From an uncultured Blastocatellia bacterium (GTDB lineage Bacteria > Acidobacteriota > Blastocatellia > HR10): a stretch of 64,000 nucleotides of DNA. The notes beneath the pieces are model-generated. The model saw only the letters and a list, made by a program, of their open reading frames with translations. It did not search any database and was not told where the DNA came from. The number at the start of each line of letters is the position of its first letter. The first letter of the stretch is position 1. The stretch is from the NCBI GenBank assembly GCA_937934295.1, contig CALHAI010000005.1, positions 119,272-183,271 of the forward strand. Reading direction: 5' to 3'. The position numbers and the translations under genes were made by a program. Below are positions 1 to 64,000 of this stretch, piece by piece.

Positions 1-503
1 GGATTCTCGTAGCTGATGAGCTGAGGATCCGTCCGGCCTAACCGTCCATCCGCCCCCGGATATCGAATGTTCCAGGCGAACTGCTCGGCTGTGACTTCCA
101 CGAGCACGGCATCCGGAGGAGCCGGATGAAGGTAATACTTCTGCCAGATCGGAAGTCCGATCACAAGCACTCCGCCCTCGGCCACCAACGCCATGACGAT
201 CCCCGGAATGAGCGACCACAACTTCTCGGCCCGCGCGCTCGCCAGCCGATAGGTGATCCGCTCCTGCCGGCTGAACCGCCAGATGAAATACCCCAAGACC
301 ACGTGCCCGAGGATAAAAAGCGCACCCACCGTGATGAGCAGATAGTGAATCATCCGATCGATGCCGGCTCCATGCTCGGAGGCAAGCGGCGGCAGCCACC
401 GCCGCACGCCCAGTCCGATTCCCACAACGGCAATAGTGATGAGAACGAAGGCGAAGAAAAATCCCTCCAGGATTCGCTTGCGTCGCTCGTTTCCCTCATG
501 CAT
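1..503 (-). CDS. coxB: cytochrome c oxidase subunit II (N-terminal part; gene runs off window start)
   Basis: Reverse-strand translation from the ATG at 503 gives MHEGNERRKRILEGFFFAFVLITIAVVGIGLG... with two TM helices followed by ...VTAEQFAWNIRYPGADGRLG..., the typical start of the COX2 cupredoxin domain. No stop codon before position 1. Not in the ORF track because it is truncated. Confidence 0.7.
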   Translation of the reverse strand, partial: MHEGNERRKRILEGFFFAFVLITIAVVGIGLGVRRWLPPLASEHGAGIDRMIHYLLITVGALFILGHVVLGYFIWRFSRQERITYRLASARAEKLWSLIPGIVMALVAEGGVLVIGLPIWQKYYLHPAPPDAVLVEVTAEQFAWNIRYPGADGRLGRTDPQLISYEN

Positions 504-591
504 GGCGCCTTCCCTCATGCTCTTGACTTGAACCGATTCGCGATCGGTTCACCGCTGTCGGGCGAAATCTACCCCGCCTCCGGCAGCGAAA

Positions 592-611
592 GCTGTGACT
601 GAAGTCACAGC
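592..611. promoter_or_regulatory. perfect CRP/FNR-family type palindrome TGTGA-N6-TCACA (GCTGTGACT-GA-AGTCACAGC)
   Basis: Read directly: 9-bp perfect inverted arms with a 2-nt spacer. TGTGA is at 594-598 and TCACA at 605-609. It lies ~90 bp upstream of the coxB start (minus strand) in a divergent intergenic region. Confidence 0.5.
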
Positions 612-820
612 AATGCCCTCTCAGATGACATCCTCATCTGCTCGAAAATCTTTCGCACTTGCACCACACAACTGAGTGGGGCCTTCGCGACCTCACCCAT
701 GGCTTGTGCCTTAGCAAACAGCATTCCGCAACAGGAATGGGCGAGGCTCCACGGATCGAAAAGCTTCGAGAGAACAAGTACTTCGTTCGTGCGCGCGAAT
801 CTCCCGAAGACCTTCGCTGA

Positions 821-1017
821 CCCCCGATGTTGGGGGATAAGCCCCCCCATCGGGTAAAATCCCCCAACATGATTGGGTGAAATCCCTCCCATCATCGCTG
901 CAAGAAGAGGCGCCGAAGAGACAAGCGCTCGGCCCCTACCGCCTCAGCGACCTCAAATCGTCCCCGGAGCTTCTTCGGAGCCCTGAGCGAGAAGGCCCGC
1001 TATGGGTGTAATCCCCC
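821..1017. repeat. array of short G-run/AT-loop/C-run hairpin motifs (GGG-TRWAAT-CCCCC type), 4-5 copies
   Basis: CCCCC-GATGTT-GGGGG (821-836), GGGGG-ATAAG-CCCCCCC (832-848), GGG-TAAAAT-CCCCC (852-865), GGG-TGAAAT-CCCTCCC (875-890), GGG-TGTAAT-CCCCC (1004-1017). All lie in the divergent intergenic region between coxB and the multiheme operon. Confidence 0.45.
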
Positions 1018-1134
1018 ACCCGGTTCGGTTATACTTGTCTCGGTCAACCCGATCATTCTGCGAGTGATAGTCATGTTCGAGCGCGATGCTTGAGGACGGC
1101 ACGCGGCTTGCATATGCAATGCGAGTTGATTTCG

Positions 1135-3255
1135 ATGAGGAACAGAACGGGGCATGTGATCGGACCTCGTCGGCGCGAATGCGCGCGCGGTTCCTTCATT
1201 CTCATTCTCCTCGTGCTCGGCCTGCCGGCATCCGCGCAGACGGCCCGCCGCGCACCGACTCCGCGACTCAGCTCGGCCGAGTGCCTGGCTTGTCACACTG
1301 ATCCCAATCTGAGTAAGGTGGTGAACGGCCAGACCGTGAGCGTTCACGTCAGCGAGAGCGCGTTCAAGGCATCGGTGCATAGCGCCTTCGACTGCACGGA
1401 TTGTCACGCGGATGTTCGGGACTATCCGCATGAGCCGCCGCCACAGAAGGGCTCCTGCGCCACGTGCCATCCGGACGCCGAAACGGCCTATGCGCGGAGC
1501 TTGCACAGGAAGGCGGTACACGAAGGACGCGCACGGGGGGCAAGCTGCGCTGACTGCCACGGTAACGTGCATACGATCTTGCCCTCGAGCGATCCCCGCT
1601 CGAAGACGCATCGCGCGCACATCCCGCAGACGTGTGGCGCCTGCCACGGGGTACAATTCGTCGTCGAGCCGGCCGGTATCCGCGCCCAGCCATTCTTCTC
1701 CTATCAGCAGAGCGTGCACGGGCGAGCGGTCACCGCCGGCTCAACGCGTGCGGCCATTTGCACCGACTGCCACCATAGCCACGACGTGCGTTCGGCGGCC
1801 GATCCGCAATCGCCCATCTTCAAATTCAATGTGCCGGCGACCTGCGGACAGTGCCATGCGAGCATCCGCGATGAATTCTTGGAGAGCATCCACGGCCAGG
1901 CGATTCGCCGGGGGAACTGGCAAGCGCCCGTATGCACGGATTGTCATGGCATTCACCTGATCAAGCCGCACATCGATCCGACCTCTCCGGTCGCGCAACA
2001 AGCGCTCGCGCGCACGACCTGTGGGCGGTGTCATGAAGGCGTTCGCCTGACGCAGGAATTCGGCGTGCCGGGCGGACGGGTGAGCACGTACCTGGACAGC
2101 TATCATGGACGCGCCTCGCGGCTCGGCTCGACGGTCGTTGCCAACTGCGCCAGTTGTCACGGCGTTCACAACATCCTCCCCTCCTCCGATCCGCGCTCGA
2201 TGGTGCACAAGGCGAATCTCGCCCGCACCTGCGGGCAGTGCCATCCGGGCGCCAGCGAGAATTTCGCGCGTGTGAAGGTTCACGCCGAAGTTCCGGTCTC
2301 TGAAGACATCGGGAGCATCCTCAAGCATTGGGTGCGACGCATCTACCTCTGGCTCATCGCCATCACCATCGGCTTGATGGTGCTGCACAACGGCGCGATC
2401 TGGCGAAAGAAAGCCCTGGCTCGGCGCGCGCTCGAAGATCGTTCGATCCTTCGCCTGACGTCGCAACAACGGTGGCAACACCTGCTCCTTCTGGTGAGCT
2501 TCTTCACGCTCGTGCTCACGGGCTTTGCTTTGAAATATCCGGACTCTTGGCTGGCGTGGCTGCTTGGCGCTCACGAGGCCTCCCGTCGAATCGCCCACCG
2601 GGTGGCCGGCGTCTTGCTGCTCGGCATCGGGGCCTATCACCTCGTCTACATCATAGCGACGTCCGAAGGCCGGCAGGTCTGGCGCGACATGCGCCCGCAG
2701 CGGAAAGACCTCGCCGATCTCCTTCAGAACATGCGCTACTATTTTGGTCAAAGCGCTCATCGCCCGTCGTTCGGGCGATGCAGCTATATTGAGAAATTCG
2801 AGTATTGGGCGCTCGTCTGGGGGACGATCATCATGGGCGCGACGGGGCTGATCGTGTGGTTCAAGGCACAGACGACACGGTGGCTTCCGGGATGGGTCGT
2901 GGACGTCGCTCTCGCGATTCACTTCTACGAGGCCGTGCTGGCGACGCTCGCCATCTTCGTCTGGCATTTCTACCATGTCATCTTCGATCCGGATGTTTAT
3001 CCGATGAACTGGGCGTGGCTCGACGGGCGCGTCTCGGCCCTATGGTATCAGCATGAGCATCCGCTAGATTACGCGCGCCTTGTTGGGGCCGGCCCAGCGG
3101 AACCCGCCACAGCCGTTCCCCCCGATGCCGCCTCCAAAGGCACGACGGTCGCGGCGCATCCGCTCACGCCTTCCAAAGATCCCGTGGAGGCCTCGACAGG
3201 TGCCCCTGGGAATCCGCGCGCAGACGCCGACATTTCGGGAGAGGAAGTCAGATGA
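1135..3255 (+). CDS. multiheme cytochrome c (11 CxxCH, repeated dihaem modules) fused to a C-terminal HydC/FdnI-type dihaem cytochrome b membrane domain (CbcL-like architecture)
   Basis: Signal-peptide-like N-terminus (FILILLVLGLPASAQ). Eleven CxxCH motifs are arranged in repeating ~50-aa units (SxHG..C..CHG.H.ILPSSDPRS....TCGxCH). The C-terminal ~250 aa carry 4-5 TM helices with paired His residues (HRVAGVLLLGIGAYHLV, HFYEAVLATLAIFVWHFYHV). The track ORF starts at TTG 1090. ATG 1135 (or 1114) is more likely the start, but this is uncertain. Confidence 0.85.
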   Translation: MRNRTGHVIGPRRRECARGSFILILLVLGLPASAQTARRAPTPRLSSAECLACHTDPNLSKVVNGQTVSVHVSESAFKASVHSAFDCTDCHADVRDYPHEPPPQKGSCATCHPDAETAYARSLHRKAVHEGRARGASCADCHGNVHTILPSSDPRSKTHRAHIPQTCGACHGVQFVVEPAGIRAQPFFSYQQSVHGRAVTAGSTRAAICTDCHHSHDVRSAADPQSPIFKFNVPATCGQCHASIRDEFLESIHGQAIRRGNWQAPVCTDCHGIHLIKPHIDPTSPVAQQALARTTCGRCHEGVRLTQEFGVPGGRVSTYLDSYHGRASRLGSTVVANCASCHGVHNILPSSDPRSMVHKANLARTCGQCHPGASENFARVKVHAEVPVSEDIGSILKHWVRRIYLWLIAITIGLMVLHNGAIWRKKALARRALEDRSILRLTSQQRWQHLLLLVSFFTLVLTGFALKYPDSWLAWLLGAHEASRRIAHRVAGVLLLGIGAYHLVYIIATSEGRQVWRDMRPQRKDLADLLQNMRYYFGQSAHRPSFGRCSYIEKFEYWALVWGTIIMGATGLIVWFKAQTTRWLPGWVVDVALAIHFYEAVLATLAIFVWHFYHVIFDPDVYPMNWAWLDGRVSALWYQHEHPLDYARLVGAGPAEPATAVPPDAASKGTTVAAHPLTPSKDPVEASTGAPGNPRADADISGEEVR

Positions 3256-4727
3256 CCAAACGCTTGCATCTGTGGTTCTGGGACTTGATGCGCTTGGTGG
3301 GCCGAAACTGGATCACGGCCCTCGGGGGAACCCTCACGACCATCAGCGCCTTGCTCATCATCGCATTCATGATCCTCGGCTTGCTCGGCCTCTACGACAC
3401 GCCATATATCGGGATCATGGCGTTCCTCGCCCTGCCGGGGGTCTTCATCTTCGGGCTCCTGCTCATCCCCTTGGGCTTGTACTGGGAGCGAAAGCAGGCG
3501 CTGCGGCGCAACGCTTCGGCGAATCCGATGTCTCGCAAGCCATATCCGCACATTGATTTCAATCGTGCATCGGTACGCCGCACGGCCGGGATCGTGAGCG
3601 TCCTCACGCTCATCAATCTCCTCATCATCTCCCTGACGACGTACAAAGGCGTGACCTACATGGATTCGGTCGAGTTCTGCGGCACCGTGTGCCATGCCGT
3701 CATGGAGCCGGAATACACGGCCTATCTCAACTCGCCGCATTCGCGCGTGAAATGCGTCGAATGCCATATTGGTCCCGGAGCCCCCTGGTTCGTCCGCTCG
3801 AAACTCTCGGGCGTGGGACAGGTCTTCGCGACGGCGTTCAACACGTACTCGCGCCCGATTCCGACGCCGGTCGAAAACCTACGCCCCTCGCGCGATACGT
3901 GCGAGCAGTGTCATTGGCCGGAGAAATTCACCGGAGACCGCGTCAAGATCATCACCCGCTTCGCCGAAGATGAAGCGAATACGCCTCTCAAGACCGTCCT
4001 CCTCATGCACATCGGAGGTGGCGCGGCCGGTCACGGGGGCATCCACAGTTGGCACATCGCTCCGAACCGACAAACGATCTACATCGCCGCGGACAAGCAG
4101 CGGCAGATCATCCCGTGGATTCAGGTGCGCGAGGCCGATGGACGCGTCACGGAATTCATCACTCAGGACGCGCACATGGTGCCCGAGCAGCTCGCCCGCG
4201 CCGAGCGCCGCGTCATGGATTGTATTGACTGTCACAATCGTCCGACGCACATCTTCAAACTTCCGGATCAAGCGATGGATGAAGCGCTGGCGACTGGTCG
4301 CCTTGACCGTACATTGCCGTACATCAAGAAGCTTGGCGTCGAAGTCCTGCGCGCGGCCGCGGACACACCGGGGAACGCTGCCGAAGAGATCGCTCGGCGC
4401 GTCCGCGCGTTCTATGAGGAGAAGTATCCTGATCTCTTCCGCTCCCGCCGCGAGGCGATCGAAACAGCGATCCGCGAGCTGCAGGCCATCCTTCGTCGGA
4501 ACGTCTTCCCCTCGATGAGGGTGACGTGGGGGACGTATCCCGATAACATCGGGCATACGCGTTTCCCGGGCTGCTTCCGCTGTCATGATGAGCAGCATGT
4601 GAGCAAGGATGGACGGACGATCAGCCAAAGCTGCGACCTCTGTCACACGCTCCTGGCGGTCGAAGAGCCAAATCCGCCGATCCTGCAGCAGCTCAATATC
4701 CGGGAGAACGTCAACGGCACGAGGTGA
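3252..4727 (+). CDS. membrane-anchored multiheme cytochrome c (3 N-terminal TM helices; 5 CxxCH + 1 CX3CH), ImcH / NapC-NirT-like
   Basis: ATGA overlap with the upstream gene. Three hydrophobic helices in the first 130 aa. Haem motifs are CGTVCH (CX3CH), CVECH, CEQCH, CIDCH, CFRCH and CDLCH. Confidence 0.8.
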   Translation: MTKRLHLWFWDLMRLVGRNWITALGGTLTTISALLIIAFMILGLLGLYDTPYIGIMAFLALPGVFIFGLLLIPLGLYWERKQALRRNASANPMSRKPYPHIDFNRASVRRTAGIVSVLTLINLLIISLTTYKGVTYMDSVEFCGTVCHAVMEPEYTAYLNSPHSRVKCVECHIGPGAPWFVRSKLSGVGQVFATAFNTYSRPIPTPVENLRPSRDTCEQCHWPEKFTGDRVKIITRFAEDEANTPLKTVLLMHIGGGAAGHGGIHSWHIAPNRQTIYIAADKQRQIIPWIQVREADGRVTEFITQDAHMVPEQLARAERRVMDCIDCHNRPTHIFKLPDQAMDEALATGRLDRTLPYIKKLGVEVLRAAADTPGNAAEEIARRVRAFYEEKYPDLFRSRREAIETAIRELQAILRRNVFPSMRVTWGTYPDNIGHTRFPGCFRCHDEQHVSKDGRTISQSCDLCHTLLAVEEPNPPILQQLNIRENVNGTR

Positions 4728-4730
4728 ACA

Positions 4731-5762
4731 ATGACTTCGCCAACTTACACCCTTCTGCGCATGATTCGGGACCTCGGATGCGTCCGCGCCCGACCGAGCG
4801 GTCTCGCCATGCTGATCCTCGGGATCACGCTCGGCCTCCTCCTCGGCACCGAACGAACGGTTCGACCGAAGCCGAAGACGATGCCCGCAGGGATGACCCG
4901 CATCGGCACGCTGGGGGAGTCGCGCCCCTCTTCCCAGCAACCGGAGAATCCCTACGTCGGCTCCGAAACGTGCAAGATGTGCCATGAGGACCTCTACACG
5001 CACTTTGCTCGAACGGCACACTTTTTGACCCTCAGCAGTCCGAAGTACACGGAGTCGGAGAAGGGCTGCGAAGCCTGTCACGGACCGGGTCGGGAACATG
5101 TGGAGAGCGGCGGCGACGTGACGAAGATCTTCCCGTTTCGCGGACGCTCCGTCTCTGAGCAGAATGCGCGCTGCCTCACCTGCCACGAGCGGCAGGAGGA
5201 GCGCCATAATTTCCGCCAATCCGGGCACGGCCTGAACCGGGTCGCCTGCACCGATTGTCACTCCTCGCACTCGCCGGTTCTCCTCGAAGACCTCCTGGCG
5301 AAGCGCCTGCCCGAGCTGTGCTATGAGTGTCACGGCGAGATCCGTCAGGACTTCACCAAGCCCTTCCGTCATCGCGTCCACGAAGGGGGGATGAGTTGTA
5401 CGACCTGTCACAATCCCCACGGAGGGTTCAACGTGGCCCAAACGCGCGACGTCTTGGGTGGAACCGATGCCGTGTGTCTGAAATGTCATACGGATAAACA
5501 GGGACCGTTCGTCTTCGAACACGCGCCGGTGAAGCTCGAAGGCTGTGCGATCTGTCATGCTCCGCATGGCTCGAATAACCCACGACTCCTCACGCGCCCA
5601 TATGTGTACCAGCTCTGTCTCGAATGCCACACGGCTACGCCAGGAATTCTGGGATCGGAACCGCCCGCCTTTCACGACATTCGGCAACCGCGTTTTCAAA
5701 ACTGCACGACGTGCCATGTGAAGGTCCACGGCTCGAACGTCAACCGCCTCTTCTTTCAGTAG
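4731..5762 (+). CDS. periplasmic decaheme cytochrome c, MtrA/DmsE/PioA/MtoA family-like
   Basis: Ten CxxCH motifs in 343 aa (CKMCH, CEACH, CLTCH, CTDCH, CYECH, CTTCH, CLKCH, CAICH, CLECH, CTTCH). N-terminal signal/anchor. Starts 4 nt after the upstream stop. Confidence 0.85.
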   Translation: MTSPTYTLLRMIRDLGCVRARPSGLAMLILGITLGLLLGTERTVRPKPKTMPAGMTRIGTLGESRPSSQQPENPYVGSETCKMCHEDLYTHFARTAHFLTLSSPKYTESEKGCEACHGPGREHVESGGDVTKIFPFRGRSVSEQNARCLTCHERQEERHNFRQSGHGLNRVACTDCHSSHSPVLLEDLLAKRLPELCYECHGEIRQDFTKPFRHRVHEGGMSCTTCHNPHGGFNVAQTRDVLGGTDAVCLKCHTDKQGPFVFEHAPVKLEGCAICHAPHGSNNPRLLTRPYVYQLCLECHTATPGILGSEPPAFHDIRQPRFQNCTTCHVKVHGSNVNRLFFQ

Positions 5763-5771
5763 GAGGGGGAT

Positions 5772-7838
5772 ATGCCGGCTCTCATCCGTCAAGTCAGCTC
5801 TCACACCACGCCTTTGGCATCTCGATTCATATCTTCTGCGAGAATGTGGTTCAGTCTCGCCGTGCTCGTCGGCCTCTTCGGGCTGACCGCTCTTGAACCG
5901 CGCGCCCAGGAGAGCACCGCGCAACCGACGCAGGAGGGCCTTCGCTTGGGAAGAATGATCGCGCAGAGCGAGCTGGAATTCGGCTGGCGCCAGCTCTTTG
6001 TGGGGGGGAATCGCAATCTCTATCGCAGCCAGATCAATCTGGATGAGGGGCTGCGCCTGCTCGGCCTCTCCTTCACCTCTCGGTATCCGGAGAACACGGG
6101 ATCGCTCTTCGACCTCCTCACCTATAGCATGGCGAGCTGGGGCGGCGATCCGTATAACACGGTGAGCCTGCGCGTGGAGAAACGTGGCTCCTATCGCTTC
6201 GACTTCGGCTACAGCCGAATCGTGTACTACAACTTCCTGCCGACCTTCGCGAATCCGCTGCGCGAGCGCGGGGAGGAGCTCGGCCAACATAGCATGGACG
6301 CTGCGCGCCGCCGATCGGAATACCGCCTGACGCTCTTTCCCGATGCCGATTTCCGCATTCACCTCGCTTACGAGCGCACTGCGCAATTCGGATCCGCCTT
6401 CACCACGTTCCCGATCGGCTTGGATGAATTCGTGCTCCTGGATCCGCCGCGCACGACGACGGACGATTACCGCGTGGGCGTGGACGTTCGGCTCGGGCGC
6501 TTGCACCTGACGGTGGAGCAGGGCGTTCGCGCATTCAAAAACGACATCCATACGAATCAGCCCGAAGGGACGATCAACCTGGGAAACAATCGGAATCCGG
6601 CCAATCCGACCTCGGCCAATCCCCAGCAAATTTTTCTGCAGACGTTCGCGCGCGATAGTGGGATTCGCGGTCTGGTGCCGACGACGCGCCTCGGGCTGCA
6701 CGGACGCGTGCACCGCACGGTGCTGTTGAGTGGGCGCTTCGCCTACAGCGACGCCCGCATAGACTTCACGCGCCAAGAGGAAGCGACCGGCAACCTCTTC
6801 GATCTCTCCGTCCTCCGATATGTCACGACGCAAACGTCAACGAGCCTCGCCCACGCCTCGCGGCCCAATGCCCTCGCCGACGCGAGCGTGAACTATCACC
6901 CGCATCGGCGCCTCACCTTCACCAACACCGTACGATTCCAGCATTTCACGGTCGCCGGAGATGTGCGCACGCGCACCGAGCAGAAGCTCAGTGCGGACCT
7001 GCGCGGCCCCCTCCCGTCGCCCCAAACGCGCTTGGTCACAGAATGGCTCGGCGCGCGCACGTCCGTGGATTCGTTCTTCAACTACGTCGAGAGTGCTGTG
7101 GAACTCACTCCGCGCGTGGTCCTTCGCGCCGGTCATCGCTTCGCTCATCGGCGGGCCTCGCTCCACCGACCTGAGGCGGGCGAACGCGAGGAATCGGAGT
7201 TGAACGCGCACGCCGTCCTTGGCGGCCTCAGCTTTCGCGCGACTCCGACCCTTCGCCTCTTCGCCCAGATCGAACGAGGCTCCAGCGACAACGTCTTCAC
7301 CCGCGTGGCTCCGCGTCGCTTCACGCGACTCCGCACTCGCGCCCAATACCGACCGACTACTTCGCTCACGCTCGGTCTGCAGCTCCTTGTAACCGACGCG
7401 CGCAATCCAAATCCACTCGTGGACGACATGCGCCGAAATCGCGGCCTGACGCTCATGACTCTGTGGACCCCTGATGAACGCTTCGCCCTTTCGCTCAGCT
7501 ATACGCGCACGGACATCACGTCGGCGATCCTTGTTCTCCATCCGCGCCTGCGAACAATCGAGTCCTCACAATATGTGGCGAAGGACAATTTCGTGGACGG
7601 CGATCTCATCATCTCCCCGCTTCGCAACCTCCGGCTCGCCCTCGGCTACTCTGTGGTCAACGCGCAGGGGACGTTCCCCCTCAACTTCCATCAGCCGCGG
7701 GGGATGATCGCCTACACGTTCCCGAAGCGCTTCACCTGGAGCATCGGCTGGCGCTGGTACGGGTACAACCAAAAGGGATTCGCCCTAGAAGACTATCGCG
7801 CCCATACGCTGACCGGCAGCCTGAAGATCGCATTTTGA
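5772..7838 (+). CDS. outer-membrane beta-barrel porin, MtrB/PioB-like partner of the decaheme
   Basis: AGGAGG 5 nt upstream of the ATG. N-terminal signal region. 688 aa with alternating hydrophobic/polar segments rich in Y/W/G/R (RFDFGYSRIVYY, FTWSIGWRWYGY). The C-terminus ...GSLKIAF ends in an aromatic residue, typical of an OM beta-barrel signal. It sits immediately downstream of an MtrA-type decaheme. Confidence 0.7.
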   Translation: MPALIRQVSSHTTPLASRFISSARMWFSLAVLVGLFGLTALEPRAQESTAQPTQEGLRLGRMIAQSELEFGWRQLFVGGNRNLYRSQINLDEGLRLLGLSFTSRYPENTGSLFDLLTYSMASWGGDPYNTVSLRVEKRGSYRFDFGYSRIVYYNFLPTFANPLRERGEELGQHSMDAARRRSEYRLTLFPDADFRIHLAYERTAQFGSAFTTFPIGLDEFVLLDPPRTTTDDYRVGVDVRLGRLHLTVEQGVRAFKNDIHTNQPEGTINLGNNRNPANPTSANPQQIFLQTFARDSGIRGLVPTTRLGLHGRVHRTVLLSGRFAYSDARIDFTRQEEATGNLFDLSVLRYVTTQTSTSLAHASRPNALADASVNYHPHRRLTFTNTVRFQHFTVAGDVRTRTEQKLSADLRGPLPSPQTRLVTEWLGARTSVDSFFNYVESAVELTPRVVLRAGHRFAHRRASLHRPEAGEREESELNAHAVLGGLSFRATPTLRLFAQIERGSSDNVFTRVAPRRFTRLRTRAQYRPTTSLTLGLQLLVTDARNPNPLVDDMRRNRGLTLMTLWTPDERFALSLSYTRTDITSAILVLHPRLRTIESSQYVAKDNFVDGDLIISPLRNLRLALGYSVVNAQGTFPLNFHQPRGMIAYTFPKRFTWSIGWRWYGYNQKGFALEDYRAHTLTGSLKIAF

Positions 7839-7842
7839 AGCG

Positions 7843-7859
7843 CCGTCGAAGCGACGGCG
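7843..7859 (+). terminator. stem-loop GCCGTCG-AAG-CGACGGC just after the porin stop (no clear U-tract)
   Basis: Perfect 7-bp stem, 3-nt loop, 5 nt downstream of the TGA at 7836-7838. Confidence 0.35.
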
Positions 7860-8080
7860 ACCGCTCTCGCGCTCAGGCGCACGGGGACCGACCGAGGGGG
7901 ACCCGCTTCATCTGGCGAGGCGGATGAGGGTGAAACGCCAGATGGCCCCCTCTCGCACACTCACTTGGACTTCGACGCTCTCAAGGCGACGAAGCCATCA
8001 GCAGCAGGAAACAGGTCCGGGCGAGCTTTCCGCACGGGAATGGGTCTCACGCTCCGGAGAACACCTGCGCCTGAAGGACG

Positions 8081-9310
8081 TTATTTCTTCCCCTCCTTCG
8101 GCTCGACGTAGCTACGCCGGTGCTGGACTTCCAGGCGATCGTTATCGGGCTTGCCGTCGCCATCCACATCCACGAGAACCTGAATGCGGCGTCGTTTCCC
8201 CTCGCGACGAGGGTTCGTCGGCGTATAACCGAGCGTGTATTGCGTGCGCAGCATGACGGAGATGGATTCGAGCACCGAAGGCAAGGCACCCTGAAACCGG
8301 ACGCTGTAGAAGCGACCGCCGGTGACCTCGGCGAACGTCTTCAACGTGTTCTGCGCTTGCAAAAAGGTGAGACGCGATTCCGGCGGCAGCCGATGCTCGA
8401 GCAGAAGGTATGCCAACTCGCCAATGCCGATGGCATAGATGGGAACGCCCGCGTTCTCCACGATCTTGCGCGCCTCGTCGTAATTGATCTTGCTGAAGGT
8501 ATCGATCCCAATAGCGACGAGCAGAATGGCCGTGCGCCCCTCGATCTCCTCCAAGCCCGTATATTCGGCACCGTCCAGCTCTCCCCCCCGCAAGACGAAG
8601 TTCAAAGCATCGAAGAGATTGCTCTCGCTGAAAGCCGGATAGTTCCGAATGAGCACGTAGATGGCCTCGCGCAAGCGCGCCGGGCTATCGGTGAAATCCG
8701 TCAAGACAGCTGGTCGAATGTCGAAGGCGACGATGGCGATGTAATCGCCCGGTTTCACAAAGCGCGTCACAAAGAGCCCGGCCGGATTGATCACCTCCTC
8801 GCGGAACCATTCGATCTGCCGACTGTATTCGAGGAGCATCACGAGCGTGAGGGGCGACTCCTCGCCATTGAACGTCACGATCTCCTGTTTCACGCTGTCT
8901 TCCAGGACGGTGAAATTCTCCTTCCTCAATCCGGTGTATACGCGTCCCGTCTTCTTGTCGAAGACGACGACCGGTACGGTGACCAGATCGGCCTTAAGGC
9001 GAATGGGTTCGCCCTCGACCTGAACCGCTTTCTCCCGTCGAGTCGGAGGCTTCGGCTCCTGACCGGATGGCGCTGTCGAAGCCGCGGGCTTTTGTTCCTC
9101 GCCAGCAGGCTTCTCCGATGGAGGGGCTTGAGGCCGTTCGCGTCGCGGAGGGCGTCGGCCCGCTTGTTCACCCAACAGGGTTCCGCCTCCGGAAGGAGTG
9201 AAGAGGATGCCAACTAAGAACCCCACCAGGACGATCAGCGAGAGAAGTGACGTCCCACGCGATCCTCGGCTTCCCAGGGACGGTGTCGCGCTTCGTCGTA
9301 AGCTCATCAT
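8081..9310 (-). CDS. von Willebrand factor type A (VWA) domain protein, Acidobacterial-type VWFA-related
   Basis: GGAGG before the ATGATG start at 9310/9307. N-terminal TM/signal (LLSLIVLVGFLVGILF), a Pro/Lys/Glu-rich linker, then a VWA-like fold. The track ORF extends further upstream only because no in-frame stop occurs. Confidence 0.7.
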   Translation of the reverse strand: MMSLRRSATPSLGSRGSRGTSLLSLIVLVGFLVGILFTPSGGGTLLGEQAGRRPPRRERPQAPPSEKPAGEEQKPAASTAPSGQEPKPPTRREKAVQVEGEPIRLKADLVTVPVVVFDKKTGRVYTGLRKENFTVLEDSVKQEIVTFNGEESPLTLVMLLEYSRQIEWFREEVINPAGLFVTRFVKPGDYIAIVAFDIRPAVLTDFTDSPARLREAIYVLIRNYPAFSESNLFDALNFVLRGGELDGAEYTGLEEIEGRTAILLVAIGIDTFSKINYDEARKIVENAGVPIYAIGIGELAYLLLEHRLPPESRLTFLQAQNTLKTFAEVTGGRFYSVRFQGALPSVLESISVMLRTQYTLGYTPTNPRREGKRRRIQVLVDVDGDGKPDNDRLEVQHRRSYVEPKEGKK

Positions 9311-9452
9311 GGGTTCCTCCGCCGCCATAATGCTACCACCCCCGCATGGGTGCGGCAAGCAGCGAGGGCATGCTTGACTTCCAAATCCGCTCCATGCCAC
9401 TATCGGGTGCTTCGGACACGCGCGAGGTTGCCTGAGGGGGGATGCGAAGGCC

Positions 9453-10733
9453 ATGAAGGTGTTCGTCATCGGATCGGGGGGACGCGAGCATGCGATCGCA
9501 TGGACGCTGGCTCGAAGCGCGAGTGTCAGAGAGATCGTCGCGGCGCCGGGGAATGGGGGCCTGGCCGAGATCGCTCGCTGCGTGCACGCCGATGTCGGCG
9601 ATCCGGGCGAGCTGGCAGATGTAGCCGAGGCCGAAGGCGTTGCTTTGACATTCGTCGGCCCGGAGTTGCCATTGGTCCTTGGTGTCGCGGATGAGTTCTC
9701 CCGGCGTGGGCTCAAGATCATCGGCCCGGATGCGCGTGCGGCTCGCCTGGAAGGGAGCAAGGCCTTCGCCAAGGAATTCATGGCGCGGCACGGTATTCCG
9801 ACGGCGCGGTTCACGATCTGCGACTCCGCGGCCGAAGCTCGCCGCGCGATCGCTTCTCGGCGGTTCGACTTCCCCGTGGTGATCAAAGCGGACGGACTAG
9901 CCGCCGGGAAAGGCGTAAGTCTCGCGCATACGCATGAAGAGGCCGAGGCCACGATTGAGCGGCTCATGGTCGAGAGGGCGCTTGGAGCGGCGGGCGAGCG
10001 CGTCGTTCTGGAAGAATGCTTGATCGGGCGCGAATGCAGTTTCCTGCTCGTCACCGATGGGGAATTCGTCGTGCCATTGCCTCCGGCGCAAGATTACAAG
10101 CGCGCGTATGATGGCGATCAGGGGCCGAACACCGGCGGCATGGGGGCGATCTCCACGCCGCATCTTCTCGATGAGACCACCCATGAGCGCATCCTGAGGG
10201 AGATCGCTTGGCCGACGGTCCGCGCGGCGGCTCAAGAAGGCTTCCCCTATCGGGGGGTCCTCTACATCGGCCTTATGCTCACACCGAAAGGCCCGCACGT
10301 GCTCGAATACAACGTCCGCTTGGGCGACCCGGAAGCGCAAGCGATCCTACCGCGATTGGAGAGCGATCTGCTGGAGATCGGCGAAGCGCTCTTGGCTGGC
10401 GAACTCTCCCGCGTTCGCCTTCGATGGCGTGAGGATTCGACGGTCTGTCTGGTCCTGGCATCAGGCGGATACCCGGGGACCTACCAGACCGGCCACCCCA
10501 TCCGAGGCTTGGGGGAGGTGCGACGTCTTCCAGAGGTCATGGTCTTCCACGCCGGGACAACGCGCGCGCCCGATGGATCGTTCCTCACAGCCGGCGGTCG
10601 CGTCCTCAACATCGTCGCGCGCGGTCGCACCCTCGCGGAAGCGCGCCAGCGCGCTTACGCAGCCGCTTCGCTCATCACCTTCGAGCAGATGCACTACCGG
10701 CGCGATATCGGCGCGGAATGGACGCCGACGTGA
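9453..10733 (+). CDS. purD: phosphoribosylamine--glycine ligase
   Basis: MKVFVIGSGGREHAIAWTLARS... with ATP-grasp motifs. Full-length 426 aa. Confidence 0.9.
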   Translation: MKVFVIGSGGREHAIAWTLARSASVREIVAAPGNGGLAEIARCVHADVGDPGELADVAEAEGVALTFVGPELPLVLGVADEFSRRGLKIIGPDARAARLEGSKAFAKEFMARHGIPTARFTICDSAAEARRAIASRRFDFPVVIKADGLAAGKGVSLAHTHEEAEATIERLMVERALGAAGERVVLEECLIGRECSFLLVTDGEFVVPLPPAQDYKRAYDGDQGPNTGGMGAISTPHLLDETTHERILREIAWPTVRAAAQEGFPYRGVLYIGLMLTPKGPHVLEYNVRLGDPEAQAILPRLESDLLEIGEALLAGELSRVRLRWREDSTVCLVLASGGYPGTYQTGHPIRGLGEVRRLPEVMVFHAGTTRAPDGSFLTAGGRVLNIVARGRTLAEARQRAYAAASLITFEQMHYRRDIGAEWTPT

Positions 10734-10871
10734 GTCTGATCTCGTGGAAGAAGGGCGATTTCATACGCATGACCAGCGCCCGGAAGGGCGCCCAATCCGA
10801 GCATCGGACCGGGCTTGAAACCCCCTTCTGATCGGCGCGCTAGAAACTGAGCGCCGCTCGCAGAGTGATCG

Positions 10872-10893
10872 TTCGATTCCCGGTCGGGGCTCC
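10872..10893 (+). other. tRNA 3'-end-like fragment (T-loop TTCGATT + T-stem 3' CCCGG + acceptor 3' strand TCGGGGC + T + CC) with no matching 5' half
   Basis: Sequence ttcgattcccggtcggggctcc. The upstream sequence does not supply complementary T-stem or acceptor 5' strands, so this is not a complete tRNA. It may be an att-site or tRNA remnant. Confidence 0.35.
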
Positions 10894-11115
10894 GATCGCG
10901 TTGAATGCTTTGGGATGGCTCTTCAGTTTCGCTCTCGCCCGCCGTGTTGTCTTGAACGGTCTGAGGGGGAAACTCTTCGGACTCCGCCTAGTGGGAATGT
11001 GGGTGACCCACAGCATGTCAACGAACAGGGAGACGCGGGCCGCGGTGGGGTATGACCTTTTCTGAATTCGTCCCAAACCGAAGCTGGCGCCGAGATCTCG
11101 ATAAAAAGAGGCGGG

Positions 11116-12105
11116 TCACCGTCGCTGGGAGAAGCGTTCTGCTCGCCGCTTGAGGGTATGGGCGTACAAGAGGCGCGAGATCTCGGCGATGAGCCGGTTG
11201 GCGTTCCGCTCCTCGGCCACCCCGCGCGTGAGCACGACAAGCACGTAGGGTGGACCGAAGGGCGGATAGATGATCCCCGCATCGTGCGCGATTCGAGTGA
11301 TCGCTCCCGTTTTATGCGCCACGCGCACGTCCGCGGGCAGATCGGCCGGAATGCCGTCGTGGAATTCCTGATCGAGCAGAATTCGCACCATCGCCTCGCA
11401 GCTCTCGCGCGAGATGACGTGTCCTTCGAGAAGGTGCCGGAAGATCACAAGCAGCGCGCGCGCCGTCGTCGTATTATTGAGCCCGCGCTCGAAGGCTTTG
11501 CGATCCTCCACGCCTCGAAGCACGCGCATCTCATCGGCGCCTAATTCGCGCATCAGCTCTTGGACGCGCGCGGCCGTGACCCGCTCGATGAGGAGGTTCG
11601 TCGCCAGGTTGCTGCTCCGCACGATCATGGCGCGCACCAGTTCGCGGATCGTCACCGCGTGCCCGATCTTCTCATAGAGCGCGGGATCGGAATCGCTCTC
11701 CGCTGCGAGAGCGAACGCGCTGCCATCGGCGAGGCTTCGGAACTCGTTCTTGACGATGAGGCGATCATCGAGAGCGAGTCGCCCTTCTTGCGCCTGCCGG
11801 AAGACCTCCATCATCACCGGCACCTTCATCAGGCTCGCCGCATGGAACGATTCGTCCGCGCGAAGGAGTAGCTCCTCCCCGGTCATGGGATCGAAATAGG
11901 CGACGGCGACGGCCTCCGCGCCGCTGGCGGCGATCACTTCCATAAGGCGCGCCCTCACGTCAGCTTGATGAAAGAGGGTCAAGGGGGGACCCAGAGCTCC
12001 CAACAGCAGGAGAGCGATCACGCGCCGCCCAGCTCGCGAATCGGACGCGGCTCCGAAATGACGCACGGAAGAACCTCCCCCCTCACGTTCTTGCCGATCC
12101 GCCAC
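11116..12105 (-). CDS. serine hydrolase, class A beta-lactamase-like (SxxK, SxN, KTG motifs), secreted
   Basis: Signal peptide RRVIALLLLGALGPP. Motifs SLMK, SSN and HKTG at class-A-like spacing. Confidence 0.75.
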   Translation of the reverse strand: MADRQEREGGGSSVRHFGAASDSRAGRRVIALLLLGALGPPLTLFHQADVRARLMEVIAASGAEAVAVAYFDPMTGEELLLRADESFHAASLMKVPVMMEVFRQAQEGRLALDDRLIVKNEFRSLADGSAFALAAESDSDPALYEKIGHAVTIRELVRAMIVRSSNLATNLLIERVTAARVQELMRELGADEMRVLRGVEDRKAFERGLNNTTTARALLVIFRHLLEGHVISRESCEAMVRILLDQEFHDGIPADLPADVRVAHKTGAITRIAHDAGIIYPPFGPPYVLVVLTRGVAEERNANRLIAEISRLLYAHTLKRRAERFSQRR

Positions 12106-12316
12106 CGCTCAGAGGCCTTTTCGACAGGGGGGAGTGTACCACTTGTCCAAGGTATTCGTCAACGCTCCCCGCTCTCGCGCGAGGCCTCCCATACCCTTCT
12201 TTCGGGTACTCCCGCTATCCACTTTGTGCTAAACTATGCTGGCGAGTCCATCGTATGAGGGATCAAAGGGTCTCCGTATACGAGGCCCACGAAGCCTTAG
12301 GGAGGCAGAGGCGACA

Positions 12317-13084
12317 ATGTGGCAACGACTCAAACGGCTCTTACGAGCCATCTTCGGAGGGCTCATCGAACGAGCGGAGGATCCGGAGCTGATCCTGCAG
12401 CAGGTCATCCGCGATATGCGCGACAAGCTCCCTCAGATGAACGAGAACGTCGCCCAGGTCATGGCCACGCAAAAGCTCCTGGAGAAGGAGGTCGCAACTC
12501 TAGAGCGAGAGATCACCGAGTTCGATGCTAAGATCCGCGCCGCCATCAAGCAGGGACGAGATGATCTCGCGACGGCTTTCATCAGCGCGTTGCAGGAGAA
12601 ACAGGTCGCTCTGGAGCGTTCGCGTCAGCAATTGGAGGCCGCACGCCGCGCTTCGGAGCAAGCGATCCGTTTCCGCGACAACTACATCCTGCAGCTCAAG
12701 AAGCGACAGCAAGAAGCCATGCAATTGATCGCCGAGCATCGCCGCGCCCGCATTCAGGAGCAACTGGCGCAGACGATGGCGAGCTTTCAGCTCGGCGATG
12801 AAGCGGGGACGTTCGAGGAGATGCGGGAGAAAGTCGCGCGGCGCGCGGCGGCCGCTGAGGCGAAGATGGAATTGGCGGCCACGGGCGTCGAGAGCCAGAT
12901 CGTGGAGATCGAGAAGGAAGCGCTCTCGATGCAGGTCCAGGATATGCTGATCGCTTACAAGCGGCAGATGGGCTTGCTGCCTGAAGTTCCGGCCCCGGAG
13001 ACGGCTGCGCTCCCGGAGAAGACGCTCGGACCAGCCGAAGAGGAAGCGACGCGCTCTGAGCCGCTGAAGACCACCGAAGGATGA
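12317..13084 (+). CDS. pspA: PspA/IM30 (Vipp1) family protein
   Basis: GGAGG before the ATG at 12317. MWQRLKRLLRAIFGGLIERAEDPELILQQVIRDM... is the canonical PspA N-terminus, followed by long coiled coils. Confidence 0.85.
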   Translation: MWQRLKRLLRAIFGGLIERAEDPELILQQVIRDMRDKLPQMNENVAQVMATQKLLEKEVATLEREITEFDAKIRAAIKQGRDDLATAFISALQEKQVALERSRQQLEAARRASEQAIRFRDNYILQLKKRQQEAMQLIAEHRRARIQEQLAQTMASFQLGDEAGTFEEMREKVARRAAAAEAKMELAATGVESQIVEIEKEALSMQVQDMLIAYKRQMGLLPEVPAPETAALPEKTLGPAEEEATRSEPLKTTEG

Positions 13085-13100
13085 GTCGAATCCGGCACAC

Positions 13101-13118
13101 TGCTGCGCGCGCAGTTTT
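13101..13118 (+). terminator. rho-independent terminator after pspA (palindrome CTGCGCGCGCAG + TTTT)
   Basis: 12-nt perfect GC palindrome (13103-13114) followed by TTTT (13115-13118), 17 nt after the pspA stop. Confidence 0.55.
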
Positions 13119-13205
13119 CCTTCAGCCCGGGCAGTCCCTGGGCGCCTCAAGGGACGGCCGGAAGCTTCGCCGCGCTTGGCGGTGAAGACGCATGGGGATC
13201 TCACG

Positions 13206-14024
13206 ATGCCGAGAAAAATCGCTTACGTCTGGGAAGCGCTCAAAGAGCCGGTGAACCTCTGGGCGATCGTCGGCGTGCTCGCCGCCGCCATTTATGCCCC
13301 TCCGCCTCTGGAGCACATCATCCTGCTCGGCGGGGCTGTGGCCGAGGCCCTTTACCTGATGACGGTGCCGGCGACGACCGCGTATCAACGCCTGGTGGAG
13401 CGCCGGCAGCGGCAGCGCGCGACCTTGGAACGCCAACGGGCTCGCGAGGAGCTGATCAAGTCCTTCGACCCGCGCGAGCGAGAGGCTGTCGAATATCTTC
13501 GCTGGCTGAAGAAGCAGATCTACGCCAACTACATGCGCTTCACCCGCTCCAAGGATGTGCCCGCCGATATTCGCACGCTCGATGCCATGTGGGAGCGCTT
13601 CGTGGATTTCCTCGACCTCTATCGCCGCTGCAAGACACACCTTCGAGCGTTCAATCGTCAAGCCATCGCGAACCAGATCGCGCAGGCGGAGCGCCAGGTG
13701 GCCTCGGCCGATGAGAAGGCCCGCAAGGTGATCGAGAACAACCTGAACATCTTGCGCGCGCGCATGGCGGAATATGAGAGCATCGAACGGGCCACGAAGC
13801 TTCTCGAAGCGCAGCTTCAAACGATCGAGAACTTCTTTGGGTTGGTCAACGATAAAGTCATGACGATGTCCTCAGTCGAGAGCATCGCGGCGCTCGATTT
13901 CGAATCGGTGCTCTCAAGCATCGAGATGACGCGCTCGGTCCTGGAGGAGACAGCGCCGATCATGAGCGCTCTGGAGGCCCTGGAGCGCGAGCAGGCGCCG
14001 CCGCTGACGCCCGAGCGCCCATAG
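13206..14024 (+). CDS. hypothetical membrane-anchored coiled-coil protein (PspA-neighbour)
   Basis: One or two N-terminal hydrophobic helices, then ~200 aa of heptad-rich charged helix. No recognisable catalytic motif. The track start at 13176 is possibly too early. Confidence 0.5.
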   Translation: MPRKIAYVWEALKEPVNLWAIVGVLAAAIYAPPPLEHIILLGGAVAEALYLMTVPATTAYQRLVERRQRQRATLERQRAREELIKSFDPREREAVEYLRWLKKQIYANYMRFTRSKDVPADIRTLDAMWERFVDFLDLYRRCKTHLRAFNRQAIANQIAQAERQVASADEKARKVIENNLNILRARMAEYESIERATKLLEAQLQTIENFFGLVNDKVMTMSSVESIAALDFESVLSSIEMTRSVLEETAPIMSALEALEREQAPPLTPERP

Positions 14025-14028
14025 CGTC

Positions 14029-15744
14029 ATGTCGCGATCGAAGCCTTTCCTCTCGCTCGAGGAGATCGCGCGCCTGCCGCGTTGGGCGGGCGAGCTGGCG
14101 CGGAGGTATTACGCTGGCGAAGCGAGCCATTTCCTCCTCCATCACAACATCTTCGACCTCATCCCGGCGAACGGCCAATATGTGGATCTGCGCACCTTCT
14201 TGCAGCGGAAGCTGCTCGGGAACAAGAACGTCGTCTTCTACAATCGAAGCGCAGGGATCACCTTCAGCTCCTCGGAGGTGGAGCGCCAATTCCTCGCCCA
14301 CGCGCGCGTGGCCGATCCGCTCCTCAGCCGCGAGGTCCTGCGGGCGCTCCCGCGAGAGCCGAGTCGCGCTCTCCCGCTCATCGAGCGCTACCTCTTTCAC
14401 GGCGATCAGGTCGCCGTCATCCTCACCTTCCTGGAGACGCTGGTCCCAGCCGGGGAGATCGGATACCTGAATGGGGAGGATCGAAACACGCTCGTCACGC
14501 TGCAACGTTGGATCACCAGCTCGCGCTTGCTGCATTCGGACAACATCGTCATCCTCATCGCCGAGAGCCTCGCCGATGTCAATGCGCGCCTTCGGCAGAA
14601 TTCCCGTCTGGTGACGATCGAGATCCCTTATCCCGATGAAGCCGAGCGCTTCGACTTCATCCGCCACTTCCGCACGCACTATCCCCACGTGAAGATGGAA
14701 ATGGACGAGCGCCGACTCGCGCAACTCACTTCGGGCTTGAATTGCGTCCACCTCAGCGCGCTCTTGCGGAGCGCGCACTTGGACGCGCGCGGATTGACCT
14801 TCGAGGCCGTCCGATTGAAGAAGAAAGCGATCATCGAGAGCGAATGCTTCGGACTCATCGAACTCGTGACGCCAGAGCATGGGCTGGAGAGCGTCGGCGG
14901 GATGAAGAGCGCGAAAGACTTCCTCCGCAGCATCGCCGAAACGATCCGGCAAGGCCGGTGGGAGGAAGCGCCGATGGGCCTCCTCATCTCCGGGCCCGTC
15001 GGGACGGGGAAGACGTTCCTGGCCGAATGCTTCGCGAAAGATTGTGGGTTGAACGTCGTCGAGTTCAAGAATTTTCGCGAGAAGTGGGTGGGCTCGACCG
15101 AGGCGAACCTGGAGAAGATCCTCAGCTTACTGCAGACGCTGGCGCCGATCGTCGTGCTCATTGATGAAGCCGATGCCGCACTGGGGACGCGGCGCACCGA
15201 AGGCGACAGCGGCGTGAGCGCCCGCGTCTTCTCTCGGATCGCGAGCGCGATGGGCGATACGCGAAATCGAGGGCGCATCCTCTGGATCCTCATGACTTGT
15301 CGCCCAGATCTGCTCCCCATTGATTTGAAGCGGCAGGGTCGTTGCGAGGAGCACATCTCGCTCTTCTATCCGCAGAGCGAAGAGGAACGACTGGAGATCG
15401 TTCACGCCATGCTGCGGAAGAACATGATCCGGCATGCCATCGAGGATTGGTCGCCCATCACTCGGCATCCGCAGGAGCTCTCCGGCGCCGACATCGAATC
15501 CATGCTCATTCGCGCGCGCCGCTTGGCCCGACAAGCGCAGCGGGACGTCGTCCTCCCCGAAGACCTCGAACGCGTCGCCCGCGAATTCATTCCGGCACGC
15601 GATGAGCTGGCCCTGGAATACCAAACGCTCGTGGCGATCCTGGAAGCGACCTCGCGCGAGATGATTCCGCCGAAATACCGACACCTCTCCCCGACCGAGA
15701 TCAGCCGCCGCGTGGAAGAGCTGAAGATTCTCCTCGGCGAATGA
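14029..15744 (+). CDS. AAA+ ATPase (classical AAA clade; Walker A GPVGTGKT, Walker B VVLIDEADA, SRH TCRPDLL) with ~300-aa N-terminal domain
   Basis: Motifs read directly. Starts 5 nt after the upstream gene's stop. Confidence 0.85.
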   Translation: MSRSKPFLSLEEIARLPRWAGELARRYYAGEASHFLLHHNIFDLIPANGQYVDLRTFLQRKLLGNKNVVFYNRSAGITFSSSEVERQFLAHARVADPLLSREVLRALPREPSRALPLIERYLFHGDQVAVILTFLETLVPAGEIGYLNGEDRNTLVTLQRWITSSRLLHSDNIVILIAESLADVNARLRQNSRLVTIEIPYPDEAERFDFIRHFRTHYPHVKMEMDERRLAQLTSGLNCVHLSALLRSAHLDARGLTFEAVRLKKKAIIESECFGLIELVTPEHGLESVGGMKSAKDFLRSIAETIRQGRWEEAPMGLLISGPVGTGKTFLAECFAKDCGLNVVEFKNFREKWVGSTEANLEKILSLLQTLAPIVVLIDEADAALGTRRTEGDSGVSARVFSRIASAMGDTRNRGRILWILMTCRPDLLPIDLKRQGRCEEHISLFYPQSEEERLEIVHAMLRKNMIRHAIEDWSPITRHPQELSGADIESMLIRARRLARQAQRDVVLPEDLERVAREFIPARDELALEYQTLVAILEATSREMIPPKYRHLSPTEISRRVEELKILLGE

Positions 15745-15917
15745 GCGGCGAGGGCATCGTCGGCGTCCGAGCGGCTCCCGGGCGAGGATGAGGTGCTCGG
15801 CGCGATCCGTCGAGGCTTTCCATGATCTCCACCAAGGCTCCGCGCGCGGATGATCTCCTCGGTTGCTCTCGAACTCCCCTCAGCTTACAATGGGCCCCGA
15901 CGAAGGAGGGAAGGGCG

Positions 15918-17624
15918 ATGAGGAACATGGCGGTGATGAGCGCATTCTCGCTGAGCGTTCTGATGGGGATGCCCTTTTTCGCTTGGAAGAGGATCGAATC
16001 CGGCACCGCCGTTCAGGATCGATGGCAGGCGCGTTCGATGGTGATCTCGCGCCACGGCATCGTCGCGAGCGAACATCCGCTGGCGTCGCAAGTGGGCGCG
16101 ATGATCTTGGCGCGCGGAGGGCATGCTGTGGATGCCGCGATCGCGGCCAATGCCGTGATGGGGCTGGTCGCTCCGATGAGCAACGGGATTGGGGGCGATC
16201 TGTTCGCGCTCGTCTACGATGCACGAACCGGTCGGCTTCACGGATTGAATGCCAGCGGGTGGGCGCCATCGGGATTGACGATCGAAGACCTCAAACGCCA
16301 AGGGCATACGAGGATGCCCCAGCGCGGTGTCCACACGGTGACGGTCCCCGGGGCTGTAGACGGATGGGCGAAGCTGCACGCGCGCTTCGGACGCGCGAAA
16401 TGGGCCGACCTTTTCGCCGCAGCGATCCGCTATGCGGAGGAAGGCGTCCCCATCACGGAACTGGTCGCCGCGCTTTGGGCGGCCAACGAGCGCCTGCTGC
16501 GCCAGAACGAGTCGGCCGCGCGGACGTATCTGCCCGAAGGCCGCGCGCCGCGCGTCGGCGAGATCTTTCGCAATCCCGATCTCGCATGGAGCTATCGGCA
16601 GATCGCCGCGCACGGTCCTGACACCTTCTACAAGGGCGCGATCGCACGACGCCTGCTGGACACCCTTGGACGACATGGGGGGACGATGACGGCTGCCGAT
16701 CTCGCGGAGTTCTCCAGCGAATGGGTCGAACCGCTCTCGACGACGTATCGCGGGTGGACCGTCTACGAGCTTCCGCCGAATGGACAAGGCATCGCCGCCC
16801 TGATCATGCTGAACATCATGGAGCAATTCCCTCTGAGGGAATTCGGACAGAATTCGGCGTATGCCCTTCATGTCATGATCGAGGCGAAGAAACTCGCCTA
16901 CGCGGATCTGATCCGCTACGTCGCCGATCCGCGTTTCGCGCGCGTCCCCGTCTCCGGTCTTCTCTCGAAGGAGTACGCGCGCGAACGCGCTCGTCACATT
17001 GATCCCGCGAAAGCGCGTTGCGAGGTCGAACCTGGGAAGCCTGTGGACGTCGGGGATGAGACCGTGTACCTGAGCGTCGTGGATCGGGAGGGGAACATGG
17101 TCTCCCTCATCCAGAGCATCTACGAGAGCTTCGGGTCCGGACTCGTCGCCGAAGGGACGGGCTTCGCGTTGCAGAATCGCGGGGCGCTCTTCAGCTTCGA
17201 TCCGACGCATCCGAACGCTCTGGCGCCGAGAAAACGCCCCCTGCATACGATCATCCCCGCCCTCATGGAACGAGGGAGCGTGCGCATCGCCTTCGGCATC
17301 ATGGGCGGGTGGAATCAGGCGCAGGCGCACGCGCAGTTCGTCTCCCACGTTGTGGATCACGGGATGAACATCCAAGAGGCGCTCGAAGCCGCGCGCTTCA
17401 CCAAACGGACTTTCGGCGGCTGCGACGTGCAGATCGAAGCGCGCGTCCCCGAACGCGTGCGCGAGGAGCTTCAGGCTCTCGGCCATCAACTCCAGGTGCG
17501 CGGTGCCTACTCCTCGCAGATGGGGGGCGGACAGGCCGTCGCGCGGGATTTCACGACCGGGGTGAACTTCGGAGCTTCTGATCCGCGGAAAGATGGCGCC
17601 GCGGTTCCGGAACCGCCGCTATGA
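15918..17624 (+). CDS. ggt: gamma-glutamyltranspeptidase
   Basis: AAGGAGGG before the ATG at 15918. Signal peptide present. Conserved GGT regions (GGDLFALVYD, autoprocessing-site Thr region ...ETVYLSVVD..., GGWNQAQ). The track start at 15822 is probably too early. Confidence 0.85.
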   Translation: MRNMAVMSAFSLSVLMGMPFFAWKRIESGTAVQDRWQARSMVISRHGIVASEHPLASQVGAMILARGGHAVDAAIAANAVMGLVAPMSNGIGGDLFALVYDARTGRLHGLNASGWAPSGLTIEDLKRQGHTRMPQRGVHTVTVPGAVDGWAKLHARFGRAKWADLFAAAIRYAEEGVPITELVAALWAANERLLRQNESAARTYLPEGRAPRVGEIFRNPDLAWSYRQIAAHGPDTFYKGAIARRLLDTLGRHGGTMTAADLAEFSSEWVEPLSTTYRGWTVYELPPNGQGIAALIMLNIMEQFPLREFGQNSAYALHVMIEAKKLAYADLIRYVADPRFARVPVSGLLSKEYARERARHIDPAKARCEVEPGKPVDVGDETVYLSVVDREGNMVSLIQSIYESFGSGLVAEGTGFALQNRGALFSFDPTHPNALAPRKRPLHTIIPALMERGSVRIAFGIMGGWNQAQAHAQFVSHVVDHGMNIQEALEAARFTKRTFGGCDVQIEARVPERVREELQALGHQLQVRGAYSSQMGGGQAVARDFTTGVNFGASDPRKDGAAVPEPPL

Positions 17625-17670
17625 CGTCGTGCATGGGGCTCGGACTCCACGCCCCTGGAATCGAAGGGGA

Positions 17671-18822
17671 TCATTCCAGCCGCCGTCGGAAGCGCCAGAT
17701 GCTCACGCTGAAGACGGTCAGGCCAAACAGCAGCAGCGCCATCATCTGCGGCCAGAGGACGGCGATCCCCGTCCCCTTCAAAAACACCCCCCGCACGATC
17801 TCCAGGAAATACCGCACGGGATTCGCATAAGTGAGATACTGTACGGGCACGGGCATATTCCGAATCGGGAAGGCGAATCCGCTCAGCGTGAAGGCCGGCA
17901 TGAAGAAGAAGAACGAGGCGAGCATCGCCTGCTGCTGCGTCTGAGAGATCGTCGAGAGGAAGACGCCCACGCCGAGCGTCGTCATGACAAAGAGGATCGC
18001 GCTGAACAGGAGGACGACGGCGCTCCCCCGAAATGGGACGCGAAATATGAGCAGCGCCGCACTCGTCACCAGAACGACATCCACAAGACCGATGAGGGCG
18101 AACGGCGCGGTCTTCCCGAGGACGAATTCCACCGGGCGAATGGGCGTCACCAAGAGTTGTTCCATCGTCCCCAGCTCGCGTTCGCGCACGATGGCCATCG
18201 CCGTGAGGATCAACGTGACGATCGTGATGATGTTGACCAGAACACCGGGGACGAAATAGTTCCGGCTGCGAAGATCGGGATTGAACCAGACGCGCGTCCG
18301 CACGTCCAGCTCAGGAATGGCGATCGGCGCGCCGCGCTCGAAGGCGAGCGCTCTCAACGCGCGTTGTTCCCGCTCGACCATCACCTCGTCGGCATAGCGA
18401 AGGATGACACGCGTCGCGTAGGTGGTGAGGATGGAGGCCGTGTTCGAGTTCGTCCCCTCGATGAGGATCTGCACGGCGACCGTCTCGCCTCGCTTCACCT
18501 GCTCGGCGAAGCCCGGCAGCACGCGCACGAACATGAGGACGCGCCCGCGGTCCAAAAGCTCACGCCCCTCCTCCTCCCGCGCGGGCGTGGCGACCACGCG
18601 AAAATGGGGCGAGCCGTCAAACGCCGCCCGCAGGGCGCGACTGGCCGGCGTCCGATCGCCATCCATCCACGCGATTGGCGCGCGCTCCACATCCAGATTG
18701 ACGGCATAGCCGAAGATCGTGAGTTGAATCACTGGGGGCAAAAACAACAGGACGCGCATCCGCGGCTCGCGCAGCGCCTGCCGCCACTCCTTCCGAATCA
18801 TCTCTCGAATGCGAGCCCACAC
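17671..18822 (-). CDS. ABC-2 family transporter permease (YbhR/YbhS-like)
   Basis: N-terminal cytoplasmic region, one TM helix, a large periplasmic loop, then 5 TM helices: the ABC-2 topology. Confidence 0.8.
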   Translation of the reverse strand: MWARIREMIRKEWRQALREPRMRVLLFLPPVIQLTIFGYAVNLDVERAPIAWMDGDRTPASRALRAAFDGSPHFRVVATPAREEEGRELLDRGRVLMFVRVLPGFAEQVKRGETVAVQILIEGTNSNTASILTTYATRVILRYADEVMVEREQRALRALAFERGAPIAIPELDVRTRVWFNPDLRSRNYFVPGVLVNIITIVTLILTAMAIVRERELGTMEQLLVTPIRPVEFVLGKTAPFALIGLVDVVLVTSAALLIFRVPFRGSAVVLLFSAILFVMTTLGVGVFLSTISQTQQQAMLASFFFFMPAFTLSGFAFPIRNMPVPVQYLTYANPVRYFLEIVRGVFLKGTGIAVLWPQMMALLLFGLTVFSVSIWRFRRRLE

Positions 18823-18823
18823 C

Positions 18824-19957
18824 TCACGCCACTCCTCGCCGCACGCGCCGCGTGGCGAGGGCGAAGACCACTCCCGCGTACCCGATCAGAAACACCACCT
18901 CCCCCACGAGCAACTCCAGGCCGATCCCCTTCAGAAAGAGGCCACGCAAGATCACAATGAAATATCGCGCCGGGACGAGATAGGTCAGTCCTTGCACCAT
19001 CGGCGGCATGTTCTCGATGGCGAAGATGAAGCCCGAGAGCAGAAAGGCCGGCAGAAACGATGTGAGCACGCCCAGTTGATACGCGAGCACTTGCGAGCGC
19101 ACGAGCGCGGAGATGAGCACCCCCCACCCGAGCGCGCCAAACAGAAAGAGCCCCCCCATCAGGATGACCAGGAGCGGATCGCCGCGCAGCGGCACGCGGA
19201 AGAAGGCGACACCCACTACGAGCGCGATGAGCATATCGAGCAGGCCGATCGTGAAGAACGCGAGCATCTTCCCGAGCACGATCTCAGAAGCGCGCACTGG
19301 CGTCGAGAGCAATTGCTCCATCGTCCCCACCTCCCACTCGCGCGCGATGGTGAGCGAGGTGAGCAAGGCGGCAATGATCATCAGGATGATGGCGATCAAT
19401 CCGGGGACGATGTAATGGCGCGACCGCAGCTCGCTGTTATACCAGACGCGCACGCGCGGCTCCAGCGGAGGCTCCACTCTCGTCCCCGTCGCGCGCCGTA
19501 GGACCGAGATCTGCCACGCTCCGGCGTGCGCCCGCAGCACGGCCTCCGCGTAGCCGAGAGCAATCGAAGCCGTATTCGAATCGCTCCCATCGAAGAGGAG
19601 CTGGATCGAAGCGCGCTCCCCACGAAGCCATCGGCGCGAATAGTCGGAGGGGATCACCAGCGCCATCAAGCAGCGATTGCGGTCCATCTCGCGCGCGATG
19701 CTCGCTTCGTCTTCGACCATGCCGATCACGTCAAAGAAGCGCGAACCGGCGAAGCGCGCGATCAGCTCTCGACTCTGCGGGCTGTCGTCGGCATCCCGCA
19801 CGAGCATGGGGATGCGATCCACGTCCAGCCGCAGCGCATACCCGAACAGCAGGAGCAGGACCACGGGCACGGCGAGCGCCAACAGCAGGCTCCTCGGATC
19901 GCGCCGAATGTGGAGAAATTCCTTCCGAGCCATGGCCCACGTCCGCCGCCACGTCAT
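18824..19957 (-). CDS. ABC-2 family transporter permease (second copy)
   Basis: Paralogous to the downstream permease. 4-nt overlap with the upstream ATPase gene. Confidence 0.8.
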   Translation of the reverse strand: MTWRRTWAMARKEFLHIRRDPRSLLLALAVPVVLLLLFGYALRLDVDRIPMLVRDADDSPQSRELIARFAGSRFFDVIGMVEDEASIAREMDRNRCLMALVIPSDYSRRWLRGERASIQLLFDGSDSNTASIALGYAEAVLRAHAGAWQISVLRRATGTRVEPPLEPRVRVWYNSELRSRHYIVPGLIAIILMIIAALLTSLTIAREWEVGTMEQLLSTPVRASEIVLGKMLAFFTIGLLDMLIALVVGVAFFRVPLRGDPLLVILMGGLFLFGALGWGVLISALVRSQVLAYQLGVLTSFLPAFLLSGFIFAIENMPPMVQGLTYLVPARYFIVILRGLFLKGIGLELLVGEVVFLIGYAGVVFALATRRVRRGVA

Positions 19958-20916
19958 CGCTCGCTCCGCTCACTCGCTTCGATCACGGCCACGAAGACGT
20001 CTTCCATCGAGGGCGGGATGACCTCCATCCGAGAGATCGTGATCCCCCGTGCTTGCAAGAGATGTCGGATCCGCTCGCTCGCCCGATGCGGATCGCGGAT
20101 GCGAAGATGGAGGCCGGCGCCGGAGAACGCGATGTGTTCGACCGTCTCCTCTCGCTCAAGCACCTTCACGCTCTCCAGCACGTCCGAGGGTTCAACGCGC
20201 AGGAACGCCACCGAGGAGAGCGCTCGCACGAGAGCCGCCGGCGCGTCAAGCGCGATGATCCTCCCCCGATGCATGAGCGCCAGCCGATGGCAGTATTCCG
20301 CCTCGTCCATATAATGCGTCGTCACGAGGATCGTATGACCGGCTTCCGAAAGGCGCGCGATCATCTCCCAGAACTGGCGACGCGCGATCGGATCAACGCC
20401 CGAGGTCGGCTCGTCGAGAAAGAGGATCGGCGGCTCATGCACGAGCGCACAGGCGAGCGCCAATCGCTGCTTCCACCCGCCAGGGAGCACGCGCACGAGC
20501 GCGCGCCGCCGCGCGGTGAGCCCGACCATCTTCAAGACCTCTTCCAGGCGTTCGCGTCGGCGCTCGCGCGGAACGCCATAGAGGCCGCTGAAGAACTCCA
20601 CGTTCTCCTCGACGGTCAAATCCTCATAGAGGGAGAATCGCTGTGACAGATAACCGATGCGCCGCTTGACGGGTTCGGCCTGCGTCAGGACGTCGAGGCC
20701 ATCTACGCGCACGCACCCCTCCGTCGGCAGGAGCAATCCACAGAGGATGCGAATCGTCGTGGATTTGCCCGCGCCATTCGGTCCGAGGAGCCCGAAGATC
20801 TCTCCCCGCTGCACGCGAAAGCTGACGCGATCCACGGCGACGAACGGGCCGAATCGCTTGACCACCCCCTCGACCTCAATGGCCCACTTCGCCGACGTCG
20901 GTTCAGCCATACTCAC
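19954..20916 (-). CDS. ABC transporter ATP-binding protein
   Basis: Walker A GPNGAGKST, signature LSGGWKQR, Walker B ILFLDEPTSG. Confidence 0.85.
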   Translation of the reverse strand: MSMAEPTSAKWAIEVEGVVKRFGPFVAVDRVSFRVQRGEIFGLLGPNGAGKSTTIRILCGLLLPTEGCVRVDGLDVLTQAEPVKRRIGYLSQRFSLYEDLTVEENVEFFSGLYGVPRERRRERLEEVLKMVGLTARRRALVRVLPGGWKQRLALACALVHEPPILFLDEPTSGVDPIARRQFWEMIARLSEAGHTILVTTHYMDEAEYCHRLALMHRGRIIALDAPAALVRALSSVAFLRVEPSDVLESVKVLEREETVEHIAFSGAGLHLRIRDPHRASERIRHLLQARGITISRMEVIPPSMEDVFVAVIEASERSER

Positions 20917-21865
20917 CTTCGAGGCGTTCGCGCTGACGGATCAGCGCGATGAAGATGTCCTCCAAAGAGGGGAGGAGCGGCCGCACTCTCACATCGGTGA
21001 TCCCCTCCGCGCCGAGCGCGCGCTCGATAGCTTCAGGCGATATGCGTGCCGGATCGAAGAGAACGCGAAGCGTCGCGCCGAAAGGTTCGACGCTCGTGAG
21101 GCCCTCCCGGTGTCGGAGTACGCGCTGTGCTCGCGCGCGATCGGACGTCAGGACTTCGCATCCGCGCCCGGAGAACTCGCGCCGCAGCGCGTCAGCCGAC
21201 GCACATCGCAGCAGCCGCCCGCGATAGAGCAGGCCAAGGCGCACCGCTCGCTCCGCCTCACCCAGATAAGCCGTCGTGAAGACGATCGTCACCCCCTCCT
21301 TCCGCAGCTCGGTCAGGAGCGCCCAGAGATCGCGCCGCGAGATCGGATCAATGCCGGTCGTCGGCTCATCCAAAAAGAGGACCTGCGGACGATGCACGAG
21401 CGCGCAGGCCAATGCGAGCTTCTGTCGCATGCCACCGGAGAGCTGATGGGCTCGATATCGGCGAAACGACTCCAGACGCGTCACGCGCAGGAGATCGGCC
21501 GTGCGCGCTTCACGGGCTCGAGCCGGGACGCCATAGAGATCGGCGTAGAAACGCATGTTCTCCTCAACGGAGAGATCATCGTAGATGCCGGCGCGCTGGG
21601 CCACATAGCCGATGTGATCGCAGACCGCCTCCCGCTGGCGGCGCACATCGTATCCGGCCACTTCGATCTCCCCGGCATCCGGCTCCAGCAATCCGCACAA
21701 TAGGCGCAGCGTCGTCGTCTTCCCCGCTCCGTCCGGCCCCACCAAGCCGAAGATCTCCCCCCGCCGCACCTCCAGATCGAGGCGCTCCACGGCCACGCTT
21801 TCCCCGAAGCGCCGCGTCACCCCGTGCGCGCAAACGACAATGTCCGCAGAGCTCCTCCTGCTCAC
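20903..21865 (-). CDS. ABC transporter ATP-binding protein (second)
   Basis: GPDGAGKTT, LSGGMRQK, VLFLDEPTTG. The likely GTG start overlaps the HlyD stop (GTGA). The track ORF is extended upstream to 22036. Confidence 0.8.
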   Translation of the reverse strand: MSRRSSADIVVCAHGVTRRFGESVAVERLDLEVRRGEIFGLVGPDGAGKTTTLRLLCGLLEPDAGEIEVAGYDVRRQREAVCDHIGYVAQRAGIYDDLSVEENMRFYADLYGVPARAREARTADLLRVTRLESFRRYRAHQLSGGMRQKLALACALVHRPQVLFLDEPTTGIDPISRRDLWALLTELRKEGVTIVFTTAYLGEAERAVRLGLLYRGRLLRCASADALRREFSGRGCEVLTSDRARAQRVLRHREGLTSVEPFGATLRVLFDPARISPEAIERALGAEGITDVRVRPLLPSLEDIFIALIRQRERLEGEYG

Positions 21866-23043
21866 GGACGCTCCAGTAGGATCTCGGCCGTGACCGGCAT
21901 ATTCGCCTTCAACTCCAGGTTGGGATTCTCGACGTCGATCTTGATCCGGTAGACGTAGCGGACGCGCTCCTCGGGCGTTTGAATCGGCTTGGGGGTGAAC
22001 TCGGCCTCCGAAGCGATGAACGAGACGCGCCCCCAATAGATGCGGTTGGGGAAAGAATCGGTCTTCACCCGGACGCGCGCGCCGAGTTTCACGCGCCCGA
22101 GATCGCGCTCGCCGATATACGCGCGCACCCAGGGACGTCGCAGATCGCCCAAGGTGAGCACCGTAGCACCGGCGGCCACGACTTCTCCGACCTCCGCCGC
22201 TTTCGTCAAGACGATGCCATCGAAGGGGGCGGTGACGACGGTCTCCCGTACTGCGGTCTCGCTCAGCGCCAGCTCCGCGCGCGCGCGTTCGCGCTCGGCC
22301 TCGCGCATCGCCAATTCTTGCTCGCGGCGACGCAGCTCCAGATGCTGCGCCTGGGCCTGGCGCAAGGCCGCGCGCGCTCGCGCGACCTGCGCGCGCGCGG
22401 CTTCGATGTGCTCCCGTCGCGGCCCCTCCAGCAAAAGGGTCAGTCGTTGCTCAGCTTGCTGAAGTTGAGCGCTCGCTTGCTCATAGCGCGCCCGCGCCTG
22501 ATCGTACTGCGCCATCGAGATCTCATCGCGCTCGTACAGCATCTGGGCGCGCTCCCAATCCCGCTGCGCGCGCTCTTGTTCGGCGCGCGCCGCCTGTACG
22601 GCCGCGCGCGCGTGCGCGATCTCCGGCGCGCGTGATCCCGCGAGCAACTCCCGGAGCTGCGCTTCAGCCTGTTCGAGCGCGGCCTGCCGCTCGATGATCT
22701 GCGCCTCGACGATCTCGCGCAGGTGAGCGATCGCCGTGCGCAGTTGTGCCACCTGCGATTCGGCGACGCGCACGGCCGCCGCCGCGCGATCCCGCTGCCG
22801 TTCCAGAGATTCGCGATCGAGTCGCGCGAGCACGGCTCCCCGTCTCACCATCTCCCCCTCGCGCACAGGAAGCTCCACGATCCGCCCCGAGACCTTGAAA
22901 GCGATCTCCACCTCCGTCACCTCGATGTTCCCAAAGACGAGGATCCGATCCTCCGGCTCGTGTCCGCGCCACATCAAGAGTCCACCAATGACCCCCCCGC
23001 CGCCGAGTCCCATCAGAAGCAGGATGAGCCATCGCCGCCTCAT
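21862..23043 (-). CDS. HlyD-family membrane fusion protein
   Basis: N-terminal TM helix, long coiled-coil (ER/QA-rich) region, C-terminal beta-barrel/lipoyl-like segments. Confidence 0.8.
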   Translation of the reverse strand: MRRRWLILLLMGLGGGGVIGGLLMWRGHEPEDRILVFGNIEVTEVEIAFKVSGRIVELPVREGEMVRRGAVLARLDRESLERQRDRAAAAVRVAESQVAQLRTAIAHLREIVEAQIIERQAALEQAEAQLRELLAGSRAPEIAHARAAVQAARAEQERAQRDWERAQMLYERDEISMAQYDQARARYEQASAQLQQAEQRLTLLLEGPRREHIEAARAQVARARAALRQAQAQHLELRRREQELAMREAERERARAELALSETAVRETVVTAPFDGIVLTKAAEVGEVVAAGATVLTLGDLRRPWVRAYIGERDLGRVKLGARVRVKTDSFPNRIYWGRVSFIASEAEFTPKPIQTPEERVRYVYRIKIDVENPNLELKANMPVTAEILLERP

Positions 23044-23097
23044 ACCGATGACGCGTCCTCAAAACTCTCCATCGGACGACTCACGATGAGCGCCCCT

Positions 23098-24954
23098 TCA
23101 TCTCTTCTCGGCGGCCCGCCCCACCATCTGGCGATATTGCCGGCGATAGAGTCGAGCGTAGAGGCCATCTCGCCTCATCAGCTCCGCATGCGTGCCGATC
23201 TCCCGCACCCGCCCCTTATGCAACACGATGATCCGATCGGCCCGTTGGATCGTCGAGAGCCGATGCGCGATGATCAAGCTCGTGCGTCCGCCCAGGAGCA
23301 CCTCCAGAGCTTCGTGAATGAGCCCCTCCGTATGCGGGTCCACGCTGGCCGTCGCTTCATCCAAAATGAGGATCGGCGAATCGAAACAGAGGGCGCGGGC
23401 GAAGGCGAGCAGTTGCTTCTGCCCTGTGGAGAGCCGCGCGCCACGCTCGCCGACTTCCGCGTGATACCCCCCCGGTAAGCGTTCGATGAACTCATGCGCG
23501 TGAACATGGCGCGCGGCTTCTCGCACGCGCTCCTCGGAAAAGGCCACCTCGCCCAAGCGAATGTTGGTCGCGATGTCGCCCGAGAAGAGAAAGATGTCTT
23601 GCGGCACCAGCGCGAAGGCGCGTCGCAGAGCGCGAAGATCCCATTCACGAAGATCCACCCCATCGAGAAGGATCGCCCCTCGCGATACATCATAGAAGCG
23701 GAGCAGCAGATGCGCGAGCGTCGTCTTGCCCGCTCCCGTCGGCCCGACGAGGGCGACCGCCTCTCCAGGAAGCACCTCGAAGGAGACGTCGCGCAAGACC
23801 CACTCCTCCCCCTCATAGGCAAACCAGACGTGACGGAATTCGAGATGTCCCCGCACGCGCTGGGGCCGATACTCCCCCCGCGAAGCGATCCCCACAGGCG
23901 TGTCAAGCAGTGCGAAGATGCGCTCGGAGGCCGCCATCGCCGATTGCAGGATGTTATACTTCTCGCTCAGATCAGAGATTGGGTGGAAGAACCGCTGCGA
24001 GAGCTGCACGAATCCGATCAGCGCACCGAGCGTCACCTGCCCGGCCAAGACCTGATGCCCGCCGTACCAGATGATGAGGGCGATCCCGATGGCGCTCACC
24101 AGCTCCACGGCTGGGAAGAAGATGGCGTAGTAGAAGATCGTCTCCAGATTGGCTTGACGATGATCGGCATTGAGCCGGTCGAAACGCTCGAAGCTCCGTC
24201 GTTCCTCATTGAAGAGCTGAACGGTCGCCATGCCCGTGATGTGCTCTTGCAAGAACGCGTTGATGCGGGCGATGCGCGCGCGCACTTCGCGATAGGCCCG
24301 ACGCGCGTTCGCCCGAAACCACACCATCACAAGGAGGAGCAGGGGGAGGACCAGGAAGGCGACCAGCGCCAATCGCCAGTTCAAGTAGAACATGAGACCG
24401 ACGATCCCCAGCAGCAGAAAGATGTCCTGAACGAAAGCGACCACTCCGGCTGTGAACAGCTCGTTCAGCGCATCGACGTCCGTCGTCAGGCGCGTCATCA
24501 GCCGGCCCACCGGATTGCGATCGTAAAACCGCACATCCACGCGCTGCAGGTGATCGAAGAGCTGCTCTCGGAGATCGAACATGAGCCGCTGCCCGAGCGA
24601 TTGCACGAGCACCGTCTGGCCGTAGGTGAGCGCGAACTGGGCAAAGAGAGAGACGAGGAAGAGTCCGCCGATCAGATGCAGGCCTTCAAGCGGAGAGGGC
24701 GACCATCCGAGCGCGCGCAGCAGGCGTTCGGCAAGCGCCGCGACAGGACTCACCGCCGGGCGAGGATGAATGAAAAGATCCACGGCGATGACCGTCAGCG
24801 CGGGTCCGACAAGTTGAATGGGCGACGCCAAAATGATGAGGCAGATCGCCAGCAGCAGCGTCCGCCGATGTGGCCGAAGGTAACCGAGAAGCCGTCGCAG
24901 CAACTGGGCATCATACGCTCGACCGAGGATCTCCTCTTCATGAAGGACTTCCAT
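23098..24954 (-). CDS. ABC exporter, fused permease/ATP-binding (MsbA/ABCB-like)
   Basis: Six TM helices followed by an NBD with GPTGAGKTT, LSTGQKQLLAFARAL and ILILDEATASVD. Confidence 0.85.
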   Translation of the reverse strand: MEVLHEEEILGRAYDAQLLRRLLGYLRPHRRTLLLAICLIILASPIQLVGPALTVIAVDLFIHPRPAVSPVAALAERLLRALGWSPSPLEGLHLIGGLFLVSLFAQFALTYGQTVLVQSLGQRLMFDLREQLFDHLQRVDVRFYDRNPVGRLMTRLTTDVDALNELFTAGVVAFVQDIFLLLGIVGLMFYLNWRLALVAFLVLPLLLLVMVWFRANARRAYREVRARIARINAFLQEHITGMATVQLFNEERRSFERFDRLNADHRQANLETIFYYAIFFPAVELVSAIGIALIIWYGGHQVLAGQVTLGALIGFVQLSQRFFHPISDLSEKYNILQSAMAASERIFALLDTPVGIASRGEYRPQRVRGHLEFRHVWFAYEGEEWVLRDVSFEVLPGEAVALVGPTGAGKTTLAHLLLRFYDVSRGAILLDGVDLREWDLRALRRAFALVPQDIFLFSGDIATNIRLGEVAFSEERVREAARHVHAHEFIERLPGGYHAEVGERGARLSTGQKQLLAFARALCFDSPILILDEATASVDPHTEGLIHEALEVLLGGRTSLIIAHRLSTIQRADRIIVLHKGRVREIGTHAELMRRDGLYARLYRRQYRQMVGRAAEKR

Positions 24955-24999
24955 ACGCGCGCCCAGGATGATGAGGGTATCAACCCGACGGAGCGCGCG

Positions 25000-25956
25000 T
25001 CAAGCGCGAGGTGCACCCACCTCAGGGGCAGCCCATTGTCTCACAGCGGCCGAGAAGAGGATGAGCGTGGGGATCTCCACGACCGGTTCGACCAATTGGC
25101 TGAGCGCGATGATCGGATGCTCGGGGAAGAGCACCACGGCAAGCGGTAGGACCAGCGGCGAATTCCGCGCCATCACCGTGCAGGCCAAGGCCAGCGCGCG
25201 CTCTCGCGGAAAGCGAAGGCCGCGCGCCACAACCTGCGAGAGCGCGAGCGCGAGGACATAGAACAGCAGAAACGGCGGGGCCAGCCGCAGAAAGAGCGTG
25301 GGATGAGCTAGGGCGATCCGCCCGTGGCTGACGAACATCGCGAAGACGACAAGCGCGAGCGCCCAAAATCCAAGGCGCGCTAGGATGGGTTTCTCCCCCC
25401 ACCGCCACCGAAAGAGCTGCGCGGCCACAAGCGGGAGGACGGCATAGGCGAGCAATGCCCGCCCGATCTCTCCCATGTCCAGCGGTAGCCACGCCGACGT
25501 GAAGAGCCAAAGATACACGGGGAGGAGCGCCACCTGCAAGACCAGATTCCAAGGCAACACGGCGAGATTGCGCGCCACATCCCCGCCGACCAGATGCGTG
25601 AAGATCAAATACCAATCCGTGCACGGCGTCAGCAGGGCCAGGAAGAGCCCGACACGCAACTCCGGCACATCCGGCAGAAGGAGGCTCCCCAGCAGAACGG
25701 CGAGCACGGGGGCACTCCCGAAATTCAGCCCGATGACCGTGAGCATATACGGCCCATCGCGCGCCGCTTCGCGGAGCTGCCCCAGCGATACGCGCGCGAA
25801 GACGGTGAAGAGGACGCCCACCAGCAGCGGCGTGATCGCGCGCGCGACCGTCGAAGCCCCACTCGGCCATTCCCAAGAAACGAACGCGCCCATGCCGGCG
25901 GCGCCAAGCAGCATCGCCGGCTCTTTCAAATCCCACCACAGGGGCGATCGCCTCAC
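25000..25956 (-). CDS. AEC (auxin efflux carrier / malate permease-like) family membrane transporter
   Basis: ~10 hydrophobic helices, ~318 aa, Pro/Leu-rich pattern typical of the AEC family. Confidence 0.65.
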   Translation of the reverse strand: MRRSPLWWDLKEPAMLLGAAGMGAFVSWEWPSGASTVARAITPLLVGVLFTVFARVSLGQLREAARDGPYMLTVIGLNFGSAPVLAVLLGSLLLPDVPELRVGLFLALLTPCTDWYLIFTHLVGGDVARNLAVLPWNLVLQVALLPVYLWLFTSAWLPLDMGEIGRALLAYAVLPLVAAQLFRWRWGEKPILARLGFWALALVVFAMFVSHGRIALAHPTLFLRLAPPFLLFYVLALALSQVVARGLRFPRERALALACTVMARNSPLVLPLAVVLFPEHPIIALSQLVEPVVEIPTLILFSAAVRQWAAPEVGAPRA

Positions 25957-26119
25957 CGTCTCATCCTCGCGGCCCTTGATTCTAGAGGACGATCGCCTTG
26001 CCCATCAAGCGAGCGCTCCGCCCTACAACCCGAAGGTGCCTTCCCAGAGAGCGCTGCCGTAGAAGTCTCTCTCCCCAAACGGCTTCTCCACCTCGGAGAG
26101 AGTGAGAGGGAGGCGGACG

Positions 26120-26278
26120 ATGAACCGACGGGCAGCCGAACGCTGCGAGCAGATCGGGTTCTCCGAAATCGCGCGGATTCGAAAGCGCATCTTGGAACTC
26201 GGTCCCGAGTCGCCGCTCCACCCTCTTCACGGAGGGAAGCCATTTTTGAGACGCCATGGGTTCGGAGCGGTCCCTTGA
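26120..26278 (+). CDS. small ORF (52 aa) with strong RBS in a 520-bp intergenic gap; hypothetical
   Basis: GAGGGAGG 6 nt before the ATG. Encodes MNRRAAERCEQIGFSEIARIRKRILELGPESPLHPLHGGKPFLRRHGFGAVP. Below the track's length cut-off. Confidence 0.25.
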   Translation: MNRRAAERCEQIGFSEIARIRKRILELGPESPLHPLHGGKPFLRRHGFGAVP

Positions 26279-26480
26279 AAATCGCCCTTTTTGCCGGTGT
26301 AGCGTTGGCCTCGTTAGGTTCGCAAGGCCACCAAATTGTCGCACTAATCATTCCGTCCAAAACTCCCCCCGTCCCTCAAGCCTTAACCTGCAGAGAGAGC
26401 AGAGTTCAAAGCCCCTCCCATCCGGCGCGCTGGCCGAAGCGGCGGGATGGGGTCACGGACGCGCCTTCCGCATCGCGCGC

Positions 26481-27116
26481 TCAGCTTGGCTGGCCAATGT
26501 CGCGCGATCGCCCCACAAGTACGCGCCTTCCTTCGATGCGATAGTTCCCACTGAGGACGAGCGCGACAGCGTGCACGTACAGCCGGTGCTCTTCGGCCAG
26601 AATGCGCGCCGAGAGCGTCTCCACAGTATCGTCATCGTACACGGGGACGACCGCTTGCACGATGATCGGGCCGTGATCCATCTTCTCGTCTACGAAATGG
26701 ACGGTGCAGCCGGAGAACTTGACGCCGTATTCGAGGGCCTGGCGCTGCGCTTCCAGCCCCGGGAAAGCGGGCAAAAGCGACGGATGGATGTTCAGGACGC
26801 GCCCGGGGAATTCGCTGAGGAAATACGGGCTCAGCAATCGCATATATCCCGCCAAACAGACGAGTTCGACCCGACGCTTCTTCAACTCGGCCACAAGACG
26901 CCGCTCGTGCTCCTCGCGACTCAACCCCTTGTGGCTGATGACGAGCGCCTCGACGCCATGCGCGCGCGCCTTCTCCAATCCCGGAGCACCTGCGACATTG
27001 CTGATGACGACGGCGACCTCCGCGTCCAATTCTCCGCGCTCGGTCGCCTCAATCAGCGCGAGCATGTTCGATCCGCGACCGGAGATCAAGATGCCGATCT
27101 TCTTCTTCTCGCCCAT
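26481..27116 (-). CDS. purN: phosphoribosylglycinamide formyltransferase
   Basis: MGEKKKIGILISGRGSNMLALIEA... with the formyl-transferase fold. 211 aa. Confidence 0.9.
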   Translation of the reverse strand: MGEKKKIGILISGRGSNMLALIEATERGELDAEVAVVISNVAGAPGLEKARAHGVEALVISHKGLSREEHERRLVAELKKRRVELVCLAGYMRLLSPYFLSEFPGRVLNIHPSLLPAFPGLEAQRQALEYGVKFSGCTVHFVDEKMDHGPIIVQAVVPVYDDDTVETLSARILAEEHRLYVHAVALVLSGNYRIEGRRVLVGRSRDIGQPS

Positions 27117-27119
27117 ACG

Positions 27120-28157
27120 TCAGGAGAAGCAGATCACGACGTTTCGCTCACCCGCCATGACGCGCCCGATCACGTATCCGGGCTCCCCCACTTGGCGGAG
27201 ATATTCGAGGACCGCCGGGACGTCCATGGCGGCGACGATCACGATCATGCCGATCCCCATGTTGAACGTGCGATACATCTCTTGCCGCTCAATATTCCCC
27301 AAGCGCTGGAGCACGCGGAAGACAGGAAGGATCGGCCACCCCCCCTCCTCGATTTCCACGACGCAGCCCTCAGGCAGAAGGCGCGGGATATTCTCCAGAA
27401 AGCCGCCACCCGTGATGTGCACGAGCCCCTTCACGATCTCCTTCTCCAGAAGGCCGACGAGCACGGGAAGATAATTCCGATGCGGTTTGAGCAATTCGTC
27501 GCCGACAGTTCCCCCTAACTCCCCGACATACGTGTCGAGCGTCCATCCGGCGACTTCGAAGAAGAGCTTTCGGGCCAAGCTGTAGCCATTCGTATGGAGG
27601 CCAGACGAGGCGAGGCCGAGCACGACATCTCCGGGCTCGATGCGCCGACCGTCGAGAAGGCGCTCGCGCTCGACGACCCCCACGATGAATCCGACCAGAT
27701 CATACTCACCGGGGGCGTAGACGCCCGGCATCTCGGCCGTCTCCCCCCCCACGAGCGCACAACCGGATTCGTGACATCCCCGCACGATCCCCTCGACGAT
27801 CTGCACGACGACGTCCGGCACGAGTTTCCCCATGGCGATGTAATCTAGGAAAAAGAGCGGTCGCGCCCCGTGTACAAGAATGTCGTTCACGCAATGGGCC
27901 ACAATATCGTATCCGACCGAGTCATGCCGCCCGGCCAGAGCGGCGATCTTCAGCTTCGTTCCCACGCCATCCACGCTGGAGACGAGGACGGGATCGCGAT
28001 ACGCCGAGAGATCGGCGCGGAAGAGGGCGCCGAATCCCCCGATGTCCATCAAGACCTGGGGGGTGAACGTCGTTCGGGCAAGCCGCTTGATGGCCTCTTT
28101 CGCCGCGCGCGCGGCCTCGATGTCCACGCCGGCCTCGCGATACGTGATCCGTCGCAT
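27120..28157 (-). CDS. purM: phosphoribosylformylglycinamidine cyclo-ligase (AIR synthetase)
   Basis: MRRITYREAGVDIEAARAAKEAIKRL... is the PurM N-terminus. 345 aa. Confidence 0.9.
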   Translation of the reverse strand: MRRITYREAGVDIEAARAAKEAIKRLARTTFTPQVLMDIGGFGALFRADLSAYRDPVLVSSVDGVGTKLKIAALAGRHDSVGYDIVAHCVNDILVHGARPLFFLDYIAMGKLVPDVVVQIVEGIVRGCHESGCALVGGETAEMPGVYAPGEYDLVGFIVGVVERERLLDGRRIEPGDVVLGLASSGLHTNGYSLARKLFFEVAGWTLDTYVGELGGTVGDELLKPHRNYLPVLVGLLEKEIVKGLVHITGGGFLENIPRLLPEGCVVEIEEGGWPILPVFRVLQRLGNIERQEMYRTFNMGIGMIVIVAAMDVPAVLEYLRQVGEPGYVIGRVMAGERNVVICFS

Positions 28158-28235
28158 GGAGGAAACCTTAACATATTGTCGAGACGTTCACCAAGCGGGC
28201 GCCCGGAGGTCGCCGCCGCGCTCGATCCGGGCCCA

Positions 28236-28264
28236 ATTGCGCCAAGGCTGTGAGGATGGTATAC
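28236..28264 (+). promoter_or_regulatory. sigma70-like promoter TTGCGC-N17-(TGg)TATACT upstream of slyD leader
   Basis: -35 TTGCGC at 28236-28241, 17-nt spacer, extended -10 TGgTATACT at 28256-28264. Confidence 0.4.
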
Positions 28265-28295
28265 TCTCGCCCGGTCATAACCGTTGCGGGTTTTG

Positions 28296-28335
28296 AGTGA
28301 AATCCGGCTCATCACCCTCGACGGGTATGAGCCGA
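28296..28335 (+). terminator. leader hairpin + U-tract (CGGCTCAT...ATGAGCCG then TTTTTCTTT) between promoter and slyD; attenuator or small-RNA terminator candidate
   Basis: 8-bp stem (28296-28303 / 28318-28325) followed by a T-run at 28327-28335. A second perfect hairpin GACGCTC-cga-GAGCGTC follows, and the slyD RBS is ~20 nt further on. Confidence 0.4.
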
Positions 28336-28383
28336 TTTTTCTTTGACGCTCCGAGAGCGTCGAGAGCAAAGGAGAGGTGAAGG

Positions 28384-28815
28384 ATGGGCCAAAGAGCCGA
28401 AAAAGGAAACATCGTGCGCGTCCACTATACGGGGCGCCTACGTGACGGGTTCGTCTTCGATTCCTCGGAGGGGGGCGAGCCCCTGGAGTTCGTCATCGGC
28501 ACCGGCATGGTGATCCCCGGCTTCGAGCGCGCCGTCATCGGCATGCAGGTCGGAGAGAAGAAGACCGTCGAGATCCCTCCCGAGGAAGCCTATGGGGCCT
28601 ACATTGAGGAGTTCGTCAAGGAGGTGCCGCGCTCGGAGCTGCACGTGGATTTCGAGCTGGTGGAGGGCATGACCCTGGAATTGCACACGGAATCCGGGCG
28701 AGTGATCCCCATCACGGTAGCGAAACTCACCGAGGATACGGTGACACTCGACGCCAATCATCCCCTCGCAGGGCAAACGCTCATCTTCGACATCGAGCTG
28801 GTCTCGATCGCCTGA
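28384..28815 (+). CDS. slyD: FKBP-type peptidyl-prolyl cis-trans isomerase (SlyD/FkpB-like)
   Basis: VRVHYTGRLRDGFVFDSS...LEFVIGTGMVIPGFERAVIGM shows FKBP motifs with an IF-like insert. Confidence 0.85.
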   Translation: MGQRAEKGNIVRVHYTGRLRDGFVFDSSEGGEPLEFVIGTGMVIPGFERAVIGMQVGEKKTVEIPPEEAYGAYIEEFVKEVPRSELHVDFELVEGMTLELHTESGRVIPITVAKLTEDTVTLDANHPLAGQTLIFDIELVSIA

Positions 28816-28836
28816 AGACGGAGTGGTCGCTTTACA

Positions 28837-28916
28837 GGGGGCGCACGATGGGGACGCCCCCTCGTCATTCGCTCCAGGGCCGCTTCTTCACTGCCGGGAG
28901 GGGGGCGCCCCCTTTG
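28837..28916. terminator. bidirectional terminator region between convergent slyD and thiL (two GC hairpins; second followed by TTT)
   Basis: GGGGGCG-N11-CGCCCCC at 28837-28861. GGGGGCGCCCCC palindrome at 28901-28912 followed by TTT. Confidence 0.45.
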
Positions 28917-28925
28917 ACGGGAAGG

Positions 28926-29927
28926 TCAATCGTATCGGAGCGAGAAATGATTGTATCCGCGCGGGGCGAGCGGTTCCCGATGTCCGGCATGCTCCAGGTA
29001 CACCTGACCGGGATCTGAGATCGTGCGCCCGATGCAGGTCAGTGGGAGATCGGGGAATCGCATACGTGCTTCCTCAAGACACGGCGTGTGTTCTTCCCTC
29101 ACGGTGAAGAGCAGCTCGTAATCCTCTCCTCCATGCAGGGCGAGCGTCAAGGGATCAGCGCCCAATGCGCTCGCTTCCGCGACCACCGGGAGCGCCTCGG
29201 CGCGGAGCACAGCCCCCACGTGACTCTCCTCGCACAGACGGCGGAGGTCGGAAGAAAGACCATCGCTCAGATCGATCATCGCGCGAGCCACGCCTTCCTC
29301 AGCCAGATACTGAGCGAGCGAGAGCCGCGGCTCCGGCGCCAGATGCGCCAGGATCGGACGGCGCAGATGTTCCGGCAGCTCGTCGCTCAACCGATACCCG
29401 GCATCCAGAAGCCGCAATCCCAGGGCCGAGAGCCCGAGTTGCCCGGTGACGTAGATCGCCTCTCCGGGCATGGCACCATCGCGGCGCACGGCCCGATGCG
29501 CGGCGCACTCGCCGATGAGGGTCACGTGCACACTGAGCCCTAGGGGCGACGCCGCGAGATTCCCACCAATGAGGATCACAGCGTATCGGTCGGCTGTCGC
29601 CACGATCCCCTCCAGAAGGCCCTCCAGATACGCGTCCTCGAGGTCCCCGGGGACGGCGAGGGAGAGCACGAAGAACCGAGGCCGTCCCCCCATCGCGGCG
29701 ATGTCGCTCAGATTCACGACGAGCGCCTTGTGGCCGAGCAGCCGCGCCGGCGTGTACTCACGGCGAAAGTGAACGCCTTCGATGAGGGCGTCCGTCGTCA
29801 CCAACCACCACTTCCCTGGAGAACGCTTGAGGATCGCCGCATCATCGCCAATCCCCATGACGATCTCGGGAGCGAAGCGGCGCGCCATCTCCCGAATCCG
29901 GCGGACCCATTGGAGTTCACTCCTCAT
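28926..29927 (-). CDS. thiL: thiamine-monophosphate kinase
   Basis: GIGDDAAILKRSPGKWWLVTTDALIEGVHF... has the AIR-synthase-related fold typical of ThiL. Confidence 0.85.
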   Translation of the reverse strand: MRSELQWVRRIREMARRFAPEIVMGIGDDAAILKRSPGKWWLVTTDALIEGVHFRREYTPARLLGHKALVVNLSDIAAMGGRPRFFVLSLAVPGDLEDAYLEGLLEGIVATADRYAVILIGGNLAASPLGLSVHVTLIGECAAHRAVRRDGAMPGEAIYVTGQLGLSALGLRLLDAGYRLSDELPEHLRRPILAHLAPEPRLSLAQYLAEEGVARAMIDLSDGLSSDLRRLCEESHVGAVLRAEALPVVAEASALGADPLTLALHGGEDYELLFTVREEHTPCLEEARMRFPDLPLTCIGRTISDPGQVYLEHAGHREPLAPRGYNHFSLRYD

Positions 29928-31323
29928 GCGACGCTCCTACGGAACGGCCTCCGCGCAGGGCGGATTCCAGCGGGATCTGGTACTTTTGAAGCTTGCGATA
30001 GAGCGTGCGCCGATCAATACCGAGGATCTCCGCAGCCTTCGCATGATTCCCTCCCGTCTCCTCAAGGACGCGCAAGATGTGCCGCTTCTCCACCTCCGCG
30101 AGGGTGCGGGGCTCGCGCTCCGGAGGCGCCGACCGTTCCATGGGGGCGATCCCGCTCAGGTGCGGGGGAAGATCACGAATCGTGAGGACGGGCTCGCTGC
30201 TCATGGTGAGCGCGTATTCGACGGCGTTTTGCAGCTCGCGCACATTTCCCGGCCACGAATAACTCATCAGCAGCCGCATGGCTTCGGTGGAGAATCGCCG
30301 CACCGGCTGCCCGTTCTCAAGGGCGTAGCGCGTCAAGAAATGCTCGACCAAAAGCGGGATGTCCTCGCGCCGCTCGCGCAGCTCGGGCAGATAGAGCGTG
30401 ACGACGTTGAGCCGATAGTAGAGGTCCTCGCGAAACTCGCCGCGACGTACGGCCTCCTCCAGGTCCCGATTCGTCGCCGCGATGATGCGCACGTCCACGG
30501 GGATGTTCTCTCGCCCCCCCACGCGGCGGATGACCTTCTCCTGCAGCGCGCGCAAGAGCTTCACTTGCAGGTCGGGCTTGAGCGCGTCCACCTCATCGAG
30601 AAAGAGCGTGCCTCCATGCGCGACCTCGAACAACCCGGGCCTTGACTCGGTCGCCCCGGTGAACGCCCCGCGCACGTGGCCGAAGAGTTCGCTCTCCAGC
30701 AGTTCCGTCGGCAACGCCCCACAGTTGATGTCCACAAACGGCCCATTCGCTCGAGGGCTGTTGTAGTGAATGGCGCGAGCGACCAACTCCTTCCCCGTCC
30801 CCGTGCGCCCGACAATCAAGACGGTCGCCGATGAGCGCGCCACGCGCTCCAAGATGCGGAACAACTCCTGCATCGGTTTGCTCTTGCCGATGATGTTGCC
30901 GAAGCGATAGCGCTCGGTGAGCTGCTGTTGAAGATCGGCCACGCGTGCTTGCAGCCGCCGTCGTTCCAAGGCGCGCTCAATCCGCATCTTCACATCATCC
31001 AGTTGCAGCGGCTTACTCAGATAATCATCCGCCCCCAGGCGCACGGCCTCCACGGCCGAATCGATCGAGCTGAAGGCCGTCATCATGAGGATGATCGTCT
31101 GCGGGAAAGCCCGTTTGATTTCTTGAAGGACCTCGATGCCGGAACGGTCCGGGAGCCGAATATCGCTCAGGACGATGTCGAAGACGCGCGCGAACATCTT
31201 CTGGAGGGCTATCCCAGCCTCGGTCGCCGTCTCGACCTCAAACCCCTGCCGTCGCAAAAAGCGGGCGAGCACCTCCGCCAGTTGCCCATCGTCCTCGATG
31301 ATGAGCACGCTCAATCGCTCCAT
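29917..31323 (-). CDS. sigma-54-dependent response regulator (NtrC family: receiver + AAA+ with GAFTGA + HTH)
   Basis: Receiver domain begins MERLSVLIIEDD. Walker A GRTGTGKE, GAFTGA, C-terminal Fis-type HTH. The track ORF is extended 28 codons upstream. Confidence 0.85.
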   Translation of the reverse strand: MERLSVLIIEDDGQLAEVLARFLRRQGFEVETATEAGIALQKMFARVFDIVLSDIRLPDRSGIEVLQEIKRAFPQTIILMMTAFSSIDSAVEAVRLGADDYLSKPLQLDDVKMRIERALERRRLQARVADLQQQLTERYRFGNIIGKSKPMQELFRILERVARSSATVLIVGRTGTGKELVARAIHYNSPRANGPFVDINCGALPTELLESELFGHVRGAFTGATESRPGLFEVAHGGTLFLDEVDALKPDLQVKLLRALQEKVIRRVGGRENIPVDVRIIAATNRDLEEAVRRGEFREDLYYRLNVVTLYLPELRERREDIPLLVEHFLTRYALENGQPVRRFSTEAMRLLMSYSWPGNVRELQNAVEYALTMSSEPVLTIRDLPPHLSGIAPMERSAPPEREPRTLAEVEKRHILRVLEETGGNHAKAAEILGIDRRTLYRKLQKYQIPLESALRGGRSVGASHEE

Positions 31324-31458
31324 ACCCCCATCTGGAAAGTGTGCGCACATCGCGCGCGCGAGCGCAAGGTGCGCGCTTCCACCGCCTGTTCCGAACGCTC
31401 CCGACACCGTTCGCGTTGGTTGGGACGCCCTTCGAGCGAGGATATCCTCCAGAGAGGC

Positions 31459-33018
31459 TCACCCGGACTCGCTCGCCCCAAGGCCCGCGGATTCCGCCCG
31501 AAGGGGGAATCGGAGGCGAAAGCGCGTCCCCTTCCCCGGCGCACTCTCCACCTCGATCGTCCCCTCATGCGCTTCGACGATCTGGCGCACGATAGCCAAG
31601 CCCAACCCCGTGCCCCCGCGATCCGCGCGCGTGGTGAAGAAGAAGTCGAAGATGCGCGGGAGATATTCCGGCGGAATGCCCGTGCCCGTATCCTCGACCG
31701 TGAGGTGAATCGGTTTGGGCGTGCCCGCGAGCATCTCCGTGCGCACGATCAAGCGCCCCCCTTCCGGCATGGCATGAATGGCGTTCGTGAACAGGTTCAG
31801 CAAGACGTGTTGCAGTTGCCCTTCATCGGCCCATAACGGCGGCAACGCGGGATCCAGATGCGTGACGACTTCGATGCGCGCGGCGCGGAAACTATGGCGC
31901 AGCAGCGCGAGCGTCTCCGTAATGAGGGCGTTCGCATCAAGCGGGCGAAACGTCGGCGGTGCCTGGCGCACGAAGTCCAATAACCGACGCAGCATCTCCG
32001 CGATGCGCCGTGCCTGCGCCGCGATGCTCCGCACGTCGGCCGCCATCGGACTGTCCGGTGGGATATCCAGGAGCAAGGCCTCCGCGAGATTCGCGATGAC
32101 CGAGAGCGGCGTGGCCGCTTCGTGGGCGATGCCCGAGACGATCTGTCCGGCCAACACCATGCGCTCCGCGTGGCGCGCTTGCCATTCCAGATGCCGCTCT
32201 ACCGTGACATCGCGGAAGCTGTGCACGAGCCCTAAGATCTCCCCGCGCACCGACTTCACCGGCATGATGAGGACGCGAAACGTGCGTCCTGTCGCCGCCT
32301 CGTGCACCTCCTCCTCATGCGGCGCGCCGGTGCTCAGGACCCGCTCATGACCGCATAGGCCGCGTTGTCCGAATCGCTCCCACACGCGGTGGCAGGATTG
32401 CCCTAACCAGTGCTCGCGCTCCAGACCGAAAAGTCGCGCGAACGCTTCGTTCACGTGCTCGAGGATCCCCTCGGGCGTCGTGAGCACCAACCCATCGGTG
32501 ATGGCATTGAAGGTCGCTTCCCAGCGTGCGCGCGCGGCCCGCATCTCATCGAGCAAAAGCCCCTGTCCCGAGAGCGCGCGTTCGAGCAGATCCGTCCGCT
32601 CGGCGACCTTCGCCTCGAGGAGCCGTTCCCATCGCGCGCTGGTCGCTGCCCAAACCCTCACGCGACAGGCCCATTCGGCTTCATCCTCGATCGGGAGGAC
32701 ATCATCGACCTCAAGGTAAACCCGTTCGCACTCGGAGAGACCGTGAAGAAGGATGGGCGCGAGCGTCACCCGACTCCGCACGCGCTCGATCCAAGATCGA
32801 ACGCGATCGGGAGAAGCCCGCCCATCCACGAGAATGAGGCGCACGTTCGAGAACGGAGGTTCCGACTCCTCCGTTTGATCCGCCGCGATATCCCATCGAA
32901 TCGCCGAGAACCCGAGCCGTTGCAAGCGTGCGCAGAGTCGCTCGCCTTCGACCGGATCCGCCGCGATGACGAGCGCAGATGCCCGTTCGATCGCTTCGTG
33001 ATCCTTCATGAGAGACAT
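31459..33018 (-). CDS. sensor histidine kinase with N-terminal receiver-like domain, PAS, HisKA and HATPase_c
   Basis: H-box ...SGIAHEAATPLSVI..., N/G1/G2 boxes (NLFTNAIHA, DTGTGIP, GGTGLGLAIV). Confidence 0.8.
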   Translation of the reverse strand: MSLMKDHEAIERASALVIAADPVEGERLCARLQRLGFSAIRWDIAADQTEESEPPFSNVRLILVDGRASPDRVRSWIERVRSRVTLAPILLHGLSECERVYLEVDDVLPIEDEAEWACRVRVWAATSARWERLLEAKVAERTDLLERALSGQGLLLDEMRAARARWEATFNAITDGLVLTTPEGILEHVNEAFARLFGLEREHWLGQSCHRVWERFGQRGLCGHERVLSTGAPHEEEVHEAATGRTFRVLIMPVKSVRGEILGLVHSFRDVTVERHLEWQARHAERMVLAGQIVSGIAHEAATPLSVIANLAEALLLDIPPDSPMAADVRSIAAQARRIAEMLRRLLDFVRQAPPTFRPLDANALITETLALLRHSFRAARIEVVTHLDPALPPLWADEGQLQHVLLNLFTNAIHAMPEGGRLIVRTEMLAGTPKPIHLTVEDTGTGIPPEYLPRIFDFFFTTRADRGGTGLGLAIVRQIVEAHEGTIEVESAPGKGTRFRLRFPLRAESAGLGASESG

Positions 33019-33076
33019 CGCGGGAGCCGCACGACGTGGAGACGACGAGACCCTCTGCGCACCCGAGCGCGCGTCT

Positions 33077-33853
33077 TCACTTTCGCAAGAATTCCGCTAT
33101 GCCGCGCGCGAAATCTTCGGTCAATCGCGCCAGGACGTTCACATCCACCGCCGTGCGCAGTGCCGTCTCGAAACTCAAGCCATCAAGGTGATACAAGATC
33201 TGCTTGGTCAGCCGCATCGCTTGAGGGCCTTGCCGAGCCAGCTCAGCGAGAAAGGCCTCAGACTCTTGCTCGAAGGCCTCATCGGGGAAGACGAACGTGA
33301 CGAGGCCGAGACGTTCCGCTTCGGCCGCCGTGATTCGACGCCCGCTCAGCATCAGCTCCGCCGCCTTCTTCTCCCCCACCGAGCGCCGCAAGAGCACGCT
33401 GACAATGGCTGGGACGAAGCCGATCCGAACCTCCGGGTATCCGAATTGCGCGCTCTCGGCTGCCAGGACGATATCGCACGCCGTCGCCAAGCCGCAGCCA
33501 CCGCCTAGCGCGCGCCCGCGCACCAACGCCACAATCGGCTTCGTCAATCGCCGCATCAGGAGGAAGAGCCGAACCAGGCGTTCGGCATCCCGCATCTTCT
33601 CGAACACGGCCGGATCGGCGGTCGGCTGTAAGGTCGTCACATCGAGCCCTGCGCAGAAATCTGTCCCGGCCGCTTCGAGCGTGACGACTCTCACCGCCGC
33701 ATCATCTTCCGCACGCGCGAAGGCCTGCGGGAGCTCCTCCAACATCTGCGGATCGAGCGCATTGCGCTTCTCTGGCCGATTCAACGTGATGCGCGCAATG
33801 GCTCCGTCCACCGTATACAGGATGCGCTCGAAAGACAGCGGCGCAGACATCAC
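33077..33853 (-). CDS. enoyl-CoA hydratase/isomerase family protein
   Basis: Crotonase-fold motifs (AALNGPAIGGG-like: ALVRGRALGGGCGLATACD). Confidence 0.85.
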   Translation of the reverse strand: MMSAPLSFERILYTVDGAIARITLNRPEKRNALDPQMLEELPQAFARAEDDAAVRVVTLEAAGTDFCAGLDVTTLQPTADPAVFEKMRDAERLVRLFLLMRRLTKPIVALVRGRALGGGCGLATACDIVLAAESAQFGYPEVRIGFVPAIVSVLLRRSVGEKKAAELMLSGRRITAAEAERLGLVTFVFPDEAFEQESEAFLAELARQGPQAMRLTKQILYHLDGLSFETALRTAVDVNVLARLTEDFARGIAEFLRK

Positions 33854-34209
33854 TCCCCCTCCATGTCCAGTAATCCCAGGCGCCGCGCTTGCTCCTCCTC
33901 CACCTCGATCTCCATGCGCAAGAGCGCCGTGCTCAAGGTCTTCCCTTGAGCATCGAGTCGCAGCGAGACCGTCCCTCCACCTCCGAGCGCGCGATGCAAG
34001 AGGAAGTTGAGCGCATGGAGATTCGGCAGCTCGAAGCGCTCCACCGGACCGTGACAGATCCCGCGAAAATGTTCCTTCACGCGGTCGGCCGTGACATGTT
34101 CGACAAGGAGCGGATAGTACTCGGGCTTGTAGGCGATGAGCCCGATATTCGCCGTATCCCCCTTGTCGCCCGAGCGCGCGTGGGCCAATTTGTAGAGCGG
34201 TACTCTCAC
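33850..34209 (-). CDS. hypothetical conserved small protein (possibly DUF4387-like)
   Basis: 119 aa, MRVPLYKLAHARSGDKGDTANIGL.... ATGA overlap with the downstream enoyl-CoA hydratase. Confidence 0.45.
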   Translation of the reverse strand: MRVPLYKLAHARSGDKGDTANIGLIAYKPEYYPLLVEHVTADRVKEHFRGICHGPVERFELPNLHALNFLLHRALGGGGTVSLRLDAQGKTLSTALLRMEIEVEEEQARRLGLLDMEGE

Positions 34210-34478
34210 TGTCGCTGCGCCCCTGACAGTCTATTATACACCCATGCCAGGAGCGCTCCCGCCACGAACCCGTAGATCACGCTCCAGACGAACCCGATCA
34301 CGCTCCCCCAATACGTCACGCGATAGCCCGGATAGAGGAGACCCAAGCGGCCGAGATGCTCCCCTCCTGTGCCCTTGATCGTGACGGCGAGCGTCACACC
34401 CAGGATGATGATCCCCCACACCAGGCCGACGGCGAAACCAAAGGCCCGCACTTGAAGCAGCATCGCTCTCCTCCTCAC
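34206..34478 (-). CDS. small integral membrane protein, hypothetical
   Basis: 90 aa with two to three hydrophobic helices. 4-nt overlap with the downstream gene. Confidence 0.4.
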   Translation of the reverse strand: MRRRAMLLQVRAFGFAVGLVWGIIILGVTLAVTIKGTGGEHLGRLGLLYPGYRVTYWGSVIGFVWSVIYGFVAGALLAWVYNRLSGAQRQ

Positions 34479-34620
34479 GCGTAATCGAGGGAGGAGGACA
34501 CGCCCCTCCCGCCGGTCGCTACGATACCATCCTCGTCCGAGGGGGTGTCAAGCGATGAGACGCGCTCGTTGCCGCTTCGCTCCCGGAGCTTGCCCCGCCG
34601 ATATCGGCCTCATTCGCATA

Positions 34621-34650
34621 TTGCCAAAGATCGACGCGATCGAGTAAGAT
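34621..34650 (+). promoter_or_regulatory. candidate sigma70 promoter TTGCCA-N18-TAAGAT upstream of aminotransferase gene
   Basis: Read directly; no other support, so weak. Confidence 0.25.
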
Positions 34651-34795
34651 GATGAGCCACCATGGAAGCTTTCGCGCATAAGTTCACGCCGACCATGCAG
34701 CGAACGAACCTGTTTGCGGGCTGAGGCCGATTCGGCCTCTTGCCTTCTCCGAACGGCGCCTTGACGCACCATCTTTTCTCCAGAAGGAGGAGCGT

Positions 34796-36139
34796 ATGGA
34801 CATCAAGCTTCCGCAGATCAAGACTGAACTTCCGGGGCCGAAGGCTCGGGAGATCGTCGAGAAAGACGCACGATATGTCTCCCCTTCCTACACGCGGCCT
34901 TATCCACTCGTCATTCGGCGGGGATTTGGAGCGATCATCGAGGACGTGGACGGGAACTACTTCCTCGATTTCAATGCCGGGGTCGCCGTCTGCAATACGG
35001 GCCACGCGCATCCGAAGATTGTCGAAGCGATCGTGCGACAGGCGGCGGAGTTCATTCATCTGGCCTCGGCCGATTACTACTACCCGCATCTGGTGCACCT
35101 TGCGGAGAAGCTCGAGCAGGTCACGCCCGGCAATTTCCCCAAACGGGTGCATTTCGGAAATTCTGGGGCGGAAGCCATCGAGGGGGCTTTGAAGGTCGCC
35201 CGCTATGCGACGCGGCGCGACAGATTCATCGCCTTCTACGGCGGCTTTCATGGCCGTACGCTCGGCGCGCTCTCGCTGACCTGCAGCAAGACGACGCAGC
35301 GGCGAGGATTCGGACGCCAGCTCCTCGATGTCACGCATGTGCCGTATCCCAACCCCCTCCGGTATCCCTACAAGACGGATGGGGAAGATGTGGGACAGGC
35401 ATGCATCCGCTTCATCGAGGAGGTCGTCTTCAAGACGGCTGTCCCCCCAGAGGAAGTCGCCGCCATCGTCGTCGAACCGATCCAAGGGGAGGGGGGGTAT
35501 ATCGTCCCGCCCCGCAGCTTCTTCGAGGGCTTGAACCGCCTGCGCGAGCAGTACGGCATCCTCATCATCGCCGATGAGGTGCAGTCGGGAATGGGACGCA
35601 CGGGCCGGATGTGGGCGTGCGAGCATTTCGATTTCGTCCCCGATATCATGACGATCGCCAAGGGCATTGCCTCGGGCTTACCCCTCGGAGTCACGGTCGC
35701 GCGTGCCGATGTGATGGAGTGGCATGTGGGGGCGCACGCTTCGACCTTCGGCGGCAATCCGGTGGCGATCGCTGCGGCGCTCGCGACGTTCGAGCTGCTG
35801 GAGAACGGGCTCATCGAGAACGCACGCCTGATGGGGGAGCGCTTGAAGCGCGGGCTCGAGCAGGTCGCCGAGCGACACGCCGACTGCATCGCTGAGGTGC
35901 GCGGCCTCGGCCTGATGCTCGGCGTCGAGATCGTGAAGGATCGGCAGACGCTCGCTCCAGATGTCGAGTTGCGCGACCGCATCATCCAGGAATGCTTCCG
36001 GCGCGGGCTCGTGCTCCTCGGTTGCGGCGAGACGGCCATCCGCTTCTCCCCACCCCTGGTCGTGGATGCCGAACAGGTGGATTTCGCCGTCCGCACCTTT
36101 GAGGAGGCTGTCGCCAGCGCGAAAGCGACCGTGAGCTAG
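34796..36139 (+). CDS. class III (omega) aminotransferase, 4-aminobutyrate/ornithine-type, PLP-dependent
   Basis: AGGAGG before the ATG. GGFHGRTLGALSLT, the PLP-lysine region DEVQSGMGRTGRMWA...TIAKGIASG. Confidence 0.9.
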   Translation: MDIKLPQIKTELPGPKAREIVEKDARYVSPSYTRPYPLVIRRGFGAIIEDVDGNYFLDFNAGVAVCNTGHAHPKIVEAIVRQAAEFIHLASADYYYPHLVHLAEKLEQVTPGNFPKRVHFGNSGAEAIEGALKVARYATRRDRFIAFYGGFHGRTLGALSLTCSKTTQRRGFGRQLLDVTHVPYPNPLRYPYKTDGEDVGQACIRFIEEVVFKTAVPPEEVAAIVVEPIQGEGGYIVPPRSFFEGLNRLREQYGILIIADEVQSGMGRTGRMWACEHFDFVPDIMTIAKGIASGLPLGVTVARADVMEWHVGAHASTFGGNPVAIAAALATFELLENGLIENARLMGERLKRGLEQVAERHADCIAEVRGLGLMLGVEIVKDRQTLAPDVELRDRIIQECFRRGLVLLGCGETAIRFSPPLVVDAEQVDFAVRTFEEAVASAKATVS

Positions 36140-36665
36140 CTCACCGAGCGCGTGACGCGCCCGACTTCTCCTTCTGATCACGTGAGCCTCCGGGACGGAG
36201 AGCTTCCCGGTTGCTCAGGGGATGGGAAGTTCGCATCCCGAGTCGGGCGATGGCCTCGTTCAACATGGTCGTTTCTCCAAATTCGGCGTGGACTGGGCAG
36301 TTCGTTTTGCAGCTGCCCGGGGACGTTGAGGAAGCGCCTCCTGTTGAGCTGGGGCATTGGGGAATGGAATCCATGTCTCGCGCTCCCCCGTAAGCCTGAG
36401 CTCGCCTACGATGCTGGCCATGGTAGCATCTTCGCGATTGATGAGCTCGGGCAGACGAGGTATCAGCTCCACAAGATCGAAATGGGGTCCGCCTCTGTGG
36501 ATATGCTCGCCCTCCGCCGAAACGTGCCCAGCCAACCAGAGCAGAGGTCCTTGAAGGTCCAAAGGATGGCCGCTGGGCCCGGAGTGATGGCAAAGGGGGT
36601 CATTGCCCCGAGCGCAGGAAGTGTGATACCTTAGCTCGTTGATAGTCAAGGAGGGGAGGTCAGCG

Positions 36666-38168
36666 ATGAGGCCGAACGTCGTGATCCTGGCGGCCGGGTT
36701 AGGAACGCGGATGCGGTCGCGGCGGGCGAAGGTTCTGCACGAGCTGGCCGGACGCCCGCTCATCGCCTATGTCGTGCGGGCAGCGCTTGGCGTTCATCCG
36801 GCCCGCCTGGTCGTCGTCCTCGGGCATCAGGCGGAGGAGGTGCGGCGTGTCGTCGAGCGAGAAGTCGCGCGAAGCGTCGGTGAGGAGAGCCTAAGGCCGC
36901 GCCTTCTGTTTGCCCTTCAGCAGGAGCCGCTCGGGACCGGACATGCAGCCCTGGTAGCGCTGGAAGCGCTGAGCGCCGAAGAGGGGCCGCCGTATCCCCC
37001 CATCTCCGTTGACGAAGGCGAAGCGCTTGAGCAGTGGCAGAGATGGGAGGAGCCTTCGCTCTGGCGAGAACCGCTGGTGCTCCTTTATGGAGACATGCCG
37101 CGCGTGCGCGCGGAGACAATCGCCTGGCTGGTCGCGGCACATCTTGAGGGGCACGCCGCGGCGACGTTGGTGACGATGCAGCTGGAGGATCCAAGAGGAT
37201 ACGGGCGAATCGTGCGCGATGCTCAGGGCGAGGTCGTGCGGATCGTAGAGGAGACGGAGGCGGGACCTGAAGAGCGCGCGATTCGGGAGGTCAATGCCGG
37301 ACTCTACTGCTTCGATCCGAAACCCCTCTTTGGGGCGTTGCGGCGATTGAAGCCGGAGAATCAAAAGGGGGAATACTATCTGACGGATGTCGTGGGCGGG
37401 CTCACGAGCGTCGGGTATCGCGTTCGGGCGATCCGGAGCGAACATTCGGAGGAACTCTGGGGGGTCAATACGCGTCCGGATTTGGCGCGACTCGAAGCTG
37501 AGCTGCGGCGGGAGATTTGTGCGCGGTGGATGCGCGAGGGGGTGACAATCCGCGATCCGGACACAACCTGGATTGATGCCGATGTCGTCATCGGGGCGGA
37601 GACCGTCGTACATCCACACGTACACCTGGAGGGAGAGACGCGCATCGGGGAGGCTTGCGAGATCCACGCCTGGACGCGGATCGTGAATTCGCAGCTCGGA
37701 GATCGCGTGGTCGTTCGGAATTTCACAGTGATCCAGGAGAGTCGAATCGGCAACGATGTACGGATCGGGCCGTTTGCTCATTTACGGGGGGAGGTGGAGC
37801 TGGCCGATGAGGTGGCCATCGGCAATTTCGTGGAGGTGAAGAAGTCGTGGATCGGGCGGGGGAGCAAGGCGATGCATTTGGCGTATTTGGGAGATGCGAC
37901 CGTGGGGGAGCGGGTGAACGTGGGAGCGGGGACGATCACGTGCAATTACGATGGGAAGCGGAAGCATCCGACGATCATCGAGGACGATGTGAAGCTCGGC
38001 AGCGACACGATGCTGGTGGCGCCGGTGCGGGTGGGGCGCGGGGCGATGACGGGGGCGGGGGCGGTCGTCATTCGCGACGTGCCGGAGCACACGCTGGTGG
38101 TGGGTGTCCCGGCCGTGGAGAAGAAGAGGCTCAAAGAGGACGCCGAGGGCTCTTCATCGGCAAGGTGA
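36666..38168 (+). CDS. glmU: bifunctional UDP-N-acetylglucosamine pyrophosphorylase / glucosamine-1-phosphate N-acetyltransferase
   Basis: AAGGAGGGG before the ATG at 36666. N-terminus VVILAAGLGTRMRS. C-terminal left-handed beta-helix hexapeptide repeats. Confidence 0.9.
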   Translation: MRPNVVILAAGLGTRMRSRRAKVLHELAGRPLIAYVVRAALGVHPARLVVVLGHQAEEVRRVVEREVARSVGEESLRPRLLFALQQEPLGTGHAALVALEALSAEEGPPYPPISVDEGEALEQWQRWEEPSLWREPLVLLYGDMPRVRAETIAWLVAAHLEGHAAATLVTMQLEDPRGYGRIVRDAQGEVVRIVEETEAGPEERAIREVNAGLYCFDPKPLFGALRRLKPENQKGEYYLTDVVGGLTSVGYRVRAIRSEHSEELWGVNTRPDLARLEAELRREICARWMREGVTIRDPDTTWIDADVVIGAETVVHPHVHLEGETRIGEACEIHAWTRIVNSQLGDRVVVRNFTVIQESRIGNDVRIGPFAHLRGEVELADEVAIGNFVEVKKSWIGRGSKAMHLAYLGDATVGERVNVGAGTITCNYDGKRKHPTIIEDDVKLGSDTMLVAPVRVGRGAMTGAGAVVIRDVPEHTLVVGVPAVEKKRLKEDAEGSSSAR

Positions 38169-38171
38169 GCG

Positions 38172-40052
38172 ATGTCGGGGATTATCGGATATGTCGGGCC
38201 GCGGCAGATCGTCCCCATCTTGCTGCATGGCTTGCGGCGGTTAGAGTATCGCGGCTATGACTCAGCCGGATTAGCCGTCGTGGACGAAGGCCGATTGGAG
38301 GTGCGCCGTGCGGCGGGTAAGCTGCGGCAATTGGAAGAGCTGATTCGCTTGCAGCCGCTCGATGGCACCTACGGAATCGGGCACACGCGATGGGCGACGC
38401 ACGGACGACCGACGACGGAGAACGCCCATCCCCATTGTGATTGCTCCGGGCGCCTGGCCGTCGTTCACAACGGCATCGTGGAGAACTATCTCGCGCTGAG
38501 GAGTCGGCTCACCGAAGAGGGGCACGCGTTTCGAACGGAGACGGACACGGAGGTCATCGCCCATCTGATCGAGAAGCATCTGCAGGAGCTGGCGACAAGC
38601 GCGCTCGATCCCGATGTTCGGTTGGAGAAAGCCGCGCGCGCGGCCGTGCGCGACATGACGGGGGTCTTCGCCGTAGCCCTCATCTCGGCGGATGTGCCGG
38701 AGACGATCGTCGCCGTCCGGCAAGGACCGCCGGTGGTGATCGGCATTGGCCGCGAGGAATATTTCGTCGCATCAGACGTGCTGGCCCTGCTCTACTACAC
38801 GCGCGAAGTGTGTTTCTTGGAGGATGGGCAGATCGCCGTCCTCATGCGCCGGGGGGTACGTATTCGCGATCTGGAGGGGAATGCGGTGACCCCTCGCTTG
38901 GAGCGCATCGGATGGGAGCCCATCTTGGTCGAGAAGGGGGGGTTCCCGCACTTCATGCTCAAAGAGATCTACGAGCAACCGCGTGCGCTCCGCGAGTTGC
39001 TCAAGGCACATACCGCGGCGGATGGCCGGAGCGTTCGCTTCGAGGAGATCGAGATGGACAAGGAGCAAATCCGGCAGATCCGCACCCTTCGGCTCGTCGG
39101 CTGTGGGGGAAGCTGGCACGCGGCGTTGGCCGGGGAGTTTCTGATCGAACATCTGGCGCGCCTGCCGACGGAAGTGGACTATTCGAGCGAATTTCGGTAT
39201 CGCGATCCGATCCTCGATGAAGGGACATTAGTGGTCGCGCTCAGCCAATCGGGGGAGACGGCCGATACGTTGGCGGCTGTTCGCGAGGCGCGGCGTCACC
39301 GGGCGCCGGTGCTCGCCCTTTGTAACGGGCGTGGGGCCACGCTCACGCGCGAAGCGCAGGGTACGATCTTCCTCCATGCGGGGCCGGAGATCGGCGTCGC
39401 TTCGACCAAGGCCTTCACGGCCGAGTTGATGGCCCTGTATCTGCTGGCCGTCTATTTGGGCGAGCAGCGGGGGACGCTCGCGGCCGAGCAACGGGAGCGG
39501 TTGCTCCGCGAGGCGTGGATGATCCCGGAGAAGCTCGAACGCGTGCTCGCCAAAGATGATGACGTTCGCGAGCTCGCCCGTCAGTTCGCTCGCGCGCCCG
39601 CGGCATTTTTCTTGGGACGCGGCCTCTATTATCCGATCGCCTTGGAAGGCGCCTTGCTGCTGAAAGAACTGGCCTACGTGTACGCCGAGGGGTATCCGGC
39701 CGGGGAGATGAAGCACGGGCCGAACGCTCTCATTGACGAGCATCTCCCCATTGTCGTGATCAACGCTCGCGATCCCGAGTCTCCGCTCTCACAACTCCTC
39801 TACGAGAAGACGTTGGCCAACATCATCGAGGCGAAGGCGCGCGAGGGGCGCGTCTTGGGGATCGTCACCGAAGGCGATGTGGAAGTCCGTCAGGTCGCCG
39901 ATGGCCTGCTGGAGATTCCGGTCGCGAGCTACTGGCTCTCGCCCATCCTCGCCACCGTTCCGCTCCAATTGCTCGCCTATCATACGGCCGTCCTCAAGGG
40001 CTGCGATGTGGATCAACCCCGCCATCTGGCGAAATCGGTGACCGTGGAATGA
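38172..40052 (+). CDS. glmS: glutamine--fructose-6-phosphate aminotransferase (isomerising); note Ser instead of catalytic Cys at position 2
   Basis: MSGIIGYVGPRQIVPILLHGLRRLEYRGYDSAGLAVVD aligns with the GlmS N-terminus (MCGIVG...). Two SIS domains in the C-terminal half. Starts 3 nt after the glmU stop. Confidence 0.9.
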   Translation: MSGIIGYVGPRQIVPILLHGLRRLEYRGYDSAGLAVVDEGRLEVRRAAGKLRQLEELIRLQPLDGTYGIGHTRWATHGRPTTENAHPHCDCSGRLAVVHNGIVENYLALRSRLTEEGHAFRTETDTEVIAHLIEKHLQELATSALDPDVRLEKAARAAVRDMTGVFAVALISADVPETIVAVRQGPPVVIGIGREEYFVASDVLALLYYTREVCFLEDGQIAVLMRRGVRIRDLEGNAVTPRLERIGWEPILVEKGGFPHFMLKEIYEQPRALRELLKAHTAADGRSVRFEEIEMDKEQIRQIRTLRLVGCGGSWHAALAGEFLIEHLARLPTEVDYSSEFRYRDPILDEGTLVVALSQSGETADTLAAVREARRHRAPVLALCNGRGATLTREAQGTIFLHAGPEIGVASTKAFTAELMALYLLAVYLGEQRGTLAAEQRERLLREAWMIPEKLERVLAKDDDVRELARQFARAPAAFFLGRGLYYPIALEGALLLKELAYVYAEGYPAGEMKHGPNALIDEHLPIVVINARDPESPLSQLLYEKTLANIIEAKAREGRVLGIVTEGDVEVRQVADGLLEIPVASYWLSPILATVPLQLLAYHTAVLKGCDVDQPRHLAKSVTVE

Positions 40053-40065
40053 GGACCGCAGCGGC

Positions 40066-40494
40066 TCAACGCAGAATTTCGAGCATTCCCTGGATGTGAT
40101 GGCGGAGGATTTGAATGAGGAGCGCTGCCGTCACCGGGATGCGCCGGAGCTTGACGCGCGGCCCGCGCTCGCACGCCGCGGCCTCGCGCACGGACCAGTG
40201 CCCCTCTCGGGCAGGGAGCTCTTCCTGGAGAGGCTCACCGAGCGGCCAATACTCGAATCGCTCATCTTCGCGCAGCAGAGCCAGGAGCTCGGCGAACGTC
40301 GGCGGAGACATCCACGGGCATTCCTGTTGGAGTCGCACCCAGAGCTTGCGTACGGGGACGAGCACCTGCGGATCCTCCTCCACCATCCGTTCGACGCGAT
40401 CCAAAAGCTCCTTCGTGCGACTCGAGCGCTCCATGGCCCTCGCTCTCGCGAGCCAGATTATACCCCGCTTGCTGCGGGGCAGCAACTGATCCAT
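40066..40494 (-). CDS. hypothetical protein
   Basis: 142-aa ORF convergent with glmS, no recognisable motif. Confidence 0.3.
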   Translation of the reverse strand: MDQLLPRSKRGIIWLARARAMERSSRTKELLDRVERMVEEDPQVLVPVRKLWVRLQQECPWMSPPTFAELLALLREDERFEYWPLGEPLQEELPAREGHWSVREAAACERGPRVKLRRIPVTAALLIQILRHHIQGMLEILR

Positions 40495-40571
40495 CGGATA
40501 TTCCCGCGTCGAAGGAGCGGAGTTCGGCCCTCTTGCCCCACGAAATGCCCCATTGGTATCTTTGGCCCGTT

Positions 40572-41336
40572 ATGCACCACTCGGATGCGGTCATCTTGCG
40601 CGTGTACGAGCTGACGAAGGAATTCGATGGGATCGTCGCGGTGGATCACGTGAGCTTCGCGATCTCGCGCGGAGAGATCGTCGGGCTGTTAGGGGCCAAT
40701 GGCGCGGGGAAGACGACGACGTTGCAACTCATCCTCGGCCTCATTCGGCCCACATCGGGTCGCATTGAGATCTTCGGCCAGGATCTCGAATGCCATCGGA
40801 TCGAGATCCTCCGCCGGATGAACTTCTCCTCGGTCGGCGTGAATCTCCCGCCAAATCTCACCGTATGGGAGAATCTGTGGCTCTTCGCCCAACTCTACGC
40901 CGTGCCGCACGCTGAGGAGCGCATCGCCGCCGTGCTCGATCTTCTGGAGATCGCGCACCTTCGGAACGCGCGCACGGGACGCCTCTCCAGCGGCGAGATG
41001 ACGCGCGTGAATCTCTGCAAGGCGTTGCTCAACGATCCGGAATTATTGCTGTTGGATGAACCGACGGCCAGCCTCGATCCCAACATTGCTGATAAGGTGC
41101 GACGCTTGCTCCGTCAAATCCAACGCGAGCGGCAGATCGCCATGCTCTATACTTCGCATAACATGCGCGATATCGAGGAAGTGTGCGACCGCATCCTCTT
41201 CCTTCACCGCGGACGCATCATCGCCGAGGGATCCCCGCGAGAGATCCTGCGGCACTTCCGCACACGAACGCTGGAGGAGGTCTTCATTCGCATCGCGCGG
41301 AGCGGCGAGATTCTCGTCGGACCAGAAGAGCGATGA
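40572..41336 (+). CDS. ABC transporter ATP-binding protein
   Basis: GANGAGKTT, LSSGEMTRV, LLLLDEPTASLD. The track start at 40533 is probably too early. Confidence 0.85.
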   Translation: MHHSDAVILRVYELTKEFDGIVAVDHVSFAISRGEIVGLLGANGAGKTTTLQLILGLIRPTSGRIEIFGQDLECHRIEILRRMNFSSVGVNLPPNLTVWENLWLFAQLYAVPHAEERIAAVLDLLEIAHLRNARTGRLSSGEMTRVNLCKALLNDPELLLLDEPTASLDPNIADKVRRLLRQIQRERQIAMLYTSHNMRDIEEVCDRILFLHRGRIIAEGSPREILRHFRTRTLEEVFIRIARSGEILVGPEER

Positions 41337-42130
41337 ACCTGCGGCGCGTGGGCATTCTGGTACTCCGGTATGTCTTCGTCTACCGGCGGAGCGTCATTCG
41401 ATTGGTGGAGGTGTGGTTTTGGCCGACGATGGAGCTGTTGCTGTGGGGCTACGTCACCCTCTTTCTGCAGCGCGTGGGCGAAGGAGCGGTGCCTCGTCTG
41501 GTCACTTTTCTGATCGGGGCGATGATCCTATGGGACGTGCTCTATCGCGCACAGCAAGGGATCACGCTCTCGTTCCTCGAAGACGTCTGGGTGCGCAATC
41601 TGCTCAACATCTTCTGCGCGCCGGTTCGGCTGAGCGAATACATTGCGGCAACCTTCCTCTTCGGGCTGGTGCGCGTCGGCGTGACGCTCGTGTCCTTGGC
41701 GGCCCTCGCCTGGGCCTTGTATCGCTTCGATCTGTTCGAGATGGGATTCGCCCTTCTCCCGTTCATAGCGAACTTGCTGATCCTGGGATTGGCTTTGGGC
41801 ATCCTCACGACGGCCATCATCTTGCGCTTCGGGCAAGCGGCGGAAGCGCTCGCGTGGGCTGTGCCCTTTCTCCTCCAACCCTTTGCCGCCGTCTTCTATC
41901 CGGTCAGCGTCCTCCCGCCGAGTTTGCAAGCGATCGCGCGCGCGATCCCCTGCACGTATGTCTTCGAAGGCATGCGCGAAGTCCTGCGCTCTGGGGCATT
42001 CCGTTGGGATCACTTCGGGTGGGCGCTCGGCTTAAACCTCCTCTATCTGGCGTTCGGCATCTGGCTGCTCGTGCGCATGTTTGAGCTGGCGCGCGAGCGT
42101 GGCCTGCTTGGTCGCCTGACCATGCAGTGA
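41333..42130 (+). CDS. ABC-2 type transporter permease
   Basis: ATGA overlap with the ATPase stop. Six hydrophobic helices. The track ORF 41183 is an upstream extension in the same frame. Confidence 0.8.
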   Translation: MNLRRVGILVLRYVFVYRRSVIRLVEVWFWPTMELLLWGYVTLFLQRVGEGAVPRLVTFLIGAMILWDVLYRAQQGITLSFLEDVWVRNLLNIFCAPVRLSEYIAATFLFGLVRVGVTLVSLAALAWALYRFDLFEMGFALLPFIANLLILGLALGILTTAIILRFGQAAEALAWAVPFLLQPFAAVFYPVSVLPPSLQAIARAIPCTYVFEGMREVLRSGAFRWDHFGWALGLNLLYLAFGIWLLVRMFELARERGLLGRLTMQ

Positions 42131-42145
42131 ACCGCCCTCTCCGCA

Positions 42146-44368
42146 ATGGCTTCGGCGAGCGAAGAGATGGTACAATCAAGCGCAATGCGGACACGGCATA
42201 GAGCCCGGCAAGATCTACGCGCGCGTCTTCGCACTGAATTGAAGAGTCGGCGGCGAGCCTCCTGGGGGGTCGGAATCGCGCTCCTTCTCTTTCTCGGCGT
42301 CGCCGAAGCGGGACCGGCGCTTGGCCATGCGGATTCCCCGGCGTTCGCGCGTTCGCCTCAGTCCTTCCCGGTTCTGGATGTGGTGCACTACAAGGTCGAA
42401 GCGGAGGTGGATCCTACCGAGTTCTCGCTGACGGCCCGTGCGACCGTCACGCTGCGTGTGGGTGCGGCCACGCGCTCGGTCGTTCTGGAGCTGAACGGTT
42501 CGCTCATCGTCTCTCGCGTGCAGGAGGTCGAGACCGGTGCCGCCCTCACGTTCCTTCAGGACCGGTTCGATCAACTCAACGTGCGCGTGGACTTGGGGAA
42601 GATGGTCGAGGCGGGCACGCAGCTGACGCTCCTTTTCGAGTACGCGGGCGCGCTTCGCGGGCCCGAAGGAGGACCGATCCCTGATCGGCGCTTGGCGTAC
42701 ATCGGCCCAGAAGGCGGCTATCTCTTCTACGCGGCGCGCTGGCTTCCCTTCTACAATTATGCCGCCGACTGTGCGAGCTACGAAATCACGTTGCGGGTGC
42801 CGCAGGGGATGGTGCTCGCCGGCTACAGCGAACAGCCGCTTCTGGCTCAACCGGTTGTGGAGCGGCCGACGCCCGCGCCGGCGCGAGGATCGCGCCGCCT
42901 GACAGGGCCGGCGGAACCGCCTCCCCCGCGAACGCCTCGGGTCGCCTACACGCTCGTCTCGACGCGACCGGTGCTCGTCGGCTCGCTCGCCTTCTCGAAG
43001 TACATCACCAAAGAAGTGCGCACATCCGCTGGCTTCACCATCGAATTGTTCATGAAACCTGGCGATGAAGAGCGCATGGAAGGATTGGCCGATCCCATCG
43101 GGCGTATGCTCGAGATCTATCACGCCCGATTCGGCCCGTATGCCTTCGGCGACCGCCTGCGAGTGATCGAGATCGATGACGATTCCTTGGAGTATTACGT
43201 CGGCCCGGGGACGCTCTTCCTCGCGCCGCGCGTGCTGGCTGGCGATCGCGCCTTCGACGTGGGGCGATTGGCCCGCGAGGTCGCCTTTCAATGGTGGGGG
43301 CAGGCCGTCGCCTTGGGGAACTTCGACGATGCATGGATCTCGCAGGGGCTCGCGCAATACAGCGCCCTTTTGTTCCGCGAATTTGCGGGATCGCGCGCCG
43401 AATATGAACAGGCCGTTCGCGAGGTGCTCGAGCGCGCATTGGCGTTCGAGTCGGCGACCTCGATCGCGCGCGCGCCGCGCGAATTGTACGATCTCTCGCC
43501 GAGTTACCAGGCCATCGTCTACGACAAGGGCGCCTTCGTCTTCCGCATGCTCCGTGCTGTGCTCGGCGATGAGAAGTTCTTCGCCCTGCTGAAGACCTTT
43601 TACCAGACCTATGCGGGCAAGAACGCGCATATTGCCGACTTCGAAGAACTGGCTAGCCGAGTCGCCGGACGCAGCTTGCGGAGCTTCTTTGGCCTTTGGG
43701 TGGATTCGACGGGCGTGCCGGAATTCCGCGTCGAATACATGATCCTGCGCACGCGCGACGGACGCTTCAAAGCGCGCGGGACCGTCAAGCAGACGCTTGA
43801 GCTGTTCGACATGCCCGTGGATTTGCTCCTGCGCGCCGAAGGGGATCGCACCGAGCGGATCACGATCCCCATGAAGGGGACGGAGGCGAGTTTCGAAATC
43901 CCCTCCGAGACGCTCCCCCGCGAGATCGTGGTGGATCCGGACTTTCGGATCCTCCACCTCACGGAGACGATTCGCATCGCTGTCGTTGTTCGACGCGGGA
44001 TCGAGCATCTCAAGAACCGCGAGTATCCGGAAGCGGAGCAACAATTCCGAGCGGCCTTGGAGCTGGACGCGCTCAGCTCATGGGCGCACTACAACCTGGG
44101 GCTGTTGTACTTCGAGCAGCGGAATTTCCAACGGGCGCTGGATGTGTTCACCGATGCCCTCAATGGGGATAAACGTCCGCCCTGGATCGTCGTCTGGAGC
44201 CACATCTATCGCGGGAATTGCTATGATGCGCTCGGCGAACGCGAGCGCGCCGTCGCCGAATATCAAAAGGCTTTGGAGACCAAGGACGACTATAACGGCG
44301 CACAAGACCTCGCCCGCCACTACCTGAATCACCCGTACGCACCGACCCGCACGCGCGCTAGCCGGTGA
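42146..44368 (+). CDS. secreted M1 (aminopeptidase N / LTA4 hydrolase) family homolog with C-terminal TPR repeats; zinc-binding HExxH...E replaced (RExxF...Q) - probable pseudo-peptidase
   Basis: Signal peptide present. The region LAREVAFQWWGQAVALGNFDDAWISQGLAQY aligns with the M1 motif [32 protein letters not shown], with H->R, H->F and E->Q at the three zinc ligands. C-terminal TPR-like repeats (EAEQQFRAALELDALSSWAHYNLGLLYFEQ...). Confidence 0.8.
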   Translation: MASASEEMVQSSAMRTRHRARQDLRARLRTELKSRRRASWGVGIALLLFLGVAEAGPALGHADSPAFARSPQSFPVLDVVHYKVEAEVDPTEFSLTARATVTLRVGAATRSVVLELNGSLIVSRVQEVETGAALTFLQDRFDQLNVRVDLGKMVEAGTQLTLLFEYAGALRGPEGGPIPDRRLAYIGPEGGYLFYAARWLPFYNYAADCASYEITLRVPQGMVLAGYSEQPLLAQPVVERPTPAPARGSRRLTGPAEPPPPRTPRVAYTLVSTRPVLVGSLAFSKYITKEVRTSAGFTIELFMKPGDEERMEGLADPIGRMLEIYHARFGPYAFGDRLRVIEIDDDSLEYYVGPGTLFLAPRVLAGDRAFDVGRLAREVAFQWWGQAVALGNFDDAWISQGLAQYSALLFREFAGSRAEYEQAVREVLERALAFESATSIARAPRELYDLSPSYQAIVYDKGAFVFRMLRAVLGDEKFFALLKTFYQTYAGKNAHIADFEELASRVAGRSLRSFFGLWVDSTGVPEFRVEYMILRTRDGRFKARGTVKQTLELFDMPVDLLLRAEGDRTERITIPMKGTEASFEIPSETLPREIVVDPDFRILHLTETIRIAVVVRRGIEHLKNREYPEAEQQFRAALELDALSSWAHYNLGLLYFEQRNFQRALDVFTDALNGDKRPPWIVVWSHIYRGNCYDALGERERAVAEYQKALETKDDYNGAQDLARHYLNHPYAPTRTRASR

Positions 44369-44455
44369 ATGCCCGCCTTCTTCTGTCGGCCAGGGATGCG
44401 GTACAATGACCTTGAATGAGGGCGGGGCAGATCGGGCTGTGAAGGAGGCGGTCAC

Positions 44456-46219
44456 ATGAATTATCGATGGGTGTTGCGCGCGTGCGCGGAAGATGTGGCG
44501 GCGACGCTCAGTCGCGAACTCGGGCTCCCGCATTCGATCGCTCGACTCTTGAGCGCGCGGGGGGTGACGACGCCGAAAGCGGCCGAGCGTTTCCTCTGGC
44601 CGCGACGTGATGACCTCCACGATCCCTATCGCATGGCGGGCATGGGCGAAGCGGTCGAGCGCATCTGGGGTGCCATCGCGCGTGGCGAACCCATCGTCAT
44701 CTATGGCGATTATGACGTGGACGGCGTGACGAGTCTCGTCCTGCTCAAGAAGACGCTCGCGTGGCTGGGCGCCCACGTCTTCTGCTACGTCCCGGAGCGA
44801 TGGCGCAAGGGGTATGGGATGCACGCCGAAGCCATTGAGGGGCTGGCCGCTCAGGGCGGACGCTTGCTCATCAGTGTGGATTGTGGGATTCGCGCACACG
44901 AGGTCATCGAGCGGGCGAAAGCGTTGGGCATGGAGACCATCGTGACCGATCATCATCTCCCCGAAGCGGAACTGCCGCGCGCGGTGGCCGTGTTGAATCC
45001 GAGGCGTCCCGATTGCGCCTATCCCGAGAAAAACCTGGCGGGCGTGGGTGTGGCGTTGAAACTCGCGCAGGCGCTCCTTGCGCGAAGCGGTCGGAGCGCG
45101 GAGCTCACGCGACTGCTGCCGCTGGCGGCCCTTGGCACGATCGCCGACGTGGCGCCGCTGGTGGGGGAGAATCGGGTGATCGCGCGCCTGGGGTTGGAGC
45201 AAATTTGGGCTCCCGAGCAGGTCGGGCTGCGCGCGCTCGCGGAAGCGGCCGGACTCGCCCCGGATCGTCCGGTGACGAGCGAGGACGTCGCTTTTCGCTT
45301 GGCACCGCGCTTAAACGCCGCCGGTCGGTTGAGCACGGCGCAGCCGGCGATCGAGCTGCTCCTGACGGAAGATGCGGAGACCGCGCGACGGTTGGCGGCT
45401 CACCTCAACGAGCACAATGCGCGCCGTCAACGCGAGGAGCAAGCTGTTCTCGCCGAGATCGAAGCGATGCTCGCCGAAGATCCGACGCTGCGCGCACAGA
45501 AAGTGCTCGTGCTCGCTCGTGAGGGGTGGCATCGAGGCGTCCTCGGTTTGGTCGCTTCCAAAATCGTGGAACGATTCGCGCGACCCGCGATCCTCCTTGC
45601 TCTGGAGGACCAGTGGGCGCATGGATCAGGTCGGAGCATCCCGGCCTTCCATCTGTTGCAGGGACTCACCGCGTGCGCCGATCTCTTCGAACGATACGGA
45701 GGACATGCTCAGGCCGCGGGCCTCCTCCTCCGACGCGACCGCCTCGAAGAATTCCGCGAGCGCCTCAACGCCGAGGCCGAACGCGTGCTGACGCCCCATG
45801 ATCTCATCCCAACGCTTGCGCTCGATGGGACGCTGACGCTCTCGGGGGTGACGTTTGAATTCTGGCAACAGCTGGCGCGTCTGGAGCCTTTTGGCGTGGG
45901 GAATCTGCGCCCGATCTTCCTCTTCGCGAACGTGCGCCTAGAGGGCGAGCCGCAGATCCTGAAAGACCGACACCTCAAGCTTCGTCTCCGACAGATGGAC
46001 AAGAGTGTGGAGGCGCTCTGGTGGAACGGGGTCGGGCGGCTTGACGGGCGCGCGTCGGGCTCTGGCCTCTGGCTCGCGGCGAGCATCGGGGAATCGTTCT
46101 ATGGGGGACTCCTTCGGATCCATCTCGTGATCAAGGACCTGTCCGAAGAGCCGCCGCAGGTCATCCCCGAAGCCCCTTTCTCATCCGCGGCGGTCGGAGG
46201 AGGCGATGAAGTGGCCTGA
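44456..46219 (+). CDS. recJ: single-stranded-DNA-specific exonuclease RecJ
   Basis: DHH motifs (YGDYDVDGVTS, VTDHH), DHHA1 domain, C-terminal OB region. Confidence 0.9.
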   Translation: MNYRWVLRACAEDVAATLSRELGLPHSIARLLSARGVTTPKAAERFLWPRRDDLHDPYRMAGMGEAVERIWGAIARGEPIVIYGDYDVDGVTSLVLLKKTLAWLGAHVFCYVPERWRKGYGMHAEAIEGLAAQGGRLLISVDCGIRAHEVIERAKALGMETIVTDHHLPEAELPRAVAVLNPRRPDCAYPEKNLAGVGVALKLAQALLARSGRSAELTRLLPLAALGTIADVAPLVGENRVIARLGLEQIWAPEQVGLRALAEAAGLAPDRPVTSEDVAFRLAPRLNAAGRLSTAQPAIELLLTEDAETARRLAAHLNEHNARRQREEQAVLAEIEAMLAEDPTLRAQKVLVLAREGWHRGVLGLVASKIVERFARPAILLALEDQWAHGSGRSIPAFHLLQGLTACADLFERYGGHAQAAGLLLRRDRLEEFRERLNAEAERVLTPHDLIPTLALDGTLTLSGVTFEFWQQLARLEPFGVGNLRPIFLFANVRLEGEPQILKDRHLKLRLRQMDKSVEALWWNGVGRLDGRASGSGLWLAASIGESFYGGLLRIHLVIKDLSEEPPQVIPEAPFSSAAVGGGDEVA

Positions 46220-48464
46220 GCCCAAATGGCCGATCGCGGTTCGCCTCATGGCCATCGCGCTTTTCGTCACCGTCGGAGCGGCGATCTTCCTCTCCTCTTG
46301 GCAGCAGCAGGGCGTCCTCCGACGTCGGAGCGCAGAGATGAAGCACGCGCCCTTAAGCGCGCGCCTGCTCTCGGTGAGTGAGCACATCCGTCATCTTCAA
46401 GTTCAAGGCGGGCGTCCGCTCTTCCTCCTCACGGCGGCTCGCGATGAAATCTACGATGATGGGCATCATGAGCTGAGTGACGTGAGCGTGACGCTCTATG
46501 CCGCGGATGCGAGTGAGCGCGCGCGCATCACGGCCCGTCGCGCCATCTCCTATCAAACGTCCGGGCTCATCATCTTCGCCACCGATGTCCGAGTCTGGAC
46601 GCGCGAAGGCCTGCGCTTCCGAACGGAGGAATTGCGGTACGATCAAGCGAACGAGGTCTTGCGCACGGAGCGACCGGTGACGTTCGAACACGCGCGCGGA
46701 TGGGGAGAGAGCCAAGGGGCTGAAGTGCATCTGCCGCACGATCGACGAAATCGCGTCGTTCTGCATGCCGTGCGATTCGCCGTTGCGCCGAAAGCCCCTG
46801 GCCCGAATGAGCACTGGAGCGTGCGCGCTGCTGCCGCCACGTTCGAGAGCGAGACGCTCGCCCTCCGACTCATCGGAGATGTCGTGCTCATGCGGGACAC
46901 GGACACGCTGCGCGCGGATCGGCTCGATGGCGTCCTCGACCGTGCGCATCGGATCCGGCAGATCACGGCCGATGGGAACGTACGGTTTCACGCGCGGGCC
47001 GAATATCGGGCCGTGGAGATCGCCAGCGAGAGCCTGACCCTCGTTTTCACCGAACGGCAGGACGTCTCGCGCGCGATCGCGATGGGATCGGTCGTCGCTC
47101 GCTTTCGGGATCGAGCGGAAGAACAAGAATTGCGGGGTCCTCGCGTGGATATCACCTTCGCCGCCTCGCACGGCGCACTCGCCCCTCGCTTCGCGCGGGC
47201 GGAGGGCGGACGCGTGAGCCTCACGCTCCGAGATGGATCGCGCGATCGGCGCGCCGTCGAGCGGCAGCTGGAGGCCAATGGCCTGGAGGCGTTTTTCCAA
47301 ACGGGGACGCGCGCGCTTCAAAGGCTGCGCGCCTCGGGCAACGTTCGCATGGAGATCCTCCCGACCCCTTCGGCGAAGACGGCGGAGAGGACGAGGATCT
47401 GGGCGCAGGAAGCGGAGCTGATGTTCGACGGGGAGAAGGATCACGTGACGACCGGTCGCGCGAGCGGCGACGTCCGCGTTGAGGTCGAACCGATGGGGGC
47501 ATCGGCGGCGCACTCTCGACGCGTGACGATGAGCGCCGCCTTGTTCGTCGAGTTCGACCCGAAGACGCATGGGATTGCGCGTCTGCTGCAGTCCGGGAGG
47601 TTCCGCTATGTGGAGGGCGAGCGGTACGCCGAGAGCGAGCGAGCGATCTATGAGGCCGATTCCGGATGGATCCGCTTGCGCGGGGGTACCCCGACCGTAG
47701 GGGATGCGCGCGGGAGGACGCGCGCGGAGGAAGTGGACGTGAACCCGCGCGAGGAGCGGAGCGTCGCTCGAGGCCGCGTGGTGACGACCGTTCTCCCTCG
47801 CGAGGCGATGGCGCGCGCGTTGCCGTTCGCTGAGCGCGACGCCCCCATCTTCATCGCTGCCGATCGGCTGGAGGCGGATCACCGCGCGCGACGTGCACGC
47901 TACACGGGCGCCGTGCGCGCGTGGCAGCAGGACACGTATCTGGCGGCCGAGGAACTGGAACTCGACGAAGCGGAACGCACGCTCGTAGCGCGTGGGCGCG
48001 TGCGCTCGTTCCTCTTCCGCACCCCTCGCGTCGCAGGAGCATCGGCGGAAGCTCTCCCCATCTTCGTTTCCGCAGCGCGCCTCATCTATCGCGAAGCCGA
48101 ACGGAAGATCGTCTACGAGGGGGAAGTGAGCCTGCAGCGCGGCGCGCAGCGCTTGCTGGCGGAATCGCTCACGACCTTCGTGAGCTCGGACGTTGCGGAG
48201 ATCGAACGCGCTCTCGCGGAGCGGAAGGTCATCCTCAAAGATCCCGAACGCCGCGCCTATGCCGAGCGCGCCACCTATGACGCCGCCAGCGAGAGAATCG
48301 TCCTCGAAGGCGCTCCGGCACGCGTGGAGGATGATCGGCAGGGCGTGCGGCAGCAGGGCGCTCGATTGACTTTCTTAGATCGGGGTGATACAGTCTTGGT
48401 TGAGGGGAGCGAAGGGGCGCGCCGGGTGAAGACCGTGAGGACGATCCCGAGGGGGAAACAGTGA
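46206..48464 (+). CDS. LptC-like N-terminal anchor fused to multiple tandem LptA/OstA-like beta-jellyroll repeats (752 aa)
   Basis: N-terminal TM helix. Repeated ~120-aa units with LptA-like patterns (ADRLxx....GNVR, ...[11 protein letters not shown]). Sits immediately upstream of lptB-rpoN-hpf. Confidence 0.7.
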
Positions 48465-49264
48465 GCGCTCTGATCACAGAGATGAAGGAGACAGCCCTCG
48501 GCTCCAGGCCCTCACCGCTTCGCGCCTGGCCTCATCGGGATGAAACGGTCCTCCGAGCCTCGGGATTGACGAAATACTATCGAGGGCGCTGCGTGCTTCG
48601 GGATGTCTCGCTGGAAGTGCATCCGGGGGAGATCGTCGGTTTACTTGGACCCAATGGAGCGGGAAAGACGACGACCTTTCGCCTTCTCGTTGGGATTGAG
48701 ATGCCCGATCGCGGCGCCGTGTTCTTGGATGGCTGCGAGATCACGGGCTTGCCGATGTATCTTCGCGCGCGGCGAGGACTGGTGTATCTCCCGCAGGAGC
48801 CTTCGATCTTCCGCCGTCTGACGGTGGAGGAGAACATCCTCGCCGTTCTGGAACGGCGGAAACTCAGCCGCGCGGAGCGGGAGCGCCGACTGGAGGGGGT
48901 GATGGAAGATCTCGGCCTGACGTCGGTGCGTCACGTCAAAGGCTATGCCCTCTCGGGCGGAGAACGGCGACGGGCGGAGATCGCGCGCGCTCTGGTCATG
49001 GAGCCGCGATTTCTGCTCTTGGATGAGCCCCTGACGGGGATCGATCCGCTCGCCGTGGCTGATCTGCAGCGGATCATCGTGCATTTGAAAGAGCGGGGCA
49101 TCGGGATCCTGATCACGGATCACAACGTGCGGGAGATGCTGCGAATCACGGATCGCGCGTACCTCCTCAGCGAGGGAGGCATCTTTCGCGCCGGCACACC
49201 GGAAGCGTTGACCGAGGATCCGGAGGTCCGGCGCGTCTATTTGGGGGAACACTTCCGGCTGTGA
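48461..49264 (+). CDS. lptB: LPS export ABC transporter ATP-binding protein
   Basis: [43 protein letters not shown]. Conserved position before rpoN. Confidence 0.9.
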
Positions 49265-49267
49265 CCT

Positions 49268-50734
49268 ATGCCGCCGGTGAAGATCACACAGGGACTGACG
49301 CAGCGCCTGGCGCTGACGCCGCAGCTCAAGCAACGCATTGATCTGCTGGCCATGACGAAACTGGAGCTGCTCACCGTCATCCGGCAGGAGCTGCGGGAGA
49401 ACCCGGTGCTGGAGGAAGTGATCGAGCCCGTCCCCTCGGCCGAGATGGTGCTCCGCAATACGGAGCGCGAATCCCACGCCGTGGCGTCGGAATCGGCGCA
49501 CGTCGAACCGAAGCCGAAAGATCCCTTCGAGGAGGTGGATTTCGAGGATTTCTTTCAGAACTATCTCGATCCAACCCCACAGACGATGTGGGCGGAACCT
49601 CCGCCGGAAGATGAGGCCTCGTTGTTGGAGAAGCTGACGCCGAGTCGCCCCTCTCTCTACGAGGCCTTGCTGGAGCAACTCCGTTTGATCGCCCCCAAGG
49701 AAGAGGATGTGCGACAGGCCGCGGAAGCGATCATCGGATGCCTCAATAGCGATGGCTATCTGGAGGCGACGCTCGAGGAGATCAAGGCCCTGGGGGGATG
49801 GTCCGATGAGGTCGTCGAGCGCGCGCTCGCCCTCGTGCACAGTCTCGATCCTCCGGGCATCGGCGCGCGCGATCTGCAAGAATGCTTGCTGCTGCAGCTG
49901 CGCGCGCGGGGGTGGGAGGATCGCCTGGCGGCCCGCCTGATCCGGGAGCATCTGTGGGAGTTACAGCCGCATCGGTTGCCGGAGTTAGCCCAGCGACTCA
50001 ACCTCCCTCTGGAGATGCTGCGCGAGGAGCTGAAGGTGATTCGACAGTTGGACCCGCGTCCGGGGCGAAACCTGGGGACGGCGCCTCCGACCTACATCGT
50101 GCCCGAGGCGAGCATCGTGAAAGTGGACGATCGGTACGTCATCCTCTTCAATGAGGAAGGCTTGCCACAGCTTCGGATCAGCGCCTCTTATCGGCGGCTG
50201 CTCAAAAACGAACACCTGCCCAAGGAGACGCGAGATTTCGTGCGCGAGCGTTTCCGCTCGGCGGTCGAACTCTTGAAGAACATCGAGCATCGTCGGCGCG
50301 CGATCTATCGCGTCTGCGAAGCGATCGTCCGGCGGCAGCGCGACTTCCTCGACTATGGCCCGGAGCATTTGAAGCCGATGCTGCTGAAAGATATCGCCGC
50401 CGAATTGGGTCTCTCGCTGTCGACCGTCAGTCGCATCGTGAGCAACAAGTACATTGACACCCCACAGGGCCTCATCGAGTTGCGCCGCTTCTTCACCGAA
50501 GGCGTGAGGAAGGAGAACGGCGAGCAGATTTCGACGCGTGTCCTCAAGCTGCGCCTTCAAAAGCTCATCGAGCAGGAGGATCCGCGAGCGCCGCTGACCG
50601 ATGAGGATCTCGTGCACTTGCTGGAGCGGGAGGGGATCCGGCTCTCTCGCCGCACGGTGACGAAGTATCGGAAGCAGTTGGGCATTCCCAGCTCGCGGGA
50701 TCGCTTGCTGCTCGCCGCAGGGAGGGAGAGATGA
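49268..50734 (+). CDS. rpoN: RNA polymerase sigma-54 factor
   Basis: N-terminal activator-interacting region (LTPQLKQRIDLL), C-terminal RpoN box ARRTVTKYR. Confidence 0.9.
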   Translation: MPPVKITQGLTQRLALTPQLKQRIDLLAMTKLELLTVIRQELRENPVLEEVIEPVPSAEMVLRNTERESHAVASESAHVEPKPKDPFEEVDFEDFFQNYLDPTPQTMWAEPPPEDEASLLEKLTPSRPSLYEALLEQLRLIAPKEEDVRQAAEAIIGCLNSDGYLEATLEEIKALGGWSDEVVERALALVHSLDPPGIGARDLQECLLLQLRARGWEDRLAARLIREHLWELQPHRLPELAQRLNLPLEMLREELKVIRQLDPRPGRNLGTAPPTYIVPEASIVKVDDRYVILFNEEGLPQLRISASYRRLLKNEHLPKETRDFVRERFRSAVELLKNIEHRRRAIYRVCEAIVRRQRDFLDYGPEHLKPMLLKDIAAELGLSLSTVSRIVSNKYIDTPQGLIELRRFFTEGVRKENGEQISTRVLKLRLQKLIEQEDPRAPLTDEDLVHLLEREGIRLSRRTVTKYRKQLGIPSSRDRLLLAAGRER

Positions 50735-51246
50735 ATCTGGAACTCACGACGCGAAATGTGACGCTCACGCCCGCGATCGAGAAGCGCCTGCGACGAGCTT
50801 TGGAGAAGCTCGGCCGTGTCCTCGATGACGCGGCCAAGATCCACGTCATCCTGGGCGCGGAGAAGCATCGTTTCCTGACGGAGATCCTCGTCACCTGGCG
50901 GGATCATCAACTCACCGGAACGGCCGAGACGGAAGATGTCTATAGCTCCGTCACCGAGGCCATCGATCGCATCCTGCGACAGACGCTCAAGCAGAAGGAG
51001 AAATTCACGGCGCGACGGCGCGCGACGCGCAAGCTGGTGAAGATCTTGCCCGTCGAGTCACCGGCGTCGGAGGTGCGTATCATTCGCACGCCGCGATATT
51101 CGGTGAAGCCCTTGACGCCGGATGAGGCTGCCGAACTGCTGCTGAAATCGAGCGATCACTTCCTCGTCTTTCGCAACTCGGAGACCGATCGCGTGGCCGT
51201 CCTCTACAGGCGGAGTGACGGCCACCTCGGGTTGATCGAGCCGTGA
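50731..51246 (+). CDS. hpf: ribosome hibernation promoting factor (long form)
   Basis: MNLELTTRNVTLTPAIEKRLRRALEKL... with a C-terminal dimerisation domain. Confidence 0.85.
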   Translation: MNLELTTRNVTLTPAIEKRLRRALEKLGRVLDDAAKIHVILGAEKHRFLTEILVTWRDHQLTGTAETEDVYSSVTEAIDRILRQTLKQKEKFTARRRATRKLVKILPVESPASEVRIIRTPRYSVKPLTPDEAAELLLKSSDHFLVFRNSETDRVAVLYRRSDGHLGLIEP

Positions 51247-51253
51247 ACATGCG

Positions 51254-52216
51254 ATGACCGCTTCCTTCACCCCGGAGATCACCGTCGCCGAACTGCTGGC
51301 CCAGGCGCCTTCGGAGCTCGATCTGCGAGTGATCGCCGGCGCGGCGGGCGTGGCGAACGTGATCCGCTCGCCACGGATCCAAAAGCTCGGGCTGGCGCTC
51401 GCCGGATTCCCGCACTATGTTCACCAAGGGCGCGTTCAAATCCTGGGGCAGAGCGAAGTGACCTTCCTGCAGCATCTCTCCCCTTCGGACCGCCAGCAGG
51501 CCGTCGAACGCCTCCCCTGGAGGGAGATCACGTGCGTGCTTGTGACGAAGGGGCTCACGCCCCCGCCGGAATTCCTGGACGCGGCCGAACGGGAGCGTGT
51601 CCCCGTGCTCGTCTCCGTGCTCCTCAGCTCGGTGGCGATCCTGAAACTCACGGAATTCCTGCAACGGACGCTCGCTCCGCGCGAGTGGATTCACGGCGTC
51701 ATGGTGGAGGTCTTCGGCGTCGGCGTGCTGTTGCTCGGCGAATCCGGATTGGGCAAGAGCGAATGCGCGCTCGATCTCATTCAACGTGGGCATCGGCTCG
51801 TCTCCGATGATATCGTCGAGGTGCGCGCGCTCGGCTCGGACCGAGTGATCGGGCGAGCGCCGGAGCGCGCGCGGGGGCACATGGAGATTCGCGGACTGGG
51901 CATCCTCGACATCCGGGAATTGTTCGGCGTCGCTGCGCTCGCCGAAGAAGCGCTGCTTGAGCTGGCCATCGCCTTCGAGCGCTGGGATCCGCAGCGCGAG
52001 TATGATCCCCTGGGATTGCAGGAGGAGACGCTTCACGTGCTCGACGTCGCGATCCCTCTGCTCCGCCTCCCCGTCACGTCCTGGCGCAACCTCACGACGT
52101 TGGTGGAAGTCGCCGTGCGGAATCACTTGCTGAGACGCCGCGGCATTGATGCGATGCGCCGGTTCGTGCGCGCGCACGATGCGCTGGTCGCGGGTGAGGC
52201 TCAGGACTCGCGGTGA
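51254..52216 (+). CDS. hprK: HPr kinase/phosphorylase
   Basis: Walker A GESGLGKSE. The signature DLIQRGHRLVSDDIVEV. Confidence 0.9.
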   Translation: MTASFTPEITVAELLAQAPSELDLRVIAGAAGVANVIRSPRIQKLGLALAGFPHYVHQGRVQILGQSEVTFLQHLSPSDRQQAVERLPWREITCVLVTKGLTPPPEFLDAAERERVPVLVSVLLSSVAILKLTEFLQRTLAPREWIHGVMVEVFGVGVLLLGESGLGKSECALDLIQRGHRLVSDDIVEVRALGSDRVIGRAPERARGHMEIRGLGILDIRELFGVAALAEEALLELAIAFERWDPQREYDPLGLQEETLHVLDVAIPLLRLPVTSWRNLTTLVEVAVRNHLLRRRGIDAMRRFVRAHDALVAGEAQDSR

Positions 52217-52228
52217 GCGAACGCCACT

Positions 52229-53104
52229 ATGGCTTCCCCCTCTCCGCAACTCCTCATCCTCACGGGCTTGAGCGGCTCGGGGAAGACCTCAGCGGTCAAG
52301 GCCTTCGAGGACCTGGGCTACTTCTGCGTGGATAATCTGCCGATCCATCTCCTCCCCCCTTTTGTCGAGCTGTGCGAGCGTTCCCTGGAGACGCTCAAAC
52401 GCGCGGTCATCGTCATCGACATTCGCGAGCGACAGTTCCTGCCGGACTTCCCTCGCCTGTATGAGGAGCTGCGGCGACAGGGGACGAATGTGAAGATCGT
52501 CTTCTTTGAGGCGAGCCCCGAGGTTCTGCTCCGCCGTTTCTCCGAGACGCGCCGTCCGCATCCGCTGGCCGATACGGAGACGGACCTCCCGACGGCCATC
52601 GCGCGCGAGCGAGAGTTGCTCGCGGAGATTCGCGCTCGCGCCGATCTGGTCATTGATACGTCCGAGCATACGGTCCACACGCTGCGCCGCCACGTGATCG
52701 AGCGCTTCGGCACGGCCGATGCGCTGCTGGAGATGACGGTCACGCTCCTGAGCTTCGGATTCAAACACGGCGTTCCGCCCGGATTGGATTTGCTCTTCGA
52801 CGTGCGCTTTCTCCCGAATCCCCACTTCGTGCCGGAGCTGCGGGAGCGGACCGGTCAAGACGCTGAAGTCATCGCCTTCATGCGCGCACAGCCGGATACT
52901 GCCGAGCTGATCGCCCACCTGGAGAATCTCCTCCGCTTCCTCCTGCCGCGCTATCAGCGCGAAGGCCGCAGCTACGTGACGATTGGAATTGGGTGCACGG
53001 GAGGCCGCCATCGCTCGGTGATGATCGTCGAGGAGCTGGCTCGCACGTTGCGGCGCGAGGGATACAAGATTCGCGTCGCGCATCGAGACGTGGACAAGCT
53101 CTGA
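52229..53104 (+). CDS. rapZ: RNase adapter protein RapZ (YhbJ) family
   Basis: LTGLSGSGKTSAVKAFEDLGYFCVDNLP and the C-terminal motif GCTGGRHRSV. Confidence 0.9.
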   Translation: MASPSPQLLILTGLSGSGKTSAVKAFEDLGYFCVDNLPIHLLPPFVELCERSLETLKRAVIVIDIRERQFLPDFPRLYEELRRQGTNVKIVFFEASPEVLLRRFSETRRPHPLADTETDLPTAIARERELLAEIRARADLVIDTSEHTVHTLRRHVIERFGTADALLEMTVTLLSFGFKHGVPPGLDLLFDVRFLPNPHFVPELRERTGQDAEVIAFMRAQPDTAELIAHLENLLRFLLPRYQREGRSYVTIGIGCTGGRHRSVMIVEELARTLRREGYKIRVAHRDVDKL

Positions 53105-53239
53105 GCGCGCCGCTCCCTTCGTTGAGGACGGAAACGCGCGCTGTGATGTACAATAGGAGAGCGCGCAGGAGGGAACGTGGCGCGCTGAGAAGGCGAAGGG
53201 GTTGCCCCAGGGGGCTCCCCGCCGTGAGAGGAGGCACCA

Positions 53240-53653
53240 ATGGGACGCATCGGAGGCGTCGTCATCACGCATGGGCAGTTGGCCACCGAGCTGGTGAACG
53301 CCGCCGAGATGATTGTCGGCGAGATCAGCCACATCACGGCCGTCTCCATCGGTTGGCATGACGATGTCGAGGTCGCGCGCGAGACGATCCACCAGGCGAT
53401 TGCGCGCGTCAACAGTGGGCGTGGCGTGCTCTTGCTGACGGATATGTTCGGCGGGACGCCGACCAATATCGCCGCCACCTTCTTGGGGGTCGAACCGGTG
53501 GAGATCGTCACCGGCGTCAATCTGCCCATGATCCTCAAGCTCGCCAATCAGGACCCGAACGACGATCTCCTCACGGTAGCGCGGAAGGTCAAAGAGCAGG
53601 GGCAGAAGAACATCTATCTGGCCAGCGAGATTCTCACGCCCACCAAACGTTAG
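53240..53653 (+). CDS. PTS EIIA component, mannose/fructose/sorbose family
   Basis: GVVITHGQLATELVNAAEMIVGE; the His of THG is the phosphorylation site. 137 aa. Confidence 0.8.
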   Translation: MGRIGGVVITHGQLATELVNAAEMIVGEISHITAVSIGWHDDVEVARETIHQAIARVNSGRGVLLLTDMFGGTPTNIAATFLGVEPVEIVTGVNLPMILKLANQDPNDDLLTVARKVKEQGQKNIYLASEILTPTKR

Positions 53654-53659
53654 CCGAGG

Positions 53660-53947
53660 ATGCAGCGACGAACCGTGCAAGTGATCAATCGTCTGGGACT
53701 CCACGCGCGAGCGGCCGCTAAGCTCGTGCATGTGGCTAACCGCTTCCAGAGCACGATCGCGCTCGCTCGGTGCGATAACGGGCAGACCGTAGATGCGAAG
53801 AGCATTCTCGGCGTCCTGCTGTTGGCCGCTTCCGCGGGGACGCGCCTAGACATCATCGCCTCAGGAGAGGACGAGGCGGAAGCAGTTGAGGCCATCTGCC
53901 GGTTGATCGAATCGAGATTCGGCGAGGAGGAAGGAGCGACATCGTGA
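53660..53947 (+). CDS. ptsH: phosphocarrier protein HPr
   Basis: VINRLGLHARAAAKLV (His15 region) and the Ser46-region KSILGVL. Confidence 0.85.
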   Translation: MQRRTVQVINRLGLHARAAAKLVHVANRFQSTIALARCDNGQTVDAKSILGVLLLAASAGTRLDIIASGEDEAEAVEAICRLIESRFGEEEGATS

Positions 53948-55812
53948 CGGTGAATCGTGCGACGCGTTCCGGGCTCGTCCTGCGCGGATTGGGGGTCTCG
54001 CCGGGAATCGGGCTGGGCCCAGCCGTGCCCCTGCCGTGGCGCGGGCGTTTGATCTTTCGACGACCGCTCGCCCCCCAGGAGATCGAAGCGGAGGTGGCGC
54101 GGTTCCACGCAGCCGTGAACATCGCTCGCGAACAGCTTCAAGCGCTGCGACAGCGCATGGAGCAAGCCTTGGGAATGGAACACGCCTACATCCTGGACGC
54201 ACAACGATTGATGTTGGAAGATGTGGGCATCCTCGGCGAGATCGAGACGCTCATCCGCACAAGCGCGATCAATGCGGAATGGGCCGTGAAGTTGGTCACC
54301 GATCGTATCCTGGCCATCTACGCGGAGATCAAGGATGCGTATTTGCGCGAGCGCGGGAGCGACATCGAGGATGTCGCCCACCGGTTGCTCACGGCGCTTG
54401 CCGGAGATCGCACCTCGTGCGCCTTTCCGAAAGGCGCAGTCCTCGTGGGCGAAACTCTTCCGCCGAGCCTCCTTGGAGAACTCGACCCGCAGCGCGTCGC
54501 CGGTCTGGTCATCGGCACAGGGGGATGGACCTCACACGCGGCCATTCTCGCGCGCGGCTTGGGCATTCCGGCCGTCTCCGGCATTCACGGTGCGCTCGCC
54601 CTTATCGAAGACCAAGCGCTCCTTCTCGTGGATGGGACTCAAGGGCTCGTCTTCGTGCACCCAGCGCCGGAGGTCATTCAACGATACGAGGAGCAGAAGA
54701 AGGAGCGCGAACGCCGCTGGCACCTTCTGCGCGAACGCGCACCGCTGCCGACGATGACGCGCGATGGCGTGCCGATCACCGTTCGCGCCAACATCGAGCG
54801 GCTCTCGGAACTGGAGGACGCTCGGCACTTCGGCGCGTGTGGCATCGGACTGCTGCGCACGGAATTCCTCTTCCTGCAGGCGGCCCCGGAGTTGCCCTCA
54901 GAAGAGGTGCAATGGCAGGCGTATCGCCAAGTGGCTGAAGCCGCCGGGCCCGAGGGCGCCGTTGTTCGCACGGTGGATTGGGATGAGAATCAGATGGCGG
55001 CGCTTGGCAGCCTGCAGGCGTTCCACGATGAACACCTGGCGACGACGGGGATGGGTGATCGGGAACCATGGATCCCCGAACGCAATCCCGCGCTCGGTCT
55101 TCGCGCCATTCGCTTCTCGCTTTGCAGGCCGCAGGTCTTGAAGACGCAACTGCGCGCCATCGTGCGCGCCGCGGCCTTCGGGAATCTCCGCATCGTCCTG
55201 CCGCTCATCACGAGTTTGGAGGAAGTGTACGAAGTGCGTCGCCAGCTCGATGCCGTGTGTCAGGAGCTGCGCGCCGAAGGGGTCGAGGTTCCCTATCGCA
55301 TCCCATTGGGCGTGATGATTGAGACGCCAGCGGCTGTATGGCTTGCGGAAGAACTCGCGGCGGCGGCCGATTTCCTGAGTCTTGGGACGAACGATCTCAT
55401 CCAGTACGTCCTGGCGGTAGATCGCGACAACGATCGCGTCGCGCATCTCTACGATCCGTTCCACCCAGCTGTGCTGCGCGCCGTGAATCACGTCATGCGC
55501 GTGGCCGAACGTGCGGGCCGCGCTCTTGAAGTCTGTGGCGAGATGGCCGCGCATCCGCTCCATGTGCTCGTGCTGCTTGGTCTGGGAGCCCGCGTCCTGA
55601 GCATGCGCCCGCGTGCTATCCCCTTCATCCGGGATCTCATTCGACGCTGCCAGTTGGCGCCTGTGCGCGACCTCGTACAGAGGGCGCTCACGGCCTCGCG
55701 CGGCTATGAGGTGCGGCAGCTCCTGCTTCGAGGTTTTGAGGAGATGCGCCTGGAAGTTCTCGACGAGGCGCTGCTGAACGGGAGCGCTCCGCCCCTTCGA
55801 AACGCTCGATGA
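53944..55812 (+). CDS. ptsI: phosphoenolpyruvate--protein phosphotransferase (Enzyme I)
   Basis: Phospho-His region GGWTSHAAILARGLGIPAV and the PEP-utilising C-terminal domain. Confidence 0.9.
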   Translation: MTVNRATRSGLVLRGLGVSPGIGLGPAVPLPWRGRLIFRRPLAPQEIEAEVARFHAAVNIAREQLQALRQRMEQALGMEHAYILDAQRLMLEDVGILGEIETLIRTSAINAEWAVKLVTDRILAIYAEIKDAYLRERGSDIEDVAHRLLTALAGDRTSCAFPKGAVLVGETLPPSLLGELDPQRVAGLVIGTGGWTSHAAILARGLGIPAVSGIHGALALIEDQALLLVDGTQGLVFVHPAPEVIQRYEEQKKERERRWHLLRERAPLPTMTRDGVPITVRANIERLSELEDARHFGACGIGLLRTEFLFLQAAPELPSEEVQWQAYRQVAEAAGPEGAVVRTVDWDENQMAALGSLQAFHDEHLATTGMGDREPWIPERNPALGLRAIRFSLCRPQVLKTQLRAIVRAAAFGNLRIVLPLITSLEEVYEVRRQLDAVCQELRAEGVEVPYRIPLGVMIETPAAVWLAEELAAAADFLSLGTNDLIQYVLAVDRDNDRVAHLYDPFHPAVLRAVNHVMRVAERAGRALEVCGEMAAHPLHVLVLLGLGARVLSMRPRAIPFIRDLIRRCQLAPVRDLVQRALTASRGYEVRQLLLRGFEEMRLEVLDEALLNGSAPPLRNAR

Positions 55813-55822
55813 GATTCCGTGT

Positions 55823-57127
55823 ATGCGCCTCGGAGATCGAAGCGAGGAGCCACGATCCGCTCGCCTGACAAGAGGCGCCGAGGCACCGATCCGCATCGCG
55901 CGCGTCCTCTCCCGACTGAACATCGGCGGACCTTCACGGCACGTCATCCTGCTGACGGCTGGACTCAACGACGAGTGCTTCCGTTCCACACTCATCGTCG
56001 GCCGCGAGAATGCCCGCGAAGGGCATCTCTTTGAGAAGGCGCGCGCGCACGGCGTGGAACCGATCCGGCTCGCCTCACTGCAGCGCGACGTGCACCCCCT
56101 GGATGACGGGCGAGCGTTCCTTCATCTCTTTCGCCTCTTCCGCCGACTGCGTCCGCAGATCGTTCACACCCACGCCTCGAAGGCCGGAGCCTTAGGCCGA
56201 CTCGCCGCCCGATGCGCTGGCGTCCCAATCGTCGTGCACACGTTTCATGGGCATACGTTCCATTCGTACTTCCATCCGCTTCTCTCCTCTCTCCTCCGCG
56301 CGCTCGAACGCACCCTGGCGCGCTGGACGACGCGCATCATCACGCTCAGTCCGACACTCAAAGAGGAATTGATTCGCTATCGGATCGCCCCGGCTGAGAA
56401 GATCGACGTCATCCCGCTCGGTTTGGAACTCGAGCACTTCGCCGAGAGCGATCGCTTTCGCGGCGAGCTCCGTCGCCAACTCGGTTTGGACGAAGCCATC
56501 CCCCTCGTCTGCTCGGTCGGTCGACTCGTGCCGGTGAAGAATCATATGCTGCTTCTTCAGGCCTTCGATCGAGTCCTGCAACACCGACCCGAGGCGCATC
56601 TCCTTCTGGTCGGAGACGGCGAACTGCGTCCTCGCCTTGAAGCGATGAGCGACCGCCCCCCTCTTCGCGGACATCTCTCGTTCCTCGGCTGGCGGGAGGA
56701 TCTGGAGCGCATCTACGCCGATGCGGATCTCGTCGTGAACAGCTCGCTCAACGAAGGAACGCCCGTCGCCGTGATCGAAGCCATGGCAGCGGCTCGGCCC
56801 GTCATCGCGACGGCGGTCGGGGGCGTGCCCGATCTCATTCGCCATGGGGAGACCGGATGGCTCGTCCCACCGATGGACCCGGAGGCGCTGGCCGCGCAGA
56901 TCCTCTATGTCCTCGACCATCCCGAGGAGGCCGCGCATGTCGCTCGGGCGGCACAAGCCTTCGCTCTCGCTCACTTCCGAGCTGACCAGCTCATCCAGCG
57001 TATGCGAGAACTGTATCTGACCCTCCTCGCATCGCGAGAAGGCGAGCACACGCCCCTTGTCCACGCATCCGATGACTCGCCCAGGACAAGTCGCACGATC
57101 TCACCGACTCGGCGAAGGCAATCCTGA
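55823..57127 (+). CDS. glycosyltransferase family 4 (GT-B fold)
   Basis: C-terminal E-x7-E-like motif region (NSSLNEGTPVAVIEAMAAARPVIAT), GGVPDLI. The start is approximate. Confidence 0.75.
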   Translation: MRLGDRSEEPRSARLTRGAEAPIRIARVLSRLNIGGPSRHVILLTAGLNDECFRSTLIVGRENAREGHLFEKARAHGVEPIRLASLQRDVHPLDDGRAFLHLFRLFRRLRPQIVHTHASKAGALGRLAARCAGVPIVVHTFHGHTFHSYFHPLLSSLLRALERTLARWTTRIITLSPTLKEELIRYRIAPAEKIDVIPLGLELEHFAESDRFRGELRRQLGLDEAIPLVCSVGRLVPVKNHMLLLQAFDRVLQHRPEAHLLLVGDGELRPRLEAMSDRPPLRGHLSFLGWREDLERIYADADLVVNSSLNEGTPVAVIEAMAAARPVIATAVGGVPDLIRHGETGWLVPPMDPEALAAQILYVLDHPEEAAHVARAAQAFALAHFRADQLIQRMRELYLTLLASREGEHTPLVHASDDSPRTSRTISPTRRRQS

Positions 57128-57973
57128 AGACTGGCCCTCGCATGAAGGACGACACCTTCCCCGAAGGAAATCTGTACTCGACAGAGAAGTGCTTTGTCGA
57201 GCGATCTCCAAGACTTGCCGCCTTTCTGGAAACAGCAGTATCTTCAGCTGTCAAGCCTTAACCGGCTCTGCCTCCCAAGCCGCGACCCCCACAGACAGCA
57301 GCACGCCAAGCCCCTCTCATCCCAACCCTCACGCATCTCTATCCCCCTCACCATCCTCTCCAACCTCCTGGCCTTCACCTCTTCGCCAAAAAGTTGCTTG
57401 AAGGCAGAAAAGAAACTCCTCCTCTCCACCCCCCCATAGCCAAGCCTCTCCTTCCACCCCAAGGGATCTTTTCCATATGCCCTGACCACTTCCTCCCTTT
57501 CCCCTCCACATCTTCCCCTCACCTTGGATCCCCACCTCTATCCCATTCCTCCCTCTCCCTAAGCCTGGAGCCCAGATCGGGGTCAGGCTGACTCGGGTAT
57601 CTTCAGGGAGAGGATGCTGTGGGGCAAAGAGGGAGATAAGCTGGCTCAAACCCCTTGCTAACCCCTCATGCTGCCGATACGGCCCCCCCTCCGGATCCCC
57701 CAAAATCACATCAGGCCGTGAGGATAGCGAAAGAGACGCCCATTCTTTTTCTCCCCTTGCCGGTCTGAGAGGCGTCCAACGGCTAAGAGGATTTCCCCCG
57801 TCGGACATGATGCTCGCTGTACTCGTTCCAGTTCCTTTCAGGCTTTCTCCCCTTTATTGTATCCCCTCGTCTTCATCCTGACCAAGACCAGGCCGCCGCA
57901 AGCCCCTGGCTTGAGCCACGGGGATAAGGCGGCCGGTTTTCAATAGGTGGCCGCGGGATGGTATACTTGGCTT

Positions 57974-58069
57974 ATGCCGCAGTACACAGCGGAATGCAAG
58001 TTGAACAACGTCTCAAAGAAGCCTCTTTCCCAGCGCATCCACGCCTGTGAGTGTGGCGTGGAGATGTAA
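57974..58069 (+). pseudogene. decayed C-terminal remnant of an IS200/IS605-family TnpB (zinc-finger region), flanked by in-frame stops
   Basis: MPQYTAECKLNNVSKKPLSQRIHACECGVEM* resembles the TnpB hallmark K.LS.R...C..CG preceding DRD.NAA.NI (here CxC with one residue lost; the downstream frame reads RNLYLAFLA). An in-frame stop lies 30 nt upstream and the remainder of TnpB is absent. Confidence 0.35.
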
Positions 58070-58440
58070 CGCAATCTCTACTTGGCGTTTCTGGCGTGGT
58101 GCGTGAAGGAGAATGGTTTGCTCCACGCAGATCTGGCGCGCGAGCGTTGGTCGGGTGCGGCAGCGGCTCCTGCGGGCGGCGTGGAGCCGTGCCACCCAAC
58201 CTGCGAGTGCGAGGGCGTTTCGCCCTTCCTCCTTCGGGGTGTATCCCCGGAGTCGGAGCGGGTCGCCCGCGCAAGAGGGGATAGCCAAAACCGAGGTCCG
58301 GGATGGTGTAGCGGAGGTGCCGACCTCTGGCGAGAGCCCGGAAGAGGTTGCGGTGGTTCCCCTCAGAACCCCCCGGCTCGAGCCGTGGGGAGGTTCAGAC
58401 CCCAGCTGCAGGTTATGCAATACAGCACAGAGGAGCACAT

Positions 58441-58468
58441 CCCCCGCGCGAGGTGAATCGCGCGGGGG
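58441..58468. terminator. very stable GC hairpin CCCCCGCGCGA-GGTGAA-TCGCGCGGGGG 12 nt beyond the stop of the minus-strand gene at 58480 (terminator and/or IS-end hairpin)
   Basis: 11-bp perfect stem, 6-nt loop. No clear U-tract on either strand. Confidence 0.4.
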
Positions 58469-58479
58469 ACGAGTGGGCC

Positions 58480-59301
58480 TCACGGATGCGGCGTGTGGCA
58501 TTGCACGCAGTTCATCTTGGCCTTCACATTGTCCATGCCCTTATCGCCGTGACACGTGAGACAGGTGGCGAGGGATTCCGGCGGAACATAAATGCCCCGG
58601 AACTGTCCATCGGCCCATTGATTCAGAAGCTCGACGGCGCGAGCTGCGACATCCCCCGTGAGCCGGCCGCATCGCTCCTTTCGCTCAAGCGATGAGGCGC
58701 GGAATCCCGAATGTTCGCACCACTTGGTCACTGAGATGTGGCATAAGGGAGACCCCGAAGCGTTCTGCGGCAGTGGCTGCGTATACTTCTGGACGAAGAA
58801 CTGTCCGGTTTGGGCGTACTGATTGCTGATGTCCGAGGGCAGGAGCGCTTGCGTGTACCACCCCTGCAATTCGTGGATGAGCTGATCGGCCGTCTGCTTA
58901 TCGCACACGAGATTGATGGCTGCACAGGCGCCTAGGAGTGCCCCGCACGACCCACCCCATCCGACGACGCCACCATGTCCCCAGATCATCATCTCGGGCG
59001 GGATGAGCGTGTACGGGTATCCAACGGCCTCGCGCAGCGCGACGACGATCGCGCGAAACGCGCCATAGGCGCACCCGTAGCCCTTCTCCCAATACCCTTG
59101 GTGACCGAGCTTGCGCACGTACTCGGGATCGAGCTTCTTATAGGGCCATGGCCAGGGGGGAAGCTCCACCTGGGCTTTCCCCTCGCGGCCGATGAGGCTC
59201 ATTCCGACTACACCCGCCGCAGCACAGGCGGCACATTGGGTCGTCAGCGTCAGAAATTCCTTCCGCGTAAGTTTCCGCTTCATAGCGCTTCCCTCCATCA
59301 T
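58480..59301 (-). CDS. C_GCAxxG_C_C family redox protein with C-terminal dihaem c-type cytochrome extension (two CxxCH), exported
   Basis: Signal with Tat-like RKEFL motif followed by AACAAAGVVG. The region ...GYGCAYGAF...SCGALLGACAAINLVCDKQ... matches the C-x-GCAxxG-x-C-x-C family pattern. C-terminal CLTCH and CVQCH. Confidence 0.7.
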   Translation of the reverse strand: MMEGSAMKRKLTRKEFLTLTTQCAACAAAGVVGMSLIGREGKAQVELPPWPWPYKKLDPEYVRKLGHQGYWEKGYGCAYGAFRAIVVALREAVGYPYTLIPPEMMIWGHGGVVGWGGSCGALLGACAAINLVCDKQTADQLIHELQGWYTQALLPSDISNQYAQTGQFFVQKYTQPLPQNASGSPLCHISVTKWCEHSGFRASSLERKERCGRLTGDVAARAVELLNQWADGQFRGIYVPPESLATCLTCHGDKGMDNVKAKMNCVQCHTPHP

Positions 59302-59411
59302 GGCTTTCGCCTTACTTTATTAGCAAGTGGCGTGCCAAGACAAGCATTCTTGATTCTCCCAGAGTTAGCGCGCCGATGGCGCGGCCACCTGCTGAAAAAC
59401 GCAACAGGTCC

Positions 59412-59493
59412 GTTGAATTCCTCAACATGGCTAAGCGCGCCAAGCGCCACAACTTCCCACATTCACCGCCCACCTCGTGTTGAGGAATTCAAC
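59412..59493. promoter_or_regulatory. two copies of 15-bp palindrome GTTGA-attcc-TCAAC (second inverted: GTTGAggaatTCAAC), centres 67 bp apart, in divergent promoter region
   Basis: 59412-59426 and 59479-59493. The extended 16-nt match is TGTTGAGGAATTCAAC. Confidence 0.5.
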
Positions 59494-59631
59494 AGTTCGT
59501 GCCGAAGGACACTCCCATCGGCCAGGTGCGGGTGCACATCCCCCTGATGATCAACGACTTCCCGAGCATTGGGAGAAGAATGCGGTACGGCACTCCGATT
59601 GCATATATCTTCGGCTGAGGGAGGACATCCG

Positions 59632-60651
59632 ATGAAGATGAAGAGCGCCGACAAGTGGCTGAGAGAGCGACCCACAGAAGCGATGGCCTCTTCCCCCCTC
59701 TCGGTCGTCTCCGAAGGCGAACGCGCTTCTTCTCCGCTCAAATGCGTGTGGATGCTCGCTGGAGTCGTGGATTACAAGCTCTGTGATAGGGATTATGAAT
59801 GTGAGCAGTGCCCATTCGACCGCGCCCTTCGGGAATGGGCGGCGATTGGTGAACGAGAAGCTCGACGACCCCTTGCCGAACAAGCGAAGGAAGACCGCAC
59901 CAAGGATCATGGGCTCGTCGGATGCCCGCTCTGCAGAGAGCTTGAAGGCTGCTCTCAGGAGCCCATCTCGGCACGCGAGCGTGTCCGCGTCAAAAGGGGA
60001 TTCCGCATAGCGGAGGCGCTCTTCTACCATCCGGCGCATCTCTGGGTGCGTGTCGAGTGGCGAGGGCAGGTGCGCATCGGATTGGACGATTTCGGGCAGT
60101 GGCTTCTCGGGCGCATCTATCACGTGAGATTCCCCGATGTCGGCGCGCGGGTGATCGCTGGACATCCGTGCGGCGAGCTGGCATATCACGCGGGAGAGAT
60201 CGCCCTGCCCGCGCCGGTGACGGGGATGATCCACCAACTCAACGAGAAGCTCATGCGGTACCCCTCTCTTGTCAACCACGATCCCTATGGCGAAGGATGG
60301 ATGATGATCTTTCAACCGGAGCACCTGCATGAGGATTTGCAGCAGCTGCTGTACGGGGAGCAAGCGCTGGCATGGTATGCACGAGAGATCGCGAGGTTGC
60401 ATCAGGAGATCCACATCGCTTTGTGCGCCATGGGAACGTCCCCGGAAGCCCTCGCCGGCCGCACGCTCCAAGACGGGGGCGTTCCCGTTTCTCCCTCTTC
60501 TGAGTGCGAGCTCATGGCGTCCACCACGAGGAAGTCGCTCACCGAGCGGCTCAACCCCACGTGGTGGGCAGAGGTGATCGCGCAGTTTTTGCAACCGCAA
60601 GCCGGGCGCTCCAGAAGTGCGCCCGAGAGGGAAACTCGGCACAGGAGGTGA
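59632..60651 (+). CDS. GcvH-fold (glycine-cleavage H / lipoyl-like hybrid barrel) protein with N-terminal Cys-rich region; lipoyl-lysine absent
   Basis: RBS GAGGGAGG before the ATG at 59632. N-terminal CVWMLAGVVDYKLCDRDYECEQC and GCPLCRELEGC. The core HLWVRVEW...IGLDDFGQ...VRFPDVGARV...PVTGMIHQLNEKL...NHDPYGEGWMMIF matches the GcvH pattern, but the lysine position is H/A. The track start at 59569 is probably too early. Confidence 0.65.
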   Translation: MKMKSADKWLRERPTEAMASSPLSVVSEGERASSPLKCVWMLAGVVDYKLCDRDYECEQCPFDRALREWAAIGEREARRPLAEQAKEDRTKDHGLVGCPLCRELEGCSQEPISARERVRVKRGFRIAEALFYHPAHLWVRVEWRGQVRIGLDDFGQWLLGRIYHVRFPDVGARVIAGHPCGELAYHAGEIALPAPVTGMIHQLNEKLMRYPSLVNHDPYGEGWMMIFQPEHLHEDLQQLLYGEQALAWYAREIARLHQEIHIALCAMGTSPEALAGRTLQDGGVPVSPSSECELMASTTRKSLTERLNPTWWAEVIAQFLQPQAGRSRSAPERETRHRR

Positions 60652-60654
60652 GCT

Positions 60655-61359
60655 ATGGTCGCCTTCTTCGTCATTCTCACGATCATCGGGTTCATCCTCG
60701 TGGACTCCTTCGTCCAATGGGTCGAAGCCCGACAGGGGCTGACCTTGAGGCGAACGGCGCCGCGTCCCGAGCTTGTCCCGGCACTCGCGTTGGAAACCAT
60801 CTCCGTTCCCGCCGGCCTCTTCCTGGACGAGGGCCACACGTGGGTCCGCCTGGAGCCGAGCGGACGGACGCTGATCGGCATGGATGAGTTCGTGCGTCGA
60901 GCGATCGGTCGCGTGGACGCCGTGGAGTTGCCGAACGTCGGCTCCGTCGTTCGACGCGGCGATCCGCTGTTCACCGTCACACAAAATGGCCGACGGGCCG
61001 TTTTCCGCGCACCGCTCACTGGCGTCGTGAGCGCCGTCAACGAGAACCTCGCGCGCCTTCCTGAAACGGGACGGATGGACCCATATGAAGAAGGATGGGT
61101 GTGCGCACTGAAGCCGAAAGACCTGGCGGTGCATCTGCGTCATCTTTTCATCGCCGAGGAAGCACGGGCATGGCTTCGGTGGGAGACCGAACGCTTCAAG
61201 GAGTTCTTGACTCGGTGTCCGATGCCGCAGTCGGCTCTCGGACAGGTCTTGCAAGACGGCGGGCAGTGGGCCGAAGGCATTTTGGAGATGCTCGATGAAG
61301 CCGGCTGGGAGGAATTCGCGCGAACGTTCCTGCAAAGCCCGCGTTCTTCGGCAGAATAA
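60655..61359 (+). CDS. membrane-anchored GcvH-fold protein (second paralogue), lipoyl-lysine absent
   Basis: Starts 3 nt after the upstream stop. N-terminal TM helix MVAFFVILTIIGFILV. Core HTWVRLEP...IGMDEFV...VELPNVGSVV...PLTGVVSAVNENL...RMDPYEEGWVCAL. Confidence 0.65.
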   Translation: MVAFFVILTIIGFILVDSFVQWVEARQGLTLRRTAPRPELVPALALETISVPAGLFLDEGHTWVRLEPSGRTLIGMDEFVRRAIGRVDAVELPNVGSVVRRGDPLFTVTQNGRRAVFRAPLTGVVSAVNENLARLPETGRMDPYEEGWVCALKPKDLAVHLRHLFIAEEARAWLRWETERFKEFLTRCPMPQSALGQVLQDGGQWAEGILEMLDEAGWEEFARTFLQSPRSSAE

Positions 61360-61640
61360 GGAGGGCGGTCAAAGGCGCGGCTTCTGGCATTGGCGGCGGA
61401 GCGCGCGCCGACCGCTCCCTTTGTGTCCGAAATCAGTCACTGGCGGGCTCTGGTCCGTTGCACCTAGGAAGCGGCTCTCGATGGGGGATTTGCCCCACCT
61501 CAGCTTCTCGACAGCAGGAGCGATGCCATCGTGGTGCTGTAAGTGCTTGAAGTTAAGCCTTTCGGAAGCGGGCCTGCGAAAGGCACGAGGAGCTGGCCTG
61601 TGGCATGGAAATTGCATCCCTACGAAAAGGGGGGGCGCGT

Positions 61641-62447
61641 ATGGGCGACAAAAGGGGCCTTCTCTTCGACGCGACCTTGTGCATCGGATGCGGGGCGTGC
61701 TACGAGGCGTGCAAAGAGCGAAACCAGCTCCCACGGACGGCGGCACACTTTCTGGATGATCGGCTTTCGGATCAAACCTACACGGTTGTGAAGAGACGTG
61801 GAGGGCGATTCGTCCGCCAGCTCTGTATGCATTGCGAGGTTCCGACGTGTGTTTCCGTGTGTCCGGTCGGCGCGCTGGAGAAGACGGCCACAGGTCCGGT
61901 CATCTATCACGAGGCGCGCTGCATCGGATGCCGGTATTGCATGCTCGCGTGTCCCTTCGGCATCCCGAAGTACGAGTGGAGGAAGATCTTGCCTCGCGTC
62001 CGAAAGTGCGATCTCTGTGCGGATCGCCTCGCGGCCGGGCGCCCTCCGGCGTGCGCTGAGGTCTGCCCGACGGGAGCGACACGATTTGGCGATCGCCAGG
62101 CGCTGATCGAAGAAGCGCGCGCGCGAATCCGCACCCATCCTCAAAAGTATGTGCCGAGGATTTACGGCCTGGAGGAAGTCGGCGGTACATCGGTGCTGCT
62201 CCTCTCGGACATCCCCTTCGAGCGCCTCGGCTATCGGACCGATCTGCTGTCGGAGCCCTTGCCACTGTTGACGTGGCAGGTCTTGCAGAAGATCCCCAAT
62301 TTCGTCGCTGTCGGCAGCGTGTTGTTGGGAGGCATTTGGTGGATCACGAATCGGCGTCGAGAGGTCCAACTCCGAGAGCGCCAGCAGCGGGAGGTTCGCG
62401 AGCCCTCGGCGCCTGAATCCGCCGATCCATCGCATGAAGAGCCATGA
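61641..62447 (+). CDS. 4x[4Fe-4S] ferredoxin-type iron-sulfur subunit with C-terminal TM anchor (FdnH/HybA/PsrB-like), no N-terminal signal peptide
   Basis: AAGGGGGGG before the ATG at 61641. Four Cys clusters (CIGCGACYEAC, CMHCEVPTCVSVCP, CIGCRYCMLACP, CDLCADRL...CAEVCP). C-terminal hydrophobic helix FVAVGSVLLGGIWWI. Confidence 0.85.
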   Translation: MGDKRGLLFDATLCIGCGACYEACKERNQLPRTAAHFLDDRLSDQTYTVVKRRGGRFVRQLCMHCEVPTCVSVCPVGALEKTATGPVIYHEARCIGCRYCMLACPFGIPKYEWRKILPRVRKCDLCADRLAAGRPPACAEVCPTGATRFGDRQALIEEARARIRTHPQKYVPRIYGLEEVGGTSVLLLSDIPFERLGYRTDLLSEPLPLLTWQVLQKIPNFVAVGSVLLGGIWWITNRRREVQLRERQQREVREPSAPESADPSHEEP

Positions 62448-62487
62448 TCCCCCGCGCGTCGGGCGCGCGGGAGAGGTGGGGACGAAT

Positions 62488-64000
62488 ATGATGCGCTGGA
62501 GCTTTCGCCGACCGGGTTTTTGGCAACTCGTATTTGCGCTCATCCTGGGCGTTGGCCTCTATAGCACGGTCGTCCGGTTCACCGGCGGCCTGGGAGCGAG
62601 CACGGCCTTGAGCGATGCCTTCCCCTGGGGATTGTGGATCGGCTTCGATGTGCTCTGCGGAGTAGCCCTGGCAGCCGGGGGATTCACCCTCAGCGCCGTC
62701 GTCTACATCTTCAATGTCGAGCGGTTTCGACCGATCATTCGTCCGACGATCCTCACGGCGTTCCTCGGCTACGCGCTCGTCATCGTGGCCTTGCTCTTCG
62801 ACCTGGGACGCCCCTATCGCATCTGGCACCCATTGGTGATGTGGAACCCGCACTCGGTGATGTTCGAAGTGGCGTGGTGTGTCATGCTCTACACGACGGT
62901 GCTCGCGCTGGAATTCAGCCCGATGGTATTCGAACGCTTGAGGCTCGAGCGGCCGCTGCGAATCCTTCACGCGCTGACGGTGCCGCTGGTCATCCTCGGC
63001 GTCATCCTCTCGACGCTTCATCAGTCCTCGCTCGGATCGCTCTACTTGATTGTCCCGGAGAAACTGCATCCGCTCTGGTATTCGCCGCTTTTGCCCATCT
63101 TCTTCTTCATCTCGGCGATCGCGCTCGGTTGCGCGATGCCCATCTTCGAGTCATTTCTGAGCTATCGGGCATTCCGAAAACGGCTGGAGATTGAGCTGCT
63201 CGCCGATTTGGGGAAGGTGATCGTCGTCACATTGGCCGTATATCTGGTCCTGAAAATCCAGGACTTGGCCGGACGGGGCGTGCTCTCCCGCATTGTCGAA
63301 CCAACATACGAGGGGCGAATGTTCCTGGCCGAGATGCTGCTCGGCGTGATCGGTCCGATCCTGTTGCTCAGCCTCCGTCGCATTCGGACGGATCACTTCG
63401 GCCTCTTCGTCTCCGCCGTTCTGGTCGTTCTCGGTTTCATTATGAATCGGCTCAATGTGAGCATCACGGGGATGGAAGCGTCTTCCGGCGTGTCCTACTT
63501 CCCGAGCTGGACGGAGCTTTCGGTGACGCTGATGATCGTCGCCCTGGGGTTCGCGCTCTTTGGCGCGGCAGCGAAATATCTCCCCGTCTTCCCGGAGAAG
63601 GAGCGTCTTCCGGCACCCACCTTGGTGGAGCCTCCAGCGGTGGCTGTCCTGCGGCGACCGTGGATTGGCACGACGCCCCTGGTGTTGATCCTCGGCGGGC
63701 TCTTCTTCATCGGCGCCATGGGATCGGCCTATAGCGGCCTTCAGCATCGCGAACGAGCACTCGCCACCGCTCCGGCCAGCGAGGAGAGCGAACCCGAGAT
63801 CGCCGACGGCTTAGAGCGCTTTGAAGTCCCTCCGGACGTCACATTCCCTCAGGGAGAGGCCAGTCCCGGACCGGTTACATTCCGACACGCCTCGCACCTC
63901 AATTGGGAGAGGCCCAATTGCACGATCTGTCATCACGAGCCGTTCCGCATGTTGAAGGCATTCGGGAGCGTGACCGCATCGCCCGCCCGCGATTTGCATG
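62488..64000 (+). CDS. NrfD/PsrC/HybB-family polysulfide-reductase-type membrane subunit with extra C-terminal TM helices and a fused cytochrome c7/c3-like haem domain (partial; continues beyond window)
   Basis: Not in the ORF track because there is no stop in the window. Read in frame from ATG 62488: MMRWSFRRPGFWQLVFALILGVGLYSTVVRFTGGLGAS...NRLNVSITGMEAS... (8+ TM helices), then ...FEVPPDVTFPQGEASPGPVTFRHASHLNWERPNCTICHHEPF.... The last stretch matches the c7 pattern V.F.H..H......C..CH. Confidence 0.8.
   Translation, partial: MMRWSFRRPGFWQLVFALILGVGLYSTVVRFTGGLGASTALSDAFPWGLWIGFDVLCGVALAAGGFTLSAVVYIFNVERFRPIIRPTILTAFLGYALVIVALLFDLGRPYRIWHPLVMWNPHSVMFEVAWCVMLYTTVLALEFSPMVFERLRLERPLRILHALTVPLVILGVILSTLHQSSLGSLYLIVPEKLHPLWYSPLLPIFFFISAIALGCAMPIFESFLSYRAFRKRLEIELLADLGKVIVVTLAVYLVLKIQDLAGRGVLSRIVEPTYEGRMFLAEMLLGVIGPILLLSLRRIRTDHFGLFVSAVLVVLGFIMNRLNVSITGMEASSGVSYFPSWTELSVTLMIVALGFALFGAAAKYLPVFPEKERLPAPTLVEPPAVAVLRRPWIGTTPLVLILGGLFFIGAMGSAYSGLQHRERALATAPASEESEPEIADGLERFEVPPDVTFPQGEASPGPVTFRHASHLNWERPNCTICHHEPFRMLKAFGSVTASPARDLH

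What the first reader, a model, noticed from the sequence alone, without database searches (positions are those of the whole stretch)
58480..64000. Unusual membrane redox module: C_GCAxxG_C_C-dihaem protein, two lysine-less GcvH-fold proteins, FdnH-like FeS subunit and an NrfD-cytochrome c7 fusion
Seen: a divergent pair of transcription units shares a promoter region that carries duplicated palindromic operators. Leftward is an exported C_GCAxxG_C_C family protein with a Tat-like RKEFL signal and two C-terminal CxxCH. This is odd, because c-type haem attachment normally requires Sec export of unfolded protein. Rightward are a Cys-rich GcvH-fold protein, a membrane-anchored GcvH-fold protein, a 4-cluster FdnH/HybA-type ferredoxin with a C-terminal anchor but no signal peptide, and an NrfD-family quinone-interacting membrane protein extended by a c7-like multihaem domain. 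Established: NrfD+FeS pairs form the membrane core of CISM-type complexes (Psr, Qrc, Dsr, ACIII), normally with a catalytic subunit (molybdopterin or multihaem) that is absent here. GcvH-fold proteins normally carry lipoate on a conserved Lys, which is missing in both copies. Inference: this is a quinone-linked electron-transfer complex of unknown substrate, in which GcvH-like and C_GCAxxG_C_C proteins replace the usual catalytic subunit. To my knowledge this gene combination is not a described system. The window ends inside the last gene, so more components may follow.
Basis: partly seen in the sequence, partly recalled or inferred. Interest (0 to 1): 0.8.

Follow-up and report, generated by a model that had tools for sequence, protein, structure and literature searches.

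The report
Sigma-54 redox module with GcvH-like proteins
An uncharacterised gene cluster, conserved in several bacterial phyla, joins a quinone-linked iron-sulfur/membrane/cytochrome module to its own haem-sensing kinase, sigma-54 activator, protease and two lysine-less glycine-cleavage-H-fold proteins, which look like signalling parts rather than enzyme subunits.

Summary
All five genes, the shared promoter region and the repeated palindromes are real.

The downstream sequence was recovered from an identical 590-kb contig. NrfD-c7 is 549 aa. It is followed by a sensor kinase, a sigma-54 response regulator, an archaemetzincin protease and HypA. No molybdopterin or other catalytic subunit follows.

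The core set recurs in order in at least 22 complete loci, plus 14 loci cut by contig ends. It comprises two GcvH-like proteins, an HmcB/HybA-like FeS protein, an HmcC/HybB-like NrfD protein, the kinase, the regulator and the M54 protease. The loci come from Acidobacteriota, Ignavibacteria/Bacteroidota, Planctomycetota and others.

The interpretation needs correcting in three respects:
- **The leftward gene** is a homologue of the known split-Soret cytochrome c. Predicted Tat signals are already documented for that family. It accompanies the cluster only in the closest relatives.
- **The GcvH-like proteins** are predicted to be cytoplasmic. In other lineages they are fused to a histidine-kinase transmitter or a receiver domain. 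They share a cluster-specific 'DGG' motif. They are probably regulatory adaptors, not replacement catalytic subunits.
- **Regulation** involves three sigma-54 promoters and conserved TGTTGA-N5-TCAACA sites, which point to self-regulation.

The redox core is of a known kind (Hmc/Nhc/Hyb-like). The GcvH-like/kinase/M54 layer appears undescribed.

The parts
58480..59283 (-). Split-Soret-cytochrome-c-like dihaem protein (267 aa; an alternative ATG at 59301 gives 273 aa). It has a C_GCAxxG_C_C domain, two C-terminal CxxCH motifs and an RK-variant Tat-like signal, TRKEFL. It is a lineage-specific accessory of the cluster.
   Evidence: 1h21_A, E 9e-45, residues 44-264. The signal is conserved in L007-L010. 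The gene is absent from other loci.
59322..59336 (-). Sigma-54 -24/-12 element GGCACGCCACTTGCT, upstream of the split-Soret-like gene.
   Evidence: 3 matches in 64 kb against 0.21 expected. An equivalent element lies upstream of the orthologues in L007-L010.
59390..59494 (.). Upstream activator sites. There are two perfect TGTTGA-N5-TCAACA-type palindromes at 59411-59427 and 59478-59494. A degenerate third site lies at 59390-59406. All sit between the two divergent sigma-54 promoters.
   Evidence: The same motif lies at the same place in L007-L012 and L018.
59589..59603 (+). Sigma-54 -24/-12 element GGCACTCCGATTGCA, 29 nt before the ATG of GcvH-like-1.
   Evidence: It is conserved in L007, L012, L018, L020 and L021. 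No sigma-70-like site lies in the intergenic region.
59632..60651 (+). GcvH-like-1 (339 aa). It has an N-terminal invariant Cys4 motif (C-x12-C-x5-C-x2-C, 'CxWMxAGxxxYKLCDRxYxCxxCPFD'). This is followed by a lysine-less GcvH fold, a long helix and a C-terminal 'TLQDGG' motif. It has no signal peptide or TM helix, so it is predicted to be cytoplasmic.
   Evidence: Fusions to HisKA-HATPase are shown.
60655..61359 (+). GcvH-like-2 (234 aa). It has an N-terminal TM anchor at residues 2-20 (N-out/C-in), a lysine-less GcvH fold, a helix and a 'VLQDGG' motif. It is a paralogue of GcvH-like-1 and starts 3 nt after its stop codon.
   Evidence: The TM-REC-GcvH fusion is shown.
61601..61616 (+). Third sigma-54 -24/-12 element, TGGCATGGAAATTGCA, 24 nt before the FeS start codon.
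   Evidence: It is conserved in L007 and L011.
61641..62447 (+). Four-cluster [4Fe-4S] ferredoxin of HmcB/HybA type (268 aa). It has a C-terminal TM anchor followed by a basic tail (WWITNRRREV). It has no signal peptide.
   Evidence: HmcB 262 bits, HybA 215 bits; FdnH 1kqf_B, E 2.5e-34.
62434..64000 (+). NrfD-family membrane protein of HmcC/HybB type. It has a 10-TM core, an eleventh TM helix and a periplasmic trihaem c7 domain. The window cuts it; the full protein is 549 aa and would end at 64083. It overlaps the FeS gene by 14 nt.
   Evidence: the c7 domain matches GSU1996, 3ov0, at E 4e-20.

Best explanation
**What it is.** This is a self-regulated sigma-54 gene cluster with two layers.

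**Layer 1, redox core.** This is an Hmc/Nhc/Hyb-type module that reacts with the membrane quinone pool.
- A four-cluster ferredoxin (HmcB/HybA-like) is tail-anchored to the membrane. By homology it faces the periplasm.
- It sits on a cofactor-less 10-helix NrfD protein (HmcC/HybB-like), which holds the quinone site.
- In Acidobacteriota the NrfD protein has gained an eleventh helix and a periplasmic trihaem c7 domain.
- Electrons pass between menaquinone/menaquinol, the FeS chain and the c7 haems. From there they reach soluble or membrane multihaem cytochromes.
- In this genome the likely periplasmic partner is the divergently transcribed, co-regulated split-Soret-type dihaem protein.
- The module thus works like Nhc/Hmc/Qrc or the Geobacter Cbc complexes, with the cytochrome fused to the membrane subunit. 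It needs no molybdopterin subunit.

**Layer 2, control.**
- A membrane histidine kinase has a periplasmic loop with invariant CxxCH and Cx4CH motifs, so it is probably a dihaem redox sensor.
- The kinase phosphorylates an NtrC-type activator.
- The activator binds TGTTGA-N5-TCAACA sites and fires three sigma-54 promoters: one for ssc, one for gcvH1-gcvH2 and one for FeS-NrfD-kinase-regulator-M54.
- The two lysine-less GcvH-fold proteins and the cytoplasmic archaemetzincin act on the cytoplasmic face as signalling or regulatory adaptors. GcvH-like-1 would sense through its Cys4 centre. GcvH-like-2 would serve as a membrane-tethered output or docking partner. Their shared DGG motif would be a docking site or an M54-processing site.

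**What is shown:** gene content, domains, lack of lysine, gene-order conservation, promoters and operators, domain fusions, motif specificity.

**What is inferred:** sidedness, direction of electron flow, haem binding by the kinase, and what the GcvH-like proteins and M54 actually do.
For: **Core identity**
- NCBIfam gives HmcB 262 bits, HybA 215 bits, HmcC 355 bits and HybB 312 bits.
- The FeS protein has 16 Cys. It matches FdnH and PsrB among solved structures.
- The c7 domain has three CxxCH and resembles GSU1996.

**Topology**
- NrfD loops carry K+R 25 on the inside and 8 on the outside. This places the N-terminus inside and the c7 domain outside.
- More distant cluster members have true Tat signals on the FeS subunit: L034, L044, L049, L056 and L057. 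The ancestral orientation is therefore periplasmic.

**No catalytic subunit**
- None lies in 10 kb downstream or upstream here, or in the 44 related loci.

**Cytochrome context**
- Multihaem cytochrome genes flank or interrupt the cluster in L030-L032, L036, L046 and L047. Some are CbcL-like fusions. A 5-haem protein lies downstream in L001 and L008; in L007 only its 2-haem C-terminal part lies within the locus.

**Regulation**
- Two of the three perfect -24/-12 matches in the 64-kb window fall in one 330-bp spacer, against 0.21 expected for the whole window. A further element (TGGCAT variant) lies before the FeS gene.
- The palindromic sites are conserved.
- No sigma-70-like site is present in the spacer.
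- The regulator has REC + Sigma54_activat + HTH_8 domains.
- The kinase loop has invariant CxxCH and Cx4CH in 25 orthologues. It gives a weak hit to a class-40H chemoreceptor sensor model (Mcp40H-20_sensor).

**GcvH-like proteins as signalling parts**
- The GcvH-like-1 module replaces the REC-PAS input of a soluble kinase in 14 protein clusters. These fusions sit inside the same cluster.
- A TM-REC-GcvH-like-2 fusion with 21 members lies directly after the orthologous haem kinase and next to FeS-NrfD.
- L012 and L022 keep the GcvH pair, kinase, regulator and M54 without FeS-NrfD.
- The hairpin that carries lipoate in true GcvH is not conserved, whereas Cys4 and DGG are.
- The DGG motif is found almost only in cluster proteins: 57 GcvH-like hits, small TM proteins and one NrfD tail. 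About 3 stray hits occur in 7542 ORFs.

**Functional precedent**
- In Geobacter, the quinone oxidoreductase CbcBA is induced at low potential from a sigma-54 promoter by the REC-sigma54-HTH regulator BccR (bioRxiv 10.1101/2021.04.15.440034).
Against: - The FeS subunit of the main family, including this window, has no Tat signal. No conserved neighbour carries one. Its export is therefore unexplained, and a cytoplasmic location cannot be excluded.
- All equivalog cut-offs for HmcB, HmcC, HybA and HybB are missed, so functional transfer is by analogy only.
- No haem binding, quinone reactivity or expression data exist.
- The role assigned to the GcvH-like proteins rests on domain fusions and gene order, not on any assay.
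- AF2 gave low confidence for the Cys4 region.
- No multimer model could be run.
- Two loci lack FeS-NrfD, so the core and the control layer are separable.
- L036 has the four structural genes but no kinase or regulator nearby.
Confidence: 0.42

Rival explanations
1. **Sensor-complex reading.** FeS-NrfD(-c7) is not a bulk respiratory enzyme. It is the input device of the two-component system. It wires the redox state of the quinone pool, or of the periplasmic cytochrome pool, through the FeS chain to the haems of the kinase. The kinase's dihaem domain then takes the place of the missing catalytic subunit. The GcvH-like proteins are the cytoplasmic output or adaptors. They are controlled by transcription here and by phosphorylation in the REC fusion.
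For: - No catalytic subunit occurs anywhere in the family.
- The haem kinase co-occurs with FeS-NrfD in nearly all loci.
- A minimal four-gene form exists: FeS, NrfD, haem kinase and TM-REC-GcvH. It has no transcription factor at all.
- Most conserved genes of the cluster are signalling proteins.
- Some lineages have a second kinase built on the GcvH-like-1 module.
- In this window the operator motif occurs only in the local spacer, so the regulon looks local.
Against: - L012 and L022 keep the kinase without FeS-NrfD.
- The fused c7 domain and the dense multihaem and CbcL-like neighbourhoods look like a route for bulk electron flow.
- An inducible sigma-54 promoter directly in front of FeS-NrfD fits an effector better than a constitutive sensor.
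- To my knowledge, no NrfD/FeS module has been shown to feed a kinase.
Confidence: 0.25
2. **Maturation/assembly reading.** The GcvH-like pair and the M54 protease are dedicated assembly factors for the FeS-NrfD complex. They would hold the signal-less FeS subunit for cluster insertion and membrane targeting, and would process a DGG-containing precursor. This would parallel HybE/HybD/HybF in the hyb operon.
For: - The FeS subunit lacks a Tat signal in the main family.
- HypA follows M54 in the closest relatives: L001, L007 and L011.
- The protease has an intact HExxHxxGxxH motif and second Cys4 site in all loci.
- The DGG motif could be a processing site.
Against: - L012 and L022 have the GcvH pair and M54 but no FeS-NrfD.
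- Clusters whose FeS subunit does carry a Tat signal still have the GcvH-like proteins and M54.
- Fusions to kinase and receiver domains are not expected for chaperones.
Confidence: 0.12
3. **First reader's reading.** The GcvH-like and C_GCAxxG_C_C proteins replace the catalytic subunit of a CISM-type complex and turn over an unknown substrate.
For: - No classical catalytic subunit is present.
- The split-Soret-like protein is periplasmic and redox-active, and is co-regulated with the cluster in this lineage.
- C_GCAxxG_C_C genes lie within 2-3 kb of GcvH-like-1-type genes in two Desulfobacterota loci.
Against: - The split-Soret-like gene is absent from about 30 of the related loci.
- The GcvH-like proteins are on the cytoplasmic side, while the FeS subunit, c7 domain and kinase haems are periplasmic.
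- NrfD proteins carry no cofactor that could pass electrons across the membrane.
- The GcvH hairpin is unconserved and has no lysine, so it offers no attachment point for a swinging arm.
Confidence: 0.08

Closest known systems
Nhc (nine-haem cytochrome) and Hmc complexes of Desulfovibrio: NhcA/HmcA cytochrome + NhcB/HmcB FeS protein + NhcC/HmcC NrfD protein (from my own knowledge of the family; NCBIfam models NF045715 and NF045714)
   Same: - The periplasmic multihaem c, four-cluster FeS protein with C-terminal anchor and 10-TM NrfD-type subunit match in kind.
- There is no molybdopterin subunit.
- These are the best-scoring curated families: HmcB 262 bits and HmcC 355 bits.
   Different: - Scores fall below the equivalog cut-offs of 420 and 550.
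- The cytochrome is only a trihaem c7 domain, and it is fused to the NrfD subunit.
- The FeS subunit has no Tat signal.
- No HmcD/E/F equivalents are present.
- The cluster carries GcvH-like proteins, a haem kinase, a sigma-54 regulator and an M54 protease, which Hmc/Nhc operons are not known to have.
HybA-HybB, the electron-transfer and membrane subunits of E. coli hydrogenase 2
   Same: The homology is full-length, including the C-terminal anchor of HybA and the 10-TM core of HybB (HybA 215 bits, HybB 312 bits). HypA lies downstream in this lineage.
   Different: No hydrogenase subunits are present in the locus. The FeS subunit has no Tat signal. Scores are below the cut-offs of 263 and 450. 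A c7 domain is fused to the membrane subunit.
Geobacter sulfurreducens CbcBA/BccR and the other Cbc inner-membrane quinone oxidoreductases (bioRxiv 10.1101/2021.04.15.440034)
   Same: - Both are inner-membrane quinone:periplasmic-cytochrome modules.
- Both are expressed from a sigma-54 promoter under a REC-sigma54-HTH regulator.
- Both lie among multihaem cytochrome genes.
- CbcL-like fusions occur next to this cluster in several loci, and one lies at window 1090-3255.
   Different: CbcB is a dihaem b-type cytochrome, not an NrfD/FeS pair. No GcvH-like proteins, M54 protease or haem kinase are reported there. I could not check whether the two hypothetical proteins of the cbcBA operon are related.
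Split-Soret cytochrome c of Desulfovibrio desulfuricans ATCC 27774 (PDB 1H21; NCBIfam NF047622)
   Same: The match is full-length at E 9e-45. It shares the conserved C_GCAxxG_C_C cysteines and two C-terminal CxxCH motifs. Predicted Tat signals are reported for the family.
   Different: The score of 199.6 bits is below the equivalog cut-off of 400. The signal has RK instead of RR. The gene is under sigma-54 control and next to an NrfD module. The physiological role of the family is itself unknown.
Glycine cleavage H protein and lipoate-binding GcvH-like carriers (LbpA; GcvH-L of Streptococcus, PDB 5A35)
   Same: The fold is the same (TM 0.91, rmsd about 1.5 A). The core structural residues are conserved.
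   Different: - The lipoyl-lysine is absent and the hairpin is unconserved.
- A Cys4 domain or a TM anchor has been added, together with a C-terminal DGG region.
- NCBIfam cut-offs are missed (82.9 and 65.4 against 117).
- The genomic context is signalling and redox, not glycine or lipoate metabolism.

Membership tests
Split-Soret cytochrome c (NF047622 / PDB 1H21) | Full-length similarity, including the C_GCAxxG_C_C cysteines | tested here: met
   1h21_A at E 9e-45, residues 44-264 against 17-234. The GCxxGxF, CGAL, LCHISVxKWC and ERCGRLT motifs are conserved. PF09719 at 50 bits against a cut-off of 27.
Split-Soret cytochrome c (NF047622 / PDB 1H21) | Two C-terminal CxxCH haem-binding motifs | tested here: met
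   CLTCH and CVQCH align with the two motifs of 1H21.
Split-Soret cytochrome c (NF047622 / PDB 1H21) | Score above the NCBIfam equivalog cut-off | tested here: not met
   199.6 bits against a cut-off of 400. It is a homologue, not an equivalog.
Split-Soret cytochrome c (NF047622 / PDB 1H21) | Split Soret band, stacked haem dimer and extra iron centre | not testable with these tools
   This needs spectroscopy or a structure of the purified protein.
Glycine cleavage system H protein | GcvH (barrel-sandwich hybrid) fold | tested here: met
   Foldseek hit to 1onl_A with TM 0.91 and rmsd 1.7 A.
Glycine cleavage system H protein | Conserved lipoyl-lysine at the hairpin tip | tested here: not met
   The position is Ala in copy 1 and Gly or variable in copy 2. 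It is never Lys in 109 representatives.
Glycine cleavage system H protein | Score above the NCBIfam cut-off (117 / 115.85) | tested here: not met
   82.9 and 65.4 bits.
HmcB / HybA periplasmic four-cluster ferredoxin | Four [4Fe-4S] binding motifs and a C-terminal TM anchor | tested here: met
   16 Cys lie in four motifs. The TM helix spans residues 218-236 and is followed by a basic tail. The alignment to HybA runs to residue 260 of 268.
HmcB / HybA periplasmic four-cluster ferredoxin | Own twin-arginine signal peptide | tested here: not met
   The protein starts MGDKRGLLFDATLCIGCGAC, and an upstream in-frame stop rules out a longer N-terminus. A Tat signal is present only in the distant members L034, L044, L049, L056 and L057.
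HmcB / HybA periplasmic four-cluster ferredoxin | Equivalog score | tested here: not met
   HmcB 262 bits against 420; HybA 215 bits against 263.
NrfD family (HmcC/HybB subtype) | NrfD domain above the Pfam cut-off, with a 10-TM core | tested here: met
   85.9 bits against 25.8; ten hydrophobic segments plus an eleventh before the c7 domain.
NrfD family (HmcC/HybB subtype) | Equivalog score for HmcC or HybB | tested here: not met
   355 bits against 550; 312.6 bits against 450.
Cytochrome c7 (trihaem) | Three CxxCH motifs in about 70 residues, and a Pfam score above the cut-off | tested here: met
   40.6 bits against 24.8; GSU1996 domain, E 4e-20. Only the first motif lies inside the window.
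CISM-type enzyme (Psr/Ttr/Phs/Fdn/ACIII) with catalytic subunit | Adjacent molybdopterin, or pseudo-molybdopterin, catalytic subunit | tested here: not met
   None is present in the called genes 10 kb either side. None emerged among the neighbouring ORF families conserved across the related loci.
Sigma-54-dependent two-component regulon | REC-AAA+(sigma54)-HTH regulator, -24/-12 promoters and upstream palindromic sites | tested here: met
   The rpoN gene is itself present about 9 kb upstream.
Haem-c periplasmic sensor kinases/chemoreceptors (Geobacter GSU0582/GSU0935 type) | CxxCH in a periplasmic PAS-like sensor domain | tested here: inconclusive
   CxxCH and Cx4CH are invariant in 25 orthologues. 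The Pfam Mcp40H-20_sensor hit reaches only 20.8 bits against a cut-off of 27. That this model represents the GSU0582/GSU0935 type is from memory, not from the tool output. Haem binding was not tested.

The most novel reading that the evidence does not exclude
A respiratory-complex module (NrfD + four-cluster ferredoxin, with or without c7) has been recruited as the front end of a signal-transduction machine.

- It relays the redox state of the quinone pool or the periplasmic cytochrome pool to a dihaem histidine kinase.
- On the cytoplasmic face, a new class of lysine-less GcvH-fold proteins acts as sensor and output modules. One type has a Cys4 domain and the other a membrane tether. Both carry a DGG peptide motif.
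- Their state would be set by phosphorylation, as in the REC and kinase fusions, and by an archaemetzincin that recognises the DGG motif.

If true, the GcvH fold would gain a function unrelated to lipoate. Bacterial archaemetzincins would gain their first substrate class.
Probability: 0.22. Interest if true: 0.85.

Novelty: new variant of a known kind. Interest (0 to 1): 0.68.

Why it matters
**An uncharacterised, mis-annotated family.** NrfD/FeS modules are the common membrane core of many anaerobic respiratory enzymes. Here one occurs with no catalytic partner, but always with its own haem kinase, sigma-54 activator, metalloprotease and two GcvH-fold proteins. Databases annotate all of these GcvH-fold proteins as 'glycine cleavage system H protein', which they cannot be. 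The family has about 700 clusters at 50% identity. It is spread over Acidobacteriota, Ignavibacteria/Bacteroidota, Planctomycetota and Desulfobacterota.

**Questions it could open.** Working out this system could show how soil and sediment bacteria regulate electron flow between the quinone pool and periplasmic or extracellular cytochromes. It could also show what a lipoate-less GcvH fold does, and give bacterial archaemetzincins a first substrate.

**Practical consequence.** These proteins should not be counted as glycine-cleavage or lipoate-dependent components in metabolic reconstructions.

Tried and rejected
- **Exact look-up of the 280-aa FeS ORF** failed. The annotated start is the internal ATG at 61641.
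- **Literature searches** found nothing on the cluster. I tried GcvH+NrfD, archaemetzincin+sigma-54, glycine cleavage H+polysulfide reductase+sigma-54, and GcvH-like+membrane+cytochrome. A five-term search returned two unrelated papers. PMC3119410 could not be read.
- **Pfam on isolated regions** gave no match for the Cys4 segment or either DGG-containing C-terminus.
- **AF2 on GcvH-like-1** gave low confidence outside the GcvH domain. I therefore ran no fold search on it.
- **Foldseek on GcvH-like-2** returned only H-proteins and biotinyl/lipoyl domains.
- **A Tat-signal-bearing neighbour** that could pilot the signal-less FeS subunit was not found consistently. Only the split-Soret-like gene of the closest relatives qualifies.
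- **Rfam on 56900-61700** gave only a chance snoRNA match below threshold.
- **Terminator and sigma-70 scans** found nothing above expectation.
- **A conserved hairpin His as phospho- or cofactor-acceptor** was considered. It is conserved only among close relatives (22 of 109 representatives), so I rejected it.
- **The CbcL-like operon at window 1090 as part of the same regulon** was considered. It has a sigma-54 box but a different inverted repeat, so I rejected it.
- **Chance juxtaposition** was rejected because of the gene-order conservation.

Full report
**1. What is in the window**

- **Leftward gene, 58480-59283(-).** It encodes a 267-aa protein with a C_GCAxxG_C_C domain and two C-terminal CxxCH motifs. 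Its N-terminus reads 'KLTRKEFLTLTT' followed by a hydrophobic stretch.
- **GcvH-like-1, 59632-60651(+).** It has four N-terminal cysteines.
- **GcvH-like-2, 60655-61359(+).** It begins with a transmembrane helix at residue 2.
- **FeS protein, 61641-62447(+), 268 aa.** After a 280-bp gap comes this four-cluster ferredoxin with a C-terminal helix. An upstream stop codon leaves no room for a signal peptide.
- **NrfD-family gene, from 62434.** It overlaps the FeS gene by 14 nt and runs off the window.

Both GCV_H hits exceed Pfam's cut-off (80 and 64 bits against 22).

The lipoyl-lysine is replaced in both copies. The AF2 model of copy 2 has pLDDT 81. It superposes on solved H-proteins with TM 0.91 and rmsd about 1.5 A.

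**2. The missing downstream sequence**

An exact-product look-up placed the FeS and GcvH-like-2 proteins on a 590-kb metagenomic contig identical to the window.

- NrfD is 549 aa. It has a 10-helix core, an eleventh helix and a trihaem c7 domain. Pfam Cytochrome_C7 gives 40.6 bits, and the closest solved relative is a GSU1996 domain at E 4e-20.
- The next genes are a HAMP-HisKA-HATPase sensor kinase (566 aa) and a REC-sigma54-HTH activator (453 aa). Then come an archaemetzincin (Peptidase_M54, above the NCBIfam cut-off) and HypA.
- On the other strand lie pta, ackA and a 5-haem cytochrome.
- No molybdopterin or other catalytic subunit is present.

**3. Regulation**

- The 330-bp divergent spacer holds a perfect 16-nt inverted repeat at 59412-59427 / 59478-59493. 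The motif is unique in the window and is not expected by chance. A degenerate third site lies next to it.
- Sigma-54 -24/-12 elements flank the repeat and point outwards. GGCACTCCGATTGCA lies 29 nt before the GcvH-like-1 start. GGCACGCCACTTGCT lies before the leftward gene (3 matches in 64 kb against 0.21 expected).
- A third element, TGGCATGGAAATTGCA, lies 24 nt before the FeS start.
- No sigma-70-like promoter is found in the spacer.
- The palindrome TGTTGA-N5-TCAACA and the -24/-12 boxes recur at the same positions in related loci.
- The rpoN gene lies about 9 kb upstream.

The cluster is therefore three sigma-54 units. It is almost certainly driven by the activator it encodes, although this is inferred.

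**4. Conservation**

A pattern scan of one genome per species, using an alignment of GcvH-like-1 relatives, returned 44 loci. I searched their ORFs with the window's proteins.

- The set GcvH-like-1, GcvH-like-2, FeS, NrfD, kinase, sigma-54 regulator and M54 is complete in 22 loci. It is consistent but cut by contig ends in 14 more.
- The loci come from Blastocatellia, Pyrinomonadaceae, Terriglobia and Vicinamibacterales, and from Ignavibacteria, Bacteroidota and Planctomycetota. Some bins have other labels.
- Gene order varies. In Ignavibacteria/Bacteroidota it is GcvH2-FeS-NrfD-GcvH1-kinase-regulator-M54.
- The c7 fusion is confined to Acidobacteriota.
- The leftward dihaem gene is present only in the four closest relatives.
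- Two loci, L012 and L022, keep the GcvH pair, kinase, regulator and M54 without FeS-NrfD.
- A profile search of 1.84 billion representatives found 703 clusters at E <= 1e-30. In the database hit lists these proteins are either unnamed or named glycine cleavage H or hypothetical.

**5. The leftward gene is a known kind**

It matches the split-Soret cytochrome c of D. desulfuricans over its full length (PDB 1H21, E 9e-45). It also matches NCBIfam NF047622 at E 6e-59, though below the equivalog cut-off.

Predicted Tat signals are on record for this family. They are reported for archaeal members in PMC4429474. SO0939 appears in a refined list of Shewanella Tat substrates in PMC3623810.

The RK variant of the signal is conserved in all five orthologues here.

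**6. Which side of the membrane**

- **NrfD.** Loop charges (K+R 25 inside, 8 outside) give an N-in core and put the c7 domain outside. This agrees with haem c maturation in the periplasm.
- **FeS protein.** It aligns with HybA and HmcB through the C-terminal anchor, and the tail after the anchor is basic. More distant cluster members have genuine RRxFLK signals on this subunit. By homology, then, the FeS domain is periplasmic.
- **Unexplained point.** In the main family, including this window, the FeS subunit has no signal of its own, and no conserved neighbour could pilot it. In this lineage the co-regulated split-Soret-like protein is the only candidate for hitch-hiking.
- **GcvH-like proteins.** GcvH-like-2 has no N-terminal charge and has basic residues after its helix, so its domain is cytoplasmic. 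GcvH-like-1 has no signal or TM segment.

**7. What the GcvH-like proteins are**

- The two families are paralogues over 196 columns. These cover the GcvH domain, a long helix, an 'xLGxT(L/M)QDGG' motif and a short C-terminal helix pair (hhalign probability 100%, E 5e-46).
- Across 109 diverse representatives of the GcvH-like-1 family, the four cysteines and a tryptophan are invariant. The DGG motif is nearly so. The hairpin that carries lipoate in true H-proteins is unconserved and never has lysine.
- **First fusion.** In 14 protein clusters the whole GcvH-like-1 module is fused to HisKA-HATPase. There it replaces the REC-PAS input of closely related kinases. These fusion genes sit in the same cluster: FeS with Tat signal, NrfD, GcvH-like-2, the fusion, and convergently M54, sigma-54 regulator and haem kinase.
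- **Second fusion.** In another lineage a receiver domain is inserted between the anchor and the GcvH domain of GcvH-like-2 (21 members). This gene directly follows the orthologous haem kinase and faces FeS-NrfD. That lineage has no sigma-54 regulator, GcvH-like-1 or M54.
- **DGG motif.** It also occurs in small single-helix proteins encoded just before FeS in the Tat-type clusters, and on one NrfD C-terminal tail. About three stray hits occur in 7542 ORFs.

These facts tie the GcvH-like proteins to phosphorelay signalling and to the cytoplasmic face of the membrane module. They argue against a role as substitute catalytic subunits.

**8. The kinase**

Its periplasmic loop has invariant CxxCH and Cx4CH motifs in 25 orthologues. 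It gives a sub-threshold match to Pfam's Mcp40H-20_sensor model, a class-40H chemoreceptor sensor. It is therefore probably a dihaem redox or ligand sensor. Haem binding is inferred.

**9. Cytochrome context**

- Multihaem cytochrome genes flank the cluster in Pyrinomonadaceae. Three 8-10-haem genes lie upstream. A 4-haem gene and a CbcL-like 9-haem/cytochrome b fusion lie downstream.
- A 4-haem gene follows the cluster in an Ignavibacteria locus.
- A 13-haem CbcL-like fusion sits inside the cluster in L046 and L047.
- The window itself carries a CbcL-like/NapC-like/multihaem operon at 1090-7838. It has its own sigma-54 box and a different inverted repeat.

**10. Best explanation and rivals**

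- **Best explanation (0.42).** The FeS-NrfD(-c7) core works like Nhc/Hmc/Qrc or the Geobacter Cbc complexes. It exchanges electrons between the menaquinone pool and periplasmic cytochromes. A dedicated haem kinase and sigma-54 activator control it, as BccR controls cbcBA in Geobacter. The GcvH-like pair and M54 form a cytoplasmic regulatory layer.
- **Main rival (0.25).** The whole membrane module is the sensory front end of the kinase.
- **Assembly-factor role for the GcvH pair and M54 (0.12).**
This fits the distribution and sidedness data less well.

**11. Novelty**

The redox core is a new variant of a known kind. All equivalog cut-offs are missed, the c7 domain is fused, and the FeS subunit lacks a signal.

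I found no description of the following features in the searchable literature:
- the constant association with lysine-less GcvH-fold proteins;
- the Cys4 and DGG motifs;
- the haem kinase and the archaemetzincin.

Absence from that library is not proof of absence from all literature.

Noticed in passing
window 827-7838 (+): An operon-like run of multihaem cytochrome genes.
- 1090-3255: CbcL-like fusion of c7/c3 haems with a Ni_hydr_CYTB cytochrome b domain.
- 3252-4727: NapC/NirT-like.
- 4731-5762: Paired_CXXCH/NrfB/MtrC-like.
- 5772-7838: no Pfam match; possibly an outer-membrane component.

The run is preceded by a sigma-54 -24/-12 box at 1098-1112. A 12-nt perfect inverted repeat, ATGTTGGGGGAT, lies at 827-838 / 859-870. 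This repeat differs from the operator of the studied cluster.
   Followed up: partly
window 29917-33018 (-): A second sigma-54 response regulator (29917-31407) and a PAS histidine kinase (31459-33018). They could serve the cytochrome operon at 1090.
   Followed up: no
window 61641-62447; L013, L014, L036, L052 and others: The HmcB/HybA-like FeS subunit of the main family has no Tat signal, yet keeps the C-terminal anchor of periplasmic relatives. Distant cluster members (L034, L044, L049, L056, L057) do have RRxFLK signals. The export route is unexplained.
   Followed up: partly
L034 7424-7690 and 8332-9873; L056 4649-4873; L057 330-554 and 4505-4816: Small single-helix proteins encoded just before the FeS gene carry the same 'PQLG(F/Y/L)T(M/L)A(D/N)GG' motif as the C-terminal regions of both GcvH-like proteins. 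So does one NrfD C-terminal tail.
   Followed up: partly
P0234 (1391 aa, Anaerolineae MAG, NCBI MFQ6102322.1): A single protein joins three GcvH domains to FAD_binding_4/FAD-oxidase_C, a 4Fe-4S dicluster domain and two CCG (HdrD-like) domains. I did not check whether its GcvH domains keep the lysine.
   Followed up: no
L035 553-3192; L037 2550-5996 (Desulfobacterota MAGs): GcvH-like-1-type proteins here lie next to a nitronate-monooxygenase-like FMN protein and a haem-less cytoplasmic C_GCAxxG_C_C protein. The L035 copy has two tandem Cys4 modules; L037 was not checked. FeS, NrfD and the kinase are absent. This is a second, different context that again pairs the GcvH-like and C_GCAxxG_C_C families.
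   Followed up: partly
L047 2920-20864: One Acidobacteriota MAG carries three copies or variants of the system side by side. They are a GcvH pair, a CbcL-like 13-haem gene with a full cluster, and a second kinase-M54-regulator set facing a divergent GcvH-NrfD-FeS set.
   Followed up: no
L001 15531-19381 (downstream of the window end): HypA follows the M54 gene directly in this lineage (L001, L007, L011) although no hydrogenase is nearby. It is followed, convergently, by pta-ackA and a 5-haem cytochrome.
   Followed up: no
window 57130-58480: A 1.3-kb stretch between the glycosyltransferase gene and the split-Soret-like gene holds only a 159-aa ORF with no Pfam match (57329-57808, -). Its GC skew is strongly negative (-0.18 for 56-58 kb). 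Rfam gave nothing credible.
   Followed up: partly
L011 (CAZTMT010000001.1) and L042 (CAVQFE010000009.1): The record titles call these bins 'Clostridia' and 'Actinomycetota'. The L011 cluster proteins are about 53% identical to the Blastocatellia ones, and its flanking genes are syntenic with those loci. The L011 taxonomic label looks doubtful; L042 (about 35% identity) was not checked further.
   Followed up: no

What the first reader, a model, noticed from the sequence alone, without database searches (positions are those of the whole stretch)
59412..59493. Duplicated 15-bp palindromic operator GTTGA-N5-TCAAC in the divergent promoter of the redox module
GTTGAattccTCAAC (59412-59426) and GTTGAggaatTCAAC (59479-59493) are the same palindrome in both orientations. 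Their centres are 67 bp apart, roughly six helical turns. They lie between the minus-strand C_GCAxxG gene start (59301) and the plus-strand GcvH-like operon start (59632). Two identical dyad sites on the same face of the helix are the classic arrangement for a dimeric repressor or activator that controls both divergent promoters. The half-site TTGA/TCAA is reminiscent of FNR-like sites but with N5 rather than N6 spacing.
Basis: seen in the sequence. Interest (0 to 1): 0.5.

Follow-up and report, generated by a model that had tools for sequence, protein, structure and literature searches.

The report
Enhancer sites for a sigma-54 activator
The two palindromes are real and, together with a third weaker copy, most likely form the docking platform of an NtrC-type activator that switches on two back-to-back sigma-54 promoters of an uncharacterised redox gene cluster. 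This is an ordinary kind of switch, but the motif is new and is conserved across many bacterial phyla.

Summary
GTTGAATTCCTCAAC (59412-59426) and its reverse complement (59479-59493) are the only exact GTTGA-N5-TCAAC sites in the 64 kb window, where 0.025 are expected. A third, degenerate site lies at 59391-59405.

The sites are flanked by two divergent -24/-12 (sigma-54) promoters: TGGCAC-N5-TTGCT on the minus strand (59322-59337) and cGGCAC-N5-TTGCA on the plus strand (59588-59603). No sigma-70-like promoter was found.

About 100 nt beyond the window end, the same operon encodes a sensor kinase. It is followed by a response regulator of the NtrC family (receiver, AAA+ domain with GAFTGA, Fis-type HTH). 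rpoN lies in the window.

In 52 orthologous loci from several phyla there are 45 exact sites where 0.49 are expected. All lie upstream of cluster genes. The fixed layout is A-B at 22 bp, B-C at about 67 or 78 bp, then the promoter about 90-130 bp further on.

The regulator's recognition helix is invariant wherever the motif occurs. The one locus with a divergent helix lacks the motif.

Verdict: upstream activating sequences of a two-component sigma-54 activator, not an FNR-like or repressor operator and not an RNA hairpin. It is a new member of a known kind. Binding has not been tested.

The parts
59391..59405 (.). Site A: degenerate enhancer dyad GCTGAAAAACGCAAC (2 mismatches to GTTGA-N5-TCAAC), 21 bp before site B.
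   Evidence: It is the third-best weight-matrix hit in the window. The equivalent position holds a better or perfect site in orthologous loci, with an A-B spacing of 21-23 bp in 24 of 24 loci.
59411..59427 (.). Site B: cGTTGAATTCCTCAACa (core 59412-59426).
   Evidence: The site is conserved in orthologous loci.
59478..59494 (.). Site C: tGTTGAGGAATTCAACa (core 59479-59493), the exact reverse complement of site B.
   Evidence: It is the best-conserved site of the array.
59588..59603 (+). Sigma-54 (-24/-12) promoter cGGCAC-N5-TTGCA of the GcvH-like operon. The inferred transcription start is about 59614, followed by GGGAGG at 59619-59624 and the ATG at 59632.
   Evidence: GGCAC and TTGC are invariant in the alignment of six relatives. 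An equivalent element lies 90-133 bp after site C in other loci.
59322..59337 (-). Sigma-54 promoter TGGCAC-N5-TTGCT (exact consensus) of the divergent split-Soret-cytochrome-like gene. The inferred transcription start is about 59311.
   Evidence: It is conserved in all relatives that carry the divergent gene: L005-L008 and L144, L147 and L167.
61601..61616 (+). Third sigma-54-like promoter, TGGCAT-N5-TTGCA, in the 281-nt gap before the HybA/HmcB-like gene. The true start of that gene is the ATG at 61641, preceded by AGGAGG.
   Evidence: It is conserved in L005, L006, L007, L009, L013 and L014. No enhancer-like site lies next to it.
58480..59283 (-). Gene for a C_GCAxxG_C_C protein with C-terminal CxxCH motifs (split-Soret cytochrome c-like), transcribed divergently.
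   Evidence: Pfam. NCBIfam split-Soret cytochrome c, E 6e-59, below the equivalog cut-off.
59632..60651 (+). GcvH-like protein 1. It has an N-terminal four-cysteine motif and no lipoyl-lysine.
60655..61359 (+). GcvH-like protein 2. It has an N-terminal hydrophobic segment and no lipoyl-lysine.
61641..62447 (+). 4Fe-4S protein, HybA/HmcB-like.
62434..64000 (+). NrfD/HmcC-like membrane subunit fused to a cytochrome c7 domain. It runs off the window and ends at window-equivalent 64083. The sensor kinase follows at window-equivalent 64100-65800 and the sigma-54 activator at 65797-67158 (L002 14469-16169 and 16166-17527).
   Evidence: The window is identical to L002 over the shared 14.4 kb.
49268..50734 (+). 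rpoN (sigma-54) gene of the same genome.
   Evidence: ORF. Pfam domains Sigma54_AID, Sigma54_CBD and Sigma54_DBD on the product.

Best explanation
The palindromes are upstream activating sequences (enhancer sites) for the NtrC-family response regulator encoded at the end of the same gene cluster.

Proposed chain of events. Every step is inferred except the sequence features themselves.
1. A membrane sensor kinase detects a redox or ligand signal. Its periplasmic domain carries invariant CxxCH and Cx4CH motifs, so it probably binds c-type haem.
2. The kinase phosphorylates the receiver domain of the regulator.
3. Regulator dimers occupy the three 17-bp dyads tGTTGA-N5-TCAACa: site A at 59391, site B at 59412 and site C at 59479.
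4. Three dimers supply the six protomers of the active AAA+ ring.
5. The ring reaches, by DNA looping, the sigma-54 holoenzyme held in closed complex at two promoters. At the plus-strand promoter (59588-59603) the site centres lie at about -128, -195 and -216. At the minus-strand promoter (59322-59337) they lie at about -87, -108 and -175.
6. ATP hydrolysis, through the GAFTGA loop, opens the promoters.

The result is signal-dependent co-induction of two units. One is the split-Soret-cytochrome-like gene. The other is the operon of two GcvH-like genes, HmcB-like and HmcC-like genes, the kinase, the regulator and an archaemetzincin gene. Because the operon includes the regulator's own genes, positive autoregulation follows.
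For: Promoters and regulator:
- Both flanking promoters match the -24/-12 consensus, and no sigma-70-like promoter or terminator is present.
- The kinase and a regulator with receiver, Sigma54_activat and HTH_8 domains lie directly downstream of the operon, and rpoN is in the window.
- The regulator sequence has GAFTGA and a Walker A motif. Its best matches are AtoC, ZraR and NtrC and NtrC-family structures.

Conservation of the cluster and motif:
- The whole cluster is conserved in loci labelled Acidobacteriota, Bacteroidota, Kryptoniota, Ignavibacteria, Gemmatimonadota, Planctomycetota, Poribacteria and others. In most loci the regulator is its most conserved protein, at 53-96% identity.
- In 747 kb from 52 loci there are 45 exact GTTGA-N5-TCAAC sites against 0.49 expected. 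None lies inside a cluster coding region and all lie upstream of cluster genes.
- The layout is fixed: A-B at 21-23 bp; B-C at 66-68 or 77-79 bp, two classes one helical turn apart; site C to the -24 element at 106-117 bp in most loci.
- Loci from other phyla carry TGGAAC-N5-TTGA-type elements at the equivalent place.
- In the window, the three sites are the top three weight-matrix hits.

Link between regulator and motif:
- The recognition helix IDRVTLY(N/S)KI is invariant in all loci that have the motif.
- The single locus with a divergent helix, L031 (INRVTLHKMI), has no site scoring above 3.3 bits.

Other support:
- In an unbiased metagenome scan for site pairs, 10 of 26 stretches next to cluster genes had a correctly placed sigma-54 promoter. 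Only 1 of 77 other stretches did.
- Published surveys place most enhancer sites within about 100 nt of sigma-54 promoters (PMC4641369).
Against: - No binding or expression data exist; the whole link is comparative.
- The B-C gap of 52 nt, and a total array span of 103 bp, is wider than in textbook enhancers. The three NorR sites, for comparison, fit in 66 bp (PMC2831303).
- Site A is degenerate in this genome.
- The plus-strand promoter has C instead of T at its first position.
- The correlation with a divergent recognition helix rests on one locus.
- A few orthologous loci (L030, L041, L054) showed no convincing array. Their promoter region may lie outside the stretch examined.
- The third promoter at 61601 has no nearby site.
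Confidence: 0.85

Rival explanations
1. The sites are operators for a conventional dimeric regulator (FNR/CRP-like, LysR-type or another repressor or activator) acting on sigma-70 promoters.
For: Each site is a dyad. TTGA/TCAA half-sites recall FNR boxes. TTGA-N5-TCAA trivially fits the LysR T-N11-A pattern.
Against: - The spacing is N5, not the N6 of FNR boxes.
- No sigma-70-like promoter is present in 59200-59700.
- Two conserved -24/-12 promoters flank the sites.
- No CRP/FNR, LysR or other DNA-binding gene is conserved in the cluster apart from the enhancer-binding regulator.
- The sites sit 87-216 bp upstream of the inferred starts, which is not operator or class I/II activator geometry.
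Confidence: 0.06
2. The 16-nt perfect inverted repeat forms a long hairpin, either an RNA element in a leader or a DNA cruciform. On this view the palindromy of each arm is incidental.
For: The region folds at -38.1 kcal/mol with a z-score of -4.9 against shuffles. That result follows automatically from a perfect inverted repeat.
Against: - The repeats lie upstream of both inferred transcription starts, so neither mRNA would contain them (inference).
- There is no Rfam match and no terminator.
- Outside the closest clade, the centres of sites B and C are no more complementary within a locus than between loci (2.37 against 2.06 of 5 positions; 10% of shuffles do as well).
- A third copy of the motif stands in tandem, and the B-C spacer varies in sequence and length.
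- Each arm being a dyad is unexplained by a hairpin.
Confidence: 0.03
3. The repeats are the terminal inverted repeats of a small mobile element (MITE-like) that landed in the intergenic region.
For: Perfect 16-nt inverted repeats 50 nt apart. A TnpB-like remnant lies 1.4 kb away, at about 57940-58070.
Against: - There is no other copy in the window.
- The same motif sits at the same place relative to the same genes in many phyla, while the inner sequence is not conserved.
- No target-site duplication is evident.
Confidence: 0.01

Closest known systems
NtrC enhancer at glnAp2 of enteric bacteria
   Same: A two-component NtrC-family activator binds multiple 17-bp dyads of 6-N5-6 geometry with an A/T-rich centre. 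The NtrC consensus TGCACC-N5-GGTGCA is quoted from my own knowledge. The sites lie more than 100 bp upstream of a -24/-12 promoter and nucleate an AAA+ oligomer.
   Different: The half-site sequence differs (TGTTGA). There are three sites with a wide, quantised B-C gap of 67 or 78 bp, instead of two strong sites 32 bp apart. The enhancer is shared by two divergent promoters. The regulator falls below the NtrC equivalog cut-off (453 against 559 bits).
ZraSR / zraP of E. coli and Salmonella
   Same: ZraR controls divergent sigma-54 promoters for zraP and for its own zraSR operon (PMC4987338). That is the same logic: a shared intergenic enhancer, a periplasmic-signal kinase and autoregulation. 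ZraR and AtoC are the best-scoring named families for this regulator.
   Different: The scores are far below the equivalog cut-offs (476 against 760 bits for ZraR; 500 against 714 for AtoC), so it is not an orthologue. The target genes are unrelated (a redox module rather than a zinc chaperone). The kinase sensor domain carries haem-c motifs.
NorR three-site enhancer at norVW
   Same: Three dyad sites are associated with one sigma-54 promoter. For NorR, all three are needed to assemble the active oligomer (PMC2831303). Three dimers making one hexamer is the natural reading here too.
   Different: The NorR sites fit within 66 bp, whereas this array spans 103 bp. NorR is a one-component GAF-domain sensor, not a response regulator. 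The motif is different.
HupR/HoxA sites (TTG-N5-CAA) upstream of hydrogenase operons (from my own knowledge, not checked here)
   Same: An NtrC-family response regulator of a redox or energy-metabolism operon recognises a TTG...CAA dyad.
   Different: The spacing differs: TTGA-N5-TCAA equals TTG-N7-CAA. No hydrogenase structural genes are present in the cluster. Orthology was not tested.

Membership tests
Enhancer (UAS) of an NtrC-family sigma-54 activator | Multiple dyad-symmetric binding sites | tested here: met
   There are three sites. The consensus from 72 sites is the 17-bp dyad tGTTGA-RWWWY-TCAACa.
Enhancer (UAS) of an NtrC-family sigma-54 activator | A -24/-12 (GG-N10-GC) promoter roughly 70-200 bp from the sites, directed away from them | tested here: met
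   Promoters at 59588-59603 (+) and 59322-59337 (-). They are conserved in relatives.
Enhancer (UAS) of an NtrC-family sigma-54 activator | A cognate activator with an AAA+ domain bearing GAFTGA plus a C-terminal HTH, and sigma-54 encoded in the genome | tested here: met
   The regulator at L002 16166-17527 has Response_reg, Sigma54_activat and HTH_8 domains, and GAFTGA is present. rpoN is at window 49268-50734.
Enhancer (UAS) of an NtrC-family sigma-54 activator | The motif co-occurs and co-varies with the regulator across genomes | tested here: met
   45 exact sites against 0.49 expected, all upstream of cluster genes. The recognition helix is invariant where the motif is present. The motif is absent in L031, whose helix differs. 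That exception is a single locus.
Enhancer (UAS) of an NtrC-family sigma-54 activator | Physical binding by the activator, and activator- and sigma-54-dependent transcription | not testable with these tools
   This needs EMSA or footprinting, in vitro transcription or genetics.
FNR/CRP-type site | TTGAT-N4-ATCAA geometry (TTGA-N6-TCAA) | tested here: not met
   The spacing is TTGA-N5-TCAA in all 72 aligned sites.
FNR/CRP-type site | Centred near -41.5 or -61.5 of a sigma-70 promoter, with a CRP/FNR-family regulator available | tested here: not met
   No sigma-70-like promoter was found. No such regulator is conserved in the cluster. The rest of the genome was not examined.
ZraR or AtoC orthologue (identity of the regulator) | Score above the NCBIfam equivalog cut-off | tested here: not met
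   AtoC scores 500 bits against a cut-off of 714. ZraR scores 476 against 760. NtrC scores 453 against 559.
Structured RNA or hairpin element | Compensatory changes that keep the arms paired; a match to a known RNA family | tested here: not met
   Within-locus complementarity of the centres is not above between-locus shuffles outside the close clade. There are no Rfam hits.
LysR-type T-N11-A site | A divergently encoded or adjacent LysR-family regulator | tested here: not met
   T-N11-A is trivially contained in TTGA-N5-TCAA. No LysR gene is in the locus or conserved in orthologous loci.

The most novel reading that the evidence does not exclude
The array may be the signature of an undescribed regulon that has stayed fixed across many phyla. 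In this reading, a probable haem-c sensor kinase and a dedicated sigma-54 activator control a membrane redox module. The module is built from HmcB/HmcC-like subunits, two GcvH-like proteins that cannot be lipoylated and, in one clade, a split-Soret-type cytochrome.

The enhancer itself has an unusually rigid geometry:
- an A-B tandem at 22 bp;
- a distant site C at 67 or 78 bp, the two classes differing by one helical turn;
- opposite polarity of the A/T-rich centres of sites B and C.

This geometry would imply that the DNA between B and C is bent or wrapped when the hexamer assembles. That architecture is not described for model enhancers.
Probability: 0.3. Interest if true: 0.55.

Novelty: new member of a known kind. 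Interest (0 to 1): 0.4.

Why it matters
It assigns a specific DNA motif, two or possibly three sigma-54 promoters and a cognate two-component system to a gene cluster with no published description that I could find. The cluster is widespread in uncultured Acidobacteriota, Bacteroidota, Kryptoniota, Ignavibacteria and other phyla.

That gives an experimental handle on what induces this redox module, through reporter fusions, DAP-seq and kinase ligand screens. It also gives a simple sequence signature, tGTTGA-N5-TCAACa in a 22 + 67/78 bp layout, for finding further regulon members in metagenomes.

Mechanistically it is a standard sigma-54 enhancer. The general interest is therefore moderate.

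Tried and rejected
- **Rfam scan of the whole window:** no family at gathering score.
- **Sigma-70 promoter and intrinsic terminator scan of 59200-59700:** nothing found.
- **Hairpin reading:** the fold is strong, but trivially so. There is no covariation and the region lies upstream of both inferred starts. Rejected.
- **FNR-like and LysR-like readings:** rejected on spacing, promoter type and absence of such regulators in the cluster.
- **MITE reading:** rejected because there are no further copies and the context is conserved.
- **IHF site between site C and the plus-strand promoter:** ATCAAcgacTT at 59549-59561 matches the core of WATCAANNNNTTR only partly. It is not conserved beyond close relatives. 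Left open.
- **Literature searches:** nothing relevant for the motif string, for sigma-54, enhancer-binding protein, glycine cleavage and NrfD together, or for the NrfD plus GcvH cluster. The Desulfovibrio sigma-54 regulome paper mentions no GcvH-like or split-Soret target.
- **Regulon extension:** the weight matrix found no further strong site in the 64 kb window or the 10 kb beyond it. The metagenome pair scan gave mostly tandem-repeat or chance matches outside the cluster. One possible extra target turned up, L138.
- **Not achievable:** the rest of the 590 kb source contig could not be scanned.

Full report
**1. The observation**

GTTGAATTCCTCAAC lies at 59412-59426 and GTTGAGGAATTCAAC at 59479-59493. 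The two are exact reverse complements. The perfect inverted repeat is 16 nt long, with 50 nt between the arms.

They are the only exact GTTGA-N5-TCAAC matches in the window. From base composition, 0.025 are expected in 64 kb. The chance of a second site within 100 bp of a first is about 8e-5.

**2. Surroundings**

Gene content around the sites:
- Minus strand: a C_GCAxxG_C_C protein with C-terminal CxxCH motifs, resembling split-Soret cytochrome c.
- Plus strand: two GcvH-like proteins, a HybA/HmcB-like 4Fe-4S protein, and an NrfD/HmcC-like membrane protein fused to a cytochrome c7 domain that runs off the window.

An exact-sequence look-up of the first GcvH-like protein returned the source contig. 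L002, a 590 kb ENA metagenome contig, is identical to the window over the shared 14.4 kb. About 100 nt beyond the window end the operon continues with three genes:
- a HAMP-HisKA-HATPase sensor kinase;
- a response regulator with Response_reg, Sigma54_activat and HTH_8 domains;
- an archaemetzincin-family gene.

The regulator carries GAFTGA and a Walker A motif (sequence). Its best family matches are AtoC, ZraR and NtrC, all below their equivalog cut-offs. Its best solved relatives are NtrC-family activators. rpoN lies in the window at 49268-50734.

**3. Promoters**

A consensus scan for TGGCAC-N5-TTGCW allowing at most one mismatch gave four hits in 64 kb. Three of them are in this cluster:
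- an exact match on the minus strand at 59322-59337;
- cGGCAC-N5-TTGCA on the plus strand at 59588-59603, 29 nt before the ATG at 59632;
- TGGCAT-N5-TTGCA at 61601-61616, before the HybA-like gene. That gene's real start is the ATG at 61641, behind AGGAGG.

No sigma-70-like promoter or terminator was found between the divergent genes.

With GG placed at -25/-24 and GC at -13/-12, which is an inference, transcription would start near 59614 (+) and 59311 (-). The palindromes then lie upstream of both starts:
- For the plus promoter, the site centres are at about -128 (C), -195 (B) and -216 (A).
- For the minus promoter, they are at about -87 (A), -108 (B) and -175 (C).

By established knowledge, sigma-54 promoters are silent without an AAA+ activator bound to upstream sites. 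This is the positional range where such sites are found. A survey of Desulfovibrio found most of them within about 100 nt of the promoter (PMC4641369).

**4. Comparative evidence**

An alignment of GcvH-like homologues was used to fetch 51 loci from one genome per species.

*Conservation of the cluster.* The cluster comprises the two GcvH-like genes, the HybA-like and NrfD-like genes, the kinase, the regulator and the archaemetzincin gene. It recurs in loci labelled Acidobacteriota (including Blastocatellia and Pyrinomonadaceae), Bacteroidota, Kryptoniota, Ignavibacteria, Gemmatimonadota, Planctomycetota, Poribacteria and others. In most loci the regulator is the most conserved protein, at 53-96% identity.

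*Enrichment of the motif.* In 747 kb there are 45 exact GTTGA-N5-TCAAC sites against 0.49 expected. None lies inside a cluster coding region and all lie upstream of cluster genes.

*A fixed three-site layout*:
- Sites A and B are 21-23 bp apart in 24 of 24 loci.
- Sites B and C are either 66-68 or 77-79 bp apart. The two classes differ by one helical turn.
- A -24/-12 element begins 106-117 bp after site C in most loci, and at 90, 124 or 133 bp in a few.
- In the Bacteroidota and Kryptoniota loci the promoter is of the form TGGAAC-N5-TTGA, at 124-127 bp.

*The third site in this window.* The window has the same layout. A 17-bp weight matrix built from the 72 sites ranks sites C, B and A as the three best hits of the whole window, at 23.5, 22.3 and 15.9 bits. 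The next hit scores 11.6.

*The consensus.* It is tGTTGA-R-W-W-W-Y-TCAACa. This also explains why the inverted repeat in the window extends to 16 nt.

*Close relatives.* An alignment of six of them shows conservation concentrated in the three sites and the two promoters. In distant relatives nothing else in the spacers is conserved.

*The divergent promoter.* The minus-strand promoter is present exactly in those loci that carry the divergent cytochrome-like gene.

**5. Link to the regulator**

The second helix of the HTH, IDRVTLY(N/S)KI, is invariant in every locus that has the motif. The one locus with a different helix is L031, labelled Desulfobacterales (INRVTLHKMI). It has no site above 3.3 bits. 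No other DNA-binding protein is conserved in the cluster.

Many were tandem-repeat or chance matches. A correctly placed sigma-54 promoter accompanied 10 of 26 stretches next to cluster genes, but only 1 of 77 others.

**6. Mechanism**

Only the sequence features, their conservation and the co-occurrence with the regulator are shown. Everything else is inferred from what is established for NtrC-family activators:
1. The kinase phosphorylates the receiver domain.
2. Regulator dimers bind the three dyads.
3. Three dimers supply the six subunits of the AAA+ ring.
4. DNA looping brings the ring to the closed sigma-54 complexes on either side.
5. ATP hydrolysis opens the promoters.

Because the kinase and regulator genes follow the NrfD-like gene with gaps of 16 nt and an overlap, activation should feed back positively on the system. 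In some other phyla an extra site sits directly before the kinase gene (L046, L047, L050).

The kinase's periplasmic domain contains CxxCH and Cx4CH motifs that are invariant across all phyla. It has a weak, sub-threshold match to the haem-containing Mcp40H-20 sensor. A haem-based redox or small-ligand signal is therefore a reasonable guess.

**7. Rivals**

- **FNR-like or LysR-like operator on sigma-70 promoters.** This fails on spacing, on promoter type and on the absence of such regulators in the cluster.
- **RNA or DNA hairpin.** The predicted fold is strong, but that follows from the perfect repeat. The region is upstream of both inferred starts and Rfam finds nothing. Outside the closest clade, the centres of B and C are no more complementary within a locus than between loci.
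- **Mobile-element ends.** This is excluded by the conserved context.

**8. What remains odd**

- The wide, quantised B-C gap.
- The centre of site B is T-rich while that of site C is A-rich in 14 of 24 loci, with the opposite pattern in 2. This may reflect directed bending of the DNA between B and C. I could not test that.
- The third promoter at 61601 is conserved in the close clade but has no adjacent site. It may use the enhancer 2.1 kb upstream, or it may not be functional.

**9. Comparison with known systems and novelty**

- **NtrC sites.** The geometry (17-bp 6-N5-6 dyads with an A/T-rich centre) matches NtrC sites. That comparison is from my own knowledge.
- **ZraR.** The divergent, autoregulated layout matches ZraR at zraP/zraSR (PMC4987338).
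- **NorR.** The three-site requirement recalls NorR (PMC2831303).

The regulator is not an orthologue of any named family. I found no paper describing the motif or the cluster. This is a new member of a well-known kind of element. It is useful as a handle on an uncharacterised, widely distributed redox module, but it is not mechanistically surprising.

Noticed in passing
window 57128-58479: A 1.35 kb gene-poor gap. It contains a C/T-rich tract at 57280-57560 (GC skew down to -0.6). At about 57940-58070 there is a short ORF ending ...KKPLSQRIHACECGVEM*, which looks like the C-terminal zinc-finger remnant of a TnpB/IS605-family protein.
   Followed up: no
window 59632-60651 and 60655-61359: Both GcvH-like proteins lack the lipoyl-lysine. 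H and N occupy the column of E. coli K65, and Q does so in two relatives. The first protein has an invariant N-terminal C-x12-C-x5-C-x2-C motif. They are unlikely to act as lipoyl carriers.
   Followed up: partly
L002 14469-16169 (window-equivalent 64100-65800, beyond the window): The sensor kinase has a periplasmic domain with CxxCH and Cx4CH motifs that are invariant in about 40 orthologues from all phyla. It has a weak Pfam match to the Mcp40H-20 sensor. It is probably a c-type haem sensor.
   Followed up: partly
window 59430-59458 and 59555-59561: Extra blocks are conserved only among close relatives. One is GCTAAGCGCGCCAAGCGC...AACTTCC in the B-C spacer, which contains an AGCGC-N5-GCGCY dyad. 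The other is GACTTCC between site C and the plus-strand promoter. These could be sites for a second factor or a bending protein.
   Followed up: no
window 61601-61616: A third sigma-54-type promoter lies inside the operon, before the HybA/HmcB-like gene. It is conserved in the close clade but has no enhancer-like site next to it.
   Followed up: partly
L138 4170-4420: A low-GC metagenome contig carries the same array: TGTTGAATTTTTCAACA twice, plus weaker copies at 22 bp. A TGGCAT-N5-TTGCT promoter follows. The downstream gene encodes a secreted protein with no Pfam match and is not a GcvH-like gene. It is a possible additional regulon member in another lineage.
   Followed up: partly
L059, L061, L084, L089, L117, L137, L161, L162 (metagenome contigs): Tandem arrays of 18-, 21- or 42-bp units each contain GTTGA-N5-TCAAC, in unrelated contexts without cluster genes. 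Their nature is unknown.
   Followed up: no
window 1097-1112: Another sigma-54-like match, CGGCAC-N5-TTGCA, at the start of a 721-aa ORF.
   Followed up: no
L001 compared with the window/L002, e.g. window 61617-61640: Two assemblies of the same population differ. Ungapped comparison of L001 with the window over 14.4 kb gives 1815 mismatched positions, which likely reflects indels that shift the register. Just upstream of the HybA-like start they differ by small substitutions or homopolymer-length changes. This changes the called gene start, giving 282 aa in one assembly and 268 aa in the other.
   Followed up: no

What the first reader, a model, noticed from the sequence alone, without database searches (positions are those of the whole stretch)
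62488..64000. NrfD-family membrane subunit with C-terminal cytochrome c7-like haem domain fusion
Reading the frame from ATG 62488 gives a continuous ORF to the window end with no stop (absent from the supplied ORF track). After the NrfD-type helices and two further predicted helices comes ...DVTFPQGEASPGPVTFRHASHLNWERPNCTICHHEPF..., which matches the triheme c7/c3 signature (V.FPH.AH......C..CHE). A covalent fusion of the quinone-binding NrfD module to a periplasmic small multihaem cytochrome would hard-wire quinol oxidation to a periplasmic haem wire. This is reminiscent of, but distinct from, ACIII ActC/ActA and Qrc arrangements.
Basis: partly seen in the sequence, partly recalled or inferred. 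Interest (0 to 1): 0.55.

Follow-up and report, generated by a model that had tools for sequence, protein, structure and literature searches.

The report
Quinone-site membrane protein fused to trihaem cytochrome
The gene at the window's end is a real, widespread but unstudied fusion of a quinone-binding respiratory membrane subunit to a small three-haem cytochrome that faces the periplasm; it sits in a conserved gene cassette with its iron-sulfur partner and, in relatives, its own regulators.

Summary
ATG 62488 opens a 504-codon frame that runs to the window end. It encodes a HybB/HmcC-type NrfD protein with 10 transmembrane helices (TMHs), an 11th helix, an acidic linker, and the start of a c7-type cytochrome domain.

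The closest full-length relative (95% identical, 532 aa) adds 28 residues and two more CxxCH motifs. All 117 aligned relatives have exactly three CxxCH. Charge bias (117/117) and helix parity place the haem domain in the periplasm.

A HybA/HmcB-like protein with four [4Fe-4S] clusters is encoded directly upstream (80/80 loci). The four mutagenesis-validated HybB residues are invariant.

On a core tree the fusion defines one clade, found in Acidobacteriota and several other phyla. Sister lineages lack c7. One encodes it as a separate secreted protein, one has two tandem c7 domains, and one fuses all three parts.

The module belongs to a conserved cassette: GcvH-like proteins, FeS, NrfD±c7, a histidine kinase, a σ54 regulator and an archaemetzincin. 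The window shows σ54-type promoters and a palindromic upstream site.

I found no publication describing the fusion. The most likely function is a compact menaquinol:periplasmic-cytochrome oxidoreductase. Direction is unproven. One puzzle remains: the FeS subunit has no export signal anywhere in the family. Verdict: a new variant of a known kind, of moderate interest.

The parts
62488..64000 (+). NrfD-c7 fusion gene: the first 504 of about 532 codons, cut by the window end
   Evidence: Open frame. NrfD Pfam domain aa 40-328. 95% identical over 100% of its length to full-length P0001.
62518..63582 (+). HybB/HmcC-type 10-helix quinone-interacting core (TMH1 aa 11-31 to TMH10 aa 341-365). Includes the HQSS motif at 63019-63030.
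   Evidence: AF2 helices. Best NCBIfam matches are HmcC (354 bits) and HybB (312 bits). HybB R89/Y99/E148/H184 correspond to R85/Y95/E142/H178 and are invariant in 118/118. Best fold match is ActC, TM 0.64.
63673..63741 (+). Extra 11th transmembrane helix (aa 396-418) that carries the C-terminus back to the periplasm
   Evidence: AF2 helix 395-427. Mean Kyte-Doolittle hydropathy 1.73 (minimum 1.22) across 117 sequences. Coordinates.
63742..63837 (+). Acidic linker (aa 419-450) between TMH11 and the haem domain
   Evidence: Mean D+E 4.65 against K+R 2.63 in this segment across the family. Sequence.
63838..64000 (+). N-terminal part of the c7-type trihaem domain: two distal His (63886-63897), the first CxxCH (63919-63933), and a D-L-H at the very end as a candidate sixth ligand
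   Evidence: The homologous region of P0001 passes PF14522 and TIGR04257 and aligns to all four c7 domains of GSU1996, PDB 3OV0, E=7e-28.
61641..62447 (+). HybA/HmcB-like iron-sulfur partner: 268 aa, 16 Cys in four cluster motifs, C-terminal TM anchor (62292-62345), no signal peptide
   Evidence: Fer4_11 and related Pfam hits. HmcB 262 bits and HybA 215 bits, aligned from about profile position 35. Cys motifs and TMH. Start revised from 61605 to 61641 because the conserved sigma54 element overlaps 61605. Found directly upstream of NrfD in 80/80 loci.
61601..61616 (+). Sigma54-type -24/-12 element (TGGCATGGAAATTGCA) upstream of the FeS/NrfD-c7 genes
   Evidence: One mismatch to the consensus. 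Conserved in L001 and L002.
60655..61359 (+). GcvH-like protein 2: N-terminal TM helix, no lipoyl-lysine
   Evidence: GCV_H Pfam E=1.8e-17. Gly at the lipoyl-Lys column.
59632..60651 (+). GcvH-like protein 1: N-terminal Cys4 motif CVWM..YKLCDRDYECEQC, no lipoyl-lysine. The start is uncertain; the mechanical ORF begins at 59569.
   Evidence: GCV_H Pfam E=1.5e-22. The motif is conserved in at least 21 loci, and the lipoyl-Lys is absent.
59412..59493 (.). Two copies of the palindrome GTTGA-N5-TCAAC (59412-59426 and 59479-59493) in the divergent intergenic region; a probable enhancer-binding-protein site
   Evidence: 2 matches against 0.01 expected per 64 kb. Present upstream of the operon in L001-L004. 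18 of 22 occurrences in 1.26 Mb of related loci lie in the 4.5-kb zone upstream of NrfD.
59588..59603 (+). Sigma54-type element (CGGCACTCCGATTGCA) upstream of GcvH-like 1
   Evidence: Also aligned in L001.
59322..59337 (-). Perfect sigma54 -24/-12 element (TGGCACGCCACTTGCT), 21 nt upstream of the split-Soret gene
   Evidence: The only zero-mismatch site in the window. A counterpart exists in L001.
58480..59301 (-). Split-Soret cytochrome c homologue: C_GCAxxG_C_C domain, two C-terminal CxxCH, TRKEFL-type signal. A candidate co-regulated periplasmic partner in this lineage only.
   Evidence: PF09719. NF047622 200 bits, below the cutoff of 400. PDB 1H21 E=1e-44. CxxCH at aa 247 and 265. Present only in the window and L001.

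Best explanation
The gene encodes the membrane subunit of a compact two-protein, quinone-coupled electron-transfer complex of the HybAB/HmcBC/QrcCD lineage. In this version the periplasmic cytochrome partner has been reduced to a trihaem c7 domain and fused to the NrfD subunit.

The 10-helix core binds menaquinone or menaquinol near the periplasmic face and carries a HybB-type proton path to the cytoplasm. The upstream tail-anchored protein with four [4Fe-4S] clusters docks on the periplasmic face. An 11th helix and an acidic linker tether the c7 domain beside it.

The proposed electron path is quinol, then the FeS chain, then the three haems, then soluble periplasmic acceptors. In this genome a likely acceptor is the divergently transcribed, co-regulated split-Soret cytochrome. 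Expression is probably switched on by the sigma54 two-component system that relatives encode immediately downstream.

Shown: the architecture, the topology, conservation of cofactor ligands and HybB functional residues, and gene linkage. Inferred: the FeS-to-haem contact, the direction of electron flow, and the physiological acceptor.
For: - Domain architecture and its conservation.
- 11 helices in the predicted structure. The literature rule that 10-helix NrfD-likes have both termini on the N-side (PMC8076601), plus positive-inside in 117/117, puts c7 in the periplasm, where c-type haem attachment occurs (established knowledge).
- Three CxxCH and two distal His are invariant. The tail is homologous to GSU1996 c7 domains.
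- HybB residues R89, Y99, E148 and H184, shown by mutagenesis to matter (Lubek 2019, as cited in PMC8076601), are invariant.
- The FeS gene lies directly upstream in 80/80 loci, with 16 Cys in four cluster motifs.
- Natural variants argue that FeS, NrfD and c7 work together: a split form with a secreted stand-alone c7 in the same operon (L028), a triple fusion (P0048), and tandem c7 domains (L024).
- The fusion forms one clade with only 3 state changes across 84 loci, so it has been maintained by selection.
- Some relatives sit beside periplasmic reductases or multihaem clusters: an NrfA-like plus Nap-like pair in L004, and Rieske/cyt b, CbcL-like and ImcH-like genes in L003. That fits a quinol-dehydrogenase role.
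- Published separate-gene analogues exist: C-tail FeS plus a HybB-like subunit plus an octahaem cytochrome (bioRxiv 10.1101/2023.11.02.564894).
Against: - There are no experimental data for any member, and every sequence sampled is from a MAG or metagenome.
- The characterised closest relatives (Hyd-2 HybB and QrcD) work mainly as quinone reductases, and the conserved N-side proton path suits that direction (PMC6303296).
- c7 haems are typically lower in potential than menaquinone (own knowledge), so quinol to c7 would be uphill unless it is pulled by acceptors or driven by the proton-motive force.
- The FeS subunit lacks any export signal family-wide, and no Tat-signal partner is conserved, so assembly on the periplasmic side is unexplained.
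- Most cassettes (60/84) have no c7, and few have any nearby cytochrome, so the core module's partner is unknown.
- The window itself shows only one of the three haem motifs.
Confidence: 0.4

Rival explanations
1. Same complex, opposite direction. It would be a Qrc/Hyd-2-like cytochrome c:menaquinone oxidoreductase. Low-potential periplasmic donors reduce the c7 haems, electrons pass through the FeS chain to menaquinone, and the protons for quinone reduction come from the cytoplasm. The step would then be electrogenic and energy-conserving.
For: The nearest characterised relatives, HybB and QrcD, are quinone reductases, and QrcABCD was shown to be electrogenic (PMC6303296). The residues of the HybB N-side proton pathway are invariant here. 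c7/c3-family haems are usually low-potential (own knowledge), so the flow from c7 to menaquinone is downhill. The best NCBIfam similarities are to HmcC, HybB and QrcD rather than NrfD.
Against: No periplasmic hydrogenase, formate dehydrogenase or other obvious low-potential donor appears among the annotated genes of L001-L004, and the wider survey did not screen for them. Some relatives neighbour periplasmic reductases and EET-type quinol oxidases instead. HmcC's own direction is unsettled.
Confidence: 0.3
2. The FeS-NrfD(±c7) unit is primarily a sensory input device. It would read the redox state of the quinone pool or periplasm and pass that state to the co-operonic HAMP histidine kinase and sigma54 regulator, rather than carrying bulk respiratory flux.
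For: The kinase gene follows NrfD directly in 62/74 loci, the sigma54 regulator in 56/67 and an archaemetzincin in 54/66, across several phyla and in both fused and unfused forms. Most cassettes contain no catalytic subunit or cytochrome. Sigma54 promoters and a conserved palindrome sit in front of the cassette itself, which suggests autoregulation. Co-sensing by membrane transport or respiratory proteins with kinases is a known principle (own knowledge).
Against: Adjacency of a two-component system to its target operon is the ordinary arrangement and needs no sensory coupling. Full conservation of the HybB proton-pathway and quinone-site residues, and of a four-cluster wire plus three haems, is more than a sensor would seem to need. 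Holophagales loci keep FeS-NrfD-c7-HK-RR but drop the GcvH-like genes. No physical link to the kinase has been shown.
Confidence: 0.15
3. The apparent fusion in this window is an artefact or a decaying gene. In this genome the true gene would be interrupted just beyond the window, or the haem domain would be non-functional.
For: The window ends before the stop codon, and the source contig could not be recovered. Two small groups inside the fused clade have lost the c7 domain (L016/L023 and L025/L029).
Against: The window protein is 95% identical over its full 504 residues to an intact 532-aa protein. It retains every invariant residue visible so far: HxxH, the first CxxCH and the D-x-H. Seven further relatives at 80-87% identity are all intact. 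The locus is syntenic with the HR10-like contig.
Confidence: 0.03

Closest known systems
Hmc complex of Desulfovibrio vulgaris (HmcA 16-haem cytochrome, HmcB FeS, HmcC NrfD-like)
   Same: Best NCBIfam matches for both subunits: HmcC 354 bits and HmcB 262 bits. Shares the tail-anchored four-cluster FeS protein, the 10-helix cofactor-less quinone subunit, and a c3-superfamily multihaem cytochrome on the periplasmic side. A regulator gene lies downstream of the operon (rrf1/rrf2).
   Different: Scores fall below the equivalog cutoffs. The cytochrome is 3 haems, not 16, and is fused to the membrane subunit through an extra helix. No HmcD/E/F (cytochrome b plus cytoplasmic HdrD-like) genes are present. 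The FeS protein has no signal peptide. GcvH-like genes are present instead.
E. coli hydrogenase-2 HybA/HybB
   Same: 35% identity to HybB, with the functionally validated residues R89, Y99, E148 and H184 and most proposed quinone and proton-path residues conserved. The FeS partner is HybA-like with a C-tail anchor.
   Different: No hydrogenase genes in the four annotated loci. HybB has no 11th helix or haem domain. HybA has a Tat signal, which is absent here. The database label 'Ni/Fe-hydrogenase cytochrome b subunit' is a misnomer for this protein.
QrcABCD menaquinone reductase of sulfate reducers
   Same: An NrfD-like 10-helix subunit, an FeS subunit and a c3-family multihaem cytochrome (QrcA) on the periplasmic side. 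Its electrogenic mechanism is the best experimental model (PMC6303296). QrcC also lacks its own signal peptide (own knowledge).
   Different: QrcD similarity is weak (170 bits against a cutoff of 570). There is no QrcB molybdopterin-like subunit, which is the presumed Tat carrier for QrcC. The cytochrome is a separate hexahaem subunit.
Alternative complex III (ActA pentahaem, ActB, ActC/ActF)
   Same: ActC is the best solved-structure match (6BTM_C, E=8e-10, TM 0.64). ActA is a membrane-tethered multihaem cytochrome sitting next to the FeS domain, so the geometry is analogous.
   Different: About 16-19% identity. No ActB Mo-like domain, no second NrfD subunit and no ActD/E. In ACIII the haem subunit is a separate protein anchored by its own N-terminal helix.
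Three-gene module of C-tail ferredoxin, HybB-like quinol oxidase and octahaem cytochrome c, and the signal-less C-tail FeS plus HybB-like plus FeFe-hydrogenase module (bioRxiv 10.1101/2023.11.02.564894)
   Same: The same FeS plus HybB-like pair, associated with periplasmic c-type cytochromes. It also gives a precedent for a signal-less C-tail FeS protein that must hitchhike through Tat.
   Different: There the cytochromes are separate genes and belong to a different family (octahaem Otr-type). Here c7 is fused, and no Tat-signal partner is conserved in the cassette.
Geobacter c7-type cytochromes (PpcA; GSU1996 'nanowire' dodecahaem)
   Same: The tail aligns to all four GSU1996 domains (3OV0, E=7e-28) and passes TIGR04257. 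It shares the H-x2-H, three CxxCH and a D-M/H sixth-ligand position.
   Different: Those are soluble periplasmic proteins. Here a single c7 unit is membrane-tethered to a quinone-interacting subunit.

Membership tests
NrfD/PsrC family (PF03916) | Pfam score above the gathering threshold | tested here: met
   85.9 bits against 25.8 for the window fragment; 90.4 bits for P0001.
NrfD/PsrC family (PF03916) | Cofactor-less polytopic fold of two four-helix bundles, structurally like PsrC/ActC | tested here: met
   The AF2 model (pLDDT 79) matches ActC and ActF of four ACIII structures at TM 0.55-0.65.
10-helix subgroup (HybB/HmcC/QrcD/DsrP/ActC) | Two extra helices flanking the 8-helix core, with both termini on the cytoplasmic side | tested here: met
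   Helices 1 and 10 flank the Pfam core. K+R bias is inside in 117/117. The rule is from PMC8076601.
HybB (hydrogenase-2 membrane subunit, NF008133) | Equivalog score of at least 450 bits | tested here: not met
   311.9 bits.
HybB (hydrogenase-2 membrane subunit, NF008133) | Encoded with [NiFe] hydrogenase subunits | tested here: not met
   No hydrogenase genes among the called genes of the four annotated loci L001-L004. The 80 survey loci were not screened for hydrogenase genes.
HybB (hydrogenase-2 membrane subunit, NF008133) | Functional residues R89, Y99, E148 and H184 | tested here: met
   Invariant in 118/118 sequences.
HmcC (NF045714) | Equivalog score of at least 550 bits, and co-encoded HmcA/D/E/F | tested here: not met
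   353.9 bits. No 16-haem cytochrome, NarI-like or HdrD-like genes in the window locus or L001.
QrcD (NF041784) | Equivalog score of at least 570 bits, and a QrcB partner | tested here: not met
   170.2 bits. No molybdopterin-like gene in the cassette.
Alternative complex III ActC | Co-encoded ActA/ActB/ActD-F, and ActC-level sequence similarity | tested here: not met
   Fold-level similarity only, at 16-19% identity. No Act genes in the neighbourhood.
Cytochrome c7 / c7-type trihaem domain (PF14522, TIGR04257) | Three CxxCH motifs plus distal His ligands in about 70 residues, scoring above threshold | tested here: inconclusive
   The window itself shows HxxH, one CxxCH and a terminal D-L-H, and Pfam makes no call on the fragment. 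The 95%-identical P0001 passes both models, and 117/117 relatives have exactly three CxxCH.
NrfCD/HybAB-type dimeric redox module | An adjacent NrfC/HybA-type ferredoxin with four cubane motifs | tested here: met
   16 Cys in four motifs. Fer4_11, HmcB and HybA matches. Directly upstream in 80/80 loci.
NrfCD/HybAB-type dimeric redox module | A Tat signal peptide on the FeS subunit, or on a co-encoded partner | tested here: not met
   No room for a signal: in-frame stops lie as close as 12 codons upstream of cluster 1, and the start consensus is M-x-K-x-[IL]L-x-D-x-T-x-C. No Tat-signal partner is conserved in the cassette.
Split-Soret cytochrome c (NF047622), neighbour gene | Equivalog score of at least 400 bits; C_GCAxxG_C_C domain plus two C-terminal haem motifs | tested here: inconclusive
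   199.6 bits, below the cutoff. However, PDB 1H21 gives E=1e-44 over 220 residues, PF09719 is present, and there are two CxxCH. It is a homologue, not a proven equivalog.
Glycine-cleavage H protein (neighbour genes) | A lipoylated lysine in the E-S-V-K-A motif | tested here: not met
   Gly or Ala occupies that column in the window proteins, and Lys is absent in 100/104 cassette homologues. Scores are below the gcvH equivalog cutoff.

The most novel reading that the evidence does not exclude
The conserved cassette may be a previously unrecognised functional unit. It comprises non-lipoylated GcvH-like proteins, a signal-less HybA-like FeS protein, a HybB-like subunit (±c7), a HAMP kinase, a sigma54 regulator and an archaemetzincin.

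In this reading the quinone-coupled FeS/haem module acts as the redox-sensing input of the two-component system. It would report quinone-pool or periplasmic redox state instead of, or as well as, carrying respiratory flux. Its FeS subunit would reach the periplasm by a route that needs neither its own signal peptide nor a co-encoded Tat-signal partner.
Probability: 0.15. Interest if true: 0.75.

Novelty: new variant of a known kind. Interest (0 to 1): 0.45.

Why it matters
NrfD-like subunits are the quinone-coupling element of many anaerobic respiratory complexes. How they couple electron transfer to the proton-motive force is still debated, and only Qrc has been measured.

A natural two-polypeptide version, and in P0048 a single-polypeptide version, contains the quinone site, the FeS wire and a haem entry or exit port. 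That would be the simplest known member of the class. It would be an attractive minimal system for reconstitution and structural work.

The module is common in Acidobacteriota and other abundant but poorly cultured soil and sediment phyla. It may therefore be a significant unrecognised link between the menaquinone pool and periplasmic or extracellular redox chemistry. It is also currently mislabelled in databases as a hydrogenase cytochrome b subunit.

The signal-less periplasmic FeS subunit and the tightly linked two-component system raise separate questions about Tat hitchhiking and about redox sensing.

Tried and rejected
- **Source contig.** Exact 44-mer searches for the window's last bases in the genome and metagenome collections found nothing. 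The window's own stop codon stays unknown, and P0001 (95% identical) is the proxy.
- **Pfam on the fragment.** It does not detect the c7 domain in the truncated window sequence; the full-length relatives were needed.
- **PDB sequence search.** It finds only the c7 part. The NrfD part needed a fold search.
- **AFDB search.** The afdb50 fold library was unavailable.
- **Tail-only profile search.** Against 1.84 billion representatives it was dominated by multi-c7 repeat proteins and fragments, so it did not give a clean count of fusions.
- **Strict sigma54 consensus.** It failed in L002 and L003. Direct alignment was needed to see the conserved GG-N10-GC element. The exact palindrome occurs in only 14/70 loci, so it is clade-specific.
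- **Small ORF.** A conserved small ORF in the GcvH2-FeS gap was rejected: the 48-aa ORF of L002 has no counterpart in the window.
- **Rfam.** The scan of 55-64 kb found nothing credible.
- **Literature.** Eight full-text searches found no description of an NrfD-c7 fusion or of this cassette. Duarte et al. 2021 (BBA), the most relevant review, is not held.
- **Cultured hosts.** The cluster look-up found only MAG and metagenome members.
- **Second structure job.** A model of the triple fusion was not run, because model coordinates are not returned and cluster-haem distances could not have been measured.
- **Cytoplasmic FeS subunit with inverted NrfD, as in SoeABC.** Rejected. It would put the c-type haem domain in the cytoplasm, and it contradicts the charge bias.
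- **GcvH-like proteins as lipoate carriers, as in sHdr-LbpA.** Rejected, because the lysine is absent.
Full report

Yes. Translating 62488-64000 (+) gives 504 codons without a stop. ATG 62488 has a GGAGAGGTGG ribosome-binding site upstream and lies 40 nt after the stop of the upstream gene.

Pfam assigns residues 40-328 to NrfD (PF03916, 85.9 bits against a cutoff of 25.8). HxxH is at aa 467-470 and CTICH at aa 478-482.

The truncated fragment alone does not reach any cytochrome model, but the relatives settle the matter. Of the 120 best database homologues, 116 carry PF03916 plus PF14522 (Cytochrome_C7), and most are about 525-535 aa. The closest, P0001, is 95% identical over all 504 residues. 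It continues for 28 more residues that hold two further CxxCH motifs. P0001 passes PF14522 (40.9 bits against 24.8) and TIGR04257, the c7-type trihaem domain (55.3 bits against 40).

In an alignment of 117 relatives, the three CxxCH motifs and two upstream histidines are invariant, and every sequence has exactly three CxxCH. The tail aligns with all four c7 domains of the Geobacter dodecahaem GSU1996 (3OV0, E=7e-28). The family consensus R-D-M-H before the second CxxCH offers Met (at the column aligned with a Met in each GSU1996 domain) or His as the sixth ligand. The window ends on the corresponding D-L-H.

I could not recover the window's own terminus. Exact searches in the genome and metagenome collections returned nothing.

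**2. Topology**

An AlphaFold2 model of P0001 (mean pLDDT 79, pTM 0.73) has 11 long helices followed by a small domain.

The literature states that 10-helix NrfD-likes (HybB, HmcC, QrcD, DsrP, ActC) have both termini on the cytoplasmic N-side, whereas 8-helix PsrC has both on the P-side (PMC8076601). An 11th helix therefore delivers the C-terminal domain to the periplasm.

Using the model's helix boundaries on all 117 sequences:
- The predicted cytoplasmic loops hold more K+R than the periplasmic ones in 117/117 proteins (15.3 against 5.1, excluding the tail).
- TMH11 is hydrophobic in all of them (mean Kyte-Doolittle 1.73).
- The segment after it is acidic.

This fits the requirement that c-type haem attachment is periplasmic (established knowledge).

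**3. What kind of NrfD protein is it?**

By NCBIfam it is closest to HmcC (354 bits), HybB (312) and QrcD (170). All three fall below the equivalog cutoffs, so it is a relative of these and not a member of any.

Foldseek's best solved matches are the ActC and ActF subunits of alternative complex III (TM about 0.65, 16-19% identity).

I aligned it with genuine E. coli HybB, taken from the MG1655 record. Identity is 35%. The four residues whose mutation impairs Hyd-2 (R89, Y99, E148, H184; Lubek 2019 as cited in PMC8076601) are invariant in all 118 sequences, as R85, Y95, E142 and H178 in the window protein. Most of the other proposed quinone-site and proton-pathway residues are conserved too. 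The core therefore looks like a working quinone-coupled, proton-conducting subunit.

**4. The partner subunit**

Directly upstream (61641-62447) is a 268-aa protein with 16 cysteines in four cubane motifs and a C-terminal TM anchor. It is closest to HmcB (262 bits) and HybA (215 bits). It occupies this position in 80/80 related loci.

Its start should be ATG 61641, not 61605. A conserved sigma54-type element overlaps 61605, and the homologues begin at the equivalent of 61641.

The family has no signal peptide. The HmcB and HybA profiles align only from about position 35, whereas E. coli HybA has a Tat signal. In every locus where the FeS N-terminus is covered, the gene begins 8-12 residues before its first cluster, and in-frame stops lie as close as 12 codons upstream.

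Even so, its C-tail helix has more K+R in the 15 residues after it than in the 15 before in 68/79 loci. Natural FeS-NrfD fusions (P0121-P0124) and an FeS-NrfD-c7 fusion (P0048) join it to the cytoplasmic N-terminus of NrfD. It must therefore sit on the periplasmic side with the haem domain.

Signal-less C-tail FeS proteins that hitchhike on a Tat-signal partner are known or proposed: FdnH, and a HybA-like protein with an FeFe hydrogenase (bioRxiv 10.1101/2023.11.02.564894). Here no such partner is conserved. This remains unexplained.

**5. Variation and evolution of the fusion**

I analysed the 80 best loci from species-representative genomes together with four loci fetched earlier. Of these 84, 24 have an NrfD ORF with at least three CxxCH, and 60 end at about 390-440 aa with none. 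Core identity to P0001 is similar in both groups, at 59-69% among the 80 survey loci.

On a neighbour-joining tree of the NrfD core, the fused forms make one clade containing two small unfused groups. Parsimony needs only 3 state changes. The clade spans Acidobacteriota (Blastocatellia, Holophagales, Thermoanaerobaculia), Myxococcota, KSB1, Latescibacterota, Eisenbacteria and others.

Informative variants:
- **L028 (Methylomirabilota).** A homologous 138-aa c7 with its own Sec signal peptide is encoded directly upstream of FeS and an unfused NrfD. This is a natural split form.
- **L024.** Two tandem c7 domains, giving six haems.
- **P0048.** All three parts are fused into one polypeptide.
- **L025 and L029.** These lost c7 but carry a 10-haem cytochrome gene between the kinase and regulator genes.

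Together these argue that c7 is a working partner of the FeS-NrfD pair.

**6. The wider cassette and regulation**

The window cuts the locus, but the syntenic HR10-like contig continues with a HAMP histidine kinase, a sigma54-dependent response regulator and an archaemetzincin. The same order recurs in distant relatives. Across the surveyed loci with enough flanking sequence:

| Feature | Loci |
|---|---|
| Kinase directly after NrfD | 62/74 |
| Sigma54 regulator downstream | 56/67 |
| Archaemetzincin (Peptidase_M54) downstream | 54/66 |
| GcvH-like gene within the cassette | 48/60 |

The kinase and regulator are generic AtoS/AtoC- or ZraS/ZraR-like proteins, and none meets an equivalog cutoff.

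In the window there are three sigma54-type elements, each correctly oriented. The only perfect match in 64 kb is at 59322-59337 (-), 21 nt before the split-Soret gene. The others are at 59588-59603 (+), before GcvH-like 1, and at 61601-61616 (+), before FeS. The last is conserved in L001 and L002.

The divergent intergenic region holds two copies of GTTGA-N5-TCAAC, against 0.01 expected per 64 kb. The same palindrome lies upstream of the operon in L001-L004. In 1.26 Mb of related loci, 18 of 22 occurrences fall in the zone upstream of NrfD, though only 14/70 loci carry the exact motif. It is a plausible binding site for the sigma54 activator.

The two GcvH-like proteins are not lipoate carriers. 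The lipoyl-lysine column holds Lys in only 4 of 104 cassette homologues. Type 1 carries a conserved N-terminal Cys4 motif, and type 2 has an N-terminal TM helix.

The divergently transcribed gene 58480-59301 (-) is a split-Soret cytochrome c homologue (1H21, E=1e-44). It has a TRKEFL-type signal and two haem motifs. It occurs only in the window and its closest relative. It is therefore a lineage-specific, probably co-regulated, candidate redox partner.

**7. Mechanism**

Best-supported reading (0.40): a compact menaquinol:periplasmic-cytochrome oxidoreductase. Electrons would run from quinol at the P-side site of the NrfD core, to the four-cluster chain of the FeS subunit, to the tethered c7 haems, and then to soluble acceptors. 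The sigma54 system would control expression.

The architecture, topology, ligand conservation and gene linkage are shown. The FeS-to-haem contact, the direction and the acceptor are inferred.

Contexts in some relatives favour a quinol-dehydrogenase role. These are NrfA-like and Nap-like genes in L004, and Rieske/cyt b, CbcL-like and ImcH-like genes in L003.

The main rival (0.30) is the reverse, Qrc/Hyd-2-like direction. Three points favour it:
- the identity of the closest characterised relatives;
- the conserved N-side proton path (PMC6303296);
- the usually low potentials of c7 haems (own knowledge).

A sensory role for the module, feeding the co-operonic kinase, is a less likely but more novel reading (0.15). 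An artefact or decaying gene is very unlikely (0.03).

**8. Comparison with what is known, and novelty**

The module works like HmcABC, QrcABCD, ActABC and the recently described trio of C-tail ferredoxin, HybB-like subunit and octahaem cytochrome. In all of these the cytochrome is a separate polypeptide. This protein fails the equivalog tests for HybB, HmcC and QrcD, and lacks their partner genes.

Eight full-text searches, the two open NrfD-family reviews and three further papers read in part gave no description of an NrfD-cytochrome fusion or of this cassette. One key review (Duarte 2021, BBA) could not be read.

Databases label these proteins "Ni/Fe-hydrogenase cytochrome b subunit" or "c(7)-type cytochrome triheme protein". 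Both labels are partial.

I rate this a new variant of a known kind: real, conserved and uncharacterised, but built from familiar parts with a predictable role. Interest is moderate at 0.45. It is raised somewhat by the signal-less periplasmic FeS subunit and by the cross-phylum cassette, whose GcvH-like proteins and dedicated two-component system are unexplained.

Noticed in passing
window 61641-62447; L001-L084: The HybA/HmcB-like FeS subunit has no Tat or Sec signal peptide in any related locus where its N-terminus is covered. In-frame stops lie as close as 12 codons before the first cluster. Topology logic and natural fusions nevertheless put it in the periplasm, and no Tat-signal carrier is conserved in the cassette.
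   Followed up: partly
window 59322-59337(-), 59588-59603(+), 61601-61616(+): Three sigma54-type -24/-12 elements, including the only perfect consensus match in the 64-kb window. Each is correctly placed upstream of a transcription unit of the locus: split-Soret, GcvH-like 1, and FeS/NrfD-c7.
   Followed up: partly
window 59412-59426 and 59479-59493; L001 6972-7075; L002 7164; L003 7354; L004 9786: The palindrome GTTGA-N5-TCAAC is repeated in the divergent intergenic region (0.01 expected per 64 kb) and found upstream of the operon in four relatives. It is probably the binding site of the sigma54-dependent regulator. The exact motif is present in only 14/70 surveyed loci.
   Followed up: partly
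window 58480-59301 (-): A split-Soret cytochrome c homologue (PDB 1H21, E=1e-44) with a C_GCAxxG_C_C domain, two C-terminal CxxCH and a TRKEFL (RK-type) twin-arginine-like signal. It is transcribed divergently from a perfect sigma54 promoter and occurs only here and in the HR10-like relative.
   Followed up: partly
window 59632-60651 and 60655-61359: Two paralogous GcvH-fold proteins that lack the lipoyl-lysine (absent in 100/104 cassette homologues). Type 1 has a conserved N-terminal Cys4 motif (CxWM..G.V.YKLCDR.Y.C..C), and type 2 has an N-terminal TM helix. Both window proteins share a C-terminal LQDGG motif. They are conserved in 48/60 cassettes, and their function is unknown.
   Followed up: partly
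L001 11595-15229 and equivalents in L002-L084: A HAMP histidine kinase, a sigma54 response regulator and an archaemetzincin (Peptidase_M54) follow the NrfD gene across several phyla (62/74, 56/67 and 54/66 loci). This holds whether or not c7 is fused.
   Followed up: partly
L028 1293-3790: A Methylomirabilota locus encodes the homologous c7 as a separate 138-aa protein with a Sec signal peptide, directly upstream of FeS and an unfused NrfD. It is a natural split version of the fusion.
   Followed up: yes
L024 9001-11040; P0048; P0121-P0124: Other architectures in the family: NrfD with two tandem c7 domains (6 haems), an FeS-NrfD-c7 single polypeptide (819 aa), and FeS-NrfD fusions without c7 (about 655 aa).
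   Followed up: partly
L025 12202-13551; L029 12323-13648: In two loci nested in the fused clade that have lost c7, a 10-haem cytochrome gene sits between the kinase and regulator genes of the cassette.
   Followed up: no
window 57128-58480: About 1.3 kb between a GT4 glycosyltransferase (55823-57127) and the split-Soret gene has no convincing ORF and no Rfam match. Both this stretch and the glycosyltransferase are absent from the syntenic HR10-like locus, where ptsI is followed directly by the split-Soret gene.
   Followed up: no
window 51254-55812: A PTS and regulatory gene block lies immediately upstream of the locus and is syntenic with L001. PtsI (53944-55812) was confirmed by Pfam in the window; HprK, RapZ, EIIA-Man and HPr are inferred from ORF sizes and order matching L001. 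It is probably unrelated to the finding.
   Followed up: no
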